In this document: positions 1-64,000 of the stretch, one piece after another | Layout of the letters: each line of letters starts with the position of its first letter | How positions within the stretch are numbered: the first letter of the stretch is position 1 | Assembly: GCA_963676835.2 (NCBI GenBank) | Contig: CAXXFF010000003.1 | Coordinates: 736,001 to 800,000, forward strand | From: Marispirochaeta sp. | GTDB lineage: Bacteria > Spirochaetota > Spirochaetia > JC444 > Marispirochaetaceae | Length of the DNA: 64,000 bases | Direction of reading: 5' to 3' | The notes under the pieces: model-generated | Told to the model about the DNA's origin: nothing | Databases searched by the model: none | Seen by the model: only the letters and a program-made list of their open reading frames with translations | Position numbers and translations under genes: made by a program

Positions 1-141
1 CATGTAGCTGCAGGTGCCTATATTAAAGCGGTTCTGGAAACTGCTCCGGAAATTTCCATAAATCTCTGGCACAACCGCTTTACCGCTCCCCGGGGAGGAG
101 GAATCCTTCAGCGTGATGTCATTGCAAGCTACAACCGCAAC

Positions 142-1179
142 ATGCCCGAAGAGGAGCATCTGCCGGAAAGCCTGGGACAGAGAATAAAGAACCTTGCCTT
201 TGTACCGGAAGATCCGGCACTGGATCTTCTTCAAGGGACCCCTTCGGCGATTATGAACATCCATCGCTCCCTTGCCAGTATTATTGACCAGCTGACCGAA
301 ACCCGGGTGGAAATGCTCACCGCCGATGCACCCTTTCATCCGGGTATACGCAGCCTGCTTACCGGATACCTTGCGGGGTACAATGAAGAATCGCCAGCCC
401 TGTTTCTGGAGAACTTCGGCGCCTATGTTTCGGGACTTTTAAGCAGCACCTTTCATGTGGATTCCATGAAAATCCGTCTTTTTACCGAGAAAGAAGAGGA
501 GGTACTGCTGCAGATTCACGAAAGTATAAGCGGCGACCGCAAACTCCAGCATCTTCGCAAAGTGAGCATTCTGCTGGAAAAAAAGGTTGAAGAACTTGAG
601 GATGAAACAAAACTGTTTGCACCGGGAACAAAAATAGTCCAGGACCGGGATATTGACCGGGAACTTGGTCTCCTGCTGCGCAACATTCAGCAGTCCAGCA
701 GCATCGAACCCATGCGCCCCAATGCTGCGGTATTGCTTTTTTACTTTGCCCTCTACAAGCTGCTGCAGTCTCCCACAATAGTCAGCCTGCTGAACGATTT
801 TATTCCCTTCAGATCGGGATCAAGGGGAGAACCGGTGCGGGACCGCCGGGGACAGATAACCCAGCTGGTTAATCGTGAAGAGACCTACAGCAGACGCTAC
901 TTTAAACTGATAAAGACGCTCTTTCCGGTGGTGGCGCGGCAGATTGAAGCAATAAGCAAAACTTTCGGTCTCAAAAACCTGCTCTTCAGGGACTCGGAAG
1001 GGCGAAAAATACGCAGCGACCTTTATGCCAAACTTTTAAGCAACTTTATCCACGATACTCTATATTCCGGTCTGTCGGTGGTAGTCGGCTTTGAATACCG
1101 CAGTGCTGCAATCTCCTTTCAGAAGGGTGCAGATGCACTGTGCGAAATACTGCTGCCTGCGGACGAAAAAAGCGCATAG
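142..1179 (+). CDS. Hypothetical protein (345 aa)
   Basis: Long ORF with no recognisable motif. Confidence 0.7.
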   Translation: MPEEEHLPESLGQRIKNLAFVPEDPALDLLQGTPSAIMNIHRSLASIIDQLTETRVEMLTADAPFHPGIRSLLTGYLAGYNEESPALFLENFGAYVSGLLSSTFHVDSMKIRLFTEKEEEVLLQIHESISGDRKLQHLRKVSILLEKKVEELEDETKLFAPGTKIVQDRDIDRELGLLLRNIQQSSSIEPMRPNAAVLLFYFALYKLLQSPTIVSLLNDFIPFRSGSRGEPVRDRRGQITQLVNREETYSRRYFKLIKTLFPVVARQIEAISKTFGLKNLLFRDSEGRKIRSDLYAKLLSNFIHDTLYSGLSVVVGFEYRSAAISFQKGADALCEILLPADEKSA

Positions 1180-1201
1180 ATAAGGATTGGCTGACAAATA
1201 T

Positions 1202-1978
1202 CTAAACAGCTGAAGTCTCTGCTGATAGATGACCGTATATCCGGCGTTTGGCGGCAAGAAAATTCTCGTCCATTGTCACCGCCCTGGTTCTGGGCCGGGG
1301 CAGATTAATAATTTCTTCCGCTGCTATTCCCGCCGGTTTTTCGCTGAGCACCAGTACTCTGTCGGAAATCAGTATGGCCTCGTCTATATCATGTGTAACC
1401 ATAAGCACCGTTGTTTTCAGTGAAGAGATAAGCGAGGAGAGCCATTCCTGCAGGCGCTCCCGGGTTATGGCATCCAGGGCACCGAAGGGTTCATCCAGCA
1501 GCATAATATCCCTGCGGTAGAGGTAGGTACGCATCAATGCCGCCCGCTGACGCATACCGCCGGAAAGCTGGCTTGGATAGTAATTTTCAAAACCCGCCAG
1601 ACCGAAGGGTTCAAAAAGAGGAGCCGCTGTCTCACGGGCCGCTTTTTTTGCGATACCCCGGAGTTTGAGAGGGGCAGTTACATTATCAATGACCCTTTTC
1701 CAGGGTAGAAGCAGATCCTTCTGATGCATATAACTGACCCTGCCGGTGTTGCCGTTGATAGCCTCCCCTGCTACCGTTACAGACCCGCTGTCCGGACGGG
1801 TAAGTCCTGCAATAAGCTGCATAACCGTGCTTTTTCCGCATCCCGACGGCCCTAACAGGGTAAGAACCTCCCCTCTCCTGAGAGAGAAGGAGAGGTTCTT
1901 CAGAACATCCAGTCCGGAAAAACTTTTCGAAACATGGGAGAGTTCAATTACTGCATCTGTTTTTCCGTCAGGTATCAT
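1202..1978 (-). CDS. thiZ: ABC transporter ATP-binding subunit (SsuB/ThiZ type)
   Basis: Walker A GPSGCGKS, LSGGM signature, LLDEPF; last gene of a TPP-riboswitch operon. Confidence 0.9.
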   Translation of the reverse strand: MIPDGKTDAVIELSHVSKSFSGLDVLKNLSFSLRRGEVLTLLGPSGCGKSTVMQLIAGLTRPDSGSVTVAGEAINGNTGRVSYMHQKDLLLPWKRVIDNVTAPLKLRGIAKKAARETAAPLFEPFGLAGFENYYPSQLSGGMRQRAALMRTYLYRRDIMLLDEPFGALDAITRERLQEWLSSLISSLKTTVLMVTHDIDEAILISDRVLVLSEKPAGIAAEEIINLPRPRTRAVTMDENFLAAKRRIYGHLSAETSAV

Positions 1979-1987
1979 ATGTTCTGC

Positions 1988-2986
1988 TTATTCCGGCAGA
2001 AACCGGTTGGTGAAGGCTTTTTCCGGATCAAACTCACCTTCCAGGAGGCCTCTTTCGCTTAACCAGTCGGCATAACGGGACCAGACATCAAGCTTCATTT
2101 CTCCCCAGCGAGGAGCCTCGGCCTTATACTGGTCGGTAAGATAGTTCTGGCTGGATTTTACCAGTTCGCTGTCCAGCTCCGGGGCAGCTTTAAGCAGAAT
2201 ATCAGCAGCACCCTCGGGATTTTCGATGCAGTACTCATAGCCCCGGGAAACCGCCGCAAGAAATGCTTTGACCAGATCCGGCTGCTCACTGATAACAGTA
2301 TCAGTAGTTATCAGTACAGGAGTGTAGTAATCCAGAGCCTCTTCAGTGGCCAGAGGAATATAATTGAGGTCAATCCCCTTCAGCTCTGCCGCAACACCAT
2401 CCCATCCGCGGAAAATCCAGACAAAATCAATATCCGATTCGGTGGCAGCGAAAAAGTCCATGGAACCGATGGGCACAATATCTACTTCTGCGAAGTCCCC
2501 GCCGGCACCTTCAACGAGGGCTTTAACCATTGCCTCTTCGATGGGGGATCCCCAGCCGCCGTAGGCTTTTCCCTCAAAATCCGCAGGACCTGCAATACCT
2601 TCGGAAGCCCGTGAACCGAACCCGGAGGTGTTATGCTGAATAATGGTAGCCACCGCCACAAGAGGGGTTCCTGAAGCCCTGGCATAGGTTACCCCTTCCT
2701 GATATCCCACGGCAAACTGAGCCTTGCCGGAAAGGACAAGACTTTCTGCTCCGGTCTCCGGTGGGAACTCAATGGATGCATCCAGACCTGCCTCGGCAAA
2801 ATAACCCTTTTCCAGAGCCACATATAATCCGGTATGGTTGGTATTAACCGTCCAGTCAAGAACTACCGTTACAGGAGTCAGTGCCGGAGCTTCCGAGGCA
2901 GATGCAGTTTCAGATTTTTTTGCTGTGCAGCTGCCGAGAATCAGAGCCAGCACCAGCATTGATGGTACAACAATAAAACGCTTCAT
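1988..2986 (-). CDS. thiY: NMT1/THI5-family substrate-binding lipoprotein (thiamine precursor/HMP)
   Basis: LDWTVNTNHTG motif, lipobox LGSC, YYTPVL; TPP riboswitch upstream. Confidence 0.88.
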   Translation of the reverse strand: MKRFIVVPSMLVLALILGSCTAKKSETASASEAPALTPVTVVLDWTVNTNHTGLYVALEKGYFAEAGLDASIEFPPETGAESLVLSGKAQFAVGYQEGVTYARASGTPLVAVATIIQHNTSGFGSRASEGIAGPADFEGKAYGGWGSPIEEAMVKALVEGAGGDFAEVDIVPIGSMDFFAATESDIDFVWIFRGWDGVAAELKGIDLNYIPLATEEALDYYTPVLITTDTVISEQPDLVKAFLAAVSRGYEYCIENPEGAADILLKAAPELDSELVKSSQNYLTDQYKAEAPRWGEMKLDVWSRYADWLSERGLLEGEFDPEKAFTNRFLPE

Positions 2987-3744
2987 AGATCAGTTCCTTT
3001 ATCTGTATATTTCCAGGACAGCAGAATACGTTCTGCAGCCGAAACAAGTGCGACAACCCCGAGGCTTACCACGACAACTACAAGAATTGCGGCAAACACC
3101 CGGGGAGTATTAAATGTTTTATACGAGCGGATCATATAGACCCCCATACCCGCTTTTGCACCCAGCCACTCACCGATGACAGCTCCCATAACACTGTATG
3201 TGGCAGCGATCCTTAAGCCCGAAAAAAGCGCCGCCAAAGCGCCGGGAAGACGTACCTGAAGAAAAATCTGCAGCGGGGTGGCCCGCATACTGCGGTAAAG
3301 GTCTATCAGCTCCGGATCGGTATGCTGAAGCCCGTCGGTAAGACTGACGGCAATAGGGAAAAAGCAGACAAGCACCACCACCACAACCTTGGCTGTCAGG
3401 CCGAAGCCGAACCAGATAAGAAACAGGGGGTAGATAAATATAATCGGCACCGTCTGGGAGACTACAATGTAGGGGTACAGCGCCCTGCGCAGGGGGGGCA
3501 GTAGATCCATAACCAGGGAAAACAAAGCCGCAACAACAATTGAGAGCAGAAAGCCGATAAGAGCCGTAAAAAGGGTTACCCCTATATGGGGCAGCATAAG
3601 GGGAAAATGTTCGACCAGGGCAATGAGAATTGCCGAAGGTGAAGGGAGGATATACTCCTGGATGCTCAACAGGCGGCACAGGACCTCCCAGACTACGGTA
3701 AAAACGAGTCCTGCTGCAATTGATGGAAGACGGCGGGATATCAT
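2983..3744 (-). CDS. thiX: ABC transporter permease (SsuC/ThiX type)
   Basis: Hydrophobic; LPSPSAI and GAVIGEW motifs; overlaps the next gene by 4 nt. Confidence 0.88.
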   Translation of the reverse strand: MISRRLPSIAAGLVFTVVWEVLCRLLSIQEYILPSPSAILIALVEHFPLMLPHIGVTLFTALIGFLLSIVVAALFSLVMDLLPPLRRALYPYIVVSQTVPIIFIYPLFLIWFGFGLTAKVVVVVLVCFFPIAVSLTDGLQHTDPELIDLYRSMRATPLQIFLQVRLPGALAALFSGLRIAATYSVMGAVIGEWLGAKAGMGVYMIRSYKTFNTPRVFAAILVVVVVSLGVVALVSAAERILLSWKYTDKGTDL

Positions 3745-3750
3745 GTCTGA

Positions 3751-4041
3751 TCAGTCCCGGTATTTGCCTATCTTTTCATCCATGGTAATACCGCCGGGTT
3801 TTACATCAGTTTTAATAACCGATCCAACCCGGGCGGCACCTTCAGCGAGACAGATGCGGTGGGCTTCCTTGACAATATCAAAGAGCTGATCCATTTCACC
3901 TTCGATGGTGGTCTCCATGGGACCGACGATATGCGGCAGGCCCGTAGCCTTTATCATGGCTATGACCTTATCGACTGTAGGATAGAGCTTTTCTTCCGGA
4001 ACCCGGGGAAGAATCTGGAGGCTTAAATTCATGGTGGACAT
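3751..4041 (-). CDS. Thiamine-binding protein (MTH1187/DUF77 family)
   Basis: VGPMETTIEGE motif, 96 aa, first gene behind the TPP riboswitch. Confidence 0.88.
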   Translation of the reverse strand: MSTMNLSLQILPRVPEEKLYPTVDKVIAMIKATGLPHIVGPMETTIEGEMDQLFDIVKEAHRICLAEGAARVGSVIKTDVKPGGITMDEKIGKYRD

Positions 4042-4117
4042 AACAACTCCTTCAGCTGGCAGGAAAATACCGCAATGCGGTGGGCAATCTGCCTGGACTG
4101 TGTCAAAGGAGGTGAAA

Positions 4118-4167
4118 CAAAAAAGGCTTCTTAAAGATTACACAAACAGTAATCTTTACAGAAGCCT
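4118..4167 (-). terminator. Intrinsic terminator (expression platform of the TPP riboswitch)
   Basis: Minus strand AGGCTTCT(G)TAAAGATTAC-loop-GTAATCTTTAAGAAGCCT plus T run; ATCTTTA at 4181-4187 could pair as an antiterminator. Confidence 0.8.
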
Positions 4168-4193
4168 GTGAATTTGCGGTTAAAGATGCGAAC

Positions 4194-4287
4194 CGTCGAT
4201 CCCTTCGCCGGTATTACCCGGATCAGGTCAGAAGGTCGGAACCGGTCAGATTCCCTCTCAGCCATACCACATAGCTCCCTTTGACGT
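4194..4287 (-). ncRNA. TPP riboswitch aptamer
   Basis: Minus strand GGGAGC...GCTGAGA...GACC...ACCTGATCCGGGTAATACCGGCGAAGGGA, upstream of thiamine transport genes. Confidence 0.95.
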
Positions 4288-4378
4288 TAGAAAAGATGTC
4301 ACCGGGAGCAAAAAAAGTCAAGCGAATTGTCAGGATACGATGAAGATAGTGTAATAATGGTACACGAGAAGAAGAGGT

Positions 4379-5356
4379 TTAGATTTCTTTTACAGGATTT
4401 CTTCTGCGGTTTACCAGAATAATTCCGGTAAGAATAACCGCCGCCCCTGCAAGCTGCACCGCCGTAAGCCGCTCGCCGAGAAGAACGAAACCGCCTGCAA
4501 CACCGCAGACCGGCGGCAGATTTCCGTAGACCGACGCCCGGATTCCGCCGATACGCTTGACTCCGGCGCTCCATAGGGTGTTCCCCAGAACCAGCGCAAA
4601 GATACCGGAAAAGAGTGAACTGCCGTAGACCGCCGGAGATGCATGAAAATATAGGGAAACCCCATAACGGGGAAACGAAAAGGCCGCGAATAAAATAAGC
4701 GCCATGGTCATGCCGATAAAGACTACCTGGAAAATCGAGTATTCGCGAATTACGGGTCTGATAAAGACAGTATAGATACCATAGAAAAATTCAGAAGCCG
4801 CAAGAAAAACAACCCCGGCAAGATACGTCCCTCCGCTGGAGAGTCCCCCCTTCCCTCCTGCGGAGAGAATTATGACACCCATAAAGGTTGCAGCAATGCC
4901 GGCAAGCTTGAACACGGTAACCTTCTCGGTCCTGAATATAAGGGTAATCAGCGCAACCATAATTGGCAGTGTTCCCAGGATTACCGAGGCAACACTGGCG
5001 GAAGTTGCAGCCACACCGAAGCTGAAAAGAACCTGAAACAGAAAAAAACCCGCAACAGGCAGGGCAAACAGTCTGACAAAGTGGCTGAAAGGTACAGGTT
5101 TCCAGCTTCCCGAAGCAAGAAGAACGGGAAACATGATGATAATTCCCCAGAACAGCCTGAGGGTATTGAAAGGAAGTGGATCAATTTCCGCCAGACCGAT
5201 CTTCATGAGGATCGGATTCAATCCCCAGAAAACCGCGGCGGTTATAAGCATTGCATGGGGAAGAATACCAGACAGGGCCCCGAATTTTCCGCTTTTCATT
5301 ACAGTTGTAGTAACCGTTTTAAGCAGAAAAGTACAGGACACATGTCCTGTCTGCAT
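4379..5356 (-). CDS. DMT/EamA-family transporter (start may be 5299)
   Basis: About 10 hydrophobic segments, FWGLN and LLGERLT motifs. Confidence 0.88.
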   Translation of the reverse strand: MQTGHVSCTFLLKTVTTTVMKSGKFGALSGILPHAMLITAAVFWGLNPILMKIGLAEIDPLPFNTLRLFWGIIIMFPVLLASGSWKPVPFSHFVRLFALPVAGFFLFQVLFSFGVAATSASVASVILGTLPIMVALITLIFRTEKVTVFKLAGIAATFMGVIILSAGGKGGLSSGGTYLAGVVFLAASEFFYGIYTVFIRPVIREYSIFQVVFIGMTMALILFAAFSFPRYGVSLYFHASPAVYGSSLFSGIFALVLGNTLWSAGVKRIGGIRASVYGNLPPVCGVAGGFVLLGERLTAVQLAGAAVILTGIILVNRRRNPVKEI

Positions 5357-5377
5357 AATTCTTTCTGATTAAAAAGG

Positions 5378-6742
5378 TTATCTGACCAAGGTCGGCTTTT
5401 TACTGTCGAACTTCCAGTCCTTGATCAGGTACTGCATGGCCATGGCATCGTCCCGGTCGCCGGCTTTCAGGGTTTTATAGAGCTTGTTCGCCTCTTCCAC
5501 CCGGTCCATGTCAATTTCAAGACCAAGTCCGCCCTTCTCGGGTATCTGGATTTTCCCTTCTTTGATCGCATAGGGCTCTTTAGTCAGGCGCTGACCGTCC
5601 TGCCAGATCCAGTGGGTATCCATGGCGGTAATATCTCCGGGAGCTGCTGCTGCAACCTGCGTAAAAATAGCCAGGGAAATATCAAAGTGGTTGTTTGAGT
5701 GGGATCCCCAGGTAAGGCCCCAGTCGTTACAAACCTGAGCGGCCCGGACGGAACCGCTCATGGTCCAGAAGTGGGGATCCGCCAGGGGAATATCCACGGC
5801 ATTCAGCACAACGGAATGGTAAAACTGCCGCCAGTTGGTAGCGATCATATTGGTTGCAACCGGCAGATTAACCGCCCGCTTGAACTCGGACATAATCTCA
5901 CGGCCGCTGAAACCCTGTTCCGGTCCACAGGGGTCTTCTGCATAGGTAAGCACATCATCCACCTCACGGCAGAGTTTGATCGCCTCTTTAAGGGACCAGG
6001 CACCGTTGGGGTCGATATTTATACGGGCATCGGGAAACTCTTTTCCCAGAGCCTTGATTACTTCAATCTCTTTTTCTCCCTCAAGAACACCGCCTTTGAG
6101 CTTGAAATCCTTGAAGCCGTAGTGATCCTTGGCTGCATGAGCCTGGGCTACAATTGCTTCCGGAGTAAGGGCCTCTCTCCGCCTTTCGCGGAACCAGGGA
6201 ACCGAACTCGATTCTTCATCGATATAGGGCAGATCTGTTTTTGATTTGTCGCCAATGAAGAAGAGATAACCAAGCATGAGTACTTCGCTTCTCTGCATCC
6301 CGTCCCCAAGCAGGGCTGCAGCAGGAAGATGCAGAAACTGGCCGACAAGGTCCAGCAGGGCGGATTCAACGGCAATCTCTGCATGTACAACAAAGCGCAG
6401 CTGACTGAGATCGAGCTCCTGCAGACCTGCACCACCGTCTGATTTCCTTCCGGGATCAATTCCGTTCAGGGAATTGAGTATTCCCTTGTAGTCACCGATT
6501 GGCTTACCTACAACATGGGGAATATAGCTTTCCAGAGCCTGAAGGATGTGTTCCCCCCCATGAACTTCTCCCAGACCGGTATTGCCGGTGCTGTCGGTAA
6601 GAATTACAATATTTCGGGTAAAAAGCGGTCCGTGGGCGCCGCTGAGAGAGAAGAGCATGCTGTCATAACCCGCAACGGGGATAACTTTCATATCTGTTAC
6701 AACAGGAGATCCGTGAAGGTCTTTTTCTGTGTTTGCAGCCAT
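5378..6742 (-). CDS. gudD: Glucarate dehydratase family enolase
   Basis: [58 protein letters not shown]. Confidence 0.92.
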
Positions 6743-6925
6743 TTATCTGTTCCTTTAGTGGTTTTTTGGGTACACAATGACTCTATCGTACCATTGGTAT
6801 ACAGAAGATATACAAATAGTTCCCTTTGTTCTTTAACAATTTTTACAGTCATTGTATTTTCTAGTCCGTATATCAGGTATAGTAGACTTAAGGGCTAAAT
6901 GCAACGCCCGGGCAGATGAAGTAGT

Positions 6926-8830
6926 ATGATAAAGATTACAGCAGTCGTTCCTGACACACAACTCGGCCTGCTCATCCAGGACATTCTGGAGGAGCACGAT
7001 GAATACCCCTATCACAAGGATCCTTCCGGCGAAGTCTGTGAACTGGAAGTGCTCATTGAACACGAAATTGAGGCAATCCGCGGCCTGGAAATAGACAGTG
7101 ATGTAATAATCGCCAGGGGATACACCGCCCAGCTGCTTCTTGAGAGCAACAGAAACACTCCGGTGGTAAAACTTCCGGTAACAGTAAACGACATTATCCG
7201 CAGCCTGCTTGAAGCCAAAAAGCTCTACCCCCACAGAAAGCCCCTGATAATGGGCACCCGGAATATCATATTCCAGTTTGAAAGCCTTTCCGAGATATTC
7301 GGCAGAGATCTGACTCCTGTGCTCCTGACGGAACAGACTGAACAGGAAATTCAGACAATGTTCAAGCTCATGGTTAAGCCCGACAGCCATGTTGTTATCG
7401 GCGGAAGAATGGTCTGTGAATATGCTGATTGCCTGGGAATTCCCCAGCTTGGGCTTCAGTCAGGCCAGATGGCGGTATGGCAGACTATTTCCGAAGCAAA
7501 ACGGGTGGCCCTTATAAGCAGGCAGGAACAGGAACGGACCCTCCGGTTCCGCTCAATTTTAGACAGTTCCACCGAGGGAATCCTGGTGGTCGACCGTAAC
7601 AGCCTGATAACGGTAATAAACAGAACAGCAGAAGAGATACTCAGCCTTTCCGCTGCGGAGGTAATAGGCAGGAATGTGTACAGCGTTTTTGAAAATTCCC
7701 GGATTACCGATTATCTCGCAAAACCCGGAACCTTCCGGGACGAGATTGTAGAATGGAAAGAGCGCACCCTGGCTTTAAGCAGAACACGGGTTATGCATAA
7801 ATCCCAGCAGGCCGGAAGTGTCCTCACCATACAGCCCGCCTCCCGAATCGAAGAGGCCGAGGGCAGGATCCGCCGTCAGGTGCACCATCGCGGTCATAAA
7901 GCCAGACACACCTTCAGAGATATTCTCGGAGTAAGTGATGTTATCCGGGAAACGATTGAGACTGCCCGCAACTTTGCCCGGGTGGACTCCAACATATCAA
8001 TCTTCGGCGGCACCGGTACCGGAAAAGAGCTCTTTGCCCAGAGTATTCACAACGCAAGCTCCCGCAGCAAGGGCCCTTTTGTGGCAATAAACTGTGCCGC
8101 CCTGTCGGAGAGTCTCCTGGAAAGCGAACTCTTCGGCTACGTGGAAGGGGCATTTACCGGAGCACGAAAAGGCGGCAAACCCGGCCTTTTCGAGCTCGCC
8201 CACCGGGGCACTGTTTTTCTCGATGAGATAGCTGAAATGTCCCTGAGGCTGCAGAGCAGGCTGCTGCGGGTACTACAGGAAAAAGAGATAATGCGCCTTG
8301 GGGATGACAGGATAATACCGGTGGATATCCGCATAATTTCCGCTGCCAACAGGGATATTGAAACACTTGTGGCGGAGGCTAAATTCAGGGAAGATCTCTT
8401 CTACCGTCTGGATGTGCTGAAACTGCAGATTCCCCCTCTCAATTCCCGCAGAGAGGACATTCCCTACCTTGCCCGCTATTTTATGCGCCTTCTGGCAGAG
8501 AGAAATCACACCGAACGGGAGCTGGATAAATCCGCCCTGGCAGTGCTTAAAACCCGGAACTGGAAAGGCAATGTCCGGGAACTGATCAATGCCTGTGAAC
8601 GCCTGTATGTGCTTACTGCGGGAAGCAGGATAACGGAAAAAGATCTGAAAAGGATTCTCCCGGAACAGAAGAATGAAGCAGAAGGAAGCTGCAGCGAAGA
8701 AGAGATAAGCAACAGCGAACTGAAGGCAATGCTGGAAGAAGAAGGGTACCGCAGAGACCGTCTTGCCGAACGTCTCGGCGTTCACCGCAGTACCCTCTGG
8801 AGAAGAATGAAAAAAAGCGGCCTTCTCTAA
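6926..8830 (+). CDS. Sigma54-dependent activator, PrpR-like (PrpR_N, PAS, AAA+, HTH)
   Basis: IIARGYTA N-terminal motif, GTGTGKELFA, ESELFGYVEGAFTGA, FLDEI, STLWRRMK. Confidence 0.92.
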   Translation: MIKITAVVPDTQLGLLIQDILEEHDEYPYHKDPSGEVCELEVLIEHEIEAIRGLEIDSDVIIARGYTAQLLLESNRNTPVVKLPVTVNDIIRSLLEAKKLYPHRKPLIMGTRNIIFQFESLSEIFGRDLTPVLLTEQTEQEIQTMFKLMVKPDSHVVIGGRMVCEYADCLGIPQLGLQSGQMAVWQTISEAKRVALISRQEQERTLRFRSILDSSTEGILVVDRNSLITVINRTAEEILSLSAAEVIGRNVYSVFENSRITDYLAKPGTFRDEIVEWKERTLALSRTRVMHKSQQAGSVLTIQPASRIEEAEGRIRRQVHHRGHKARHTFRDILGVSDVIRETIETARNFARVDSNISIFGGTGTGKELFAQSIHNASSRSKGPFVAINCAALSESLLESELFGYVEGAFTGARKGGKPGLFELAHRGTVFLDEIAEMSLRLQSRLLRVLQEKEIMRLGDDRIIPVDIRIISAANRDIETLVAEAKFREDLFYRLDVLKLQIPPLNSRREDIPYLARYFMRLLAERNHTERELDKSALAVLKTRNWKGNVRELINACERLYVLTAGSRITEKDLKRILPEQKNEAEGSCSEEEISNSELKAMLEEEGYRRDRLAERLGVHRSTLWRRMKKSGLL

Positions 8831-8860
8831 CTTCTCTCTATAGTCCCTTTTTGGGCCCCT

Positions 8861-9814
8861 CTAGGGCAGGGGAACCAGGTACTGCGGAGTTTTTCCGCTT
8901 AGGACATCCACTATACCTTCCGCCGCCCCCATGGCTACCCGCACTGCCGATTCCTTCGTAGATCCTGCACTGTGGGGAGAAAGTATTACATTCTCCATTT
9001 TCATCAGGGGATTATCCATTTCCGGAGGCTCTGTACTGAATACATCCAGAGCGGCGCCGGCTATTCTTTTTTCCTGCAAGGCTGAAATAAGTGCTGATTC
9101 ATCAACCACAGGGCCTCGGCCGCAGTTGATAAAAAAGGCTGATTCTTTCATAAGGGCGAATTCTTTCTTCCCTACGCTGCCCCGGGTTTCGTCGGTATCC
9201 GGAACATGGAGACTGATAAAATCAGCTTCGATGAAAATACGGCTTCTGTCCTCGGTGAGTTCAACCCATTCGGGAACTGCACTCTTATCAGCATAGGGAT
9301 CAAAGGCAATAACTTTCATATCCAGCCCCAGGGAGGCCTTCCGTGCAACCAGGCTTGCAATCTTACCGATACCGATGAGTCCGAGGGTTTTTCCTGCAAC
9401 ATCCACCCCTACTCCGAAGTTTCTAAAACCCCAGTTTCCGGTTCTGGTGGAGATATCTCCTTTATAGAAATAATGGGCGCTTGCAATAATAAAACCGATG
9501 GTATGTTCCGCCACAGTAAGTACATTCCCAAGGGGACTGTAGGTAAACACAATGCCGAGATCACGGGCCGCAACCCTGTCCACATTGTCATACCCGACAC
9601 CATAGCGTGAAATTACCTTGAGGTTTTTTGCCGCCTCCATAACTTCCCGGGTTATCTTTGCGGTACGCACCAAAAGAGCATCGCAGTCGGCTATTTCCTT
9701 CTTTAAAATCTCCGGAGTAATACCGGTTCCCATCTTAAGCTCATACCCTTTTTCAGTTAAAAAATCTTTTCCCGAAATATCAATATCCTGGGGAATGTAT
9801 ACCTTGTACGTCAT
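8861..9814 (-). CDS. D-isomer-specific 2-hydroxyacid dehydrogenase
   Basis: RYGVGYDNVD, GIGKIA, NCGRG, LDVF..EP, SPHSAG; start placed at MTYKV behind AGAAGGAA. Confidence 0.92.
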   Translation of the reverse strand: MTYKVYIPQDIDISGKDFLTEKGYELKMGTGITPEILKKEIADCDALLVRTAKITREVMEAAKNLKVISRYGVGYDNVDRVAARDLGIVFTYSPLGNVLTVAEHTIGFIIASAHYFYKGDISTRTGNWGFRNFGVGVDVAGKTLGLIGIGKIASLVARKASLGLDMKVIAFDPYADKSAVPEWVELTEDRSRIFIEADFISLHVPDTDETRGSVGKKEFALMKESAFFINCGRGPVVDESALISALQEKRIAGAALDVFSTEPPEMDNPLMKMENVILSPHSAGSTKESAVRVAMGAAEGIVDVLSGKTPQYLVPLP

Positions 9815-9840
9815 ATTATGTTCCTTCTGTCTTACTGTGT

Positions 9841-11016
9841 TTATCCTAAATATTCTCTGGCAATGGATTCCCACTGCCGAATCTTCTCAAGCTGCGGTTC
9901 CAGCTCTCCCTGAGGCATGAGCGCATCCGCTCGTACCGAAAAGTTTTTATGGGGGCACTTTTGTAAAATATCTTCCAGCCGTTCCCGCATGGCTGCCTCA
10001 TCTGCCATGACAATGTCGTTTACCGGGTGCAGGCATATTTCAAGGGCCGTGACATCACCGAAAATACGATCTGCCTCTTCATAGGATGTCCAGGGACCGA
10101 CATGAACCACTCCAAGATTGGGAAGTTTGCTGATAGCCGGCAGAAAAGCGGTAATATTGCCACAGCTGTGCCAGTAACGGATGCCGCCGTACGTTTCTGC
10201 AAGTTCCTTCTCATAGGGAAAAACAAGTTCATCATAAATACTCGGTCCAATGGAAGGACAGTCGATCTCATCATTGAAGAGCTTGATCTTTTCCGGCTGT
10301 TCCCCGGTAAATTTCAGCCGAGCTTCCATCCAGGATTTTTCCCCATCCACAATAAACCGCATGAGGCGGTGTACCCATTCCGGTTCCGCCAGAACATCAA
10401 CAAAAAGGTCGGAGATTCCTCTCATATGCACAGCCATGCAGAAAGGCCCCCGGGCAAGCTCGGGAAACATAACCTTCATTCTGCCATCGGCTACTTCGTT
10501 CATTACCTCATAGAACTCATGAATCTTCGGCATTACACCACTTGTATGGAAATCAGGCAGAGCAAGTTTATCCAGATCATCATAGCTGGTAATGATCGGT
10601 TCCTTTATCCACCCTTCCTTATGTTTCTGCCAGACAACTTCGCTGCCGAAGAGACTCAGCTCGGTAATAACACCAAACCAGATATAGAGTTCGTCGGTGA
10701 ATACATAATTGTCATTGTACAGCCGGTGATGATTCAGACCACGCTGCAGCTGAAACTCCATATGAGTAAGGGGATCATCATAGTATTCGATGAGGTTGGT
10801 ATCATTACTCAGCTTCCGCCAGAGTGATATATCGAGCTCTATAACAAACGGCAGCCGTCCATCATGTTTTGACGGAGCATACCCGCGGGGTTTGTCCCGG
10901 TTCCACCGACCATAATCCTTCCAGAGCATGGCGTTCTGTTTGTTTCTTTCGCTGTGAACAATTTCCAGGTACTGGTCTATCAGCCCGCGAATTCTCTCTA
11001 CTCTTTTTCGGTCCAT
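9841..11016 (-). CDS. URO-D/MtaA-family TIM-barrel protein (putative corrinoid methyltransferase)
   Basis: GPFCMA..MRG, IGP.IYDELVFPYEKEL, WHSCG (HxC metal motif). Confidence 0.78.
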   Translation of the reverse strand: MDRKRVERIRGLIDQYLEIVHSERNKQNAMLWKDYGRWNRDKPRGYAPSKHDGRLPFVIELDISLWRKLSNDTNLIEYYDDPLTHMEFQLQRGLNHHRLYNDNYVFTDELYIWFGVITELSLFGSEVVWQKHKEGWIKEPIITSYDDLDKLALPDFHTSGVMPKIHEFYEVMNEVADGRMKVMFPELARGPFCMAVHMRGISDLFVDVLAEPEWVHRLMRFIVDGEKSWMEARLKFTGEQPEKIKLFNDEIDCPSIGPSIYDELVFPYEKELAETYGGIRYWHSCGNITAFLPAISKLPNLGVVHVGPWTSYEEADRIFGDVTALEICLHPVNDIVMADEAAMRERLEDILQKCPHKNFSVRADALMPQGELEPQLEKIRQWESIAREYLG

Positions 11017-11088
11017 AAATTTCCTTCTTTCATTGCTTATCCTGCCTTAACAGCAGGTTTCACAGGTGTTTAAAGTTGCTGTCGGATG

Positions 11089-12267
11089 CTATGCCCTTGT
11101 AAAATTGTGGCGCTGAACCGTATGGGCATTCAGCCAGTCCCAGTCATATTCCACCCCCAGCCCGGGTCCGTCGGGAATCGTTATGTTTCCGTTTTTATCT
11201 ATGGAATCGAGTTCGTCTTTATAGTCGTCGGCATAACAGGGAGGAAGTACATTTCCCATTTTCGGACCTACCGTTGCAAGCTCATAATAGTTGGTGTTTC
11301 TGACTGCGCCGATCACCTGCCGGTGGGCAGGTCCGCAGGCGTGGACTTCCACATCGAGACCGAAGGCCTCCGCCATGCGGGCGGTTTTTACGGCGCCGCT
11401 GATACCCATATCGTATTCCGGGTCTGTCCGCACAAAGTCAGTACCCCCTTCAAGGATAACCGAGCACTTTGACTCCAAAGCCCTCACATGTTCGGTTATG
11501 AGTATTGGTGTTTTTATAAACTGTCGGAGCTTTTTATGAGAAAAAGCGGACATCGAATTATCCCGATAGGGATCCTCATACCAGAAGTAGTTTGCTTCGT
11601 CACAGGCTTTTCCCACGTAGAGGGCATCGGCAAAATTTTTCAGATCCGACGCAGCATCGTACATCAGTGTCATTTTATCACCGATTTTCTGCCTCAGCCG
11701 CCGGATCAGTTCCACTTCCACCTTTGCATCACCATCAAACCATCCGTGATGCTTGAATGCGGTATATCCCATTGAATGACACTGCTCCGCGAAATCGGCA
11801 AACGCCTCGTAGCTGTCCAGCATTCCTGTGTGATCGCCATGAAAGGTACTTGCATAAGCAGGTACGGTATCCCGGAATTTTCCCAGCATGCGTGAGATAG
11901 ATTTTCCGGCCTGCTTCCCCGCAAGATCCCAGAGAACAATATCTACCGGCCCCTGCCCCATATGGTCCGTATGGCAGAGCCTGCGGTTCCATTCATTAAA
12001 GAATGCTTCCCGCATATCCGAATCTCTGCCCGGAAGGTCCGCCGCAAGCTGCAGAGTCTGTGCAAGAGCATGACGGGTTGCACCCCATAGTGCAACATAT
12101 TCTCCTCTTGATCCGTCGCTGCATTCAACCACCAGGGCATATTTCGTCATGGGCATACTGCTGCCTTTCACATAGCCCACATGATTATGGGCATCTTTAA
12201 ATGCGACTCCCAGGTTTTCAACGTTATAGGTAAATTCGATTACTTCAACTCTATCGATAATTGGCAT
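11089..12267 (-). CDS. Mandelate racemase/muconate lactonising enzyme family
   Basis: DIVLWDLAGK, PAYAST, FKHHG, LMYDA, WYEDP, PDGPGLGVE. Confidence 0.9.
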   Translation of the reverse strand: MPIIDRVEVIEFTYNVENLGVAFKDAHNHVGYVKGSSMPMTKYALVVECSDGSRGEYVALWGATRHALAQTLQLAADLPGRDSDMREAFFNEWNRRLCHTDHMGQGPVDIVLWDLAGKQAGKSISRMLGKFRDTVPAYASTFHGDHTGMLDSYEAFADFAEQCHSMGYTAFKHHGWFDGDAKVEVELIRRLRQKIGDKMTLMYDAASDLKNFADALYVGKACDEANYFWYEDPYRDNSMSAFSHKKLRQFIKTPILITEHVRALESKCSVILEGGTDFVRTDPEYDMGISGAVKTARMAEAFGLDVEVHACGPAHRQVIGAVRNTNYYELATVGPKMGNVLPPCYADDYKDELDSIDKNGNITIPDGPGLGVEYDWDWLNAHTVQRHNFTRA

Positions 12268-12303
12268 TCATGCCCCTCCACAAGATATTGGCTCATATTT
12301 ATT

Positions 12304-12318
12304 TTGTACGCAATATAT
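12304..12318. promoter_or_regulatory. Putative GntR/FadR-type operator
   Basis: TTGTACGCAATATAT; its exact reverse complement occurs at 15491-15505. Confidence 0.55.
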
Positions 12319-12374
12319 TCTTATATTATTACAAAGGGGGGTCTATAGTATAGACACCCCCGTGCAAACAGATA

Positions 12375-13877
12375 TTACTTGCCGCTGATATTTTTTTGCA
12401 GCTTGTACTCTTTATAATTATTTCGAATGGAAACTATGAGAGATATAAGCGCCACCGACAGAAAGACAATGGAAATGGGCTTATGCAGAAAAGGCGCATA
12501 ACTTCCGTTACTTAACTGCAGACCACGGCGCAGGTTCAGCTCTGCGATGGGGCCGAGAATAAACCCGAGCACCACCGGGGGCATGGGAAATCCAAGCTTC
12601 ATCAGACCGTAACCAACCAGCCCGAATACCAGCAGACATATTACATCGAACATGCGGTTATTGGCCGCATAGGCACCGACTACACAGAGCACCATGATTA
12701 TGGGAAAAAGAATGTGCTTGGGGATAGAGAGAAGCCGTACAAACCCGCGCATACCGAAGAACTCAAGGGCGATCATGGCAAAGTTTGCCACAATAAGTGC
12801 GGCAAAAATGCTGTAAACAATAGGCCCGTTTGTTGTAAACAGCAGAGGTCCCGGCCGGATACCATGAATCATCAACCCCCCAAGAAGCATTGCGGTTACC
12901 GTATCACCGGGAATTCCCAGGGTGAGAAGCGGCACCAGCGCACCTCCAACTGACGCGTTGTTGGCAGACTCAGAAGCGACAATACCGTCCATAATCCCTG
13001 TACCGAACTTTTCCGGATGCTTCGACTGATTCTTTGCAGTTATATAGGCAATGATATTGGAGGTTGCTCCGCCGATGCCGGGAAGGATGCCGATTCCTGT
13101 ACCTATCACACTGGACCGGAACAGGTTAAAAAGCTGCTGAACAAACTCCTTCAGACTGAAACCAAAGCCTTTTATCTTGTAGTCGGCGATCTCATTTTTG
13201 GTTACATCCGCCTCTTTTGATTCTGCTTTTCTGATAATCTCCCCTACTGCATATAAACCAATCAAAAGCGGAAGCAGACCGAATCCGGCATCAAGACCGT
13301 GTACGCCGAAGGTAAAACGGGGATACCCGTCCAAAGGAGCAACTCCTACCAGAGACAGGGCAATGCCCATTCCTCCGGCAATCAAACCTTTAATAAGTGA
13401 CCCCTGGGAAAGACTTGCAATCATGGTAAGGGCGAATACAGCAATGGAAAAGTAGTCGTACGAAGAGAACTTGAGAGCAATACGAGCCAGAGGCGGTGAG
13501 ATAAAGATAAGGATCAAGATACTGAACAGACCGCCAAGAAAAGAGTACACAATTCCGATTCCAAGAGCCTTGCCGGCTTCCCCCCTGGCAGCCATGGGAT
13601 GGCCGTCGAAGGTGGTGGCAATTGATGCCGGGGTTCCCGGTATTTTCAGAAGAATCGCGGTAATAAGACCTCCGGAAATTCCTCCTATGTACAGGGCAAC
13701 CAGCAGCGACATACCGTTGAGAGGCTGCAGCCCGAAGGTTATGGGCAGCATAAGTGCAACGGCCATGGTTGCAGTCATTCCCGGTATGGCGCCGAAAATA
13801 ATTCCTACAAATACACCTATCAATATAAGCAGCAGTGTCTTTATGTTAAGAACTGCAAGTAGTCCGGTTAATAACAT
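12375..13877 (-). CDS. tctA: Tripartite tricarboxylate transporter large subunit (copy 1)
   Basis: GAIPGMTAT, IPGTPAS, ESANNA, LTLGIPGD. Confidence 0.93.
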   Translation of the reverse strand: MLLTGLLAVLNIKTLLLILIGVFVGIIFGAIPGMTATMAVALMLPITFGLQPLNGMSLLVALYIGGISGGLITAILLKIPGTPASIATTFDGHPMAARGEAGKALGIGIVYSFLGGLFSILILIFISPPLARIALKFSSYDYFSIAVFALTMIASLSQGSLIKGLIAGGMGIALSLVGVAPLDGYPRFTFGVHGLDAGFGLLPLLIGLYAVGEIIRKAESKEADVTKNEIADYKIKGFGFSLKEFVQQLFNLFRSSVIGTGIGILPGIGGATSNIIAYITAKNQSKHPEKFGTGIMDGIVASESANNASVGGALVPLLTLGIPGDTVTAMLLGGLMIHGIRPGPLLFTTNGPIVYSIFAALIVANFAMIALEFFGMRGFVRLLSIPKHILFPIIMVLCVVGAYAANNRMFDVICLLVFGLVGYGLMKLGFPMPPVVLGFILGPIAELNLRRGLQLSNGSYAPFLHKPISIVFLSVALISLIVSIRNNYKEYKLQKNISGK

Positions 13878-13889
13878 CCCTGAACTCTC

Positions 13890-14378
13890 CTAACCAAGGA
13901 TTCCCGCCGGCAGCAGCAGGTTGAAGAAATTTACAAACAGTACATAAACACTTACCGGAATTACCACGGAGAGGATAATAAACAGCAGGAGATTCCGATG
14001 CCCCGCCGGTGCAAGAATGTACATTTGCCCGAAAAGAAAAATGGCCGACATAACTATAAAACCTACGGGCCGCAGCAGAAAAACATAGGCAATCAGTAGA
14101 AAGATTGTAAGGAGCAGGGTCTTCAGTTCAATTTCGGCCCCACCGGATTTTTTCGTTTCTTCAGGTGTTTCAGCTTTTCTTATCAGTTTATTTACAAGAA
14201 TCGAAACCAGGTGTATTACACTCAGTCCGATAATATAGACTGCCACAGCCTTCGGCAGATAATCGGGACCTACACCGGCGAGCCTGGTTTTACCAATGGT
14301 AAAAGAAACCAGCAGAATGAATATCCCAAAAAATAAGGCAAAAACCCCTGAAAAGAGGTCTCGTTTAAGATTTACCAT
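13890..14378 (-). CDS. tctB: Tripartite tricarboxylate transporter small subunit
   Basis: 4 hydrophobic segments, GP..LP and LLLPAGILG; lies between tctC and tctA. Confidence 0.88.
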   Translation of the reverse strand: MVNLKRDLFSGVFALFFGIFILLVSFTIGKTRLAGVGPDYLPKAVAVYIIGLSVIHLVSILVNKLIRKAETPEETKKSGGAEIELKTLLLTIFLLIAYVFLLRPVGFIVMSAIFLFGQMYILAPAGHRNLLLFIILSVVIPVSVYVLFVNFFNLLLPAGILG

Positions 14379-14452
14379 GTTTGTTCCTCAAATAAAGATT
14401 GCCGCCGGATGCAGAGAGCAAATCCGGCGACGAAATAAAAATGTAGAAGCTC

Positions 14453-15445
14453 TTAGTTAACCTTAAGCTGGTCCTTGTATTTCATAATAACCGTGCGCTG
14501 TGCAGTAAGTTCCTTAACTGCATCTGCGCCTGCCCTGAAATAGGGCTTCTGAAAATAGGCTTTCTGAATCTCATCCCGATAGACCTGCATCTCCGAAACC
14601 TTCTTTGCTGCATCGGTAAAGGTTGCAACGATTTCCGCAGGGGTTCCTTTGGGGAAGGCAAAATAATAGAGCATATCCAGAGTGGAATCGGGAAATCCCA
14701 GTTCTGAAACAGTGGGGATATCCGGAGCTTCTTCAAGCCGGACAGACCCGGTATTGGCGAGTGCTTTTACTTCACCGCTGTCGATATAGTCCTTCATCAT
14801 ACCGTAAGCATTGGGAATAATATCAACATGGCCGCCCATCATGGCTGCCAGCCGGTCGGATCCGCCGCCGAAGTCTGCAAGGTTGAATTTGGCACCCTGA
14901 GAGTTAAGGGTTGTTCCGATAAAATAGGTTGTTGCCCCGGTGTTGGCTGCATAGGTTATGGTATTGGGATTCTTTTTACTTGCAGCTACTGCTTCTTCAA
15001 AGGTGTTGTAGGGAGAGTCTTTGCTGGCGAAAAGCATAGTGGAAGTGTTTCTTGCACCGATTGCAGCAATTTCAAAAGCGTCCATAATATTCTGCTCCCA
15101 GACTCCTGCAGCCTCACCTACCAGAAGTGCACTGTGGCACCAGAGAACAGTATATCCGTCGGGATCGGCATCGAGAACCTGACGGGCGCCAACGGTACCG
15201 CCGGAGCCGCTTACATTGGTAACAACAACAGGGACTCCCAGAATATCTTTCAGATATTTAGCATACATCCTGCCGTTGAAGTCTGTATCTCCACCGGGAT
15301 TATAGGGCACGACAATCTGAATTGATTTTGCCGGCCAGGTTTTGCCGGACTGACCCTGCTCCTGAGAACCGTTTGCAAAGAGCCCGGGCACCAATAGCAG
15401 TACTATCAACAGAACAGCAAAAATTTTGAAAAATGACTTCATCAT
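14453..15445 (-). CDS. tctC: TTT substrate-binding protein (Bug/TctC)
   Basis: WPAKSIQIVVPYNPGGDTD, N.SGSGG..G, DPDGYT, PDIPTV.E. Confidence 0.93.
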   Translation of the reverse strand: MMKSFFKIFAVLLIVLLLVPGLFANGSQEQGQSGKTWPAKSIQIVVPYNPGGDTDFNGRMYAKYLKDILGVPVVVTNVSGSGGTVGARQVLDADPDGYTVLWCHSALLVGEAAGVWEQNIMDAFEIAAIGARNTSTMLFASKDSPYNTFEEAVAASKKNPNTITYAANTGATTYFIGTTLNSQGAKFNLADFGGGSDRLAAMMGGHVDIIPNAYGMMKDYIDSGEVKALANTGSVRLEEAPDIPTVSELGFPDSTLDMLYYFAFPKGTPAEIVATFTDAAKKVSEMQVYRDEIQKAYFQKPYFRAGADAVKELTAQRTVIMKYKDQLKVN

Positions 15446-15490
15446 CTTTCCTCCTTATTGTATCTGCGGGGAAATCCTGATTTATCGGGT

Positions 15491-15505
15491 ATATATTGCG
15501 TACAA
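15491..15505. promoter_or_regulatory. Putative GntR/FadR-type operator
   Basis: ATATATTGCGTACAA, reverse complement of 12304-12318; TTTGTATAC also nearby at ~15582. Confidence 0.55.
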
Positions 15506-15643
15506 TTTATTACCCGATTAGTTAAGATCTCCCTGCGATGAAGAAATCTTAACACGGGTCCTAAATACGGGCAATAAATATTTTGTATACATTCTATCGA
15601 TAATTATATACGGATTTAACAGAATGAAAAAACGATGTGCCCC

Positions 15644-15673
15644 AAAAAAAGGCCGCCCGTTTTCGAGCGACCT
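15644..15673 (-). terminator. Intrinsic terminator after URO-D copy A
   Basis: Imperfect GC hairpin next to an A7 run (T run on the minus strand). Confidence 0.6.
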
Positions 15674-15699
15674 GTAATTAAAATGCAGCAATTTACCGC

Positions 15700-16830
15700 T
15701 TACCCCTTAAGCGGGTAAACTCCATACTTTTTTCGTGCAGCAAGCATTGCCTTGTAGTTCTCGATACTGGTTCCTTTTTCAATGCTGTTACCGCTGGCAA
15801 GGACGTAGCCGCCGCCGGGTCCACCATTCTCAATTGAATATTTAACCTCGGCATCAACAGATTCCGGAGTGCCTTCGATAAGGCTTTCAACGTTCACTCC
15901 ACCGAAGAAACAGAGTTTACCGCTGTACTTTTCTTTCAGCAGTTTCAGATCCATTCCAATACTGGACTGAATACCATGCCAGCCGTTTACCCCGATTTCA
16001 GCAAAATCATCCAGGGCATCCCACATACTGCCGTCGGTATGTTTGATAAAATATCCTCCACGGTCGTGAGCGGCCTTTACCTGGCGGGTAAGCCCGGGAA
16101 GGATAAGTTCTGCAAAGCGTTCATGGCCCATCATAAGGCCCCGGTTGTCGGCATAGTCGTCGGTGGTCATAACCGCATCCACACCAGCGTCAAAGAAAGC
16201 ATTGATATAGGCTATGCTGCGGTTTACCCAGACTTCGGAGGCTTTCTTTACAAAGTCAGGGTCGAGAATCATCCTCATAAGGTACTCTTCAATGCCCACG
16301 GTCATTTTATAGGCAAAGGAGCCGTCCACCGGTGGGCGTCCGATAATAAAATGGGTATCCCCCATTTCGGCAACCACGGCTTTAATCATGTCCAGCTCGC
16401 TGGGGTCTACCTTGAAATCTTCATCGGGATCGGGGAGATCATCAATGGTCATTTCCGTGTTGTAGTGGGGAGAAATCTGCTGCCCTATTTCAGCGTTAAA
16501 GTGAAACTGGTTACCCTTTTCATCCTCCCAGTCATACTCACCCAGCATTTTGGGACGTTTGTACTCTTTGGCTGCAGGGGCTGCAGGAACACGGATATAA
16601 TCATGCTCAAGGGCCTTTGCAAGATCAATCATTACATTGGAACAGTGATCCACAAACTCATCGCGCTTACCGTCCCAGCAGTGGGTCAGCTGGGCGAAGG
16701 CATCGGTATACATAACTGTACGGCCAAGTATCTCTGTAGCGGTAGTCTGGTGAATCATGTTTTCTCCGGTGGGGACCATATCCGGTTCCTTATGATTCAG
16801 TGCTGCAATAACTCGTTCTTTTGGTGTCAT
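15700..16830 (-). CDS. URO-D/MtaA-family protein, copy A
   Basis: MTPKERVIAALNHKEPD.VP, DDYA, KHTDG, LCFFGGVN, GGYVLASGN. Confidence 0.85.
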   Translation of the reverse strand: MTPKERVIAALNHKEPDMVPTGENMIHQTTATEILGRTVMYTDAFAQLTHCWDGKRDEFVDHCSNVMIDLAKALEHDYIRVPAAPAAKEYKRPKMLGEYDWEDEKGNQFHFNAEIGQQISPHYNTEMTIDDLPDPDEDFKVDPSELDMIKAVVAEMGDTHFIIGRPPVDGSFAYKMTVGIEEYLMRMILDPDFVKKASEVWVNRSIAYINAFFDAGVDAVMTTDDYADNRGLMMGHERFAELILPGLTRQVKAAHDRGGYFIKHTDGSMWDALDDFAEIGVNGWHGIQSSIGMDLKLLKEKYSGKLCFFGGVNVESLIEGTPESVDAEVKYSIENGGPGGGYVLASGNSIEKGTSIENYKAMLAARKKYGVYPLKG

Positions 16831-16982
16831 TAACCTCTCCTCATGCTATGCATTCCGCATGCATGGCATTGTTTTTTCCCGCTGTCTGTTACCGGACAGC
16901 GTCAGTTACAATTCTTTTCAGCCTGTGGACTGATAATATCTTTCAGGAGTATCCCCTCAAGACCTGATAGTCTCCACTATAT

Positions 16983-16998
16983 TGCAAAGACCATGCCA
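16983..16998 (-). promoter_or_regulatory. Sigma54 -24/-12 promoter
   Basis: TGGCATGGTCTTTGCA (GG-N10-GC) upstream of URO-D copy A. Confidence 0.85.
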
Positions 16999-17097
16999 AA
17001 AACCGAAACCAAAGTAACGTATCTATCTTCTTACATAACAAACAATTAGTCAGATATTCAATTATTGATCAGCAACATATCGCAATCTTGCTACACA

Positions 17098-17116
17098 CGT
17101 CGCGAAACATGCAACA
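17098..17116. promoter_or_regulatory. Putative enhancer (UAS) for the sigma54 activator
   Basis: CGTCGC-N7-GCAACA, 101 bp from the -24 box; matches TGTTGC-N7-GCAACA at 21852. Confidence 0.55.
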
Positions 17117-17145
17117 TTTATAGAATATACAAGGAACAACGGAAC

Positions 17146-17181
17146 AAAAAAATGAGACCCTTCGAATACTCGAAGGGTCTC
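17146..17181 (-). terminator. Intrinsic terminator after tctA copy 2
   Basis: GAGACCCTTCGA-ATAC-TCGAAGGGTCTC perfect 12-bp stem plus T run on the minus strand. Confidence 0.85.
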
Positions 17182-17205
17182 CCACACATTAGAAAGTACC
17201 AATAA

Positions 17206-18717
17206 TCAGTTCTCAACCTGCCGGTTAAACTTGCTGAGAAAGATTACAAATACAACAGACAGAACGAGGAATATAAGACTGTCTATTTCGGTAAAAAATA
17301 CCAGCAAATTGTTGTGCGATATTGACAGCACCCGTCGAAAGTATTCCTCAAAGAGTGGCCCCAGAAGGGCTCCAAGAATAAACGGGACCGAAGGATATTT
17401 CTGTCCCCGGAGAAAATAGATCATTACTCCCACCGCAAGGCCTACAAACATCTGAAATACCGAGTAGGTGGCTGCATATGCCCCGGTGAGGGATATGGCA
17501 GCAATGCTTGAGTAAAGAACCAGGCGGTTGATCTTTACGATTTTGATATAGTAAGGCCCGAAAATAAAAAGTGAAAGCGGCATAAGCACTGCAGCTGCAA
17601 AGGCAAGGGCGGCATACATGGGAGCTACCAGATAGAGCTGCTTGGAAAGAATTTCCGGTCCGGGAATAACTCCGTAAACCATAAGAACGCCAAGTACAAT
17701 GGCGGTTACACCATCTCCGGGAATACCGAAGGTCAGCATTGGTACAAGTGCACCTCCGCAGACTGCGTTGTTTGCACCTTCGGCACAGGCGATCCCTTCA
17801 TAAAAACCGGTACCATATTTTTCCGGATGCTTTGAAGAGCGTTTACCCTCTGCATAGGATACAAAGGCAGCCATACTACCCCCTGCACCGGGCAGGGCTC
17901 CAATAAAATAACCGATCAAAGCACTTTTCAGGTAACGCCAGGCTCCAACTGCCTTGACTTCCTCCCACTTGGGAATAAAGTCCCGTCGGCGGATTTTCAT
18001 TCCCTCCGAGGCTTCAGCTATTTTTCTGAACTCAGCATTGCTGATTGCCGACTGGGTCAGAAGCTCTGAGATCGCGAAGGCTCCAATAACAATGGGAACA
18101 AACTCAAAGCCTTCAAGCAGTGTAATTGAGCCGAAAGTAAAACGCTGGGTCGGCCGCATAACGCCCATCCCAACCGTTGCCAGCACAAGACCGATGATGG
18201 TCATCATGGCTGCCTTGGGCCAGTCTTTTCCGGAAAGTGCCGCAATTACAACAAAGGCGAAAAGTATCAGCGAAGCCTTTCCGGGGGTTTTTATCATAAG
18301 TGCGACTTTTACCGCCAGCGGTGAGATGGCAATAAGCAGAATTACACCGATGGTTCCGCCGATGGCAGAGGCCAGGGTGGAATGAGCAAGAGCCTTCGCT
18401 CCCTGCCCCTGCTTCATCATAAGGTGGCCGTCGATTGCCGTCATCGCTCCCGAGGGAGCTCCCGGTATATTTATGGTAATGGCGGTAATTGAACCGGAGT
18501 ACATACCAGCCATGTAAATTCCCATACACATAAAAAGTGCCGCATTCATGGACATGCTGTATGTCATGGGCAGCAGAAGCACTATAGCAAGCGTTGCCGT
18601 TAGACCCGGAATTGAACCGAAAATAACACCTACTACAAAGCCGAACATAAGCGTCAGCAGCAGGATTGGATCTGCCAGCAGGGTGAATGCATCAAGTATT
18701 TGTCCTATGGTAGACAT
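17206..18717 (-). CDS. tctA: TTT large subunit (copy 2)
   Basis: GSIPGLTAT, NIPGAPS, EGANNA, LTFGIPGD. Confidence 0.93.
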   Translation of the reverse strand: MSTIGQILDAFTLLADPILLLTLMFGFVVGVIFGSIPGLTATLAIVLLLPMTYSMSMNAALFMCMGIYMAGMYSGSITAITINIPGAPSGAMTAIDGHLMMKQGQGAKALAHSTLASAIGGTIGVILLIAISPLAVKVALMIKTPGKASLILFAFVVIAALSGKDWPKAAMMTIIGLVLATVGMGVMRPTQRFTFGSITLLEGFEFVPIVIGAFAISELLTQSAISNAEFRKIAEASEGMKIRRRDFIPKWEEVKAVGAWRYLKSALIGYFIGALPGAGGSMAAFVSYAEGKRSSKHPEKYGTGFYEGIACAEGANNAVCGGALVPMLTFGIPGDGVTAIVLGVLMVYGVIPGPEILSKQLYLVAPMYAALAFAAAVLMPLSLFIFGPYYIKIVKINRLVLYSSIAAISLTGAYAATYSVFQMFVGLAVGVMIYFLRGQKYPSVPFILGALLGPLFEEYFRRVLSISHNNLLVFFTEIDSLIFLVLSVVFVIFLSKFNRQVEN

Positions 18718-18731
18718 AATTCAGGTTCCTC

Positions 18732-19220
18732 CTAATACAATCCGAAGAACATTTTTTCGAACTGCACATTAAAGATCACCCAGTACAGAACGTACACAAC
18801 TCCGGTAATCAGAACTGCGTAAATAAGTTTTCTTACCAACTGCTGAATTTCATCATCAAAAAAGATTAGAAAGAGATAAACATATACCAGTACAGAAGGT
18901 ATTAAACCGGTAAGCTTAAACAGTACGATATACAGCAGTGAGACAATTGAAAGAATCAGGGGGGTGGTAACAACCTTTACAGGCTTATCTGATTCTTTAC
19001 CGCCTTCTTTTTTTACTTCCTGAACGGCATCGTACATAAGCTTTATGGCCAGGGGTATTCCAATAACCCCCAGAAGCACGGGAAAGAAAGACTCACTGGT
19101 TTTCTCTCCCATAAAAAGCGGACCCATGCTGATTCCCAGGGTCAGATAAATAATCAGCGCAACCAGAACAACAGCAGGAACAACTACCCTGGCATGCAGG
19201 TAGGGGTTTCGCAATTCCAT
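18732..19220 (-). CDS. tctB: TTT small subunit (copy 2)
   Basis: 4 hydrophobic segments, FFP motif, position in operon. Confidence 0.85.
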   Translation of the reverse strand: MELRNPYLHARVVVPAVVLVALIIYLTLGISMGPLFMGEKTSESFFPVLLGVIGIPLAIKLMYDAVQEVKKEGGKESDKPVKVVTTPLILSIVSLLYIVLFKLTGLIPSVLVYVYLFLIFFDDEIQQLVRKLIYAVLITGVVYVLYWVIFNVQFEKMFFGLY

Positions 19221-19247
19221 CAGATTTTCCTTCTAGTTTTAATAGAA

Positions 19248-19276
19248 GGCCGGTCTTTTTATTAAAAAGACCGGCC
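19248..19276. terminator. Stem-loop between tctC and tctB
   Basis: GGCCGGTCTTTTT-ATT-AAAAAGACCGGCC. Confidence 0.6.
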
Positions 19277-19299
19277 CTACAATTCCGTATTCCGGATGA

Positions 19300-20295
19300 T
19301 TAGTCGATCAGACCTTTCTCTTTCATGACATCAAGGGCCTTGAAAGATTTTTCCTGAATGGCACGTACAAAGTCACGGGACTTGTCCTGACCAAACCAGC
19401 CTGCGGTTACACCAACAGATTTAGTCCAGCTGCGGAACTCATCTGAGTGCTGTGCATCGTAGTACAGCTTCTCGATGGTATCCAGTACATCCTGAGGAGT
19501 ATCGATGGGAGCAACAATTACGTTGAAACTTCCAATCTCCATTTCTGCATGTCCCTTGTCTGCAATAGTAGGAACATCGGTATAGGTTTCGTTCTGGATT
19601 GTAGAGTATTCAACAAGACCGCGAACCTGGCCGGACTGCAGCACTGCAGCAAAGTCACCAAGACTGGTTATAACAGCATCACACTCACCGGAAAGAAGAG
19701 CTTCTCTCTGGGGACCGGCGCCGTCAACATATTCGATCTGGGAAAATTTAACTCCGTAGATCTCTTCTGTCTGCATGGTGATCATGGAAGGACGTCCGCC
19801 GATAGCAGTAATACCAACAGTCAGTTTGCCGGGATTTGCTTTGGCATCATCAATGAACTGCTCATATGTTTTCCAGGGAGAGTCAGCCTTAACCATAAGA
19901 GCATCGGCTTCCTGAGTTACAATACATACAAACTTAAGCTTGTCCAGGTCGTACTGGGGAATGAGTTTGTAATAAACCGCACCTACACATGCTCCATAGG
20001 TAAGGTTACCCAGGGTGTAGCCGTCGGGACGAGCACGCATTACATCAAAGGGTGCTGCTGCTTCACCGGAACCGGGCTTGTTTATTACGGGAATACTTAC
20101 ATCGAGGTTCTTTTCAATAATAGATGCCAGCTTCCGGTTGATAGTGTCAGTTCCACCGCCGGCACCACCGTTGGTAATAAACTGGATATCCTTTGCAGGA
20201 TACGCTTTTTCCTGTCCACCTTCTGCAAATACTACTCCGGAAAGCAGTGCAAGAGCCATGAGCGCCACAACAAACCGTACAATCTGTTTTTTCAT
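19300..20295 (-). CDS. tctC: TTT substrate-binding protein (copy 2)
   Basis: YPAKDI, GGGTD, NKPG, RPDGYT, DVPT. Confidence 0.92.
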   Translation of the reverse strand: MKKQIVRFVVALMALALLSGVVFAEGGQEKAYPAKDIQFITNGGAGGGTDTINRKLASIIEKNLDVSIPVINKPGSGEAAAPFDVMRARPDGYTLGNLTYGACVGAVYYKLIPQYDLDKLKFVCIVTQEADALMVKADSPWKTYEQFIDDAKANPGKLTVGITAIGGRPSMITMQTEEIYGVKFSQIEYVDGAGPQREALLSGECDAVITSLGDFAAVLQSGQVRGLVEYSTIQNETYTDVPTIADKGHAEMEIGSFNVIVAPIDTPQDVLDTIEKLYYDAQHSDEFRSWTKSVGVTAGWFGQDKSRDFVRAIQEKSFKALDVMKEKGLID

Positions 20296-20573
20296 CGTCT
20301 TCTCCTTTAAGCTTTGTCAACCGAAACTGCGGACACGCTATCCATATACTTATGTCTGATGCATCACCCTTTTGAGCCCTCCATGCCCGAAAAAATTGTG
20401 ATTCAACCGACATGCTTTGTATACAAACAGAATACATACCAGATTCGATCCGGACTTATTTTTATATATCACACCGTATATGTCAAGCATTATTTTGCAT
20501 ACATAATGTGATGTTTCAAATAAGGCCGTCCCGGCAGAGACGGCCTTAACAGAAGAAGAGAATTTACGCAGAT

Positions 20574-21704
20574 TTACTTCTGTATTGGATAGACTCCGTA
20601 TTTTTTCCGGGCATCCATCATGGCCTGATAGTTTTCCATGGTAGTCCCGTTTTCGAGTCCGTTGCCGCTGGCAATTACCAGCCCTCCTCCGGGAGCCGCA
20701 TTCTGTACTGCATACTTTACTTCCGCATCCACATCTTCGGGAGTTCCGTCGATAAGTGTTTCGCAGTTAACGCTGCCGAAGAAACAGAGCTTATCGCCGT
20801 ATTTCTCATTGAGAAGTTTAAAATCCATACCGATGCTGGACTGGATACCATGCCAGCCGTCCACACCGGCCTCTACGAGGGAATCGAGAATATCCCAGGT
20901 TCGACCATCTGTATGCTTGATAAAATAGCCGCCCTTGTCGTGAGCAGCTTTTACCTGCTTTACAAGACCGGGATACATAAACTCCCGCCACCTTTCGTAG
21001 CCCATCATAAGGCCCCTGTTGTCGGCATAATCGTCGGTGGGCATTACCGCATCAACTCCTGCATCAAAAAAGGCGTTTATATAGGCGATACTGCGGTTAA
21101 CATAAATTTCCGATGCTTTTTTTATAAAATCCGGATCGATAATAAGCCGCATCAGATACTCTTCGATTCCAACTGTCTGCTTATAGGCGAAAGTACCGTC
21201 CAGGGGAAGCCGTGCGATAATAAAATGGGTATCTTTCATCTCGGCTATAACGCCTTTAATAACATCCATTTCACTGGGATCCACCGTGAAGTCTTCATTT
21301 ACATCGGGCAGATCATCGATGGTCATTTCCGTATTGTAGTGGGGAGTAACCTGCTGACCGATGTCGGGATTATAGTGGAACTGCATACCCTTCTCGTCCT
21401 CCCAGGAATAATCTCCGAGCATCCTGGGATGTTTGTATTCTTTATCTACCGGCGAAGCGGGAATTCGGATATAGTCATGGCCGAGAACTTTCGGCAGTTC
21501 TGTAAGGGTCTTAATTGAGTCGTCAATATACTCCTGCCGCCTGCCGTCCCAGCAGTACTTCAGTTCGGCAAACCCGTTTCCGTACAGAACAGGCCGTTCC
21601 AGATACTTCTCCACAAGCTTGTGATGGATATGGTTTTCCCCCATGGGAACCATATCTGCTTCCCTGTGATTCAACATTGCTATTACGCGTTCTCTTGGCA
21701 GCAT
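20574..21704 (-). CDS. URO-D/MtaA-family protein, copy B
   Basis: Colinear paralog of 15700-16830 (same length, KHTDG, HGIQSSIGMD). Confidence 0.85.
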   Translation of the reverse strand: MLPRERVIAMLNHREADMVPMGENHIHHKLVEKYLERPVLYGNGFAELKYCWDGRRQEYIDDSIKTLTELPKVLGHDYIRIPASPVDKEYKHPRMLGDYSWEDEKGMQFHYNPDIGQQVTPHYNTEMTIDDLPDVNEDFTVDPSEMDVIKGVIAEMKDTHFIIARLPLDGTFAYKQTVGIEEYLMRLIIDPDFIKKASEIYVNRSIAYINAFFDAGVDAVMPTDDYADNRGLMMGYERWREFMYPGLVKQVKAAHDKGGYFIKHTDGRTWDILDSLVEAGVDGWHGIQSSIGMDFKLLNEKYGDKLCFFGSVNCETLIDGTPEDVDAEVKYAVQNAAPGGGLVIASGNGLENGTTMENYQAMMDARKKYGVYPIQK

Positions 21705-21735
21705 TTCTATCTCCTTTGGTATTTATCTCTTTAAA

Positions 21736-21751
21736 TGCAGATATCATGCCA
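21736..21751 (-). promoter_or_regulatory. Sigma54 -24/-12 promoter
   Basis: TGGCATGATATCTGCA (GG-N10-GC) upstream of URO-D copy B. Confidence 0.8.
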
Positions 21752-21851
21752 AAAGAAACAATCGGTTTATATGAATATAATTCATTACAAAGAAACCAAT
21801 TACCAGCACACCGCAATAACCGCTTTTTTCAACAAGCACAAAAGCAACATA

Positions 21852-21870
21852 TGTTGCGCTACGTGCAACA
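21852..21870. promoter_or_regulatory. Putative enhancer (UAS)
   Basis: TGTTGC-N7-GCAACA palindrome 102 bp from the -24 box. Confidence 0.6.
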
Positions 21871-21880
21871 TCTTGAAACT

Positions 21881-21915
21881 AAAAAAAAGGCCGTCCCGAA
21901 TGCAACGGAACGGCC
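21881..21915 (-). terminator. Intrinsic terminator after tctA copy 3
   Basis: GGCCGT..ACGGCC hairpin next to an A8 run. Confidence 0.7.
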
Positions 21916-21936
21916 CTGGTACTGCAGCATGCAGAA

Positions 21937-23448
21937 TCAGTTATCAACCTGCTTGTTGAACTTGTTAAGAAACAGAACAAACACAACGGAGAGCACAAGA
22001 AAAACAAGGCTGTCCAGCTCGGTAAAGAATACCAGCAGATTGTTATGGGAAATTGACAGCACCCGTCTGAAATATTCTTCAAAGAGCGGCCCGAGAAGGG
22101 CACCAAGTATAAAAGGTACTGCAGGATACTTCTGCCCGCGGAAGAAGTAGATCATTACGCCCACCGCAAGACCTACAAACATCTGAAAAACCGAGTAGGT
22201 TGCCGCGAAAGCGCCGGTAAGAGAAATTGCAGCAATACTTGAGTAGAGAACCAGGCGGTTGATCTTTACTATCTTGATATAATAGGGCCCGAAGATAAAC
22301 AGAGAGAGGGGCATAAGCACCGCAGCGGCAAACCCGAGGGCTGCATACATCGGGGCTACCAGATAAAGCTGCTTGGAAAGAATTTCCGGACCGGGAATTA
22401 CACCGTAAACCATAAGCACACCAAGAACAATGGCGGTTACACCGTCACCGGGAATGCCGAAGGTGAGCATGGGTACCAGCGCACCACCGCAGACTGCATT
22501 ATTTGCTCCCTCGGCGCAGGCGATACCTTCATAGAAACCGGTACCGTACTTTTCCGGATGCTTTGAAGAGCGCTTACCCTCAGCATAGGAAACAAAAGCC
22601 GCCATACTTCCACCGGCTCCTGGAAGGGCACCGATAAAATAGCCGATAATCGCACTTTTAAGATAGCGCCAGAATCCAACACTCTTAACTTCATCCCAGG
22701 GAGGAATAAAATCGCGCCTCCGGATTTTTACCCCCTCTGAAGCTTCTGCTATTTTCCGGAACTCCGCATTGCTTATGGCAGACTGGGTCAGCAGTTCAGA
22801 GATAGCGAAGGCTCCAATAACAATGGGAACAAACTCAAAGCCTTCCAGAAGGGTTATTGAACCGAAAGTAAAACGCTGGGTCGGCCGCATAACGCCCATA
22901 CCTACCGTTGCCAGTACAAGACCGATAATGGTCATCATGGCAGCCTTGGGCCAGTCTTTACCGGAAAGAGCGGAAATAACAACGAAAGCAAAAAGTATCA
23001 GTGATGCCTTTCCCGGGGTTTTGATCATAAGAGCGACCTTAACCGCCAGGGGAGAGATTGCAATAAGCAGAATAACACCGATGGTTCCGCCGATGGCTGA
23101 TGCCAGAGTGGAATGACCAAGCGCCTTGGCCCCCTGCCCCTGCTTCATCATCAGATGGCCGTCAATTGCCGTCATGGCTCCCGAGGGCGCTCCGGGAATA
23201 TTGATAGTAATGGCGGTAATTGAACCGGAGTACATTCCCGCCATGTAAATTCCCATGCACATAAAAAGGGCAGCATTCATTGACATGCTGTAGGTCATGG
23301 GCAGAAGAAGAACAATTGCCAGAGTTGCTGTAAGACCCGGAATTGAACCGAAAATAACACCTACTACAAAGCCGAACATAAGAGTCAGCAGCAGGATTGG
23401 ATCACCCAGCAGGGTGAATGCATCTAATATTTGTCCTAACGTAGACAT
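21937..23448 (-). CDS. tctA: TTT large subunit (copy 3)
   Basis: 503 aa, about 20 substitutions from copy 2 by eye. Confidence 0.93.
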   Translation of the reverse strand: MSTLGQILDAFTLLGDPILLLTLMFGFVVGVIFGSIPGLTATLAIVLLLPMTYSMSMNAALFMCMGIYMAGMYSGSITAITINIPGAPSGAMTAIDGHLMMKQGQGAKALGHSTLASAIGGTIGVILLIAISPLAVKVALMIKTPGKASLILFAFVVISALSGKDWPKAAMMTIIGLVLATVGMGVMRPTQRFTFGSITLLEGFEFVPIVIGAFAISELLTQSAISNAEFRKIAEASEGVKIRRRDFIPPWDEVKSVGFWRYLKSAIIGYFIGALPGAGGSMAAFVSYAEGKRSSKHPEKYGTGFYEGIACAEGANNAVCGGALVPMLTFGIPGDGVTAIVLGVLMVYGVIPGPEILSKQLYLVAPMYAALGFAAAVLMPLSLFIFGPYYIKIVKINRLVLYSSIAAISLTGAFAATYSVFQMFVGLAVGVMIYFFRGQKYPAVPFILGALLGPLFEEYFRRVLSISHNNLLVFFTELDSLVFLVLSVVFVLFLNKFNKQVDN

Positions 23449-23462
23449 ACAAGTTCCTTCCC

Positions 23463-23954
23463 TTAATAGAGTCCGAAAAACATCTTTTCAAACTGTACTT
23501 TGAAAATTACCCAGTACAGCACATACACTACCCCGGTAATAAGGAGCGCATAGATGAACTTTCTGAAAAGCTGCTGAATTTTGTCATCGAAAAAGACAAG
23601 AAACAGAAACACATAAATAAGAACTGCAGGAATAAGTCCTGTAAACTTGAACAGAACAATGTACAGCAGCGATACAAATGAGAGAATAAGCGGAGTCGTA
23701 ACAACCTTGACTGTAGACTCAACCTTACCCTCCTGCTGCTCCTGTTTTAATTCACGGACCGCATCAAAGAGCAGCTTGATCGCAATGGGAATACCAATCA
23801 CCCCAAGCAGTACAGGAAAAAACGACTCACTGGTCTTTTCTCCCATAAAAAGCGGCCCCATACTGATTGCCAAAGAGAGGTAAACAAGCAGTGCAACAAG
23901 CACAACTGCCGGAACCATTACCTTTGAATGCAGATAGGGATTTTTGATTTCCAT
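23463..23954 (-). CDS. tctB: TTT small subunit (copy 3)
   Basis: Paralog of 18732-19220; start MEIKNP behind AGGAAGG. Confidence 0.85.
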   Translation of the reverse strand: MEIKNPYLHSKVMVPAVVLVALLVYLSLAISMGPLFMGEKTSESFFPVLLGVIGIPIAIKLLFDAVRELKQEQQEGKVESTVKVVTTPLILSFVSLLYIVLFKFTGLIPAVLIYVFLFLVFFDDKIQQLFRKFIYALLITGVVYVLYWVIFKVQFEKMFFGLY

Positions 23955-24060
23955 CTGAACACCTTCCTGTAAAAAAGCTTGCCACAATTATATCATGGCA
24001 TGAATAAAAGCGCCCCCTATTCAAGGAGGCGCATTATAAACGTACAAATAAACCCGCAGG

Positions 24061-25050
24061 TTACTGAATAAGACCTTTTGCCTTCATAGTATCCAGTGCT
24101 TTAAAGGATTTTTCCTGTACTGCTCGTACAAAATCCCGGGCCTTGTCCTGTCCAAACCAGCCGGCGGTAACACCAACAGACTTGGTCCAGCTGCGGAACT
24201 CATCTGAGTGCTGAGCATCGTAGTAGAGCTTCTCAATGGCATCAACGGTATCCTGGGGAGTGTCAATGGGAGCTACAATTACGATGAAACTTCCAATTTC
24301 CATTTCGGCATGACCAAGGGAAGCGATGGTGGGAACGTCTGTGTAAGTAGCGTTCTGAATGGTTGAGTATTCAACCAGACCGCGTACCTGACCGGACTGA
24401 AGAACAGCTGCGAAATCACCGAGGCTGGTGATGGCAGCATCACACTCACCGGAGAGAAGTGCTTCACGCTGGGGACCTGCACCGTCAACATACTCAATTT
24501 GGGAGAACTCTACACCGTAGATCTCTTCAGTCTGCATGGTAATCATGGACGGACGTCCGCCGATAGCAGTAATACCGATGGTGATTTCACCGGGAGCTGC
24601 CTTTGCAGCAGCAATAAAATCATCGTAGGTTTTCCAGGGAGAGTCTGCTTTAACCATAAGTGCATCAGCTTCCTGAGTTACGATACAAACAAATCTGAGC
24701 TTGTCCAGGTCGTACTGGGGAATAAGCTTGTAGTAAACCGCACCTACAGTAGATCCGTAGGTAAGGTTTCCGATGGTGTATCCGTCGGGACGGGCGCGCA
24801 TTACGTCGAAGGGACCTGCAGCTTCACCGGAACCGGGCTTGTTGATAACCGGCATGCTTACATCCATGTTCTTTTCGATAATGGAAGCAAGCTTACGGGA
24901 AATAGCGTCAGTTCCACCGCCAGCACCGCTGTTACAGACATACTGAATGTCCTTTGCGGGATAGGGTTTTTCCTGTCCGCCTTCTGCAAAAAGAGCAGAA
25001 GCCACAGAAAGAATAAGAACTGCAGCCAACAATGTTTTCAGAGTTTTCAT
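24061..25050 (-). CDS. tctC: TTT substrate-binding protein (copy 3)
   Basis: Paralog of 19300-20295; start MKTLK behind AGGAG. Confidence 0.92.
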   Translation of the reverse strand: MKTLKTLLAAVLILSVASALFAEGGQEKPYPAKDIQYVCNSGAGGGTDAISRKLASIIEKNMDVSMPVINKPGSGEAAGPFDVMRARPDGYTIGNLTYGSTVGAVYYKLIPQYDLDKLRFVCIVTQEADALMVKADSPWKTYDDFIAAAKAAPGEITIGITAIGGRPSMITMQTEEIYGVEFSQIEYVDGAGPQREALLSGECDAAITSLGDFAAVLQSGQVRGLVEYSTIQNATYTDVPTIASLGHAEMEIGSFIVIVAPIDTPQDTVDAIEKLYYDAQHSDEFRSWTKSVGVTAGWFGQDKARDFVRAVQEKSFKALDTMKAKGLIQ

Positions 25051-25280
25051 AAACTCTCCTTTTTTTAATCCATGATACACTAATGTGTGATGCATCACAG
25101 ATTTTCTACTTTAAAACGCCAACGGCGTCTTTTGCTGCTGAATGTCTTTGGATTTACTGAAATACAGTGTATACCGACAGTATACAGGTTGTCAAAGGGA
25201 ATTTCTGAGAAAAGTAACATATTAGATATTTTTTTATCTATAAGACGAGGGGAAGAGGATAATGTTGATTGAGTTAAGTG

Positions 25281-25877
25281 CTAAAAAGCCCGCACAGCCC
25301 GCACCCTGGCGGGTTGATCTTTACCAACATAATTCGAATACCCCAAAGACGACCCACTGGTAAATGCCATAAACCACGCATATGAGGGTGAGTACTCTGA
25401 AGAACTCCAGTATGTGGTGCTGCCGAAGTTTGCAGTACCACTGTTGTTTCCCTCACCGTCATCAACAAGATTGTCACATATAAGACCAAGCTCATTTATG
25501 GAGGGCAGAAACCAGTCATCTTTACCGCCGCCCTTGTAATATGTCGCCATACCAGCCGCATAATCCAACAGAACATGATATCCTGCATTTTCCGCTTGCT
25601 GTATGATATATAGGGTATTATCAATACCGGTATCTACCGCAGTTCCCGTTGTGTAGATTGCTGAATCAGAAACAGGACTCCATTCAACTGTACCCTGATC
25701 AGTGGGAGCCACCTCCAGGCCGTGGACTCCACCATCGGTAATGTAAAAGACTATACCTACCCCGCTGGGTCCGATGTCACCTATGTCATAGGTTTTCGGG
25801 CCAGCTGCATCGGTCTCGCATCCGGTAAAGAGAAGAAAAGCTGTAAGTGCAAGCAGAAGGTATATGGTGTTTTTCAA
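25281..25877 (-). CDS. Lipoprotein with DUF1566/Lcl-C-like (C-type lectin fold) domain
   Basis: Lipobox FTGC; YDIGDIGPSG.GIVFY, DWFLPSINEL, YWSSSE, C-terminal VRAVRAF; TTG start. Confidence 0.8.
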   Translation of the reverse strand: MKNTIYLLLALTAFLLFTGCETDAAGPKTYDIGDIGPSGVGIVFYITDGGVHGLEVAPTDQGTVEWSPVSDSAIYTTGTAVDTGIDNTLYIIQQAENAGYHVLLDYAAGMATYYKGGGKDDWFLPSINELGLICDNLVDDGEGNNSGTANFGSTTYWSSSEYSPSYAWFMAFTSGSSLGYSNYVGKDQPARVRAVRAF

Positions 25878-25936
25878 TTGTTTACTCCGGTGTCTGTATA
25901 TTCGCCTGCAATACTATCGTAGAATGTCAGAAAGGT

Positions 25937-25960
25937 CGTTCGGGTTTATAAATCCGTACG
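25937..25960. promoter_or_regulatory. Palindromic operator 1
   Basis: CGTTCGGGTTTATAAATCCGTACG; -10 TAGTAT on the minus strand at 25911-25916 (20-nt gap). Confidence 0.85.
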
Positions 25961-26047
25961 TTTTTTTGAGGTGTTATTGAGCAATTCTCAGGAAAAGCCC
26001 CCCGGGGCCTGAGCCCCGGAGAGTGTTTGAATAATTATAGCGGATTA

Positions 26048-27022
26048 CTATTCCACCTTGTAACTATGAAGGCCTCCGCTACCATTTGCCAGATAGATAA
26101 AGTTACCATCTCCCCAGACTCCGTTGGCACTATCTCCCTGGTCATCAAAACCGATGTGGGTCAGGTAGCCGGAGGCATTCACAGTATAAACGTGGAGTCC
26201 TCCTATATCATTCGCCAGATAAATAAAATTCCCATCGCCCCATACTACACGGGCAGTATCTCCCCGGTAATCAGAATCGATATAGGTCAGATTGCCGGAA
26301 GCATCCACCGAATAGGTGTAAAGTCCTCCATTACCATTAGCCAGATAGATAAAAGTGCCATCACCCCACACACCCATGGCACTATAATTCTGGTCATCAG
26401 AATCGATATGAGTTAGGTAGCCGGAAGCATCCACCGAGTAGGCATGAAGTCCTCCAGTATAATTTGCAAGATAGATAAAATCGCCATCTCCCCAGACACC
26501 CTGAGCCAGATCACCCTGGTCATCAGAATCGACATGAGTCAGGTTTCCGGAACCATCCACTGAGTAAGTGTGAAGTCCCCCATCAGAGTTTGCCAAGTAG
26601 ATAAAGTCGCCATCTCCCCAGACACCCTTGGCTGTTCCTCCCTGGTCATCAGAATCGACATGAGTCAGGTTTCCGGAACCATCTACTGAGTAAGAGTGAA
26701 GTCCCCCATCAGAGTTTGCCAGGTAGATAAAGTCGCCATCTCCCCAGACACCCTGGGCTGTTCCTCCCTGGTCATCAGAATCGATATGGGACAGGTAGCC
26801 GGAAGCATCCACCGAGAAGGCGTGAAGTCCTCCATCATGATTTGCCAGATAGATGAAGTCGCCATCCCCCCAGACACCCATGGCCCAATATCCCTGGTCA
26901 TCCGAATCAATATGGGTCAGAGACCCAGGATTCTTAGTATCATCGGACGAGGCATCAGTGTTACATCCGGCAGCGATAAACAAAGCAAGTACCGCAAACA
27001 ACAGATACACAGTTTTTTTCAT
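26048..27022 (-). CDS. Lipoprotein, LVIVD-like 7-repeat beta-propeller
   Basis: Lipobox AAGC; seven ~42-aa repeats HIDSDDQG..A.GVWGDG.FIYLAN..GGLH.YSVD. Confidence 0.85.
   Translation of the reverse strand: MKKTVYLLFAVLALFIAAGCNTDASSDDTKNPGSLTHIDSDDQGYWAMGVWGDGDFIYLANHDGGLHAFSVDASGYLSHIDSDDQGGTAQGVWGDGDFIYLANSDGGLHSYSVDGSGNLTHVDSDDQGGTAKGVWGDGDFIYLANSDGGLHTYSVDGSGNLTHVDSDDQGDLAQGVWGDGDFIYLANYTGGLHAYSVDASGYLTHIDSDDQNYSAMGVWGDGTFIYLANGNGGLYTYSVDASGNLTYIDSDYRGDTARVVWGDGNFIYLANDIGGLHVYTVNASGYLTHIGFDDQGDSANGVWGDGNFIYLANGSGGLHSYKVE
26051..26923 (-). repeat. Intragenic 126-bp tandem repeat x7
   Basis: Near-identical DNA units, e.g. 26519-26644 vs 26645-26770. Confidence 0.9.
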
Positions 27023-27079
27023 TTTTTTCTCCTGTATTAATTGAATAGCGGAGATCTTATCCCAGTTTGGAAAACAGGT

Positions 27080-27103
27080 CGTTCGGGTTTATAAATCCGA
27101 ACG
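27080..27103. promoter_or_regulatory. Palindromic operator 2
   Basis: CGTTCGGGTTTATAAATCCGAACG; -10 TAAGAT at 27054-27059 (20-nt gap). Confidence 0.85.
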
Positions 27104-27212
27104 TTTTTTTTGATTTTTTTAACGCAGGGCAGTTTTTACACTTCAAATTCTTCCATAGTCAGTCAAGCAAGGTACAAAGAGTAACGAGAAAAGTGCTGTT
27201 TTCTGAGATGCT

Positions 27213-28265
27213 TTAAGAGGAAAGCTGCTTTTTATACTCCGACGGGGTTAGGCCGGTAAACTTTCTGAAGGCGGTATTGAAGGCAGTTTTGGAATTAAAG
27301 CCGCACTCAAAGGCAATTTCCAGGATATTTACATCGCTTTTTGCATGCAGGAGGGTTTTGGCCTCTTCCACCCGGTAGGAGTTTATAAAATTATTGAAGC
27401 TTGCTTTATGATGGCTGTTCAACAGCTCCGAAAGCTGACTTGAAGATATATCCAGCTCGCCGCTTAATGTTTTTAACGACACCGACCGGTCCATATGGAT
27501 TTTTTCATCTTCAATAAGCGCATCAAGCCGCTCCATAAGCTTTTGGGTGTTGAGTTTTTCTATCTGGGATTTGCGGTAGCGTATTCCCTGAGCATCATGC
27601 TGAAGCCTGTTGAAGTAATGGGGGTAACGGATAAGAAAGAAGATAAACAATGTAGATGTGCAGGCAAAGGCTGCATCACTAACAAACTGCAGCTCACGTA
27701 CCGATGTCCAGGAAAGAATAAAAATCAGAGAAAAGAAGAGGCTGCAGGAAGCTATAAAGATAAGTACAGCAATTTGCGGAGACTTCTTCCGCCTGTAAAA
27801 GGTGCGAAGCTGCCGGATAATGAGAAACAGGTATATAAACAGGGAAAGACAGGCTGCTGAAAAAATGGCTTTGAAAACCGGGAGCGAACCCTTATCGGCT
27901 TCGTCAAAATAGAGCAGGTTGAGAACTTCTATAAGAATGAAAAATAGAAAAAAGGGAAGCGAATGCAGCACAACAGCTTTTCGGGTTATCCGTCTGTCGG
28001 TTGTAATGTATATAACGAACAGAAACAGGAAGGGGCCGATTAAGGCGATAAAGGCGTAGTCTGAAAAAATGAAATACCTGGTAAATATCTGAAATCCGGA
28101 TGTATTGAAGGATAAAGAGAAGCCATGCATACCAGTTGAGAGAAATACAACCGACAGGAAATAGTTCGACGGGAGTCTTTCTTTATGTATTAACTGTATA
28201 AAGGAGAAAAAGAAAAATATTGTTGATGCAACAAAACAGATATTGATAACGAGGTTGTGCCACAT
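27213..28265 (-). CDS. Membrane-anchored AraC-family regulator (about 6 TM plus AraC HTH)
   Basis: Hydrophobic N-terminal ~215 aa; QLSELLN, FINSYRVEEA, IAFECGFNSK.AFN.AFRKFTG.TPSEY. Confidence 0.92.
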   Translation of the reverse strand: MWHNLVINICFVASTIFFFFSFIQLIHKERLPSNYFLSVVFLSTGMHGFSLSFNTSGFQIFTRYFIFSDYAFIALIGPFLFLFVIYITTDRRITRKAVVLHSLPFFLFFILIEVLNLLYFDEADKGSLPVFKAIFSAACLSLFIYLFLIIRQLRTFYRRKKSPQIAVLIFIASCSLFFSLIFILSWTSVRELQFVSDAAFACTSTLFIFFLIRYPHYFNRLQHDAQGIRYRKSQIEKLNTQKLMERLDALIEDEKIHMDRSVSLKTLSGELDISSSQLSELLNSHHKASFNNFINSYRVEEAKTLLHAKSDVNILEIAFECGFNSKTAFNTAFRKFTGLTPSEYKKQLSS

Positions 28266-28636
28266 GGGGTGTAGAAAAGTCCTCCGCTGTACTTCAAGGC
28301 ATGCCTTACCGGGGTACGATTATTGCATAGAGGCTGTGAAAATACAACGGAAATGTGGGTAGAAAGCTTACGCCACAAACGTTAGCCCGCTCCCGGGGCA
28401 TGGCGTTGAGGAAATGGGGCGAATGTTGTTTCGGTGATCATCGGTCCCGGCTGTTTACTAGTATCTCGCCTGGGAAACTTTTTTCAGAATCTGCCCCTCC
28501 GTATGAGGTTTATCTGGTTATTGGTTTTAAACCACCCGCCGGGATGATGCCTGAAGGATGGTTTTACCTTAATTCATCAGGTATGCACTACCTAAAAAAC
28601 CTGTTTTGAAGGTATCCTACGAAATTAGTTCAATGA

Positions 28637-29266
28637 TTAAAAAGACCGGACAGCACGAACTCTTGCCCACCAGTTAGATACTTCAGATGCTTGGTATCCA
28701 TTGCGGAAAGATTGCCGATACACTGAGTCTACATCAAATTTTGATGAACTCCAATAATAATCATCAGAAAAACCGGCAACTCCGCTGTTATTCCCAAAGC
28801 CATCATCAACAAGGTTGTCCCATATCAGATTAAGCTCATCTTTCGATGGCAGAAACCAATCAACTAATCCTCCACCTCGATAATCTCTACATATTTGGGC
28901 GGCACTTCCTGTATATACTGACCACCAATTTGTGCGATTATCCATGATTAAATCTGTGTTGCTCTTACCCGTACCTACGGAAGTGCCCATTTCGATGATA
29001 CCTAGATCAATTGTAGTTGTAAATGAAATCCAAGCAGCAGATGTGCTTTGATCATACGGTGCCACCTCCATACCTTGTAAGCCATCGTCATCGCTTATGT
29101 AGAAAACTATCCCCACTCCACTAGGACCAATATCACCTATATCATAGGTCGTCGGGCCGCTGGGGCTTCCGTCACTGCTGCCAGTGCCGCCTTCCTCACA
29201 GGCTGTAAAAGCAAAAAGCATGAGAATTACCATTATAAGTGCCGCAGGTTTTATCTTAAACTTCAT
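28637..29266 (-). CDS. DUF1566-like lipoprotein
   Basis: Lipobox FTAC; DWFLPSKDEL, YWSSS, VRAVRSF. Confidence 0.8.
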   Translation of the reverse strand: MKFKIKPAALIMVILMLFAFTACEEGGTGSSDGSPSGPTTYDIGDIGPSGVGIVFYISDDDGLQGMEVAPYDQSTSAAWISFTTTIDLGIIEMGTSVGTGKSNTDLIMDNRTNWWSVYTGSAAQICRDYRGGGLVDWFLPSKDELNLIWDNLVDDGFGNNSGVAGFSDDYYWSSSKFDVDSVYRQSFRNGYQASEVSNWWARVRAVRSF

Positions 29267-29354
29267 ACAATCCTCCGAAAGAACCGTTTTTAATATTGAT
29301 TTTCTTCTCTACCAGTAAATCTGCTGGAAATACTATCGCAAATGTGCAGACAAG

Positions 29355-29380
29355 TCGTACGGATTTATAAATCCGTACGA
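29355..29380. promoter_or_regulatory. Palindromic operator 3 (perfect 26 bp)
   Basis: TCGTACGGATTTATAAATCCGTACGA; -10 TAGTAT at 29330-29335. Confidence 0.88.
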
Positions 29381-29498
29381 ATTTTTCAATGTTTTTGCGT
29401 TAAACAGGGGGAAATGGTCCCGGGGCGTAGGCCCCGGGGGTGTCAGGAGGGTGAAGGTTATCAATTTTGAAAAATTAAAGCACCATTGTAATACAGTT

Positions 29499-30107
29499 TT
29501 AAAAATACCTGATAGCTCTAATCCTATATATACTGCTCTTGGGGGACCAGCCCTCATATCCACTACCGAGGTAAGGATCTATACCAAAAAACTTCATCAT
29601 TACACTGTTAGATGAACCTTGGATCTCTGAAGAACTCCAATATTTAGCATTAGCGAAACCGCCGACTCCGCTATTGTTCTGCACAAGATTGTCCCAGACT
29701 AGCCGTAGCTCCTCTATGGACGGTAGATACCAATCATCTTTCCCACCACCGTCATAATTAAGACAAATCTGGGCAGCACTTGCAGTATGACCACTCTGAT
29801 GAGTTATAGCATATGAATTAGAAATGCCGAAGTACAACCAATCGACTGTTCCAACTTCACCCGTAATATTACTCCAGGGTGCTCCAACATGTTGATCTTC
29901 TGGCGCCACTTCCAGCCCTTGTAACCCGCCATCGGTTATGTAGAAAACAATCCCAACACCGCTAGGGCCGGTATCGCCTATGGCATAAATTGTCGGGCCG
30001 CTGGTGCTACCATCACTGCTGCCAGTACCGCCGGCTTCGCAGGCGGTAAAAGCAAACAGCATGAGAACTACCATTGTAAATGCCGCAGATTTTATCTTAA
30101 ACTTCAT
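29499..30107 (-). CDS. DUF1566-like lipoprotein
   Basis: Lipobox FTAC; DWYLPSIEEL, YWSSSE, IRAIRYF. Confidence 0.8.
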   Translation of the reverse strand: MKFKIKSAAFTMVVLMLFAFTACEAGGTGSSDGSTSGPTIYAIGDTGPSGVGIVFYITDGGLQGLEVAPEDQHVGAPWSNITGEVGTVDWLYFGISNSYAITHQSGHTASAAQICLNYDGGGKDDWYLPSIEELRLVWDNLVQNNSGVGGFANAKYWSSSEIQGSSNSVMMKFFGIDPYLGSGYEGWSPKSSIYRIRAIRYF

Positions 30108-30195
30108 ACTATCCTCCGAAGGAATCGTTTTTAGTATTGATTTTCTTCTCTATTAGTAAATCTTGGGGAAATACTACCGCAAATATGCAGGCAGG

Positions 30196-30221
30196 TCGTA
30201 CGGATTTATAAATCCGTACGA
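30196..30221. promoter_or_regulatory. Palindromic operator 4 (perfect 26 bp)
   Basis: Identical to operator 3; -10 TAGTAT at 30171-30176. Confidence 0.88.
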
Positions 30222-30236
30222 ATTTTTAGAGGTTTT

Positions 30237-31289
30237 CTACAAAGAAAGCTGCTTTTTATACTCAGACGGCGTAAGGCCGGTAAACTTTCTGAAGGCAGTA
30301 TTAAAGGTCGACTTGGAATTAAAGCCGCACTCAAAGGCAACCTCAAGAATATTAACCCCGGCCATTGTCTGCAACAGGATTTTAGCCTCTTCCACCCGGT
30401 GTGCATTTATAAAACTGTTAAACCCGGCCTTATAATGGCTGTTTAAAAGCTCAGAAAGCTGGGAAGGAGATATATCCAACATCCGGCTTACCCCTTCCAG
30501 GGAAACTGATCGATCCAGATGGATTTTCTCTTTCTCCATTAACAGATCAAGCTCTTCAATAAGCCTCTGCTTGTTAAGCCCCTCAATCTGAGACCTACGG
30601 TACCGCCTTTCCCGGGACTCTTTCTGAGCAATACTGAAGTAATGGGGATAGCGGATAAGAAAGAAAATAAACAGCAGGGAAATGCAGATAAAAGCGACAT
30701 CCCCGATAAACTGAAGCTCCCGCAACAGGGTATTGGAAAGAATAAGCAGAACGCAGGAGAAAAGGCCGAAGATGGTTATAAAAATGAGAAACCTGAGGGC
30801 CCGGGACGGCTCTTTTGTGCAAAAAGCGTACAGCAGCCGGTACACACCAATAAGGTAGAAAAAGAACACCAGATACGATGTGGAAACAATATGCTGAAAA
30901 ACCTGAAGTGCCCCCTTAACGGCAGGATCGGGAAATATGAAATTGAGAGCCTCTATAACAATCAGGGAAAGAACAAAAGGCAGTGAATGGAGCAGCACTT
31001 TCTTCCAGCTTATACCGGTCTCTGTGGTGGTATAGAGAAAAAACAGATACAGAAACGGCCCCAAAAGAAAAAGAAAGGCGCTGTCGGAATAGAGAAAATA
31101 GCGGTAAAAAATGTGACTATCCCCGGCATAAAGCCATAAAGAGAGGCCCTGAATACCTATGGAAAAGAAGATAACCGCAAGAAAATAGTTCGACAGAGGC
31201 TTATCTTTATGCACCAGCTGGGCGAGGGAGAAAAAGAAAAATACTATTGATGCGACAATGGAAACATTGATGGCGAAGTCAACTGACAT
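30237..31289 (-). CDS. Membrane-anchored AraC-family regulator (paralog of 27213-28265)
   Basis: Same length (350 aa) and architecture; VAFECGFNSKSTFNTAFRKFTG. Confidence 0.92.
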   Translation of the reverse strand: MSVDFAINVSIVASIVFFFFSLAQLVHKDKPLSNYFLAVIFFSIGIQGLSLWLYAGDSHIFYRYFLYSDSAFLFLLGPFLYLFFLYTTTETGISWKKVLLHSLPFVLSLIVIEALNFIFPDPAVKGALQVFQHIVSTSYLVFFFYLIGVYRLLYAFCTKEPSRALRFLIFITIFGLFSCVLLILSNTLLRELQFIGDVAFICISLLFIFFLIRYPHYFSIAQKESRERRYRRSQIEGLNKQRLIEELDLLMEKEKIHLDRSVSLEGVSRMLDISPSQLSELLNSHYKAGFNSFINAHRVEEAKILLQTMAGVNILEVAFECGFNSKSTFNTAFRKFTGLTPSEYKKQLSL

Positions 31290-31500
31290 TTAGTAGTACA
31301 AACCCCCGAAGTTCTACAGAGCAAGCCTGACAACTACAGATTATTGCATGTCGCCCCTGAAAAAACAACGAAAGAAAGTCTCGATCCCACCGGGAAAAAT
31401 GTAAGAAAAACAGGATTGAAAACAACTACAGAAGGCGGTGAGCAAAGAAGCGGGGCGGAACAGAAGCAGGCGTAAACAGCATCGGGATTCTGATTGGAGC

Positions 31501-31542
31501 AAAAAAAAGGGCTCATCCTGCTGCAGGAATGAACCCTTTTTT
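31501..31542. terminator. Intrinsic terminator after ettA (bidirectional-type)
   Basis: A8-GGGCTCAT.CCTGC..GCAGG.ATGAACCC-T6. Confidence 0.8.
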
Positions 31543-31555
31543 GAGTAAAAACAGA

Positions 31556-33238
31556 TCAGTCTCTGGTAAGACTGCGGTATTTAATGCGGTGAGGAATAAG
31601 GGCCGCCTCGCCGAGACGGTTCTTTCTGTCTTCTTCGTATTCGCTGTAGTTGCCGTTAAAAAAGGAGACCTTACTCTCCCCTTCAAAGGCAAGAATATGG
31701 GTGGCAATACGGTCGAGGAACCAGCGGTCGTGGCTGATAACCAGCACACAGCCGGTAAAAAGCTCAATGGCATCTTCCAGGGCCCGCATGGTGTTTACAT
31801 CCAGGTCGTTGGTCGGTTCGTCCAGCAGCAGCACGTTGGCTTCGGTCTGCAGCATAAGAGCAAGCTGAACCCGGTTCCGTTCACCACCGGAAAGAACCCC
31901 CACCTTTTTCTGCTGATCCGCACCGGAGAAGTTGAACTGGGCAACATAGGCCCGGCTGTTAACCTCGCGGTTGCCGAGCTTCATGTTTTCCCGGCCGCCG
32001 GTAATCATTTCGAAAATGGTCTTATCCGCCTCAAGCACTTCCCGGGCCTGATCAACATGGGCAATCTTTACGGTTTCTCCGGTTTTTACCGTACCTTCAT
32101 CGGGTGCTTCCTGACCGGTAAGCATGCGGAACAGGGTGGTTTTACCCGCACCGTTGGGGCCGATAATACCGATGATTGCTCCGGGAGGAATGGAAAAACT
32201 CATATCATCCACAAGAATGCGGTCGTCGTAGGCCTTCTTTACCCCTTCAAGGTTGAAGACAATATCGCCCAGCCGCGGTCCCGGAGGAATATAGAGCTGA
32301 AGCTCCTTCTGCTGCTCCTTGGTTTCCTGACTCAAAAGCTGTTCGTAATGATTTACACGGGCTTTACCCTTGGCGGCACGGCCCTTGGGGCTCATTTTAA
32401 TCCACTCAAGCTCCCGCTGAAGGGTCTTCTGCCGGGCGCTCTCCTGCTTGTTCTCGTTGGCCATGCGGTTCTGCTTCTGCTCAAGCCAGGATGAGTAGTT
32501 ACCCTTCCAGGGAATACCTTCGCCACGGTCGAGCTCCAGAATCCAGCCGGCAACGTTGTCCAGAAAATAACGGTCGTGGGTTACGGCAATTACCGTACCG
32601 GGATAATCGTGCAGGTGGTGCTCAAGCCAGGCGACGGTTTCCGCATCCAGATGGTTGGTGGGCTCATCCAGGAGCAGAATATCCGGGCGCCTCAAAAGAA
32701 GGCGGCACAGGGCAACCCGGCGCTTTTCTCCACCGGAGAGGGGCTCAATCTTCTGATCCGCCGGGGGACAGCGGAGGGCGTCCATGGCCATATCAAGCCG
32801 GGAATCCAGGTCCCAGGCGTTGCTGTTATCAAGCTTCTCCTGCACCTCGCCCTGCCGCTCGAGGAGGTCGCTCATCTCATCGTCGCTCATCTCTTCGGCG
32901 AACTTTGCGTTTATTTCATCGAACTCTTTCAGAAGGTCGACAGTCTCTTGTACCCCCTCTTCCACCACTTCCCGGACAGTTTTTTCCGGATCAAGCTGGG
33001 GCTCCTGCTCAAGGTAGCCCAGGGTATAGCCCTCGGAAATGACGGTTTCGCCGTTGAAGTCCTTATCCACACCGGCAAGAATCTTCAGCAGGGTACTCTT
33101 ACCCGAACCGTTAAGACCGAGAACGCCGATCTTGGCGCCGTAGAAGTAGGAAAGGGAAATATCTTTTAAAATGGGTTTCTTGTTGAAGCTCTTGGAAACC
33201 CGGACCATTGAATAGATGATTTTATTATCTTCTGCCAT
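31556..33238 (-). CDS. ettA: Energy-dependent translational throttle ABC-F ATPase
   Basis: ILKDISLSYFYGAKIGVLGLNGSGKS, two ABC domains, RELEWIKMSPKGR, PHRIKYR. Confidence 0.96.
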   Translation of the reverse strand: MAEDNKIIYSMVRVSKSFNKKPILKDISLSYFYGAKIGVLGLNGSGKSTLLKILAGVDKDFNGETVISEGYTLGYLEQEPQLDPEKTVREVVEEGVQETVDLLKEFDEINAKFAEEMSDDEMSDLLERQGEVQEKLDNSNAWDLDSRLDMAMDALRCPPADQKIEPLSGGEKRRVALCRLLLRRPDILLLDEPTNHLDAETVAWLEHHLHDYPGTVIAVTHDRYFLDNVAGWILELDRGEGIPWKGNYSSWLEQKQNRMANENKQESARQKTLQRELEWIKMSPKGRAAKGKARVNHYEQLLSQETKEQQKELQLYIPPGPRLGDIVFNLEGVKKAYDDRILVDDMSFSIPPGAIIGIIGPNGAGKTTLFRMLTGQEAPDEGTVKTGETVKIAHVDQAREVLEADKTIFEMITGGRENMKLGNREVNSRAYVAQFNFSGADQQKKVGVLSGGERNRVQLALMLQTEANVLLLDEPTNDLDVNTMRALEDAIELFTGCVLVISHDRWFLDRIATHILAFEGESKVSFFNGNYSEYEEDRKNRLGEAALIPHRIKYRSLTRD

Positions 33239-33444
33239 GCCCGTAGTTTAGCCTATTGTCGGACCATAATCAATTGGAGTACCCCAGCCGGTAAAATCCG
33301 GAAAATGCACATTAATCTACCTGACATACCGCCTACCCTTACGACTCGATCTTATTACCTTCTCTTTAAGCTCCGGGGGAAGTACATTTTACTAGGAGAT
33401 AAAAAGATTACAAGCATGATCAATAGAGACAAGAGGAGGCAGAT

Positions 33445-34215
33445 ATGGATTTGGGACTGAAAGGAAAGACAGCACTTGTTACCGGCGCCAGTGCAGGACT
33501 GGGGTTTGCCTCTGCAATGGCCCTGGCCGAAGAAGGAGCAAAGGTTTTTATCGCCTCCCGGGACCGTAAGCGTATCGACAGCGCCGCCCTTGCGATTGAA
33601 CAGAAAACAGGGGGAACCGTTATTCCCTGTACAGCAGACCTGAATGTAGACGAAGACATAGCGGAACTGATTCTTAAGGTTGAAGAAGTGGATATTCTTG
33701 TCAGCAACACCGGAGGCCCCCCGGCGGGCGAGCTTGATCACTTCGATACCCCCGTATGGAAGGAGCAGTACGAGGCAATCTTTGAAAGCGCCCTGAAGCT
33801 TTCAACCGCCTTTTCCTTAGGCATGCGCCACCGGGGATGGGGACGGATTATTTATATAACCTCCATAACCTCCTTAAGGCCCCGGCCGCGGATGGCCCTG
33901 AGCAATGCCCTCCGGGCAGGTATTTCCGGTCTGGCAAGTACCCAGGCCCTTGAATGGGGCCACGGGGGTGTTACGGTAAACTGCGTAGCCCCGGGACTGA
34001 TAGAAACCAACCGGCTGAGGGATTTATACGAAAAGGAAGCCTCAGAAAAAGGTTTAAGCCTAAGTGAAATCCTCTCGGAAAAAAGTGCTACCATACCGGT
34101 GGGAAGAATAGGACAACCCGCCGACCTGGGCAGCACTGTTGCATTTCTCTCCTCCGAGCAGGCGGGCTACCTGAACGGGCTGGTGCTGCCGGTGGATGGG
34201 GGGATGCATATTTAA
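33445..34215 (+). CDS. SDR-family oxidoreductase
   Basis: MDLGLKGKTALVTGASAGLG, SNTGGPP, VDGG. Confidence 0.92.
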   Translation: MDLGLKGKTALVTGASAGLGFASAMALAEEGAKVFIASRDRKRIDSAALAIEQKTGGTVIPCTADLNVDEDIAELILKVEEVDILVSNTGGPPAGELDHFDTPVWKEQYEAIFESALKLSTAFSLGMRHRGWGRIIYITSITSLRPRPRMALSNALRAGISGLASTQALEWGHGGVTVNCVAPGLIETNRLRDLYEKEASEKGLSLSEILSEKSATIPVGRIGQPADLGSTVAFLSSEQAGYLNGLVLPVDGGMHI

Positions 34216-34292
34216 AGTAGCAGTAAACCAGATTCCGTGATATATTCTCCGGGAAGTTAAATTTTAAAATACTATTGAAGGATTGTCTTAAA

Positions 34293-35426
34293 ATGACCAA
34301 TTACTCTTCCCCTTATTACCATTTACTGGGTTACATACTGCTGATCATTTGTTTATCTGCCCTGCCCCTTAATGCTGACGAAGTAACTTTCTCAGGGATC
34401 GGACAATGCGCAGAAGAAGTATCGTCCCAAATTGCCGGATACTATCCGAATGCAATCCGCATAGGAATATTGCCGGTAAGCAACCTGACAGAAAAGGCAG
34501 AAAACAGTGCCCTCTGCACCGGAATAACCTCGTTACTCCATGAAAAGATCTCCGGCCATCAGACAATTACAGTTGTGGAACAGGAAAAGCTGGATAAGCT
34601 TCTTGAAGCAGTTGAGCTTCAGCTGACCGGACTTTACGATATGGACACCGTGGTTCAGGTAGGTAATCTTGCCGGGGCTCAGGCACTGCTGTACCCTGAG
34701 CTGATAGCCGCAGGAAATGCATTGAGGTTGAGCTACCGCCTGGTGGATCTGGAAACATCAGAAATACTGTTATCGTCCGGAGCGGATCTTTCCACAGGAG
34801 AGACAAACTCAATACTGAAAATGCTACAGGGACCAGCCTACAGGCTGCGGGCAGGTGTTTCCTATCAGCATATTCCGGCCATTTCGTCCCATACCCTGGG
34901 AGGTAACCTTGGATTCAACTATACAATCAACAACCTGCATCGACTGAGCCTGAATACCAACATCGGCTATACAGCCTTTTTTGCTTCAGGATTTGACAGC
35001 CCTGTCAGCAGCTTCAGCAATGCAAGCTATACCTATGAAATATTCTTTTATCCGAAATATATAGATTTTGACAGCGGTATCAGCTATGGATTAAAGATCT
35101 CAGCAGGTAAGTTCTGGAGTATTGTCCCGGAAATAGGAGCTGGATATATTTGTCTCGGGTACGACTCTCTCCTCGACTACTATAACTACGACACCACCAG
35201 CAGTGCATACAACCACAATTTCCGCTGGTATACATCACCCTATGGAGAAATTGCCGTCAGTTTTGAAAGTCAGGGAGCAGGTCCGACTGGATTTTTTGTG
35301 CGACCGGCATTCAGGTATTATCTGAATGAGTTTGAGAACAGCATTTCCTATGATGCCATGAGTGATACTATCAACGAACAACTCTGGGGATTTCAGATCT
35401 CCACAGGGATGACGTTTTACTTTTAG
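34293..35426 (+). CDS. Secreted protein: CsgG/FlgO-like N-domain plus probable outer-membrane beta-barrel
   Basis: Signal peptide; LQLTGLYD....QVGNLAGA..L and RLVDLETSEI; aromatic beta-strand C-half ending GMTFYF; start could be 34275. Confidence 0.6.
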   Translation: MTNYSSPYYHLLGYILLIICLSALPLNADEVTFSGIGQCAEEVSSQIAGYYPNAIRIGILPVSNLTEKAENSALCTGITSLLHEKISGHQTITVVEQEKLDKLLEAVELQLTGLYDMDTVVQVGNLAGAQALLYPELIAAGNALRLSYRLVDLETSEILLSSGADLSTGETNSILKMLQGPAYRLRAGVSYQHIPAISSHTLGGNLGFNYTINNLHRLSLNTNIGYTAFFASGFDSPVSSFSNASYTYEIFFYPKYIDFDSGISYGLKISAGKFWSIVPEIGAGYICLGYDSLLDYYNYDTTSSAYNHNFRWYTSPYGEIAVSFESQGAGPTGFFVRPAFRYYLNEFENSISYDAMSDTINEQLWGFQISTGMTFYF

Positions 35427-35544
35427 TATCCCCGAAGCCGGAGGTCAACGGGTGAGTTTAATAAGTCTCTGGCGAAAGGGTCCCAATAAATTATGACCAG
35501 GTGAAGGATCTACATGCATTTGAAACCCCAGGAATGATACAGCT

Positions 35545-36714
35545 CTACACCTGGGATTCTTCCAGAATTTCTCGCACTTCCGTTGAAGGAAGCACATGTA
35601 CTCCGTTTACGGTAAACTTTTCATTTCCGGCATACACAACATACAATCTGGTTGGAGCATCAAAGAGTGCCGCTGCAGTTTTCAGGTTATTTCCAAAACT
35701 GCTGTTCCATGTTTTAGAGGATTTTATTTCAACAAGCTTGAGAAGGCCTTTATCTTCTATCAGCAAATCGACCTCCATACCTTTCGAATCCCGGAGAAAA
35801 TATACCTTTGGTTCTTTACCCTGATGATAAAACTCTTTGAGAATATCGAGAATAACATAATTCTCAAAAATATTTCCCCGCAACGGATTTTGTACAAGCT
35901 GCCCACGGGTTTCTATGCCAAGCAGACTGCACAACAATCCGCTGTCTGTAAGGTAAGTCTTTGGCGATTTAACCAGACGTTTTTTCAGATTCCCATAGTA
36001 TGGGGGAAGTGTATATACCAGAAAAGAGGCTTCAAGAATGGAAATCCACTCTTTTATTGTGTGATGTGATACTCCGGAATCTGATGCTATGGAGTTATAA
36101 TTAACAAGCTGTCCGGTTCTTCCTGCTATCAGGCGGATAAAGGTGCGAAACTGGCGGGTATTTCGCAGTTCAATCAGCTGACTGATATCCCGCTCAAGAT
36201 AGGTCTGATAGTAATTGGGATAAAAAATTTCCGGCGGAACATCTTCAGTGTGAACAACCGGAAAAAAACCGGAGAAACAGAGCTCAAATGGATCCTTTTC
36301 TACGGTTCCCCCGGGGACTTCTGACTGTGAAAAAGGATATAGTTTGACCAGACCTGTTCTACCCGCAAGCGACTGTACAATAGACTGCTTCAAAAGCGGC
36401 TGATGCGAACCGGTAACAATAAAATCAGCCTTTTGTTTTCTTTCGTCCACAATTCCCTGAATATACGACAAAAGAGACGGTACTCTTTGAACTTCATCAA
36501 TAATAACCCTGGTACTGTAACGATCAAAAAAACCGTGAGGGTCAGTCTCCGCAAGCTCCCGCGTATCGGGATTTTCTAAAGTACAATACTGATAATCAGA
36601 AAAGCAGAACCGTGCCAGAGTAGTTTTTCCAGATTGACGCGGCCCGGTAATTGTAATAACCGGAAAGTAATTAGCGAGTTCAGAAATGTATCGGGCGGCT
36701 TTTCGTTTTACCAT
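35545..36714 (-). CDS. AAA_14 ATPase with DUF4143 C-terminal domain
   Basis: TGPRQSGKTT, IIDEVQ, VTGS, SLAGR, KSPK.YLTDSGL, EVDLL..EIK. Confidence 0.9.
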   Translation of the reverse strand: MVKRKAARYISELANYFPVITITGPRQSGKTTLARFCFSDYQYCTLENPDTRELAETDPHGFFDRYSTRVIIDEVQRVPSLLSYIQGIVDERKQKADFIVTGSHQPLLKQSIVQSLAGRTGLVKLYPFSQSEVPGGTVEKDPFELCFSGFFPVVHTEDVPPEIFYPNYYQTYLERDISQLIELRNTRQFRTFIRLIAGRTGQLVNYNSIASDSGVSHHTIKEWISILEASFLVYTLPPYYGNLKKRLVKSPKTYLTDSGLLCSLLGIETRGQLVQNPLRGNIFENYVILDILKEFYHQGKEPKVYFLRDSKGMEVDLLIEDKGLLKLVEIKSSKTWNSSFGNNLKTAAALFDAPTRLYVVYAGNEKFTVNGVHVLPSTEVREILEESQV

Positions 36715-36730
36715 ACCCTATACTACCACA

Positions 36731-36763
36731 GAACAAATTAGAAGTACAACTTCCAATCTGTTC
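36731..36763. promoter_or_regulatory. Inverted repeat over the promoter of the AAA ATPase
   Basis: GAACAAATTAGAAGT-ACA-ACTTCCAATCTGTTC (13/15 match). Confidence 0.55.
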
Positions 36764-36845
36764 CATTGAAATAGTACCAAGTACCAACCTGTACAAATAG
36801 TTCCCGTGAAAGTGTATACTAAACCTCAAAAGGAATAGAACATTT

Positions 36846-37571
36846 ATGAAACAGTCAGCAACAGTTCAATTAATCAAAGATTCTCTCGACAAACTCGCCG
36901 ATCCCGTAGAAGCCCCCAACAAGGCCCGCTTCTTTAAAACGGGAAAAGGTGAATACGGTGAAGGCGACAGCTTCATCGGCGTATCCGTTCCGGACCAGCG
37001 AAAAACAGCAAAGCAGTCTTACAGGCAGGCGGAGCTTCAGGATGTAGAAGAGCTGCTGGCTTCCCCTGTTCATGAACACCGGCTTACGGGGCTTTTGATT
37101 TTTGTTGAGAAATATAAGCGCCTTAAAACAGTGGAAGAGAAAAAAGCTTATGCCGACTTCTATCTGGCTCATACACGGGCGGTAAACAACTGGGACCTGG
37201 TAGATTCCTCGGCTCATTATACCCTGGGGGATTATCTTTGCGTAATCGGGGATTATTCGGTTCTACGGAAACTTGCCAATTCAAAAAACCTCTGGGAGCA
37301 GCGGATAGCCATGCTTTCCACCTTCGCATTTATAAAAGCGGGAGATTTTAAGCCTGCCTTCGAGATTGCGGATATGCTTATTTTTCATCCCCACGACCTT
37401 ATTCACAAGGCGGTAGGCTGGCTGATCAGAGAGGCTGGCAACCGGGACATGGTTGCAGAAGAGGAGTTTCTTAAAACCCGCTATAAAACCATGCCCCGGA
37501 CCATGCTGCGTTATGCCATAGAGAAATTTCCCGAGGGGCGCAGGCAGATGTATTTGAAGGGAGAAGCATAA
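36846..37571 (+). CDS. alkD: DNA alkylation repair protein (AlkD-like)
   Basis: FFKTGKGEYGEGD.F.GV.VP, NNWDLVD, HDLIHKAVGW.IRE, MPRTMLRYAIE. Confidence 0.9.
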   Translation: MKQSATVQLIKDSLDKLADPVEAPNKARFFKTGKGEYGEGDSFIGVSVPDQRKTAKQSYRQAELQDVEELLASPVHEHRLTGLLIFVEKYKRLKTVEEKKAYADFYLAHTRAVNNWDLVDSSAHYTLGDYLCVIGDYSVLRKLANSKNLWEQRIAMLSTFAFIKAGDFKPAFEIADMLIFHPHDLIHKAVGWLIREAGNRDMVAEEEFLKTRYKTMPRTMLRYAIEKFPEGRRQMYLKGEA

Positions 37572-37616
37572 AAGTATGTAAATATGCAATTCCATTTCAT
37601 ATTTACATACTTTTAT
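37568..37616. repeat. Perfect 19-bp inverted repeat with 11-nt spacer (site A)
   Basis: ATAAAAGTATGTAAATATG-N11-CATATTTACATACTTTTAT, followed by TTGACA-N17-TAGTTT. Confidence 0.85.
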
Positions 37617-37649
37617 TGACAGATCAGATCACATAGTGTAGTTTAAAAG

Positions 37650-38816
37650 GTGTACATCATATCAAGAACTGCAGAGTCGGAAATTCTGGAAAGACTTGAG
37701 ACAAGCCCGGTAACTGCCATAATCGGGCCTCGGCAATGCGGAAAATCTACCCTTGCAAAAAAAATACTGCAGAGCTTTCCTGACACAATATACCTTGATC
37801 TTGAACTTCCTTCGGATCTGCGAAAACTGACGGATGCGGAACAGTTCTTCTCCCTGAACAAAGATTCACTGATCTGTATAGACGAAATTCAACGTAAAAA
37901 GGATTTGTTCCCCTTACTCAGGGCTTTAATTGATAAAACCGGAAGATCAGGACAATTCCTTATACTGGGATCAGCAAGTCCTGAACTTCTCAGGCAAAGT
38001 TCCGAAACCCTGGCAGGACGAATAAGTTATTTCAGCTTAACACCTTTCAGAATCGATGAACTTGAGTATCAAAATATACCCAGCCATTGGCTCCGGGGAG
38101 GATTCCCCTTAAGTTATCTGGCCAGGGACGAGAAACAGAGCAGCCGATGGCGGATCGATTTTATTTCCACCTTTCTTGAGAAGGATGTACCGTCTCTGGG
38201 CTTTTCCCTTAATACCCAGACAATCAGCCGTTTATGGACAATGCTGGCCCATTCCACTGGACAGGTCAAAAACAGGGCGAAACTTGGTGAATCCCTGGGA
38301 ATAAGCGGCGCAACGGTTAAATCCTACTATGAAATACTGGAAAAAACCTTCATGGTAAGAATCCTCCAGCCATATCATTCATCTGTTAAAAAGCGCCTTA
38401 TCAAATCCCCAAAAATCTATATACGTGATACCGGCATTCTCCACAGTCTCCTCGATATCGATTCACACAACACTCTGATGGGGCATCCGATATTCGGGCA
38501 GTCATGGGAAAGTTATGCTCTTGAGCAGATAGTCTCTGCACTCCCGGAATGGACACCCTGGTTCTTTCGAACTTCCAACGGGTCCGAAATCGACTTGCTG
38601 CTTACCAGGGGAGTGGAAAAAGTTGCGGTGGAATTTAAGGCATCTGTGGCGCCTAAACTTGGTGCAGGATTTTTCAACTGCATGGAACTTCTCAATATTC
38701 AAAAGAGCTACGTAGTCTGCCCATTTCCCGAAAGCGAACTGTACCCATACCGCGGAAACGTAATGGTTGCTTCCCTGGACAAAATTCTTGAGGAAATTAA
38801 AAATATCAGCCTATAG
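37650..38816 (+). CDS. AAA_14 ATPase with DUF4143 domain
   Basis: GPRQCGKST, IDEIQ, LGSASP, ETLAGR, RGGFP, KSPKIYIRDTG, EIDLL..EFK. Confidence 0.9.
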   Translation: MYIISRTAESEILERLETSPVTAIIGPRQCGKSTLAKKILQSFPDTIYLDLELPSDLRKLTDAEQFFSLNKDSLICIDEIQRKKDLFPLLRALIDKTGRSGQFLILGSASPELLRQSSETLAGRISYFSLTPFRIDELEYQNIPSHWLRGGFPLSYLARDEKQSSRWRIDFISTFLEKDVPSLGFSLNTQTISRLWTMLAHSTGQVKNRAKLGESLGISGATVKSYYEILEKTFMVRILQPYHSSVKKRLIKSPKIYIRDTGILHSLLDIDSHNTLMGHPIFGQSWESYALEQIVSALPEWTPWFFRTSNGSEIDLLLTRGVEKVAVEFKASVAPKLGAGFFNCMELLNIQKSYVVCPFPESELYPYRGNVMVASLDKILEEIKNISL

Positions 38817-38853
38817 CTGTTGAAATTGCTGATTTGCTCATTTGCACATTTGT

Positions 38854-38922
38854 CACCCCCACGATCTTATTCACTAAGCGGTGGGCTGGATGATCCGGGA
38901 AGCGGGAAACCGGGACGTGGTT
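38854..38922 (+). pseudogene. Diverged alkD fragment
   Basis: Translates HPHDLIH*AVGWMIREAGNRDVV vs alkD HPHDLIHKAVGWLIREAGNRDMV (37386-37454); 57/69 nt identical. Confidence 0.85.
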
Positions 38923-39058
38923 TCGACTCCGCTCAACCACCGCGTATAGGACGCGAAATATTTATACCCACTATTCTATTGTTTTCATTTACTTCGGCGG
39001 GCAGTCCCTGCATGCATCCTGCCTTGTTCCAGCGGTGGTTGAGCGAAGCCGAAACTAC
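38917..39058. repeat. Inverted pair of REP-like elements
   Basis: GTGGTTTCGACTCCGCTCAACCACCGC (38917-38943) and GCGGTGGTTGAGCGAAGCCGAAACTAC (39032-39058), 24/27 complementary. Confidence 0.8.
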
Positions 39059-39068
39059 CTTAATAAGA

Positions 39069-39113
39069 ATAAGTCTGCACATATGAATCAGCATTTCACA
39101 TTTACATACTTTT
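39069..39113. repeat. Degenerate copy of site A (site B)
   Basis: ATAAGTCTGCACATATG-N11-CACATTTACATACTTTT; 39092-39113 matches 37593-37614 at 21/22. Confidence 0.75.
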
Positions 39114-39127
39114 CAGATCATGCCATT

Positions 39128-39167
39128 AAAAAAAACCGCCTCCGGGAACGAAGCCCCGAAGGCGGTT
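39128..39167 (-). terminator. Intrinsic terminator after the E1 gene
   Basis: A8-CCGCCTCCGGG..CCCGAAGGCGGTT. Confidence 0.8.
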
Positions 39168-39194
39168 ACTATTAAACCAGAAAAGATTACGTAC

Positions 39195-41651
39195 TTACAC
39201 GCCTTCCCGGTTGCGGCGGATAATGTCGCCGGTGGTTGCAACTGTGGTGGGAGTGTGTCCTGCCAGGGGCAGAATCCGCTCGTGAACGGTGTCGATAAGC
39301 CACTCTTTCTGGGGGAAGAAGATCTCTTCCATTTCCGCAGCGGGGCTGATCCAGTTCCGGCTTCCCACAACCGCGGGAGGTGCATCCAGATAGTTGAACG
39401 CCAGACTTGTGAGGTTGCTTGCAACATTGTGCATGAAGCTTCCCCGTTCAACCGCATCACTGGCAAGAACAACCTTGCCGGTTTTCTTGATTGACTCAAC
39501 AATAGGTTCGTAGTTGAGGGGGTTGATGAAGCGAAGGTCCCATACTTCGGCAGAGATTCCGTACTTCGCCTCCAGCTCGGCAGCGGCGTCCATGGCCATA
39601 TAGAGAGCAGGTCCGGAAGTACAGATGGTAAGGTCAGTACCGCTTTTGCGCAGTGCAGGTTCGCCTTCGGGGATCTCGTAATACCCCTCGGGAACTCCCT
39701 CTTTCACAAACTCTTCGCCGATACCGTAGAGCTTCTGACTTTCGAAGAAGATAACCGGGTCGGTTCCGCTTAATGCCATGTTCAGCATGGCCTTCGCATC
39801 GTAGGGAGTTGCAGGGTACATAGCCTTCAGTCCGGGAATATGAGCGATCATACTGGTCCAGTCCTGAGAGTGCTGGGCACCGTATTTTGCTCCAACGGAA
39901 ACCCGCACGGTAAGGGGCATCTTGAGAATGCCGGCACTCATGGACTGCCACTTGGAAGCCTGGTTGAAGATTTCGTCTCCAGCACGGCCCATGAAGTCAC
40001 AGTACATCAGCTCGACTACCGCCCGTCCGCCGGAAAGAGCGTAACCTACACCGGCTCCAACGATGGCGCCCTCAGAAATAGGTGAGTTGAACAGTCTGTG
40101 GTAAGGCAGTGCTTCGGTAAGTCCGCGGTAAACGGCGAAAGCTCCGCCCCAGTCACGGTTTTCCTCTCCCCATGCAGCCATGGTGGGATCGATGGAGAAA
40201 CGGTGAAGCATTGCTTCAAACAGGGCATCCCGGTAGGCATAGATTTTTGCACCGGAAAGCTTCTTGCCGTTCTCGTCAAAACCGTAGCGGCTCTTTCTCT
40301 CAAAAGACTGAATGCGGGGATTCTCCGCGTAGGGAATCAGCATTTCGGGCTCACGGTCGTCGAACTTCTCAACCTTTTCGTTGGAGAACATAACAGACTC
40401 GATGAACTCACCGCCAACCCGGGGGCTTATATCCATATCAACTGCAAGTTCAACGATTGCTTTAACCTTCTCTTTAACTTCAGCCTGGACAGACTCGATA
40501 AAGCCCTTGTCAGCAGCCTTGTTATCCAGCAGGTAGGAACCGTATTCAGCGATACAGTCATTAGCTTCCCAGAGTTCAATCTCTTCCTTGGTCCGGTAAC
40601 TGGACGCATCGGAGGGGCTGTGACCGGAGATACGGTAGGTAATGGTATCCATAAGAACAGGACCGCGGCCCTCTTCCAGAATCTTCTTCTTACGCTCGAT
40701 GGCGTCTGCGACCGCAAGGGGATTGTAGCCGTCTACACGCTCGGAGTGCATGTTTTCGGGGTTTACACCGGCACCGACACGGGCAAGTACTTCGTAACCC
40801 ATGGTTTCACCGGCGGTCTGTCCACCCATACCGTAGAAGTTGTTGAAGAAGTTGATCAGTACGGGAGGTGCTCCGCCGATCTCCTTGTCCCAGAGGGTAC
40901 GGTACTGATCCATGGCGGCAAACATCATGCCTTCCCACACAGGACCGCATCCCATGGATGCATCACCGATATTTCCGATTACGATACCGGGTTTGCGGTT
41001 AACTCTCTTGTAGAGTGCAGCACCGACGCTGATGTCGCCGGAACCGCCGACCAGAGCGTTGTTGGGCATGGAACCGAAGGGGGTAAAGAAGGTGTGCATG
41101 GACCCGCCGAGGCCCTTGTTGAATCCATTCTCCTTGGCGAAGATCTCGGCAAGTGCTCCATAAAGAACAAACTTTTCAGCCAGTTCCTTAACAGAACCCT
41201 TGTGGTCTTTCTCGACTACCCGCAGGGTTGCTCCGCCCATGAAGCTTTCCATGATTTTAGTCAGCTCGGCATCGGGCAGTTTGTGTACCGCGGAGAAACA
41301 CTTGGCAAGGATTTCACCATGGGAACGGTGGGAACCGAAAAGCTGGTCCTCTACACCCAGGTTATAGCACTGTCCAACCGCTGCAGCTTCCTGCCCGATT
41401 GAAAGGTGAGCAGGTCCCTTGTGGTTGTATTCAATACCTGCGTAGCTTCCCATCTTCTTGAACTCGTCAAGCATGGTTTCAAACTCGCGGATAAAAAACA
41501 TATCCCGGTAGATGGTCTTGAGGCCATCTACGCCATACTTCTTTTTCTCTTTTTCGAAGTCGCTTGCATAAGCGTTTACGGGGATATCCTTGATTTTCAG
41601 CTTTGAAGGCTTACGGACAACCTTCGGATCAACGGTAATTGACTTAGGCAT
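39195..41651 (-). CDS. 2-oxoacid dehydrogenase E1, fused alpha+beta
   Basis: [29 protein letters not shown]; beta half PISE..IVG..G, GAQHSQ. Confidence 0.92.
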
Positions 41652-41663
41652 TTAAGATGCTCC

Positions 41664-43004
41664 TTACTTGATTTCCCAGACAGCATCGCGGATAACTTCA
41701 GCAATGGCCGGATGGGGAAAGATAATTTCCTTGATTTCCTCTACCCGCAGTTCAGCCTCAATCATAGTGGCTACAGCGGGAATCATTTCGGAGGCGACGC
41801 CTCCCATGATATTTACACCCAGAAGCACGCCGGTTTCGGCATGAACCAGGACCTTACACATACCGGGCTCCCGTTTGCCGTACTCAGCAAGGAAACGGCC
41901 GTTGGATCGCATCTGCACGCTGGCGGTTTTTACGGGGATACCTTTGGCATTGGCTTCTTTCTCGGTAAGACCGCAGCCTGAAGCTTCCGGCAGAGTGTAG
42001 AGTGCCCAGGGAATAGCGTTGTAGCGCATTCTGTCCTCTTTTCCGAGGATAGTGTTTACCGCAACCTCCGCCATTCGGCTCGCGGAGTGGGCCAGCAGGC
42101 TGGTTCCGGTTACGTCTCCGGCGGCATATACGCCGGGAAGGTTGGTGCGCATCTTTTCGTCAACCTTGATTCCGGTGCGGCTAATATCAAGACCGGCTTC
42201 GGTAAATCCCTCGAGGTTGGGACGGCGGCCGACACTCATGAGTACCAGATCTGCCTCAACTTCCACAGACTTGCCGTCTTTTTCGTAGGTTACGCCTTTT
42301 TTGGAAATTCCCGTAACCTTTGCGGAAGTGACAAAGTTTACCCCGCCCAGGGCTTTGCGCATGGCCTTGGCAAACTCGTCGTCCATAAGGGGAAGGATCT
42401 CGTCCATCATCTCAACAACAGTTACCTCAACTCCCACGGATGAGAAATAGCAGGCAAACTCAACGCCGATTACACCGCCGCCGATTACTGCAAGCTTTTT
42501 CGGCAGCTTGTCGATAGCAAGGATTCCCCGGTTGGTAACCACATTGTCCCCGTCAAATCCGGGAATCGGGGGTACCGCTGCGGTGGATCCGGTAGCGATA
42601 AGAACGTTTTTACCCTTGTAGGTATTGCCGTCCACAGTGATGGAGCGGTCGGAGTTCATAACCGCAGAACCTTTTACAACCTCTACCTTGTTCTTCTTCA
42701 TCAGGTAGGCGATTCCCGCTCTGAGAGTATCGATGGTCTCCTGCTTCCAGGCCATGGCGGTCTTTATGTCATATTTTGCACCACTGACAGTTACACCAAA
42801 GCGCTCGGACTCCAGGGAGTGAACATAGTGCTTGGCACCTGCCAGAAGGCTCTTGGTGGGGATACATCCGTAGTTGGTACACTCCCCGCCCATTTCATGT
42901 TTTTCTATTAGAAGGACCTTCAGCCCCTCCGCACCGGCACGTTCGGCGGCAATGTATCCGCCGGGGCCGGCTCCGATTACGATTAAATCAAAATCCTGGC
43001 TCAT
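41664..43004 (-). CDS. lpdA: Dihydrolipoyl dehydrogenase (E3)
   Basis: GAGPGGY, GGECTNYGCIPTK, GGGVIG.E, HPAIAE. Confidence 0.95.
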   Translation of the reverse strand: MSQDFDLIVIGAGPGGYIAAERAGAEGLKVLLIEKHEMGGECTNYGCIPTKSLLAGAKHYVHSLESERFGVTVSGAKYDIKTAMAWKQETIDTLRAGIAYLMKKNKVEVVKGSAVMNSDRSITVDGNTYKGKNVLIATGSTAAVPPIPGFDGDNVVTNRGILAIDKLPKKLAVIGGGVIGVEFACYFSSVGVEVTVVEMMDEILPLMDDEFAKAMRKALGGVNFVTSAKVTGISKKGVTYEKDGKSVEVEADLVLMSVGRRPNLEGFTEAGLDISRTGIKVDEKMRTNLPGVYAAGDVTGTSLLAHSASRMAEVAVNTILGKEDRMRYNAIPWALYTLPEASGCGLTEKEANAKGIPVKTASVQMRSNGRFLAEYGKREPGMCKVLVHAETGVLLGVNIMGGVASEMIPAVATMIEAELRVEEIKEIIFPHPAIAEVIRDAVWEIK

Positions 43005-43025
43005 TATTGAGTACTCCTCTTAGAA

Positions 43026-44378
43026 TCAGTCCGCCAGTGCAAGACGGAAGTTGGCGATCTCTGCTGCAACGGCTTTCAGGAACTTGGCTCCCGGTGCGCC
43101 GTCTACGGCCCGGTGGTCGATGGTAAGGGACAGGGCAATATGGGGAACAAAATCAACGCCCTCTGCACCCTGAACCGCCTTAAGGTCGATTCCGCCTACT
43201 CCGAGAATTCCTACCTGGGGAGCATTCAGAACCGGAGTAAAGTGTCCTACACCCATGGCACCAAGATTGGAGATGGTGAAGGTACCGCCGGAGAGCTCAT
43301 CGGGAGTTATATTGCCTTCTACACAGGCTTTTCCGAGGCGTTTTGCCTCAGCAGAAATAGCCTTCAGTGAAAGTCTGCTGGCATTGCGGATTACCGGAAC
43401 CATAAGGCCTTTGTCGGTATCAACAGCAAAACCGATGTGTACATCGCCGTACTCGACAATCTTGTCGGGGAACATTTCAGCGTTCATAAAGCTGTAGGCA
43501 GGAAGAACCCGGCTGACAGCGTAGATAACCATATCGTTCAGGGTTACACCGCCCATGCCCATGGTCTCCGGAGCAGCCTTGCACTGTTTGCGGTAGGCCT
43601 GAAGCTCCCGAGCATCGGCAACGGCATTCATGGTCAGCTGTGCAGTGGTCTGCAGAGAAGCGTGCATGCGTTCTGCAATAACCTTGCGAACACCCTTGAG
43701 GGGGATCTCCCGGTTTTCACCGGCGGGAATATCAACAGCGGATACTACTGCAGCCGCTGCGGTTCCAAGATCGGAGGAGAGGATTCTTCCACCGATTCCG
43801 GTTCCCCGTGCGGGAGCGGTAAGACCAGCTGCAATGCCTGCCTTGGCAGCGGGGCTTACTGAAACAGAAGGCTGTGCAGCCAGAACGTCTTTTTCGATAA
43901 TCCGTCCTCCGGGGCCGCTGCCTGCAAGACCGGCAAGGCTTACGCCCTTATCCGCTGCCGCTTTCTTCGCCCGGGGAGATGCAAAAACAGTTCCGTCCGG
44001 AGCTGCTGCCTGAACCGGTGCTGCCGCTGGTGCCGGAGCCGCTGCGGGTGCTGCCTCTGCAGCAGGTGCTGCAGCCGGTGCGGGTGCATCTGCGGGAGCT
44101 GATGCTGCTCCTGCGGGAGCCATGGAGGAAACATCCTCGCCGGCAGTACCTACGGCAGCAATAATAGTAAGAACAGGAACATCATCCCCTTCTTCAAAAA
44201 ACCGTTTAACCAGAACACCATCTGCAGGTGCTTCAATTTCAAAGGTGGCTTTGTCGGTTTCTACTTCACAGACAATATCGCCGGTGGAAACCTGGTCGCC
44301 TTCGTTTTTACGCCATTCCAGGATTACGCATGATTCCACGCTGTTACCCTGGCGGGGCATTAAAATTTCAGTAGCCAT
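43026..44378 (-). CDS. Dihydrolipoamide acyltransferase (E2)
   Basis: Lipoyl ETDKA, Ala/Pro linker, ASPRA E3-binding domain, GGTFTISNLG, DHRAVDG. Confidence 0.95.
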   Translation of the reverse strand: MATEILMPRQGNSVESCVILEWRKNEGDQVSTGDIVCEVETDKATFEIEAPADGVLVKRFFEEGDDVPVLTIIAAVGTAGEDVSSMAPAGAASAPADAPAPAAAPAAEAAPAAAPAPAAAPVQAAAPDGTVFASPRAKKAAADKGVSLAGLAGSGPGGRIIEKDVLAAQPSVSVSPAAKAGIAAGLTAPARGTGIGGRILSSDLGTAAAAVVSAVDIPAGENREIPLKGVRKVIAERMHASLQTTAQLTMNAVADARELQAYRKQCKAAPETMGMGGVTLNDMVIYAVSRVLPAYSFMNAEMFPDKIVEYGDVHIGFAVDTDKGLMVPVIRNASRLSLKAISAEAKRLGKACVEGNITPDELSGGTFTISNLGAMGVGHFTPVLNAPQVGILGVGGIDLKAVQGAEGVDFVPHIALSLTIDHRAVDGAPGAKFLKAVAAEIANFRLALAD

Positions 44379-44449
44379 GTATACTCTCCTCTTTGTTCTT
44401 TTCTTTGCATATAATCAAACACAACCGCCGACAAACCTCGGCGGGAAAA

Positions 44450-45205
44450 TCACACTCGTTTAACATCAAGCCCTGCATCGGCAAGACGTGCGGCCACCTC
44501 ATCGGACATGCCCGAATCAGTAATGATCCGGGTATAGCCGGACAGGGGCAGCATGCGCACAAAGCCGGAACGGCCGTACTTGGCGGAATCCGCCACAAGA
44601 AAACATTCAGCAGCCTGCAGAGCCATGCGCTTGTTAACCTCGGCACCCTCCACCAGGTGGGTGCTGCTGCCGTTTTCCAGGCTGAAACCGTCGGTTCCCA
44701 GAAAGGCTTTGCGCACATGGAACTCTTCCAGCTCCCTCAGAGCAATGGGGCCCACCAGGCTCTCTGTGGCAGGCCGGAACTCGCCGCCCACCACGGTAAG
44801 ATGGAGCTGGGGATTCATCCGGGCATAGGGAATAAGCAGGGTGGAATTGGTAACCACATGGAGATCCCGCTTTCCCAGCAGAAACTTTACGATCAGCGCC
44901 GTGGTTGTTCCCGCCTCGATCATGATGGTATCCCCGTCCTGCACCAGGTCTGCAGCCGCCTTGGCGATCCGTACCTTCTCATCGGGACAGGTCCTGTTCC
45001 GCTCCATAATACTGGAATGAAACACCGGCATTGCCCCGCCGTGGGTACGGACAAGAAAACCTTTCTCCTCAAGAGAAGAGAGATCGCTTCTTGCGGTAAC
45101 CCGGGAAACAGAAAGCTCTTCGGCCAGAGCGGCAACACTTACAGAGGCATCCTCCGTAAGCAGGGTTAATATCTGCCGTTCTCTTTCTGATAATCCCGAA
45201 TCCAT
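44450..45205 (-). CDS. DeoR/GlpR-family regulator
   Basis: TARSDL..LE..G...RTHGGA, EAGTT, VVTNS, ADSAK. Confidence 0.93.
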   Translation of the reverse strand: MDSGLSERERQILTLLTEDASVSVAALAEELSVSRVTARSDLSSLEEKGFLVRTHGGAMPVFHSSIMERNRTCPDEKVRIAKAAADLVQDGDTIMIEAGTTTALIVKFLLGKRDLHVVTNSTLLIPYARMNPQLHLTVVGGEFRPATESLVGPIALRELEEFHVRKAFLGTDGFSLENGSSTHLVEGAEVNKRMALQAAECFLVADSAKYGRSGFVRMLPLSGYTRIITDSGMSDEVAARLADAGLDVKRV

Positions 45206-45270
45206 ACTGTTCCTTTCTACTCCCTACTACTGTTACAGATTGGAAAACCTGTAAAATACTGTCTAAAAGC

Positions 45271-45335
45271 TTCGCTTTTATCTTCGTATTACTTTCGATT
45301 ATATTTCGTTTCAGTTTCCATGACAAGTATATTCG
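45271..45335. promoter_or_regulatory. Helically phased TTCG repeats (putative DeoR operator)
   Basis: TTCG at 45271, 45283, 45294, 45305 and TTCC at 45316, upstream of the DeoR gene. Confidence 0.55.
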
Positions 45336-45431
45336 CTTTTTTATTGGTTTTCTTACGGCAAAAAGAGGTAAAAAGAAAGACAAAAGGGGAAAATCCTTAT
45401 CCCTGGACATTCGCGGCGGTCTTTCTCCCGA

Positions 45432-45640
45432 CCCTCATCCCCGGCACCTCACTGCAACTTTACTACCGGCACTTATTCCCGACCTTTCGCGGCAAGTTTT
45501 CTTTCGCCCCTCATCCCCGGCCCTCGCGGCCACCTTTCTCCCAACCCTCATCCCCGGCCCTTCTCCCAGAGGGAGAAGGGAGAAAGAAAAAGATGCGTAT
45601 CCCCACTCTCCCTCAGAGAAATGGGGGGGAGTATGAGGAG
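45432..45640. repeat. REP-like cluster (CCCTCATCCCCGGC x3 plus CCCTTCTCCC-AGA-GGGAGAAGGG hairpin)
   Basis: Copies at 45432, 45508, 45545; hairpin at 45558-45580. Confidence 0.75.
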
Positions 45641-45790
45641 AAGGGCTGCCGCTGCTTAGATTCATAAAAGTTATTTTCAACACCCGGGACCTGTTCTATA
45701 ATTCCTGCAGAACGATTTCTTTCAGCCTGACCGAACTCGGGGTATACAGTGAAATCTGAATAAAACTATTTCTGCAACGGTGACTAAGAG

Positions 45791-47278
45791 ATGAGAAACA
45801 ACAGATTTCACACTATGAATTATGCACTTGTCATTTTATTAACAGCCCTTGTATTTGCCGGTTGTGCCGGCACTCCTGCCCTATCTTCCAGCTCCCCGGA
45901 TGAAAACATGCAAAAAGCAGAAGCCCCGGCATGGCTGAACAGTCCACCGGCTGAGGAAGGCTATTTCTACGGCATCGGCTGTGGGCTGGATGTCTCTGAA
46001 GCCAGACAAAAATCAATCGTAAATATCGGCCAGCAGTACCGCACCCATATCTACAGTGCCATTGAGAACAGCCTTAAAAGAGGCGACACCTCAGAAAAGG
46101 CGATGCTTGAATCGGTCAATCACCAGATAACCAGCCAGGAGGTGGTTGGTGCCAAAATTTTTGACCAGTACACCGACACTGGAGGAACCTGCTGGGTCTT
46201 AAGCCGGGCACCTCTGGACTGTGCTCTCGATACTGCAGAAGGGGTCATTCTCAGCTACAGCCTGGATATCAAAGAGAAAGCCTTCAACACTGAATCAATC
46301 ATCGAAACACTGGAAGTCAACCTGGAACAGGCAGGGAAGAACTATGAGATATACCTTCAGGATGAATCCGTAAAGATTCCCCCCATGATGATCAGCGTTG
46401 ATGGCAATATTGAGGACTGGGGAACGATCCGGCCTTTTATTTCTGATCCTGTCGGTGATTCCAGTGGAACTGTCGGAGGTACCGACATTGAGGGGATCTA
46501 CTTTGCCCACGACGGGAGTTCATTGTATCTGCGCTATGATCTGGCAGACGGCAGACCTGGAAAGAGCGGTCTTTTCTATGCAGTAGGCCTGAGAGATAAA
46601 AACAGCTCCTGGGAGCGTCTTCTCTTTACTCAGTACAACGGAGGCTGGTCAACCGGCATCGATATGAAAACTGACAACCAGGGGCACCACAAAATGGTTT
46701 CACAGGGAACTCTCAGTTTCCGGGACGGCCATATTGAAGCGGAATACAGCCTGAAGGACCTTGAAATTCCTCCCGGGACTCAAATAGAGGTGCATGCATG
46801 GCTCGACCCCAGCGGGCAGGCGTATGACATGACCGGATCCCGGCAGATGTTGATTGACCCTGAACAGTCCTACTTCGTCTACCAGGGAAGGATTCATGGA
46901 AAGCAGGTTGCAGGTATGAGTTTTTCGCCGAAAGTACAACTTACAGGCGACAGTCATGCCCCTTCCGGGTTGAGTCTATACTCTATAACTAATACCGTGA
47001 TGCTTGTAGACGGTAGTGATGAACGCATTGACCTACGGTTTACTCCGGAGTCACTCAAGGTTGGAGAAACAAACCGTCTTTCTCTGGGCTCCAGAAAATC
47101 GTACTACTTTATTGGAAGCAGTATTATTCAGAAAATTGAAGGGTATAGCGGCAACGAAGCCGCCGGAAATATTTTTCTTGAAAGCTACGACGGCAACCGG
47201 ATCATCGGCAACTTTTCACTTATATCGAACGACAAGAAAAGCATTGTACAGGGGCTGTTTAACGTAGTACTGCCGTGA
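45791..47278 (+). CDS. Lipoprotein: LPP20-like N-domain plus DOMON/CBM9-like domain
   Basis: Lipobox FAGC; PAWL...YFYGIG; ISVDGNIEDW...DPVGD...DI.....DG.SLYLR. Confidence 0.6.
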   Translation: MRNNRFHTMNYALVILLTALVFAGCAGTPALSSSSPDENMQKAEAPAWLNSPPAEEGYFYGIGCGLDVSEARQKSIVNIGQQYRTHIYSAIENSLKRGDTSEKAMLESVNHQITSQEVVGAKIFDQYTDTGGTCWVLSRAPLDCALDTAEGVILSYSLDIKEKAFNTESIIETLEVNLEQAGKNYEIYLQDESVKIPPMMISVDGNIEDWGTIRPFISDPVGDSSGTVGGTDIEGIYFAHDGSSLYLRYDLADGRPGKSGLFYAVGLRDKNSSWERLLFTQYNGGWSTGIDMKTDNQGHHKMVSQGTLSFRDGHIEAEYSLKDLEIPPGTQIEVHAWLDPSGQAYDMTGSRQMLIDPEQSYFVYQGRIHGKQVAGMSFSPKVQLTGDSHAPSGLSLYSITNTVMLVDGSDERIDLRFTPESLKVGETNRLSLGSRKSYYFIGSSIIQKIEGYSGNEAAGNIFLESYDGNRIIGNFSLISNDKKSIVQGLFNVVLP

Positions 47279-47284
47279 TCTTCC

Positions 47285-48028
47285 TCAATAAAACCCCAGA
47301 GAAAACATAATCACATCTTCCGGTATCAGGTAGCGGGGTCCGCCCCGCTCCGCACCGGTATAGCCTCCGAATATCCAGCCTTTGCGGCCTTCAGCGTCTT
47401 CCATCAGGACCCAGCAGTCGGTCATGCCGTCTATAGATTCGGTTTCCACCGTGAGCCCCAGGGTGCGGATATTCACCTGGGGATTGTCCGCGGCAGGTTT
47501 CAGCTGAAACAGAACGGTACTGCCCTCAAGGCCTGGAACATCCCGCACATTGAGCACTTCCCAGACAGCAAGCCCCTGCACGAGCTTCCGGACGGTCCAG
47601 CTTTTTCCACCGGCATCAATATGGTCGATAATTGCCCAGGTATCATCCCCATAGGGGTCCCGGTTACTGTAGAGTATCCAGCCGCTTTCTCCGGTATCGC
47701 AGGTAATGCTCAACCAGGCCAGGGTTTTATCTTCAGAAAGATCTGTTCGCACAAAAATACGGTCGATATCGATAAAATCACCCAACTCAAGGGTATGCAC
47801 CTGCTGGGCTCCGGAAAAACCGGGGGAGTTCCAGACGGTACGGTTAACCGAATCCGCAAGATCTCCAATTTCGACCCGCTGAACATATTTGCGAACAATG
47901 ATTTTCTCATTACCCGATTGGGATTCGGAGAAGATGGTGCCGTTGCCGTCGGCGTAATCGGGGGTGTCAGCGAAGAGGATAAAGGCAAAGAAGAGCAGGA
48001 TACAGGCAATAAAAAGCTTGTGATTCAT
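47285..48028 (-). CDS. Secreted protein with SH3-like domains
   Basis: Signal peptide; LNVRDVP, W...GRKGWIFGGY. Confidence 0.65.
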   Translation of the reverse strand: MNHKLFIACILLFFAFILFADTPDYADGNGTIFSESQSGNEKIIVRKYVQRVEIGDLADSVNRTVWNSPGFSGAQQVHTLELGDFIDIDRIFVRTDLSEDKTLAWLSITCDTGESGWILYSNRDPYGDDTWAIIDHIDAGGKSWTVRKLVQGLAVWEVLNVRDVPGLEGSTVLFQLKPAADNPQVNIRTLGLTVETESIDGMTDCWVLMEDAEGRKGWIFGGYTGAERGGPRYLIPEDVIMFSLGFY

Positions 48029-48185
48029 ACACTATGACCTTTCTGATTATTATTTTCAAATTGGATTTTATCTGTTTGTATTATGATGTGGAATGTGAAA
48101 AACTATATTTCAAATAAAACCTTTTTACCTTTTCGTCGATAGCATCAACCGCAATGCTTCCTATCCTGAAAACCGGAATCGGATA

Positions 48186-48431
48186 TTACTTCATACTGGA
48201 ATGAATCATATAATGCCGCAGGATTCTATTGATACGGGTCTGGTATCCGGGACCGCTGTTCCTGAAGAATTCAATCAAGTCTTCATCAAGCCGGATTGTA
48301 ACGGAAATCTTGTTCGGCTGCTCAATGACTGCATTTTCCCAGAAGCTGTCGTTAAGCTCAGGTATATCACTGTAATCAATTCTCATCTCACCGACATGGT
48401 CGGCATGCTCATTGTTTCTGGATTTGTTCAT
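48186..48431 (-). CDS. brnA: BrnA antitoxin
   Basis: IDYSDIPEL..FW, VTIRLD..LIEFFR..GPGYQTRIN.ILR; GGAGGT RBS. Confidence 0.9.
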   Translation of the reverse strand: MNKSRNNEHADHVGEMRIDYSDIPELNDSFWENAVIEQPNKISVTIRLDEDLIEFFRNSGPGYQTRINRILRHYMIHSSMK

Positions 48432-48690
48432 AATACCTCCGGCGTTCACGCTCATTTACCTTTCTGGCTGAAATTATCCGGAACCGTTGTCCTCTGCAGA
48501 TATAAACGGCAACAATCACAGTTCCCGAGGCTATCTCACCGACTGTGAGCCACCGGGTCTCACCATAGTCTCTGCGATCATCCTCAGCTGTCAGGCGAAC
48601 ACTGAAGAACACCTCAATTGCAGTTACGAATGAAATACCGTGCTTCTGAATATTGCTGCGGTTTTTGTTCTCATCCCATTCAAACTGCAT
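48409..48690 (-). CDS. brnT: BrnT toxin (ribonuclease)
   Basis: FEWDENKNRSNIQKHGISF, DYGETR, RIISARK...ER. Confidence 0.93.
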   Translation of the reverse strand: MQFEWDENKNRSNIQKHGISFVTAIEVFFSVRLTAEDDRRDYGETRWLTVGEIASGTVIVAVYICRGQRFRIISARKVNERERRRYYEQIQKQ

Positions 48691-48747
48691 TAATAAATTA
48701 TGACAATGTATTTACATTTGTCAATACTTATTTAACATTAACAATAT

Positions 48748-48891
48748 CTACTCCATCGCCTTCCGCCAGCTGCCGTAGCTGCTGATATCCTCAGCGCCTT
48801 CAAGCCCAAGGGGTTCGGCAAGGAAACCGGCAACCAGGCGTCCGTCTTCAAGCTTTATTTTTCCCAATCCCAGAGGAGGCAGTATGCAAAA
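48748..48891 (-). pseudogene. Remnant of the allophanate hydrolase C-terminus
   Basis: Startless frame [45 protein letters not shown], bounded by a stop at 48892-48894. Confidence 0.7.
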
Positions 48892-48898
48892 TTAAAAA

Positions 48899-49651
48899 TC
48901 ACAAACACCGCGCACCGGCTACAAGGGAAATCATATCATCCTGACTGATTACGGGAAAATCCTTCTGAGTCAGCCATTCAGGCTTAACATAGCCCCATTC
49001 TGCGAGATATCCCTTTACCCGGGGATCATCCAGACGGTAGAGATGGTCTATCTGATCCTCAAAAAGCATTGCGTTCTGCTGTCCTGTGGTTTTCAAAACA
49101 TCTTTAATAAAATCAATCTTTGGACTTTTACCGGAACAGAGGAGCCTCTCCAGGGGCCAGTCTACGCCGTTTGCCAGAAGAATTTCCCTTAAGAAAGGAG
49201 CTTCCTTGGTGGAGAGAACATAACAACCGGGATTCAGGGCCCAGCTTTTAGCCGGTTCTATAAAAGCCGGGAAAACATGGTTAAGGGAGTTCCAGTGATC
49301 CTTATCCGCTTTAAGCAGTGCTTTCCGGGCATCATAAAACATAGTGTGAAATTCATCGGCCAGGTCACCAAGGGAGGCTTCCACCGCATCAAAATCATCC
49401 TGCTTATGCAGGGAAATCTTCTCATGAACGCAGTGCTGCAGAATCACATAATCTCCGCCCCTGCGGATAAGAGGACGGTAGGTATCAAAAAGCTGCCGAC
49501 CGGCGAGCTGCATAAAAGATGGATTGCTTTTTTTATACAGCTGATGATACGCAATCCAGGAGCTTACAAAACACTCAGTCAGGGAATCACAGAACACCCC
49601 GTCAAAATCAATAAAAGCCAGCATCGATGCCTTACCTTGCAAATTATCCAT
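48899..49651 (-). CDS. HAD-superfamily hydrolase
   Basis: IDFDGVFCDS, LSTK, FEDQ..HL, LAEWGY; start placed 6 nt after TATAAT. Confidence 0.8.
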   Translation of the reverse strand: MDNLQGKASMLAFIDFDGVFCDSLTECFVSSWIAYHQLYKKSNPSFMQLAGRQLFDTYRPLIRRGGDYVILQHCVHEKISLHKQDDFDAVEASLGDLADEFHTMFYDARKALLKADKDHWNSLNHVFPAFIEPAKSWALNPGCYVLSTKEAPFLREILLANGVDWPLERLLCSGKSPKIDFIKDVLKTTGQQNAMLFEDQIDHLYRLDDPRVKGYLAEWGYVKPEWLTQKDFPVISQDDMISLVAGARCL

Positions 49652-49723
49652 GGTCATATTATACAGAGTAGATGCCCTCTGCGAACAGAGAGTGAACTTC
49701 TTTTCAGCGGGCCGGATAGAAAT

Positions 49724-50767
49724 ATGCAAGAAAAGATAGAGAAAGAATTGATCCTCGCTGGCGATATAGGCGGTACAAATGCCAATTTTGCCATCGTCCA
49801 GCGCAGTAATGAGGGTTTTACCATCCTGAGGGAAACCGTGGTTCCCAGTGATACCATTGATGATTTCACCCGGACAAGCAGTAAAGCAGCTGCTTCTCTT
49901 ACCGGAAAATCGGAAACCATCGCGCGCTGCTGCATCTGTGCAGCCGGAGCAGTAAAAGATAACAGCTGCACTATGACCAACCAGAGCTGGAAGGTCGACG
50001 GCACAGCTATCGGTTCTGCTCTTGAAGTCCCCACCATTGTAATAAATGACTTCCTGGCTTTAAGTTATTCCCTGCCCCTGCTAAATGTACATAACCCGGA
50101 GCAGATAATGCCCCTGCCCCATACCGACGGTTCACTGCCTGAACCACGGGGAGGCAGTTATGCCGTTATCGGTGCCGGGACCGGACTGGGAGTCGCTCAT
50201 TTGATTCATACCGGAAGCGGGTACGTGGCAGTCCCATCAGAAGGAGGACATGTCGATTTTCCCGCCTATGATGCAGAAACACGGGAGCTTGCTGAATTTC
50301 TTACCCGGAAATACGCCGGCTGGCCCGGCACCGAGTGCGTACTCTCCGGACAGGGGATCAGCAATATATATGACTGGATCAGAACCACGGTGAGCGGCAC
50401 CGGAGATGAAATTCTGCAGAAGATAGACCAGCTGCCGCCGAAAAAGCGGCCTGCGTTAATCTCCAAAAATGCTGATACCAATCTTCATTGCGGCAGGGTT
50501 ATGCAGCTTTTTACCCGGATATACGGCCAGTTTGCAGGAAACACTTCCCTTAATTTTCTGCCCGAAGCCGGACTCTTTCTTGCAGGTGGAATTGCCCAGA
50601 AGAATATAGGACACCTGCTGAAGGAAAACAGCTTTATGAAATATTTCGAGAACAACTACAACCCGAAAATGAAAGAGATTCAGCATCGGATACCTGTGTA
50701 TCTTATAAAGGATTACAGCGTATCCCTGCTTGGCGCCGCCCACGCCGCGGCGATACTTACCCCATAA
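49724..50767 (+). CDS. glk: Glucokinase
   Basis: LAGDIGGTN, INDF.A, GAGTGLG, SEGGH, LAGGIA; true start MQEKIE. Confidence 0.92.
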   Translation: MQEKIEKELILAGDIGGTNANFAIVQRSNEGFTILRETVVPSDTIDDFTRTSSKAAASLTGKSETIARCCICAAGAVKDNSCTMTNQSWKVDGTAIGSALEVPTIVINDFLALSYSLPLLNVHNPEQIMPLPHTDGSLPEPRGGSYAVIGAGTGLGVAHLIHTGSGYVAVPSEGGHVDFPAYDAETRELAEFLTRKYAGWPGTECVLSGQGISNIYDWIRTTVSGTGDEILQKIDQLPPKKRPALISKNADTNLHCGRVMQLFTRIYGQFAGNTSLNFLPEAGLFLAGGIAQKNIGHLLKENSFMKYFENNYNPKMKEIQHRIPVYLIKDYSVSLLGAAHAAAILTP

Positions 50768-50791
50768 CTACTACTGAATAACGAGGCTTGC

Positions 50792-51613
50792 ATGTTTATA
50801 CCGGACTGGCGCTGGACACAAAAAGAAGATATTCCCAACGAGGGCTGGACTCTGCTTATTCGGGAAAAGGAAATACTTTTCAAGGCATCTGCAGATACTC
50901 AGGAAGCCCTGGAAGCAGGCAGCCCTCTTATTCCTCTGGACAGGCTTCCCCTCCCGGCGGACAGTTTTCGCCTGGGGATATACCGCGAACGCCCTTTGTT
51001 TATCAGAACAATAGAGGAAATCCCTGAAGGGATGGTACAGGTTCCCATGCGGCCCGCTCTCGGTCTGTTCGAGCCGGAAATGCTGAAAGCGGTCATGCTG
51101 GGCAATCACCTGCTTAACTGGGAGAACACTTCGCAGTTCTGCGGCCGCTGCGGAGGAAAAAACAGCTTCCATCATCATGAAAAGGCAAGACATTGTCCGG
51201 ACTGCGGAATGCTTACCTTCCCGAGGCTCTCCCCGGCGGTAATAACCGCAGTAACCAAAGGCCGCAAACTACTGCTGGCCCACAACCGCAACTTCCCCGC
51301 CCCGGTCTACAGCCTTATTGCAGGATTTGTCGATGCCGGAGAAACCCTGGAAGAGACAGTCCGCAGGGAAATCAGGGAAGAGGTCGGTATTGAGGTGAAA
51401 AACATCCGCTATTTTGCCAGTCAGCCCTGGCCTTTTCCAGACTCTCTCATGCTGGGATTTACCGCTGAGTGGGAGTCCGGCGAAATAGAGCCCGATGGAA
51501 TAGAGATTGAAGATGCCGGATGGTTTACCCCCGAAGAACATCCCCAGCTGCCGGGACTTGGCAGTATTGCCCGCAGAATTATCGGCCAGCTGTTTTCTGA
51601 ATGGGACGTTTAA
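50792..51613 (+). CDS. nudC: NAD(H) pyrophosphatase
   Basis: FCGRCG..CPDC zinc ribbon, Nudix box, SQPWPFPDSLM. Confidence 0.94.
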   Translation: MFIPDWRWTQKEDIPNEGWTLLIREKEILFKASADTQEALEAGSPLIPLDRLPLPADSFRLGIYRERPLFIRTIEEIPEGMVQVPMRPALGLFEPEMLKAVMLGNHLLNWENTSQFCGRCGGKNSFHHHEKARHCPDCGMLTFPRLSPAVITAVTKGRKLLLAHNRNFPAPVYSLIAGFVDAGETLEETVRREIREEVGIEVKNIRYFASQPWPFPDSLMLGFTAEWESGEIEPDGIEIEDAGWFTPEEHPQLPGLGSIARRIIGQLFSEWDV

Positions 51614-51638
51614 TAAGTCTGAATAGAAACAACTGAGA

Positions 51639-53237
51639 ATGGATATAAAAGGAGAAAGAATGGATACAGCAGAACTGAATAAGCTGATGTCGGATTTCGG
51701 CATAGATGCAGAACTAACCCTGGAAATTCTGGAAAGATTCAACGCCGGGGATTTTGATAATCAGCCAGAGGTGGAAGTAAAGGAAATTCCCGGTATCGAC
51801 GGCTCCAGTGTTATAGATATGAACCATGCCGCCTGGGTAATGGATGCTTCCGAGGCGAATAAAAAATTAAAAGAGCTCTCAATCAGCCTGCCCTTAACGG
51901 TGTTTGCAGAAATAGAGGGCAACACAGCAACCTTTTCTTACCGGGGTCTTACGGCTCTGGGTTACCTTCTCTACCCGAAGACCGCCTACGGAGTTCTTAA
52001 TGGCGGATCCGCCACAAGCTATGTGGATGCCAAAAAAAACCGCGGGTTTTCCGAAAAGCTGATGGAACTCTGTAAAGAGAGTTTTGACACCATTGCCAAT
52101 ATGGCAAAGGGCCGTGCCAAGGGAATTACACCGGCCTGCATAAATCCCGACGGAACTGCCGGCCCGGATTATATGGAATTGAAGTTCCGGGGCATGCTTA
52201 TCAGAGAACTGATCTACCGGGAGTTCACCGGTACCAATACTTCTGCCGGCCCTGCTGTTTTTCAGATGACCAGCGTCAATAATAACGACGAGGTTCTTGA
52301 AGCCTATAAAGAATACCGTAACAGTCCCTTTCTTAAAGATCTGATCGACGAGATCGGCACCGATATGACTGACTGCAAAACCGGTATCCAGCCCATGATC
52401 GGCGCCTTTACCCACAGTAAAGAAGGACGCCCCCGGCAGGTATTTCCGGGTAAAGACGGCAAGACACCTCTGCCGCTCCCCGGAGGACATGGTCAGAATT
52501 TCGCCGTTCTCAAGGATATCTACACCAGCCTGCACAAAGAAGGTAAATCCTTTGCCTATCTCGGCAATGTTGACAATCTGGCAAACCTGCCCAACCCGGC
52601 AGGCGTCGCTCTCATGGCCCTGAGCGGCAAAGAGGCGGCCTTTGAGTTCTCCTTTAAAACACCGGTGGATATAAAAGGCGGTATTCTGATACGGGATACC
52701 CGTGGCAGCCTCAACTGCGGCGATATCGGGCCTGCAATCAGCAAGGAGGATGTAGCCGCCGCAGAGAACAGCGGCAAGCCGATCCTGTTCAACTGTGCCA
52801 CCGGGCTGTTTAACCTTGACTATCTATCAGAACAGCTGCCCCATATTATCCGCAACCTGCCTACCCGCTTTTCCGACCAGGACAAGGATGCCGGACTCTA
52901 CTCACAGGCAGAACAGGTAACCTGGGAAGTAATCGGTATGCTGAATGACTTCTTTATTTTCGGTGTAGACAAGTATGAACGCTTTATTGCAGCAAAACTG
53001 CTGCTGGAAAGCTTCCTGGCTAACGGAATTGCCCTGGATCATCCTGATTTTCCCAGGGATCCGGATCCAGCCAGAGACATCTACACCATCGGGAAAAAAC
53101 TTCAGGCAGGCCTTGAAAAACTCTTCCGGGAAGAGTACGGCCTTAAACTGGAAGGAACAAAATGGCAGCCTAAATCCGTGAAAGAACTGAAAGATGACGC
53201 CCGTGACCTGGGCAGAAAACTTGGAGTATTAAAGTAA
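51639..53237 (+). CDS. UTP-glucose-1-phosphate uridylyltransferase (UDPGP family)
   Basis: [24 protein letters not shown]. Confidence 0.8.
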
Positions 53238-53599
53238 TGGGTGATATTGAAAAAGGACTGAACCTTACACCGGACTTTTCCAAAGGCGGAGGAATGATTA
53301 CCGCCATAGCCCAGGACAGCAGCAGTCTGGAAGTACTTATGTGTGCCTTTATGAACCGGGAAGCCCTGGATAAAACCCTGGAAAGCGGATATGCCCACTA
53401 TTTCAGCCGCAGCCGTAATACGCTCTGGAAAAAGGGCGAAACATCAGGCCATCTTCAGAAGATTGTCGAGATCAGGGTAGACTGCGACCAGGATTGTCTT
53501 CTGCTGCTGGTGGAACAAACCGGCGCAGCATGTCATACAGGCAAAAAGAGCTGTTTCTACCGTAAAACCGCAGGCTCGACAAACCTGGAAATGCTCTGA
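53237..53599 (+). CDS. hisI: Phosphoribosyl-AMP cyclohydrolase
   Basis: [26 protein letters not shown]. Confidence 0.95.
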
Positions 53600-53699
53600 T
53601 TAAAGAGACGATAATCGGTCCTGTTTTACAGGCTATGCCCTTGAAAAACCGTTTTTTTCCATTTATAGTTTGGTCATACCAACATATTGGAGGTTACAA

Positions 53700-53870
53700 A
53701 TGGCTTACAAGGTAACTGACGAATGCACCAACTGCGGCGCTTGCGAACCCGAGTGTCCCGTTGAGGCAATAAGTGAAAAGGGCGATGCTCGTTTCATCGA
53801 TCCCGATCAGTGCACTGACTGTGGTGCATGTGCAGATGTTTGTCCCGTTGAGGCAATCGTAGCAGGTTAA
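53700..53870 (+). CDS. 2[4Fe-4S] ferredoxin
   Basis: Two CxxCxxCxxxCP motifs; GGAGG RBS. Confidence 0.95.
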
Positions 53871-53892
53871 TCCTGTATCTGCGAAATCAGAG

Positions 53893-53918
53893 ACCCGGCT
53901 GTTTGGCCGGGTTTTTTA
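53893..53918 (+). terminator. Intrinsic terminator
   Basis: ACCCGGC-TGTTTG-GCCGGGT plus T run. Confidence 0.85.
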
Positions 53919-53920
53919 TA

Positions 53921-54196
53921 CCCCGCGTACCGGAACGAAGTGAGGAACGCGGGGCGGACGAGCGCGGCTTGCGAAGCAAACGCGCGGTCCGGAACACCCA
54001 CCTGAAACAACTCCACCTAACACGACAAAACAACTGAATCTATCCGAAGAATTCCGCAGCGAAGCGAGGAACACGGGGCGGATGAGCGCGGCTCACACAC
54101 TTACGTACCGCAGCAAAGCGAGGAACGTGAGCCTCGCAGGCCAACGGCCGAGAAACGCGCGGTCCGGGAGCACCCCACCTGAAACCAGCCCCCACC
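53921..54196. repeat. Composite REP-like repeat cluster
   Basis: CCG.A.C.AAG.GAGGAAC x3, CGGGGCGGA.GAGCGCGGCT x2, AAACGCGCGGTCCGG..CACCC..CCTGAAAC x2. Confidence 0.7.
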
Positions 54197-54904
54197 CTAT
54201 CCTTCCACTGCCCGCCTGAAAACCTCCCGCGCATGCAGCTCCATGGTGTCCAGTACAGGCACTGACAGATCACCTTCCCGGATAATAAGGGGAAGCTCGG
54301 TACACCCGAGAATAACCCCTTCACAGCCCTTCCCCGCAAGATTCTCGGCCATAATCTTTATTTTAGCAGTTGATGAATCCCTGAATTCTCCCTGGCAAAG
54401 CTCCTTGAAAATTATATCATCAAGCTTTTGCCTTTCTGCTTCAGAGGGAACAACAGTTTCAATACCGAATTTGTCTTCCAGTCGGCTGCTGTAGAAACCC
54501 AGCTCCATGGTAAACTTTGTCCCGAGAAGCGCAGCCCTGGTAATACCCTTTCGCCTGCACTCTTTTCCAACGGCATCTGCAATATGAACCAGCGGAATCC
54601 CGGCTGCAGCTTCAATCTCCCCGGCAATATAGTGAATAGTATTGGTTGCGATGATCAGAACCTGTGCACCTGCTTCAGCCAGAGCCTTTGCCTCAGGAAG
54701 AAGAATCCCTTTGACTCCATCCCAATCATTCTTATGCATCTGTGCCGCCAGGGGAGCAAAATCAACCGAAGAGATCAGACAGGGAGCAGAATTAAGTCCG
54801 CCGAATTCTTCAGCAGTTAAGGTATTCAGAATCTGGTAGTACTGCTGAGTTGATTCCCAGCTCATACCGCCGAGAATGCCGATTTTTTTCATGCTGGCCT
54901 TCAT
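54197..54904 (-). CDS. Aspartate/glutamate racemase family (RacX/YgeA-like)
   Basis: IGILGGMSWEST, ATNT.H, LLGTKFTME, ILGCTELP. Confidence 0.93.
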   Translation of the reverse strand: MKASMKKIGILGGMSWESTQQYYQILNTLTAEEFGGLNSAPCLISSVDFAPLAAQMHKNDWDGVKGILLPEAKALAEAGAQVLIIATNTIHYIAGEIEAAAGIPLVHIADAVGKECRRKGITRAALLGTKFTMELGFYSSRLEDKFGIETVVPSEAERQKLDDIIFKELCQGEFRDSSTAKIKIMAENLAGKGCEGVILGCTELPLIIREGDLSVPVLDTMELHAREVFRRAVEG

Positions 54905-55015
54905 TTTCTCCTCCTGTAAATATGCCGACTACTGGATAGTAGAATATTCAAATACTTTATAGTCTCACGCCCTTATAAATTAACAGTACCCTTCCCTGAG
55001 GTAAAGGATTGACTT

Positions 55016-55045
55016 TATTTGTATATTTAGCTAAATATACAAATA
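55016..55045. promoter_or_regulatory. ArsR/SmtB operator, perfect 30-bp palindrome
   Basis: TATTTGTATATTTAG|CTAAATATACAAATA immediately after -35 TTGACT. Confidence 0.85.
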
Positions 55046-55380
55046 TGACTACCATAAAAACCGGCTGCGCTTGCGGACAGGCAGTATCTGCCGCGGCACT
55101 GGATGCCGAGACAACCCGGAATGCCGCTGAAGTCTTCAAAGCAATGGGGCATCCCACACGACTAACCATACTTGAAGCCCTGAAAGACGGGGAACGCTGT
55201 GTATGCGAACTATCCCCAATTCTTAACGGTGAGCTTTCAACTATCAGCCGCCACCTTTCAAGCCTGAAAAATGCCGGACTGATAGAAGACCGCCGTGAAG
55301 GGCAGAAGATTTTCTACCGGCTTAAGATGGACTGCGTCTCATCCTTTATTGCCTGCATTGCAGACAAAGTCAGTACCTGA
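55045..55380 (+). CDS. ArsR/SmtB-family repressor
   Basis: FKAMGHPTRL.IL, ERCVCEL, SRHL..LK.AGL. Confidence 0.92.
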   Translation: MTTIKTGCACGQAVSAAALDAETTRNAAEVFKAMGHPTRLTILEALKDGERCVCELSPILNGELSTISRHLSSLKNAGLIEDRREGQKIFYRLKMDCVSSFIACIADKVST

Positions 55381-55399
55381 TACCCCCGGGGAGATACCA

Positions 55400-56410
55400 G
55401 TGTTTATTATCTTTACAAAATTAGCTGATTTTCTCATCTACAGACTCGCAGGCTTTACCCCGGGAACCCATATTGCTGAATCACTCCACTTCTTCGTAGA
55501 GGACGTGAGCAAAATATTTGCCATGGTAACCGTCATGATCTACCTGATTGCCCTTATCCGGGCAGGTCTTGATACAGAAAAAATACGGGATTTTCTTTCG
55601 GGAAAAAACCGGTTTTTCGGTTATACCGCGGCTTCCGGACTCGGTGCTGTTACCCCTTTCTGCAGCTGTTCCAGTATCCCCCTTTTTCTGGGATTTACCC
55701 AGGCACGAATTCCTCTGGGAATTACCATGGCCTTTCTTATTACCTCGCCCATTATAAACGAGGTTGCACTGGTCCTCCTGGGGGGACTGCTGGGATTCAA
55801 GTTTATGCTCATCTATTTAGCCATTGGTATAGGAGCAGGAATTATCGGCGGATTTTTTCTTGATCTGATAAAAGCGGAGCGCTACCTGACCCAGTTGGCA
55901 TCGGGAGTCGCCCAGGCAGGCGCGGTAAAAACATGTACCAGCGGTAAATGCTCTACTACACCGACTATACAAAAGCAGAAACTCACGTTCGCCGAGAGAA
56001 AAAGTTTTGCTGCGGCGGAACTTAAGGAAATACTCGGCCGCATCTGGAAATGGATATTTATAGGAATAGGCGCAGGTGCTGTTCTGCATGGATTTGTACC
56101 GGAAAGTTTTATTACTTCCCACCTGGGAGGAGGAAGTATGTGGACTGTTCCGGCGGCAGTCTTTCTGGGAATTCCTCTCTACTCCAACGCTTCAGGAATG
56201 ATCCCCATAGCGGAAAGCCTGTTGAACAAAGGCCTTCCTGTTGGAACTACCATCGCCTTCATGATGAGCACTGTTGCGGCAAGTTTTCCGGAGTTTATGC
56301 TTTTAAAACAGGTTATGAAAACAAGACTCCTGATTATTTTCTTTATTATTCTATTAGTCTTCTTTACCCTGGCAGGCTGGATTCTCAACGGTACCGTCAG
56401 CCTGGGATAA
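55400..56410 (+). CDS. DUF318/ArsP-family permease
   Basis: TPFCSCSSIP, FLITSP..N, G.PLY; GTG start. Confidence 0.88.
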   Translation: MFIIFTKLADFLIYRLAGFTPGTHIAESLHFFVEDVSKIFAMVTVMIYLIALIRAGLDTEKIRDFLSGKNRFFGYTAASGLGAVTPFCSCSSIPLFLGFTQARIPLGITMAFLITSPIINEVALVLLGGLLGFKFMLIYLAIGIGAGIIGGFFLDLIKAERYLTQLASGVAQAGAVKTCTSGKCSTTPTIQKQKLTFAERKSFAAAELKEILGRIWKWIFIGIGAGAVLHGFVPESFITSHLGGGSMWTVPAAVFLGIPLYSNASGMIPIAESLLNKGLPVGTTIAFMMSTVAASFPEFMLLKQVMKTRLLIIFFIILLVFFTLAGWILNGTVSLG

Positions 56411-56454
56411 CTACATACTTTTATATTTTCTAACTTTTTTTAGAGGAGAACATT

Positions 56455-56688
56455 ATGACAATACAGATACTCGGCGGCGGATGCCCCAACTGCGAAAAAC
56501 TGGCTGCAAATGCGAAAGCTGCAGCAGACGAACTCAAGCTTGATTATTCCATCGAAAAAATTACCGACTATGCAAAAATAGCAGCCATGGGAGTTATGAA
56601 AACCCCTGCTCTGGGTGTGGATGGAACCATCCTGCACTCGGGAAGTGTGATCAACGCGGAAAAATGCGCGGAGCTACTGCAGAAATAA
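56455..56688 (+). CDS. Small redox-active disulfide (thioredoxin-like) protein
   Basis: ILGGGCPNC, GVMKTPAL.VDG. Confidence 0.9.
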   Translation: MTIQILGGGCPNCEKLAANAKAAADELKLDYSIEKITDYAKIAAMGVMKTPALGVDGTILHSGSVINAEKCAELLQK

Positions 56689-56732
56689 TCAAAAACAGTG
56701 GAGGCCCCCCATAGGGGCTCTCCACTGAGCTC

Positions 56733-56813
56733 GTAAAGACGTTCGATCCGAACGTCTCGACTAAAGCAATCCTCACACCTGAAGTAAAGACGTTCGATCC
56801 GAACGTCTCGACT
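56733..56813. repeat. Two identical 30-bp REP-like palindromes
   Basis: GTAAAGACGTTCGATCCGAACGTCTCGACT at 56733 and 56784, 21-nt spacer. Confidence 0.85.
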
Positions 56814-56827
56814 TCTGATATCAATCC

Positions 56828-58069
56828 CTAAAAAACTCTCTTGATATGCCGTTCCAGCAGATTCTCGCGAACCTGATCGGCTACAATATCTTCATACCGC
56901 TCAAGAGCATCTGTCCAGCGGCTGCCCATCTTTGATGCAACCTTATACCCGACATGCAGCAGCTGGCGTACATGCAGATTATACAGAGGCTGATCCTGCT
57001 GATGCCGGAGAACCTTGGCAAAGAATGGGCCGTCCCAGGTGTCTACATCATCTGCGGAAGGCAGCTTGCTTTTATCGATATCGATAACCGCAGCGTAGGG
57101 GGCACACAGTTCATCAAACATCTTTATTCCTGTCCGGTATACCTCTTTTGCAATAACCAGTCCTTCTCCCCCGGCTTCGGCGAGACCGATAATCTCTTCC
57201 AGCCAGGTGGTACCGGCGGTTTTCAGGTGCAGTCCGGCATTGTGCTTTCTGCAGGCCTCTTTCATTCCCGGATAAATTGAGAACTTGTCACTACCGGAAT
57301 GGATTGAAAGTTTCAGGTTTTCAGGAAGACCGAATTCCTTTACAGCAAAGGCAATTACACAGACGTCTTCATCAAATTCCTTGTTGAACTGATCTACATT
57401 ACCAACATAATCAACACCCTTGTTAAATCGGCCGGTAAATTTCGGAGCAATTGTCTGGGCGGGAATGCCTTCATCTGCAATAGCTGCAAGAATAAACAGC
57501 AGTTCGTCCGGAGTCTGGGGCAGGTCTGTTTCATCCATGGAAACTTCTGCAACAAAGTTTCCTTCACCTTTTTTATCAAGAATTTTGCGGTAGATCTTTC
57601 CAGCTTCCTGTACAGCCAAAAGATACTTTTCCCCGATACTTCTGAGCTTTGCTTCGGTTACCTCAATCTTTTCATCAATTCCGGGAATATCTATTGTCCC
57701 AATATAAGACAAATACTTTTTCACAAAAGCATTGATGGAATCTGCATCAGCAGCCTTTCCTGTAAAGTCAGCAACATCCAGGGTGAAAAAGTCTGACGCA
57801 TCCATAAAGATATCAACATTACCGAGGCCGATATGGTCTGCATCCACATAATAGGAGCCTTTCCATCCCAGCGCAGCTACGGCAGCATCAGCTTCCTTTC
57901 TGGTGGACATGGGATCGGTTCCGACAATTGAGTGCTCCCGGAAACTTTTATTCCAGACAGGCACAATATCCAGGCCAAGATTCTTTGCTTCAATCAGAGC
58001 TTCCAGCTGCGCTTTTCCCTGATGGAAAAAACGGTCTCCAACACCGAATGAAAACTTTTCCAGGGTCAT
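56828..58069 (-). CDS. uxaE: Tagaturonate/fructuronate epimerase
   Basis: SFGVGDRF, DADHI, EVSMDET, SIHSGSDKFSIY, HLKTAGTTWLEE. Confidence 0.88.
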   Translation of the reverse strand: MTLEKFSFGVGDRFFHQGKAQLEALIEAKNLGLDIVPVWNKSFREHSIVGTDPMSTRKEADAAVAALGWKGSYYVDADHIGLGNVDIFMDASDFFTLDVADFTGKAADADSINAFVKKYLSYIGTIDIPGIDEKIEVTEAKLRSIGEKYLLAVQEAGKIYRKILDKKGEGNFVAEVSMDETDLPQTPDELLFILAAIADEGIPAQTIAPKFTGRFNKGVDYVGNVDQFNKEFDEDVCVIAFAVKEFGLPENLKLSIHSGSDKFSIYPGMKEACRKHNAGLHLKTAGTTWLEEIIGLAEAGGEGLVIAKEVYRTGIKMFDELCAPYAAVIDIDKSKLPSADDVDTWDGPFFAKVLRHQQDQPLYNLHVRQLLHVGYKVASKMGSRWTDALERYEDIVADQVRENLLERHIKRVF

Positions 58070-58101
58070 ATAAAATCCTCCTTACATTACATAACCTTAA
58101 A

Positions 58102-59520
58102 TTATTCTATGTTAATGCCAAAATATTCTTTCGCATTATTGAACGAAATATCAGCAACCATTTTGCCCAGGAGGTCCATGTCCCGGGGAGCTTTACCCTC
58201 TTCAACCCAGGTTCCCACAATATTGCAGAGAATACGGCGAAAGTAATCGTGTCTGGGGTAGGAGAGAAAACTGCGGGAGTCCGTAAGCATCCCGACAAAA
58301 CGGCTGAGCACTCCCATGTTGGCAAGATCCTTCATCTGCTTCGACATACCGTCTTCATGGTCGGCATACCACCACGCCGATCCAAACTGAACCTTTCCCG
58401 GGACAGAGCCGTCCTGAAAACAGCCCCCGATGGTAATCAGCAGATCATTATCCCGCTGATTCAAGGTATAAAGAATGGTTTTGGGGAGTTCCCCGGTAAC
58501 ATCAAGGGCATCGAGAAAGCGACTTAATGGAGCTCCAACTTCTCCGTCGGCAACAGCATCAAAACCGACATCCGGGCCAAGCTTTGCGAACATACGGCTG
58601 TTGTTATTTCGGAGGGAACTCAGGTGCAGCTGCATTACCCAGCCGCGCTTTGCATTCATACGGCCGAAATGAAGCATCAGGGCTGTACGGAACTTATCAG
58701 CCTCATCCGGGCTGACTGCTGTTCCATCTTTAGCCTTTCTGAAAACAGCCTCAAGCTCACTGTCTGAAGCCGGTGAATAAACCGGAACCAGCAGTGCATG
58801 ATCAGACACACGGCCTCCCATGGAATGGAAGAATTCATGCCGTTTCTCCAGAGCTTCAAGAAGATCATTGAAACTCGAGATTGTCATATTAGCTGAAGCG
58901 CCGAGTCTTTCAAGATACTCAATCCAGGCGGCTCCGGTATCTACCGCCATGGCTCTATCCGGACGAAAAGCCGGAAGCATTTTACTCTTGAAGGTTTGAT
59001 CAGCCGCCACCTGCTGATGGTATTCCAGAGAGTCCGCCGGATCGTCGGTGGTACAAACTGCTTTCACCTTGAAATGGTCCATAATTCCCCGGGCTCGGAA
59101 TTTCTCCTGCCCAAGCATTTCATTCACCTGCTTGTAAATGCCTTCAGCCGTACCGGGATTCAGAACCTTTCCAGCAATACCGAAGGGATCTTTCAGTTCC
59201 ATGTGAGTCCAATGATACAGGGGGTTGCCGATAATCCTGGGGACTGTATCGGCCCAGGCTGCAAATTTATCCCAGTCGGAAACATCTCCGGTGCAGTACT
59301 TTTCTTCGTATCCGTTGGCCCGCATTACCCGCCACTTGTAATGGTCGCCATAAAGCCATATTTCCGTAAGATTCTTAAACTGTTTGTTATTTGCCACCTG
59401 CTCTGGAGGCAGGTGACAATGAAAATCGAAGATGGGCATGCCCTCGGCGTACTCATGATATAAAATCCGTGCTGCCTCATTCTGCAGCATAAAATCATTA
59501 TCCAGAAACTGTCGTGACAT
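58102..59520 (-). CDS. uxaC: Glucuronate/galacturonate isomerase
   Basis: PIFDFHCHL, GDHYKWR.MR, GNPLYHWTH, CTTDDP, GMLTDSRSFLSY.RH.YFRR. Confidence 0.96.
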   Translation of the reverse strand: MSRQFLDNDFMLQNEAARILYHEYAEGMPIFDFHCHLPPEQVANNKQFKNLTEIWLYGDHYKWRVMRANGYEEKYCTGDVSDWDKFAAWADTVPRIIGNPLYHWTHMELKDPFGIAGKVLNPGTAEGIYKQVNEMLGQEKFRARGIMDHFKVKAVCTTDDPADSLEYHQQVAADQTFKSKMLPAFRPDRAMAVDTGAAWIEYLERLGASANMTISSFNDLLEALEKRHEFFHSMGGRVSDHALLVPVYSPASDSELEAVFRKAKDGTAVSPDEADKFRTALMLHFGRMNAKRGWVMQLHLSSLRNNNSRMFAKLGPDVGFDAVADGEVGAPLSRFLDALDVTGELPKTILYTLNQRDNDLLITIGGCFQDGSVPGKVQFGSAWWYADHEDGMSKQMKDLANMGVLSRFVGMLTDSRSFLSYPRHDYFRRILCNIVGTWVEEGKAPRDMDLLGKMVADISFNNAKEYFGINIE

Positions 59521-59531
59521 GCCCGTCCTCC

Positions 59532-60347
59532 TTAAATATTATGTACCAGATAACCACCGTCTACAGGGATAGAAACGCCGGTTACAAAACCGGATGCTTT
59601 GTCACTGCAGAGAAACAGCAGCGCACCGCCAAGCTCCTGGACATCACCGAAACGGCCGAAGGGGGTATGGGCAATAATAGCCTCTCCACGGGCGGTCAGG
59701 TTTCCGGTAGCTTCATCAAACAGCAGCGCTTTATTCTGTTTTCCGACGAAAAATCCCGGAGCAATAGCATTTACCCTGATTCCGTCTTTAGCAAACTCCC
59801 GGGCACCTGCATAGGTAAGATTAAGAACCGCGGACTTGGCGGCGCCGTAAGCATGAGTACCGGAAAGGGGGATATAGCTTGTCATGGAGGTGAGATTGAT
59901 TATTGATCCCTTGATCTCTTTAGCCTTCCAGTTTTTGACAAAAACCTTGGTGGGAACCATAAGACCGGCTAAAAGATTCAGACGAAGAACATCTTCAAAG
60001 ACATCCATATCAACATCTTCCCAGTCTGATTTACCTTTGTTTCCTCCGGCGGCATTAATCAGAATATCGACGGAACCGAACTGCTTCTCTGTCTCTTCGT
60101 ATCCGGCAATGACTGCGGCTTCATCGCCGGTATCAGCCTTTACCCGCTGCAGCTGGTCCTTAAGCCCTGTAGCATCGGCAAGTTTTGCCAGGTTGGCATC
60201 AATGGACTCATAACGGTGTCCCCAGAGGGAAACATTGGCTCCAGCCCGTAAAAGGGCTTCTCCCATGGCATAGGCGATATTTCCACCTCCGCCGGTAATG
60301 ACTGCGGTCTTTCCTTTTAAAGAAAACATTTCATCAAGATAGCTCAT
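59532..60347 (-). CDS. uxuB: SDR-type D-mannonate oxidoreductase (fructuronate reductase)
   Basis: NAAGGN, Y.AAK, NAIAPGFF..QN..LL, HTPFGRFG; adjacent to uxaC. Confidence 0.75.
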   Translation of the reverse strand: MSYLDEMFSLKGKTAVITGGGGNIAYAMGEALLRAGANVSLWGHRYESIDANLAKLADATGLKDQLQRVKADTGDEAAVIAGYEETEKQFGSVDILINAAGGNKGKSDWEDVDMDVFEDVLRLNLLAGLMVPTKVFVKNWKAKEIKGSIINLTSMTSYIPLSGTHAYGAAKSAVLNLTYAGAREFAKDGIRVNAIAPGFFVGKQNKALLFDEATGNLTARGEAIIAHTPFGRFGDVQELGGALLFLCSDKASGFVTGVSIPVDGGYLVHNI

Positions 60348-60402
60348 ACAAAAAACCTCACTCTCTTTCCTTCTTTTTCAGGTCTATATACGAGGCCGGA
60401 AT

Positions 60403-61158
60403 TCAACCGGCCTGAAGAACCTCAATTCCAAGGGCAACCAGTTCCGGCGCCGCTGTCAGTTCGCTGTCCGAAACAAGCACATCAACAGTCTCGGGTCTGC
60501 CAAAAATCGAAAATGCGGACAATCCCATTTTCCTGGAGTCAGCCAGCACTACAGTACGCTGACTTACCGCAATAACCTGCTGTTTCAGCTGGCTGTCCAT
60601 AATATTATGGGAGCTGAAAACACCTTTTTCCGAAAAAGCTGCCCCCCCCAGAAAACAGGTATTAAACTGAAAATCTTCCAGGTTATGTATAGCCATGGGT
60701 CCGAGAAAACTCCCTGCCGACTTCCGGTATGCACCGCCTGTGGATATTAAACTTATCCCCGGACGATCTGCCAGACGGGTCATAACATCAATGGAATTGG
60801 TAACAACCCTCAACGACATGTGCGCCACCGCTTCAGAAAAAAGCATGCAGGTAGATCCGGCATCAATGAAGATAGTATCATCTTCCCGGACGAGCTCAAC
60901 CGCCCGGGCCGCGATAGCACGTTTGGCCTCAAGATACTCTCCACGGCGGATACTCATGGTCTGCCGGAAACGGTTATCCTGAGCAAGCTCTGCACCCCCT
61001 CTGGTTCTTATAAGAAACCCCATCTCTTCCAGGATGGACAGGTCTTTCCGTATGGTAACTTCCGACACACTCAGCCTGCTGGTCAGTTCTCCGACGCTTA
61101 TACTGCGCAGTTTTGACAACATAGCAAGAATCTCATCCTGCCGCCGGTTTGCTGGCAT
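60403..61158 (-). CDS. DeoR/GlpR-family regulator
   Basis: TIRKDL..LE..G...RTRGGA, DAGST, VVTNS. Confidence 0.92.
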   Translation of the reverse strand: MPANRRQDEILAMLSKLRSISVGELTSRLSVSEVTIRKDLSILEEMGFLIRTRGGAELAQDNRFRQTMSIRRGEYLEAKRAIAARAVELVREDDTIFIDAGSTCMLFSEAVAHMSLRVVTNSIDVMTRLADRPGISLISTGGAYRKSAGSFLGPMAIHNLEDFQFNTCFLGGAAFSEKGVFSSHNIMDSQLKQQVIAVSQRTVVLADSRKMGLSAFSIFGRPETVDVLVSDSELTAAPELVALGIEVLQAG

Positions 61159-61355
61159 TGCTATTCCTTTCATTTTCAGAGTATTACGGAAACATACCCC
61201 TGTCAATGAAAAAATGTAAGGGTTTACAAAGCTTGACTCGGGGCACTTTCCATGGTAAATCTTTCGTTAGAGACCGTAATACATAAGTATTCAAAAGTAA
61301 CCAACCATTATACCTTAACATTTAGTATAAAGAGGGTTTAAGGTGGAAAAAAGGA

Positions 61356-62243
61356 GTGAATATGATTGATCCTGTTCAGGAACTTAAGGATTTCAAGCCG
61401 GAAAAAGAGTTTTTCATCGGCATTGATTCCGATGGATGTGCCTTCGATTCCATGGAAATAAAGCACAAGGAATGCTTTTGTCCCCAGTTCATATACCAGT
61501 TCGGACTGCAGGCCGTATCGAAATACGCCAGGGAAGTCTGGGAGTTTGTAAACCTTTACTCTAAAAACCGCGGATGCAACCGCTTCCTTGCCCTGCAGTA
61601 CGCCATGGCCCTTCTCTCTGAAAGAAAGGAAGTAAAAGCACGTAATGTTGAAGTTCCCCTTCTGAAGGACCTCGATGCCTGGGTAAAACGGGAGACAAAA
61701 CTGGGCAACCCCGCTTTTCTGGCAGAAGTTGACCGCAACCCCACGGAAGAACTGAAAACAATCAAGGCTTACTCCCTTGGCGTAAACGAGGTTGTCTCCT
61801 GGTATGTCAAAAATGTTCCCCCCTTCCCCCTTGTACGGGAAAGCCTCGAAAAAATGGTAACAAAAGCCGACGCACTGGTAGTCAGCCAGACCCCCACAGA
61901 AGCTCTGGAAAAAGAGTGGGCGGAAAGCAAAATCGACTCTTATGTTCGTCTTATCGCCGGACAGGAAAGGGGAACAAAAACTGAACATATAAAGTTCGCC
62001 GCCGGCGGAAAGTACGATCCCGAAAAAATTCTGATGATAGGTGATGCCCCCGGTGACTATAAAGCCGCAGCTGGCAACAACGCCCTCTTCTTTCCCATCA
62101 ACCCGGGACACGAAGAAGCAAGCTGGGAAAAACTCTATAACGAAGGCCTGGATAAGTTCTTCAACGGAACCTTTAAAGGGGCCTATCAGGAAGCTCTGTT
62201 AAAGGAGTTTGACACCTACCTTCCCGAAAAACCAAACTGGTAA
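61356..62243 (+). CDS. HAD-family hydrolase
   Basis: IDSDGC.FD, VVS, K, MIGDAPGD. Confidence 0.85.
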   Translation: MNMIDPVQELKDFKPEKEFFIGIDSDGCAFDSMEIKHKECFCPQFIYQFGLQAVSKYAREVWEFVNLYSKNRGCNRFLALQYAMALLSERKEVKARNVEVPLLKDLDAWVKRETKLGNPAFLAEVDRNPTEELKTIKAYSLGVNEVVSWYVKNVPPFPLVRESLEKMVTKADALVVSQTPTEALEKEWAESKIDSYVRLIAGQERGTKTEHIKFAAGGKYDPEKILMIGDAPGDYKAAAGNNALFFPINPGHEEASWEKLYNEGLDKFFNGTFKGAYQEALLKEFDTYLPEKPNW

Positions 62244-62256
62244 GGGCGGGCTGCAG

Positions 62257-63531
62257 ATGCTCTACTACGAAAAGGGATCCGAGAATACCGTTATCGGAAT
62301 GGAGGAACTTTCTTCTATATTGACGGAGGTTCTTGGGAAAATCGGAGAAAAGCAGAAGGTTCTTGCCCTGCCGCCGGACATAACCAGGGCTCACTCAAAA
62401 GCTGGAGAAATTACCTCCATGCTTTATGGTCACTATGGAGAAAAGCTGACCGATATTATGCCAGCCATCGGTACCCACGCACCCATGAGCAGCGAAGAGA
62501 TAGAAAAGATGTTTCCCGGTGTACCGGAAGATCTTTTCCGCGATCACCGCTGGCGAAAGGACTTGTCTACCCTTGGCACGGTTCCCGCTGATTTTGTAAA
62601 GAAACAGACCGGCGGCAAAATTGACTTTGACTGGCCCGCCCAGGTCAATTCACTGCTGGTGGAAGGCGGCCACGATCTGATTGTCAGCATCGGCCAGGTG
62701 GTTCCACACGAAGTAATAGGGCTTGCCAATTACAATAAAAACATCTTTGTGGGAACCGGCGGCCAGGAGGGCATAAACAAAAGTCATTTTATCGGTGCCG
62801 CCTACGGCATGGAAAAGATCATGGGCCGTGCGGATAACCCTGTCCGGGCCATTCTCAACTATGCCTCGGAAGAATTCGGCGGGGACCTTCCCCTGCTCTA
62901 CATTCTGACGGTTGTAGGCCGGGATTCCGACGGCAGCCTTCCAATTCGGGGCCTCTATATCGGCGACGACCATGAATGCTTCTATAAGGCAGCGGAACTT
63001 TCTTTAAAAGTAAACTTTACCATGCTGGAAAAACCCATAAAGAAAGCGGTGGTTTACCTGGATCCGGAAGAGTTCCGAAGTACCTGGCTGGGTAATAAGA
63101 GTATTTACCGTACCAGAATGGCCATAGAAGACGGTGGAGAACTGATAGTGCTTGCTCCCGGTGTAAAAGAGTTCGGAGAGGATGCTGAAAACGACCGCAT
63201 AATACGAAAGTACGGCTACCTCACCACCGACGAAGTTCTGGACTGCACAGCGAAGAATCAGGATCTTCAGGACAACCTTGGAGTTGCCGCTCACCTTATC
63301 CACGGATCACCGGAAAAGAGGTTCAGCGTAACCTATTGCCCCGGCCATCTGACAAAAGAAGAGATTGAAAGTGTGGGCTACACCTATGCCGATCTGTCGG
63401 AAATGCGTAAACTGTATAATCCGGACACCTTAAAAGACGGCTGGAATACTATGCCCGACGGCGAGGAAATCTACTTTATAAGCAATCCTGCCATTGGATT
63501 ATGGGCCGTTAAAGAGCGGTTTAACGATTGA
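62257..63531 (+). CDS. LarA-family (nickel-pincer) epimerase, putative mannonate/gluconate 2-epimerase
   Basis: PPDITR, IGTH, VPHE, NYNK, KSH, WLGNK; located between hexuronate genes and gnd. Confidence 0.8.
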   Translation: MLYYEKGSENTVIGMEELSSILTEVLGKIGEKQKVLALPPDITRAHSKAGEITSMLYGHYGEKLTDIMPAIGTHAPMSSEEIEKMFPGVPEDLFRDHRWRKDLSTLGTVPADFVKKQTGGKIDFDWPAQVNSLLVEGGHDLIVSIGQVVPHEVIGLANYNKNIFVGTGGQEGINKSHFIGAAYGMEKIMGRADNPVRAILNYASEEFGGDLPLLYILTVVGRDSDGSLPIRGLYIGDDHECFYKAAELSLKVNFTMLEKPIKKAVVYLDPEEFRSTWLGNKSIYRTRMAIEDGGELIVLAPGVKEFGEDAENDRIIRKYGYLTTDEVLDCTAKNQDLQDNLGVAAHLIHGSPEKRFSVTYCPGHLTKEEIESVGYTYADLSEMRKLYNPDTLKDGWNTMPDGEEIYFISNPAIGLWAVKERFND

Positions 63532-63748
63532 AGCAATAGATCGGGTTTCCCGATCTTTGCGGCAGCGTAAGCTGAGCGGAGGGAGAGGACGACCGTCCGA
63601 ACCCGACCGAAAAAGAAGGAACCCTGCCATCGGGCTGTGGGCCGTTGAAGAGAGATTTAATGATTGAAGCAATAGATCGGGTTTCCCGATCTTTGCGGCA
63701 GCGTAAGCTGAGCGGAGGGAGAGGACGACCGTCAGAACCCAACCGGAA
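63484..63748 (+). repeat. 136-bp tandem duplication of the larA 3' end plus intergenic hairpins
   Basis: Copies start at 63484 and 63620; intergenic part nearly identical, coding part differs mostly at synonymous sites. Confidence 0.92.
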
Positions 63749-63771
63749 ATGAGATAAATAAGGAGATTTAT

Positions 63772-64000
63772 ATGGCAGAAAAACAGGCGGATATTGGACT
63801 TATCGGTCTTGCAGTAATGGGACAGAATCTTGTCCTCAACATGAATGACAACGGCTATACCGTAGCAGTCTTCAACCGTACAGTAAGCAAGGTTGATGAT
63901 TTTCTTAACGGTGCGGCCAAAGGCAGGGATACAATCCTCGGAGCCCACTCCATGGAAGAGTTTGTGGCAAGCCTTAAACGCCCCAGAAAAGTAATGCTCA
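63772..64000 (+). CDS. gnd: 6-phosphogluconate dehydrogenase, NADP-dependent (5' part, runs off window)
   Basis: ADIGLIGLAVMGQNLVLNM.D.GY.VAVFNRT; AAGGAG RBS. Confidence 0.95.
   Translation, partial: MAEKQADIGLIGLAVMGQNLVLNMNDNGYTVAVFNRTVSKVDDFLNGAAKGRDTILGAHSMEEFVASLKRPRKVML

Follow-up and report, generated by a model that had tools for sequence, protein, structure and literature searches.

The six open reading frames of the locus are all encoded on the minus strand between positions 25281 and 31289 of the window, i.e. the complete 64-kb stretch of DNA analysed (Table 1). Two of them, A1 and A2, represent the pair of paralogous 350-aa AraC regulators announced in a preliminary description of this region, and both match HTH_18 (77 bits, cut-off 33.6). 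They are 58% identical overall, 50% in the 7TM part and 74% in the HTH part, and A2 is typical for its clade. No kinase or receiver Pfam domain was found in either regulator. The previously proposed number of about six transmembrane segments has to be corrected, since an AlphaFold2 model (pLDDT 86) gives seven membrane helices in residues 2-213. Contigs of run X1 cover positions 25009 to 31730 in pieces with letters identical to those of the window, although this run is probably the source sample and hence not independent of it.

Table 1. Features of the locus in order from A2 to L1 (positions in the window).
Feature	Position	Strand	Description
Extended -10-like element	31340..31348	-	TGCAATAAT, putative function, 50 nt upstream of A2 start
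A2	30237..31289	-	regulator, 350 aa, 7 predicted TM helices (2-213) and C-terminal AraC double HTH
Palindrome 4	30197..30220	.	perfect, 12/12 pairs, 16 nt past A2 stop codon
-10 box of L3	30171..30176	-	predicted, TAGTAT, 20 nt past palindrome 4
L3	29499..30107	-	lipoprotein, 202 aa, Cys23, Lcl_C/DUF1566-like C-terminal domain
Hairpin past L3	29419..29438	-	GC-rich, terminator-like, short U tract
Palindrome 3	29356..29379	.	perfect
-10 box of L2	29330..29335	-	predicted, TAGTAT
L2	28637..29266	-	lipoprotein, 209 aa, Cys23, Lcl_C-like
Extended -10-like element	28319..28327	-	TGCAATAAT, putative function, 53 nt upstream of A1 start
A1	27213..28265	-	regulator, 350 aa, paralog of A2
Palindrome 2	27080..27103	.	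11/12 pairs, 109 nt past A1 stop codon
-10 box of P7	27054..27059	-	predicted, TAAGAT
P7	26048..27022	-	lipoprotein, 324 aa, Cys20, seven 42-aa repeats, predicted 7-bladed beta-propeller
Hairpin past P7	25998..26023	-	GC, terminator-like, with U tract
Palindrome 1	25937..25960	.	
-10 box of L1	25911..25916	-	predicted, TAGTAT
L1	25281..25877	-	lipoprotein, 198 aa, TTG start, Cys20, Lcl_C domain

The remaining four genes (L1, L2, L3, and P7) all encode a signal peptide with a lipobox cysteine at residue 20-23. They had earlier been described as three DUF1566-like proteins and one propeller. L1 scored 42.1 bits with Lcl_C/PF07603 (= DUF1566; curated cut-off 34.9), L2 (29.2 bits) and L3 (31.8 bits) stayed below this cut-off, and P7 with its seven repeats is a predicted propeller. 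L2 and L3 are 41-45% identical to L1. L2 has a weak match to 8Q4E, a solved structure of the C-terminal domain of Lcl (E 0.022), and its single-sequence fold model reached a pLDDT of 36. Legionella Lcl also carries a C-terminal DUF1566 C-type-lectin-like domain, but L1-L3 lack the collagen-like stalk and are lipid-anchored; the generic role of DUF1566 is not clear according to the available part of that study (PMC11162425).

As judged from sequence, every lipoprotein gene is equipped with a separate operator candidate, predicted -10 box, and ribosome site, and individual hairpins follow P7 and L3. The operator candidate is a 24-bp palindrome which, in a search allowing up to 3 mismatches, was found at four sites in the window only, each preceding one of the lipoprotein genes as described before, and which gave 0 matches in 100 shuffles. 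When a matrix of these sites was run over the 4.43-Mb genome, they scored 39.9-42.6 bits and the next best match 15.2 bits, so at a comparable score the motif does not occur genome-wide unlinked to these genes. The spacer to TAGTAT or TAAGAT is 20 nt in 4/4 cases, and the hexamer 17 nt upstream of the -10 box (ACGACC or ACGACT) matches TTGACA in only 3/6 positions; both the exact gap and the poor -35 under the palindrome had been recognized in the preliminary description. The predicted -10 boxes score below the threshold of a consensus promoter scan, as is expected because the -35 is poor.

Our preferred reading, which we regard as probable, is that A1 and A2 are inner-membrane proteins composed of a GPCR-like 7TM sensor and an AraC domain which activate the four lipoprotein genes via the palindrome. 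Both regulators would be made from palindrome-free promoters of their own, and no palindrome was present at the extended -10-like element upstream of A2. A small ligand would enter the bundle in the half that faces the periplasm and change its shape. The symmetry of the palindrome suggests that two regulators occupy its two arms, the outer arm bases of which may be read by the second HTH. The palindrome would cover about -56 to -33 and share 3 bp with the poor -35 hexamer, and the bound regulators would, by analogy, recruit housekeeping-sigma RNA polymerase. AraC-family activators such as RhaS, MelR, and AraC act at sites overlapping -35. A1 and A2 resemble these soluble AraC/XylS activators in the double-HTH fold and in the position of the site, but differ in that the sensor lies in the membrane and is not a cupin domain, and in the compact 24-bp palindrome. 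It is from geometry alone that we infer activation rather than repression. That the regulators act as repressors, holding the -35 region until a signal frees it, seems quite unlikely: the site overlaps the -35 position and some AraC proteins repress (PMC2386152), but little is left to repress because the promoters possess neither a good -35 nor an extended -10, and a spacing that is constant to the nucleotide in different phyla suits polymerase contact better than steric blocking.

The palindromes might also act as RNA hairpins that terminate or stabilize transcripts, either those of the upstream gene or antisense ones. On the plus strand all four score like terminators, the folding energy of the two perfect sites is -15.4 kcal/mol, and in the homolog set many sites sit at the AraC stop codon. 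However, the sense strand lacks a U tract, folding is weaker for sites 1 and 2 (-5.2 and -9.7 kcal/mol), Rfam gave no match of note, and the arm sequence itself, beyond pairing, is conserved across phyla. Moreover, the sites move with the lipoprotein promoter and not with the end of the regulator, going with the lipoprotein gene also where that gene is convergent or flipped (G149 and the clade of paralog p3), which makes an RNA function extremely improbable. An intrinsic terminator was rejected since the hairpin lacks a U tract on the transcribed strand, as was an RNA family, for which only a sub-threshold miRNA match (E 0.25) was obtained.

In the genome (G000), all five members of the regulator family adjoin lipoprotein genes. 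The 8 lipoprotein genes beside these paralogs all carry a 24- or 25-bp inverted repeat, 7 of them with TAnnnT at 20 nt, and no such repeat was found at the fourth Lcl_C gene, which has no adjoining regulator. The family comprises 15,746 clusters at 50% identity, and 122 out of 123 long top members carry the HTH directly. No Pfam model covers its sensor part, no NCBIfam equivalog attains its cut-off on the regulators, and matches in the ESM Atlas bear automatic names only. The scan of relatives for co-occurrence of motif and TM-AraC genes, suggested earlier, was performed with a matrix for which no sites other than the four of the window were used. It matched 33 of 102 homolog gene 3'-ends, compared to hit rates of 1.0% in shuffles and 0.8% in 255 downstream windows. 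This set left out loci from the same genome and from strain G004, scores under 90, and ends with less than 130 nt of flank; locus L009 was counted although first found via the motif itself, and metagenome loci, found by an FNSK peptide pattern, are biased toward that helix type. No site was detectable at 59 of the 102 ends. Among the homolog sites (43, or 40 after dropping 3 near-duplicates), 22 out of 40 have TA exactly 20 nt past the site, a position to which the matrix is blind, and 19 of these read TAnnnT; the background is 6.7%, and the opposite direction gave 3/40. A fixed candidate site overlapping -35 is thus seen in 4/4 cases in the window and 22/40 among the homologs.

Held-out Spirochaetota ends had a site in 5/17 cases, 4 of them with TA at 20 nt, and 12/17 ends of this second held-out set were without a detectable site. 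For held-out ends from Bacteroidia and plasmids, from which L132 and L142 were dropped as duplicates, the site was found in 4/38 (upstream controls 2/37), with TA at 20 nt in only 1/4, and not detected in 34/38. A matrix of the arms only scored above 6 bits in 17/58 training leftovers (shuffles 9%) and in 0/17 of the second held-out set. The arm score of 32 held-out Bacteroidia ends was maximal 20 nt upstream of TTTG-type promoter elements (p 1.5e-4 with a loose and 0.02 with a strict pattern), which we take to be the Bacteroidota primary-sigma promoter consensus. Hence, the spacing seems to follow the primary-sigma box of each phylum. In another family, G069 has an independent array of two regulators and three lipoproteins with a site upstream of each, as well as a fourth site at which TA is not found at 20 nt. 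An orphan site at L007 has no AraC gene within 4 kb. In a quick HTH tree based on few columns, site-bearing regulators are scattered (at least 7 changes are forced by starred branches), yet clustered compared to shuffles. The earlier idea of a one-component membrane AraC protein serving individually promoted lipoprotein genes gains support from these comparisons, in which the palindrome tracks the regulator family across phyla with the 20-nt spacing kept, goes with flipped lipoprotein genes (G149 and paralog p3), and is missing from the Lcl_C gene that has no adjoining regulator. The Lcl_C and propeller locus is one instance of a large 7TM-AraC family.

The sensor is predicted to be a GPCR-like seven-helix bundle. 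Compared with 48,161 chains, the modelled residues 1-220 had GPCRs as top match (Z 14.2, rmsd 3.5, 214 aligned), and GPCRs of several classes aligned at Z 12.6-14.6 and rmsd 3.3-4.6 over 205-220 residues, with Z 14 being close to the level attainable by unrelated helical bundles. With a profile of 100 7TM parts, weak matches to the D2, urotensin-2, and beta-1 receptors were obtained (E 0.009-0.016), and a cation exchanger matched equally well (E 0.015). Class A GPCRs are characterized by the DRY and NPxxY motifs; these are absent from the family consensus, which has GPxLYLY, LHxxPF, and RxP instead. The loops are short, no separate periplasmic domain is present, and helix 7 continues into the AraC domain, a double HTH fold (Z 15.7, rmsd 1.5, 105 aligned). 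HisKA_7TM and 7TMR-DISM_7TM each matched 1 of 100 members (E 0.028 and 0.043, none significant), although a distant relationship is possible. Microbial rhodopsin was not among the top 50 fold matches of the 7TM part, and kinship is possible. A homodimer prediction scored 0.01 and carries no weight either way. If the GPCR-like fold holds, the regulators represent about the simplest possible 7TM signalling path, from receptor to DNA in one chain, with a bearing on the origin of 7TM receptors and possible use as a biosensor chassis.

With an HTH_18 match, seven predicted membrane helices, and no kinase or receiver domain, A1 and A2 are putative transmembrane transcription regulators (TTRs), of which ToxR, CadC, and TcpP are examples. 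Spirochaetota and Bacteroidota are enriched in TTRs (Demey et al. 2023, PMC10269533), which likewise combine membrane segments and a DNA-binding domain in one chain without phosphorelay, but most are single-pass proteins with a periplasmic sensor in place of the seven helices; the part of that survey available mentions neither a 7TM family of the AraC type nor a fold or binding site. Saccharophagus degradans has membrane AraC regulators for which a role in sensing outside signals was proposed. They similarly have an AraC HTH and 6-7 predicted TM segments and lie beside their presumed targets, which in contrast are carbohydrate-degrading enzymes, and no operator, fold, or experiment is given in the accessible text (PMC2386152). 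Prokaryotic GPCR-like 7TM sensors fused to a histidine kinase or diguanylate cyclase (PMC13581589), including DgcT/CdgI of E. coli (PMC10760455), share the bundle joined directly to a cytoplasmic output without G protein, whereas the output of A1 and A2 is an AraC DNA-binding domain. AraC has 0 occurrences in the main texts of both papers as available, while the supplementary 7TM lists of PMC13581589 may include these proteins. Hybrid two-component systems (HTCS) and SusR of Bacteroides are also membrane-anchored and control adjacent surface-protein genes, HTCS have the AraC-type HTH, and paralogs may use common sites. HTCS differ in that they comprise a kinase, a receiver, and a large periplasmic sensor and bind direct repeats about 21 bp apart (PMC3878776); A1 and A2 lack these domains and their candidate site is an inverted repeat. 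Membrane AraC regulators are a known class, and the 7TM-AraC family and its operator were found undescribed in the literature searched, a scope outside which most subscription papers and regulon databases lie. Spirochaetota and Bacteroidota are rich in multi-pass membrane transcription factors, for hardly any of which a site or target is known. A predicted operator with exact geometry makes a family of over 15,000 clusters testable and its regulons readable from sequence, and a reporter bearing the palindrome would permit a ligand screen.

In Spirochaetia the gene next to the regulator almost invariably encodes a lipoprotein of a binding-type fold, which would fit a 7TM part that senses, rather than a small ligand, the envelope state or the adjoining lipoprotein, the latter being its co-receptor in a feedback loop. 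We consider this unlikely because the cargo folds near close regulator relatives are unrelated (FGE-sulfatase, FG-GAP, Kelch, DUF285, and Lcl_C), the same cargo slot is filled differently in two strains of one genus, and non-spirochaete cargo includes efflux channels and secreted proteins. Lcl_C and propeller are interchangeable cargo rather than defining parts of the system. The header of putative operator, promoter, and signal peptide is the portable unit, which on sequence grounds appears to duplicate and to take on different binding domains.

The palindromes might instead be recombination sites shuffling lipoprotein cassettes in an integron- or shufflon-like manner, or marks of diversity-generating retroelement (DGR) targets. 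The inverted arms flank a core of 8 bp, G000 and G004 do not contain the same cassettes, DGRs frequently target Lcl_C and FGE-sulfatase folds (PMC5758913), and the genome encodes two reverse transcriptases. Against recombination, the locus is flanked by genes for a TctC protein and an ABC-type ATPase, no contig joint of run X1, probably the source sample, crosses the palindromes, single sites front efflux operons (L009) and lie at a fixed distance to -10 boxes, and the strain differences fit homologous recombination between shared headers of 60-350 bp. A DGR role was rejected: both reverse transcriptases, which by eye resemble intron maturases, are distant from the locus among unrelated genes, and a template repeat for the 3' 200 nt of L1-L3 was not found, with only paralog-to-paralog matches of 52-55 bp. 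Altogether, this explanation is very unlikely. Control by a 7TM-AraC regulator would offer spirochaetes a route to surface-protein change via regulation rather than recombination.

In strain G004 the A1 regulator, its site, and L1 are degraded together and the A2 module is intact. The recognition helices of A1 and A2 are almost identical (13/15 and 16/18), and therefore the two modules probably cross-regulate. A1 alone alters five otherwise invariant 7TM residues (Q47, W52, Y54, Y81, and Y139). Since A1 differs at pocket-side residues but retains the DNA-reading helices of A2, the array is likely to be a single regulon that responds to two inputs. As a tentative generalization, which we hold to be possible rather than probable, thousands of 7TM-AraC proteins may form a very large family of GPCR-fold receptors coupled directly to DNA which have a single ancestral operator in common, a GTYC-N-GRAC palindrome with its end 20 nt upstream of the primary-sigma box; the gene end would carry a portable promoter by which any exported protein encoded next comes under control of a ligand in the GPCR-like pocket, and in spirochaetes this would operate arrays of swappable surface adhesins, to which duplicated receptors add inputs.

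A column-wise covariation analysis of the alignment did not set residues of the recognition helices apart as predictors of the presence of a site. The arm sequence varies with the second recognition helix. L178, with an FNSV helix, still has a GGACG arm, and GGAAG arms were found in 4/4 regulators with an FNST helix, a covariation which counts as one event because the FNST clade is one lineage; this change in specificity had been predicted beforehand.

All six genes of the locus are encoded on the minus strand, with A2 first, then L3, L2, A1, P7 and L1. The regulators A1 and A2, which a preliminary description had taken for paralogs of 350 aa with an AraC helix-turn-helix (HTH), indeed have this length, share 58% identity and carry the HTH at the C-terminus. 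Lipoprotein signal peptides were found in all four adjoining genes L1, L2, L3 and P7. P7 contains seven 42-aa repeats. The DUF1566 likeness proposed for the other three stands for L1, whose Lcl_C (DUF1566) domain exceeds the curated cut-off, and falls slightly short of it for L2 and L3. Hairpins were located 3' of P7 and of L3. The palindrome reported before each lipoprotein gene, a 24-bp inverted repeat, was recovered four times in the window and not once in 100 shuffles, and the claimed constant gap of 20 nt between its end and TAGTAT or TAAGAT was found at all four sites. At the usual 17-nt spacing from this -10 box the -35 hexamer reads ACGACC/T, so that the palindrome covers about -56 to -33. 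In a matrix scan of the 4.43-Mb genome the motif stayed with the four window sites (39.9-42.6 bits; runner-up 15.2), and in related spirochaetes it co-occurs with lipoproteins and regulators of the same family, i.e. proteins with a transmembrane part like that of A1 and A2. The two-module arrangement of regulator, palindrome and lipoprotein genes is genuine, and wider than first seen.

A2 was modelled with AlphaFold2 from a 14-sequence alignment (pLDDT 86); the model shows seven helices with short loops in residues 2-213, followed by a linker helix and the AraC domain. From the earlier assignment of about six transmembrane segments plus an HTH, the HTH is retained and the helix count is corrected to seven (7TM). 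Foldseek searches with this model gave significant E-values for AraC domains only. Among 48,161 representative chains, the top 50 VIA-align matches of A2 residues 1-220 were exclusively GPCRs and designed GPCR-like folds, the best with Z 14.2, rmsd 3.5 and 214 aligned residues, and GPCRs among the Foldseek candidates reached Z up to 14.6; helical bundles without kinship may score about 13 by this method. The sequence profile of the 7TM part gave weak GPCR matches, tied with an unrelated exchanger. Hence, the predicted fold is GPCR-like, and descent from GPCRs is not claimed. No Pfam model exists for the 7TM part. Its matches number 15,746 clusters (50% identity), 10,238 of them with E < 1e-10. 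Within its best 150 matches, 122 of the 123 long proteins have an AraC HTH. A close profile detected the family in 19 of 401 Spirochaetia genomes; with a broad one, 30 of the 121 genomes in the class that includes a Chitinophagaceae genome were positive. One member of 711 aa, P0122, has a C-terminal extension which by eye resembles a Ser/Thr kinase domain.

Homolog loci outside this genome and its congener G004 were scanned from -25 to +150 nt around the stop codon with a matrix built from the four window sites alone. It exceeded 10 bits at 33 of 102 loci; shuffles did so at 1.0% and 255 windows farther downstream at 0.8%. A retrained matrix, blind to the promoter, yielded 43 sites (40 after de-duplication) with consensus arms GTYC...GRAC. 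TA occurred exactly 20 nt past the site in 22 of the 40 (19 as TAnnnT) against a background of 6.7% (binomial p 5e-16, without kinship correction); other spacings gave at most 6, and the opposite direction 3. In Spirochaetia the box was TAnnnT at 9 of 11 sites and never ended in TTTG, and 11 of 31 boxes at metagenome loci resembled TAnnTTTG, the primary-sigma promoter element of Bacteroidota.

Results from held-out sets were weaker. In other classes of Spirochaetota the site was present at 5 of 17 gene ends (three from one genus), 4 of them with TA at 20 nt, and a site above 14 bits lay anywhere in the locus in 8 of 17. Among Bacteroidia and six plasmid genes, 4 of 38 had a site versus 0.5% of shuffles; TA at 20 nt followed one of the four, and 2 of 37 upstream controls were positive. 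When 32 Bacteroidia ends were anchored on TTTG-type elements, the arm score peaked at 20 nt, with p 1.5e-4 for a loose pattern that was picked after the loci had been inspected, 0.02 for the strict one and 4e-4 for any TTTG. Based on these counts and this maximum, the candidate operator is genuine across phyla, yet recognisable in fewer than half of the distant members.

Five family members are encoded in the Marispirochaeta genome. The three outside the window each lie beside lipoprotein genes, among which Pfam detected FG-GAP and FGE-sulfatase domains (two of the three scanned). All eight regulator-flanking lipoprotein genes are preceded by a 24- or 25-bp inverted repeat, seven with TAnnnT at 20 nt and one with TTAAAT; the fourth Lcl_C gene of the genome, which adjoins no regulator, has no site. 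A general matrix exceeded 12 bits at 51 positions in the genome; five of these also have TAnnnT at 20 nt, and each of the five belongs to one of the family loci. In the paralog p3, outside the window, the second recognition helix reads FNST instead of FNSK and both sites end in GGAAG. This pairing was predicted for p3 relatives and then found in genomes G004, G219 and G043; since these FNST regulators form one clade in the tree, the change counts as one event. At locus L178 the helix reads FNSV but GGACG is retained. In genome G424, two regulators have FGSP in the helix; behind each stands a perfect 24-bp palindrome of another sequence, with no TA 20 nt on, and the CTCTCA arms likely reflect a change of specificity.

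We consider it likely that the 7TM-AraC regulators activate the lipoprotein genes from these candidate palindromes. They would bind as dimers and contact the polymerase, and a ligand pocket may lie in the periplasm-facing half of the bundle, a side derived from an assumed cytoplasmic C-terminus. Conserved polar residues in this half are Q47, S50, W52, D69, Y139 and S185. Our best guess for the ligand is a small amphipathic molecule or peptide. Around the two recognition helices, A1 matches A2 at 13 of 15 and at 16 of 18 residues, and it alone differs at five positions where the other 13 sequences are invariant, which would fit a second input onto the promoters that A2 would serve. Alternatively, these changes may represent decay of A1, as its condition in G004 suggests, where A1 is damaged along with its site and L1 and the A2 module is intact.

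Membrane one-component regulators have been tallied as a class, with enrichment in Spirochaetota and Bacteroidota (PMC10269533), and Saccharophagus AraC proteins with 6-7 transmembrane segments have been noted to adjoin presumed targets (PMC2386152). Fusions of GPCR-like bundles to kinases or cyclases have been described for prokaryotes, and the word AraC is absent from both main texts (PMC13581589, PMC10760455). A review of GPCR origins treats rhodopsins, its available part leaving transcription unmentioned (PMC13466386), and HTCS bind direct repeats (PMC3878776). Within the coverage of our search, no account of this 7TM-AraC family or of its palindromic operator was found. The predicted operator opens a large regulator family to experiment.

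The A1/A2 clade comprises 11 members, and 8 of the 9 from other genomes carry the site ahead of a lipoprotein gene; G007 has neither. Cargo in this clade is FGE-sulfatase, Kelch, FG-GAP, Lcl_C or unassigned, and G004 carries an FGE-sulfatase lipoprotein in the first slot and lacks P7. Judged from gene content, the cargo is exchangeable. In G149 the lipoprotein gene is convergent with the regulator, and the site lies before the former and is absent from the regulator end. In four further congeners no match was obtained at E 1e-30, and the island is absent beside the flanking ATPase gene. A 348-bp header, reaching from the site into the beginning of the coding sequence, is 84% identical between L2 and L3, suggesting that the array grew when operator, promoter and signal peptide were duplicated. 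Two regulators and three lipoproteins, each of the latter with its own site, are encoded in G069, a genome that belongs to another family. In loci outside spirochaetes, the product of the first gene is in most cases an exported protein (19 cargo genes scanned from site-bearing loci); examples are efflux channels, Por-secretion-tail proteins, carboxypeptidase-regulatory-domain proteins and DUF6448. The latter also occurs behind metagenome homolog L069. Loci L182 and L183 (G069, G043) hold a second array of two tandem regulators and several lipoproteins, the later ones each behind a site 20 nt before TAnnnT.

Coordinates of regulators, further palindromes and neighboring features
Sequence	Position	Feature	Remark
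Window	27213-28265	A1	minus strand
Window	30237-31289	A2	minus strand
Window	about 12375-25098	Repeats that pair a uroporphyrinogen-decarboxylase-like gene with a TctABC-type transporter	at least two tctC; ORFs of matching sizes suggest three units
Window	25071-25094	Near-perfect 24-bp palindrome	upstream of tctC-like gene
Same genome, C2	398646-398731	Stretch with a perfect copy TAATGTGTGATGCATCACACATTA of the 25071-25094 palindrome	80% identical; on another contig
Same genome, C3	257834-259297	Reverse transcriptase gene	resembles group II intron maturases
Same genome, C2	1836903-1838201	Reverse transcriptase gene	resembles group II intron maturases
L007	4001-4024	Exact palindrome	no AraC gene within 4 kb
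L121 (G069)	13086-13109	Fourth perfect palindrome	upstream of first regulator; lacks TA 20 nt away on both sides (GAGTAT on one)
L129 (G212)	2764-4374	MACPF-domain lipoprotein	cargo behind site
L136 (plasmid NC_021819.1)	2212-4149	Family gene, site, 20 nt, TACTCT, DUF6448 gene	member type found on enterobacterial, Shewanella and Marinobacter plasmids
L155 (G424)	2629 and 3226	Palindromes	5-6 nt past stops of tandem FGSP regulators

The palindrome beside the tctC-like gene is probably the operator of another regulator, serving repeated tripartite-tricarboxylate-transporter units. The L121 palindrome may represent either autoregulation or a remnant. The L007 palindrome directly precedes a cobyric-acid-synthase-like gene and may be the remnant of an array, because the regulator-lipoprotein array of G069 precedes the same type of gene.
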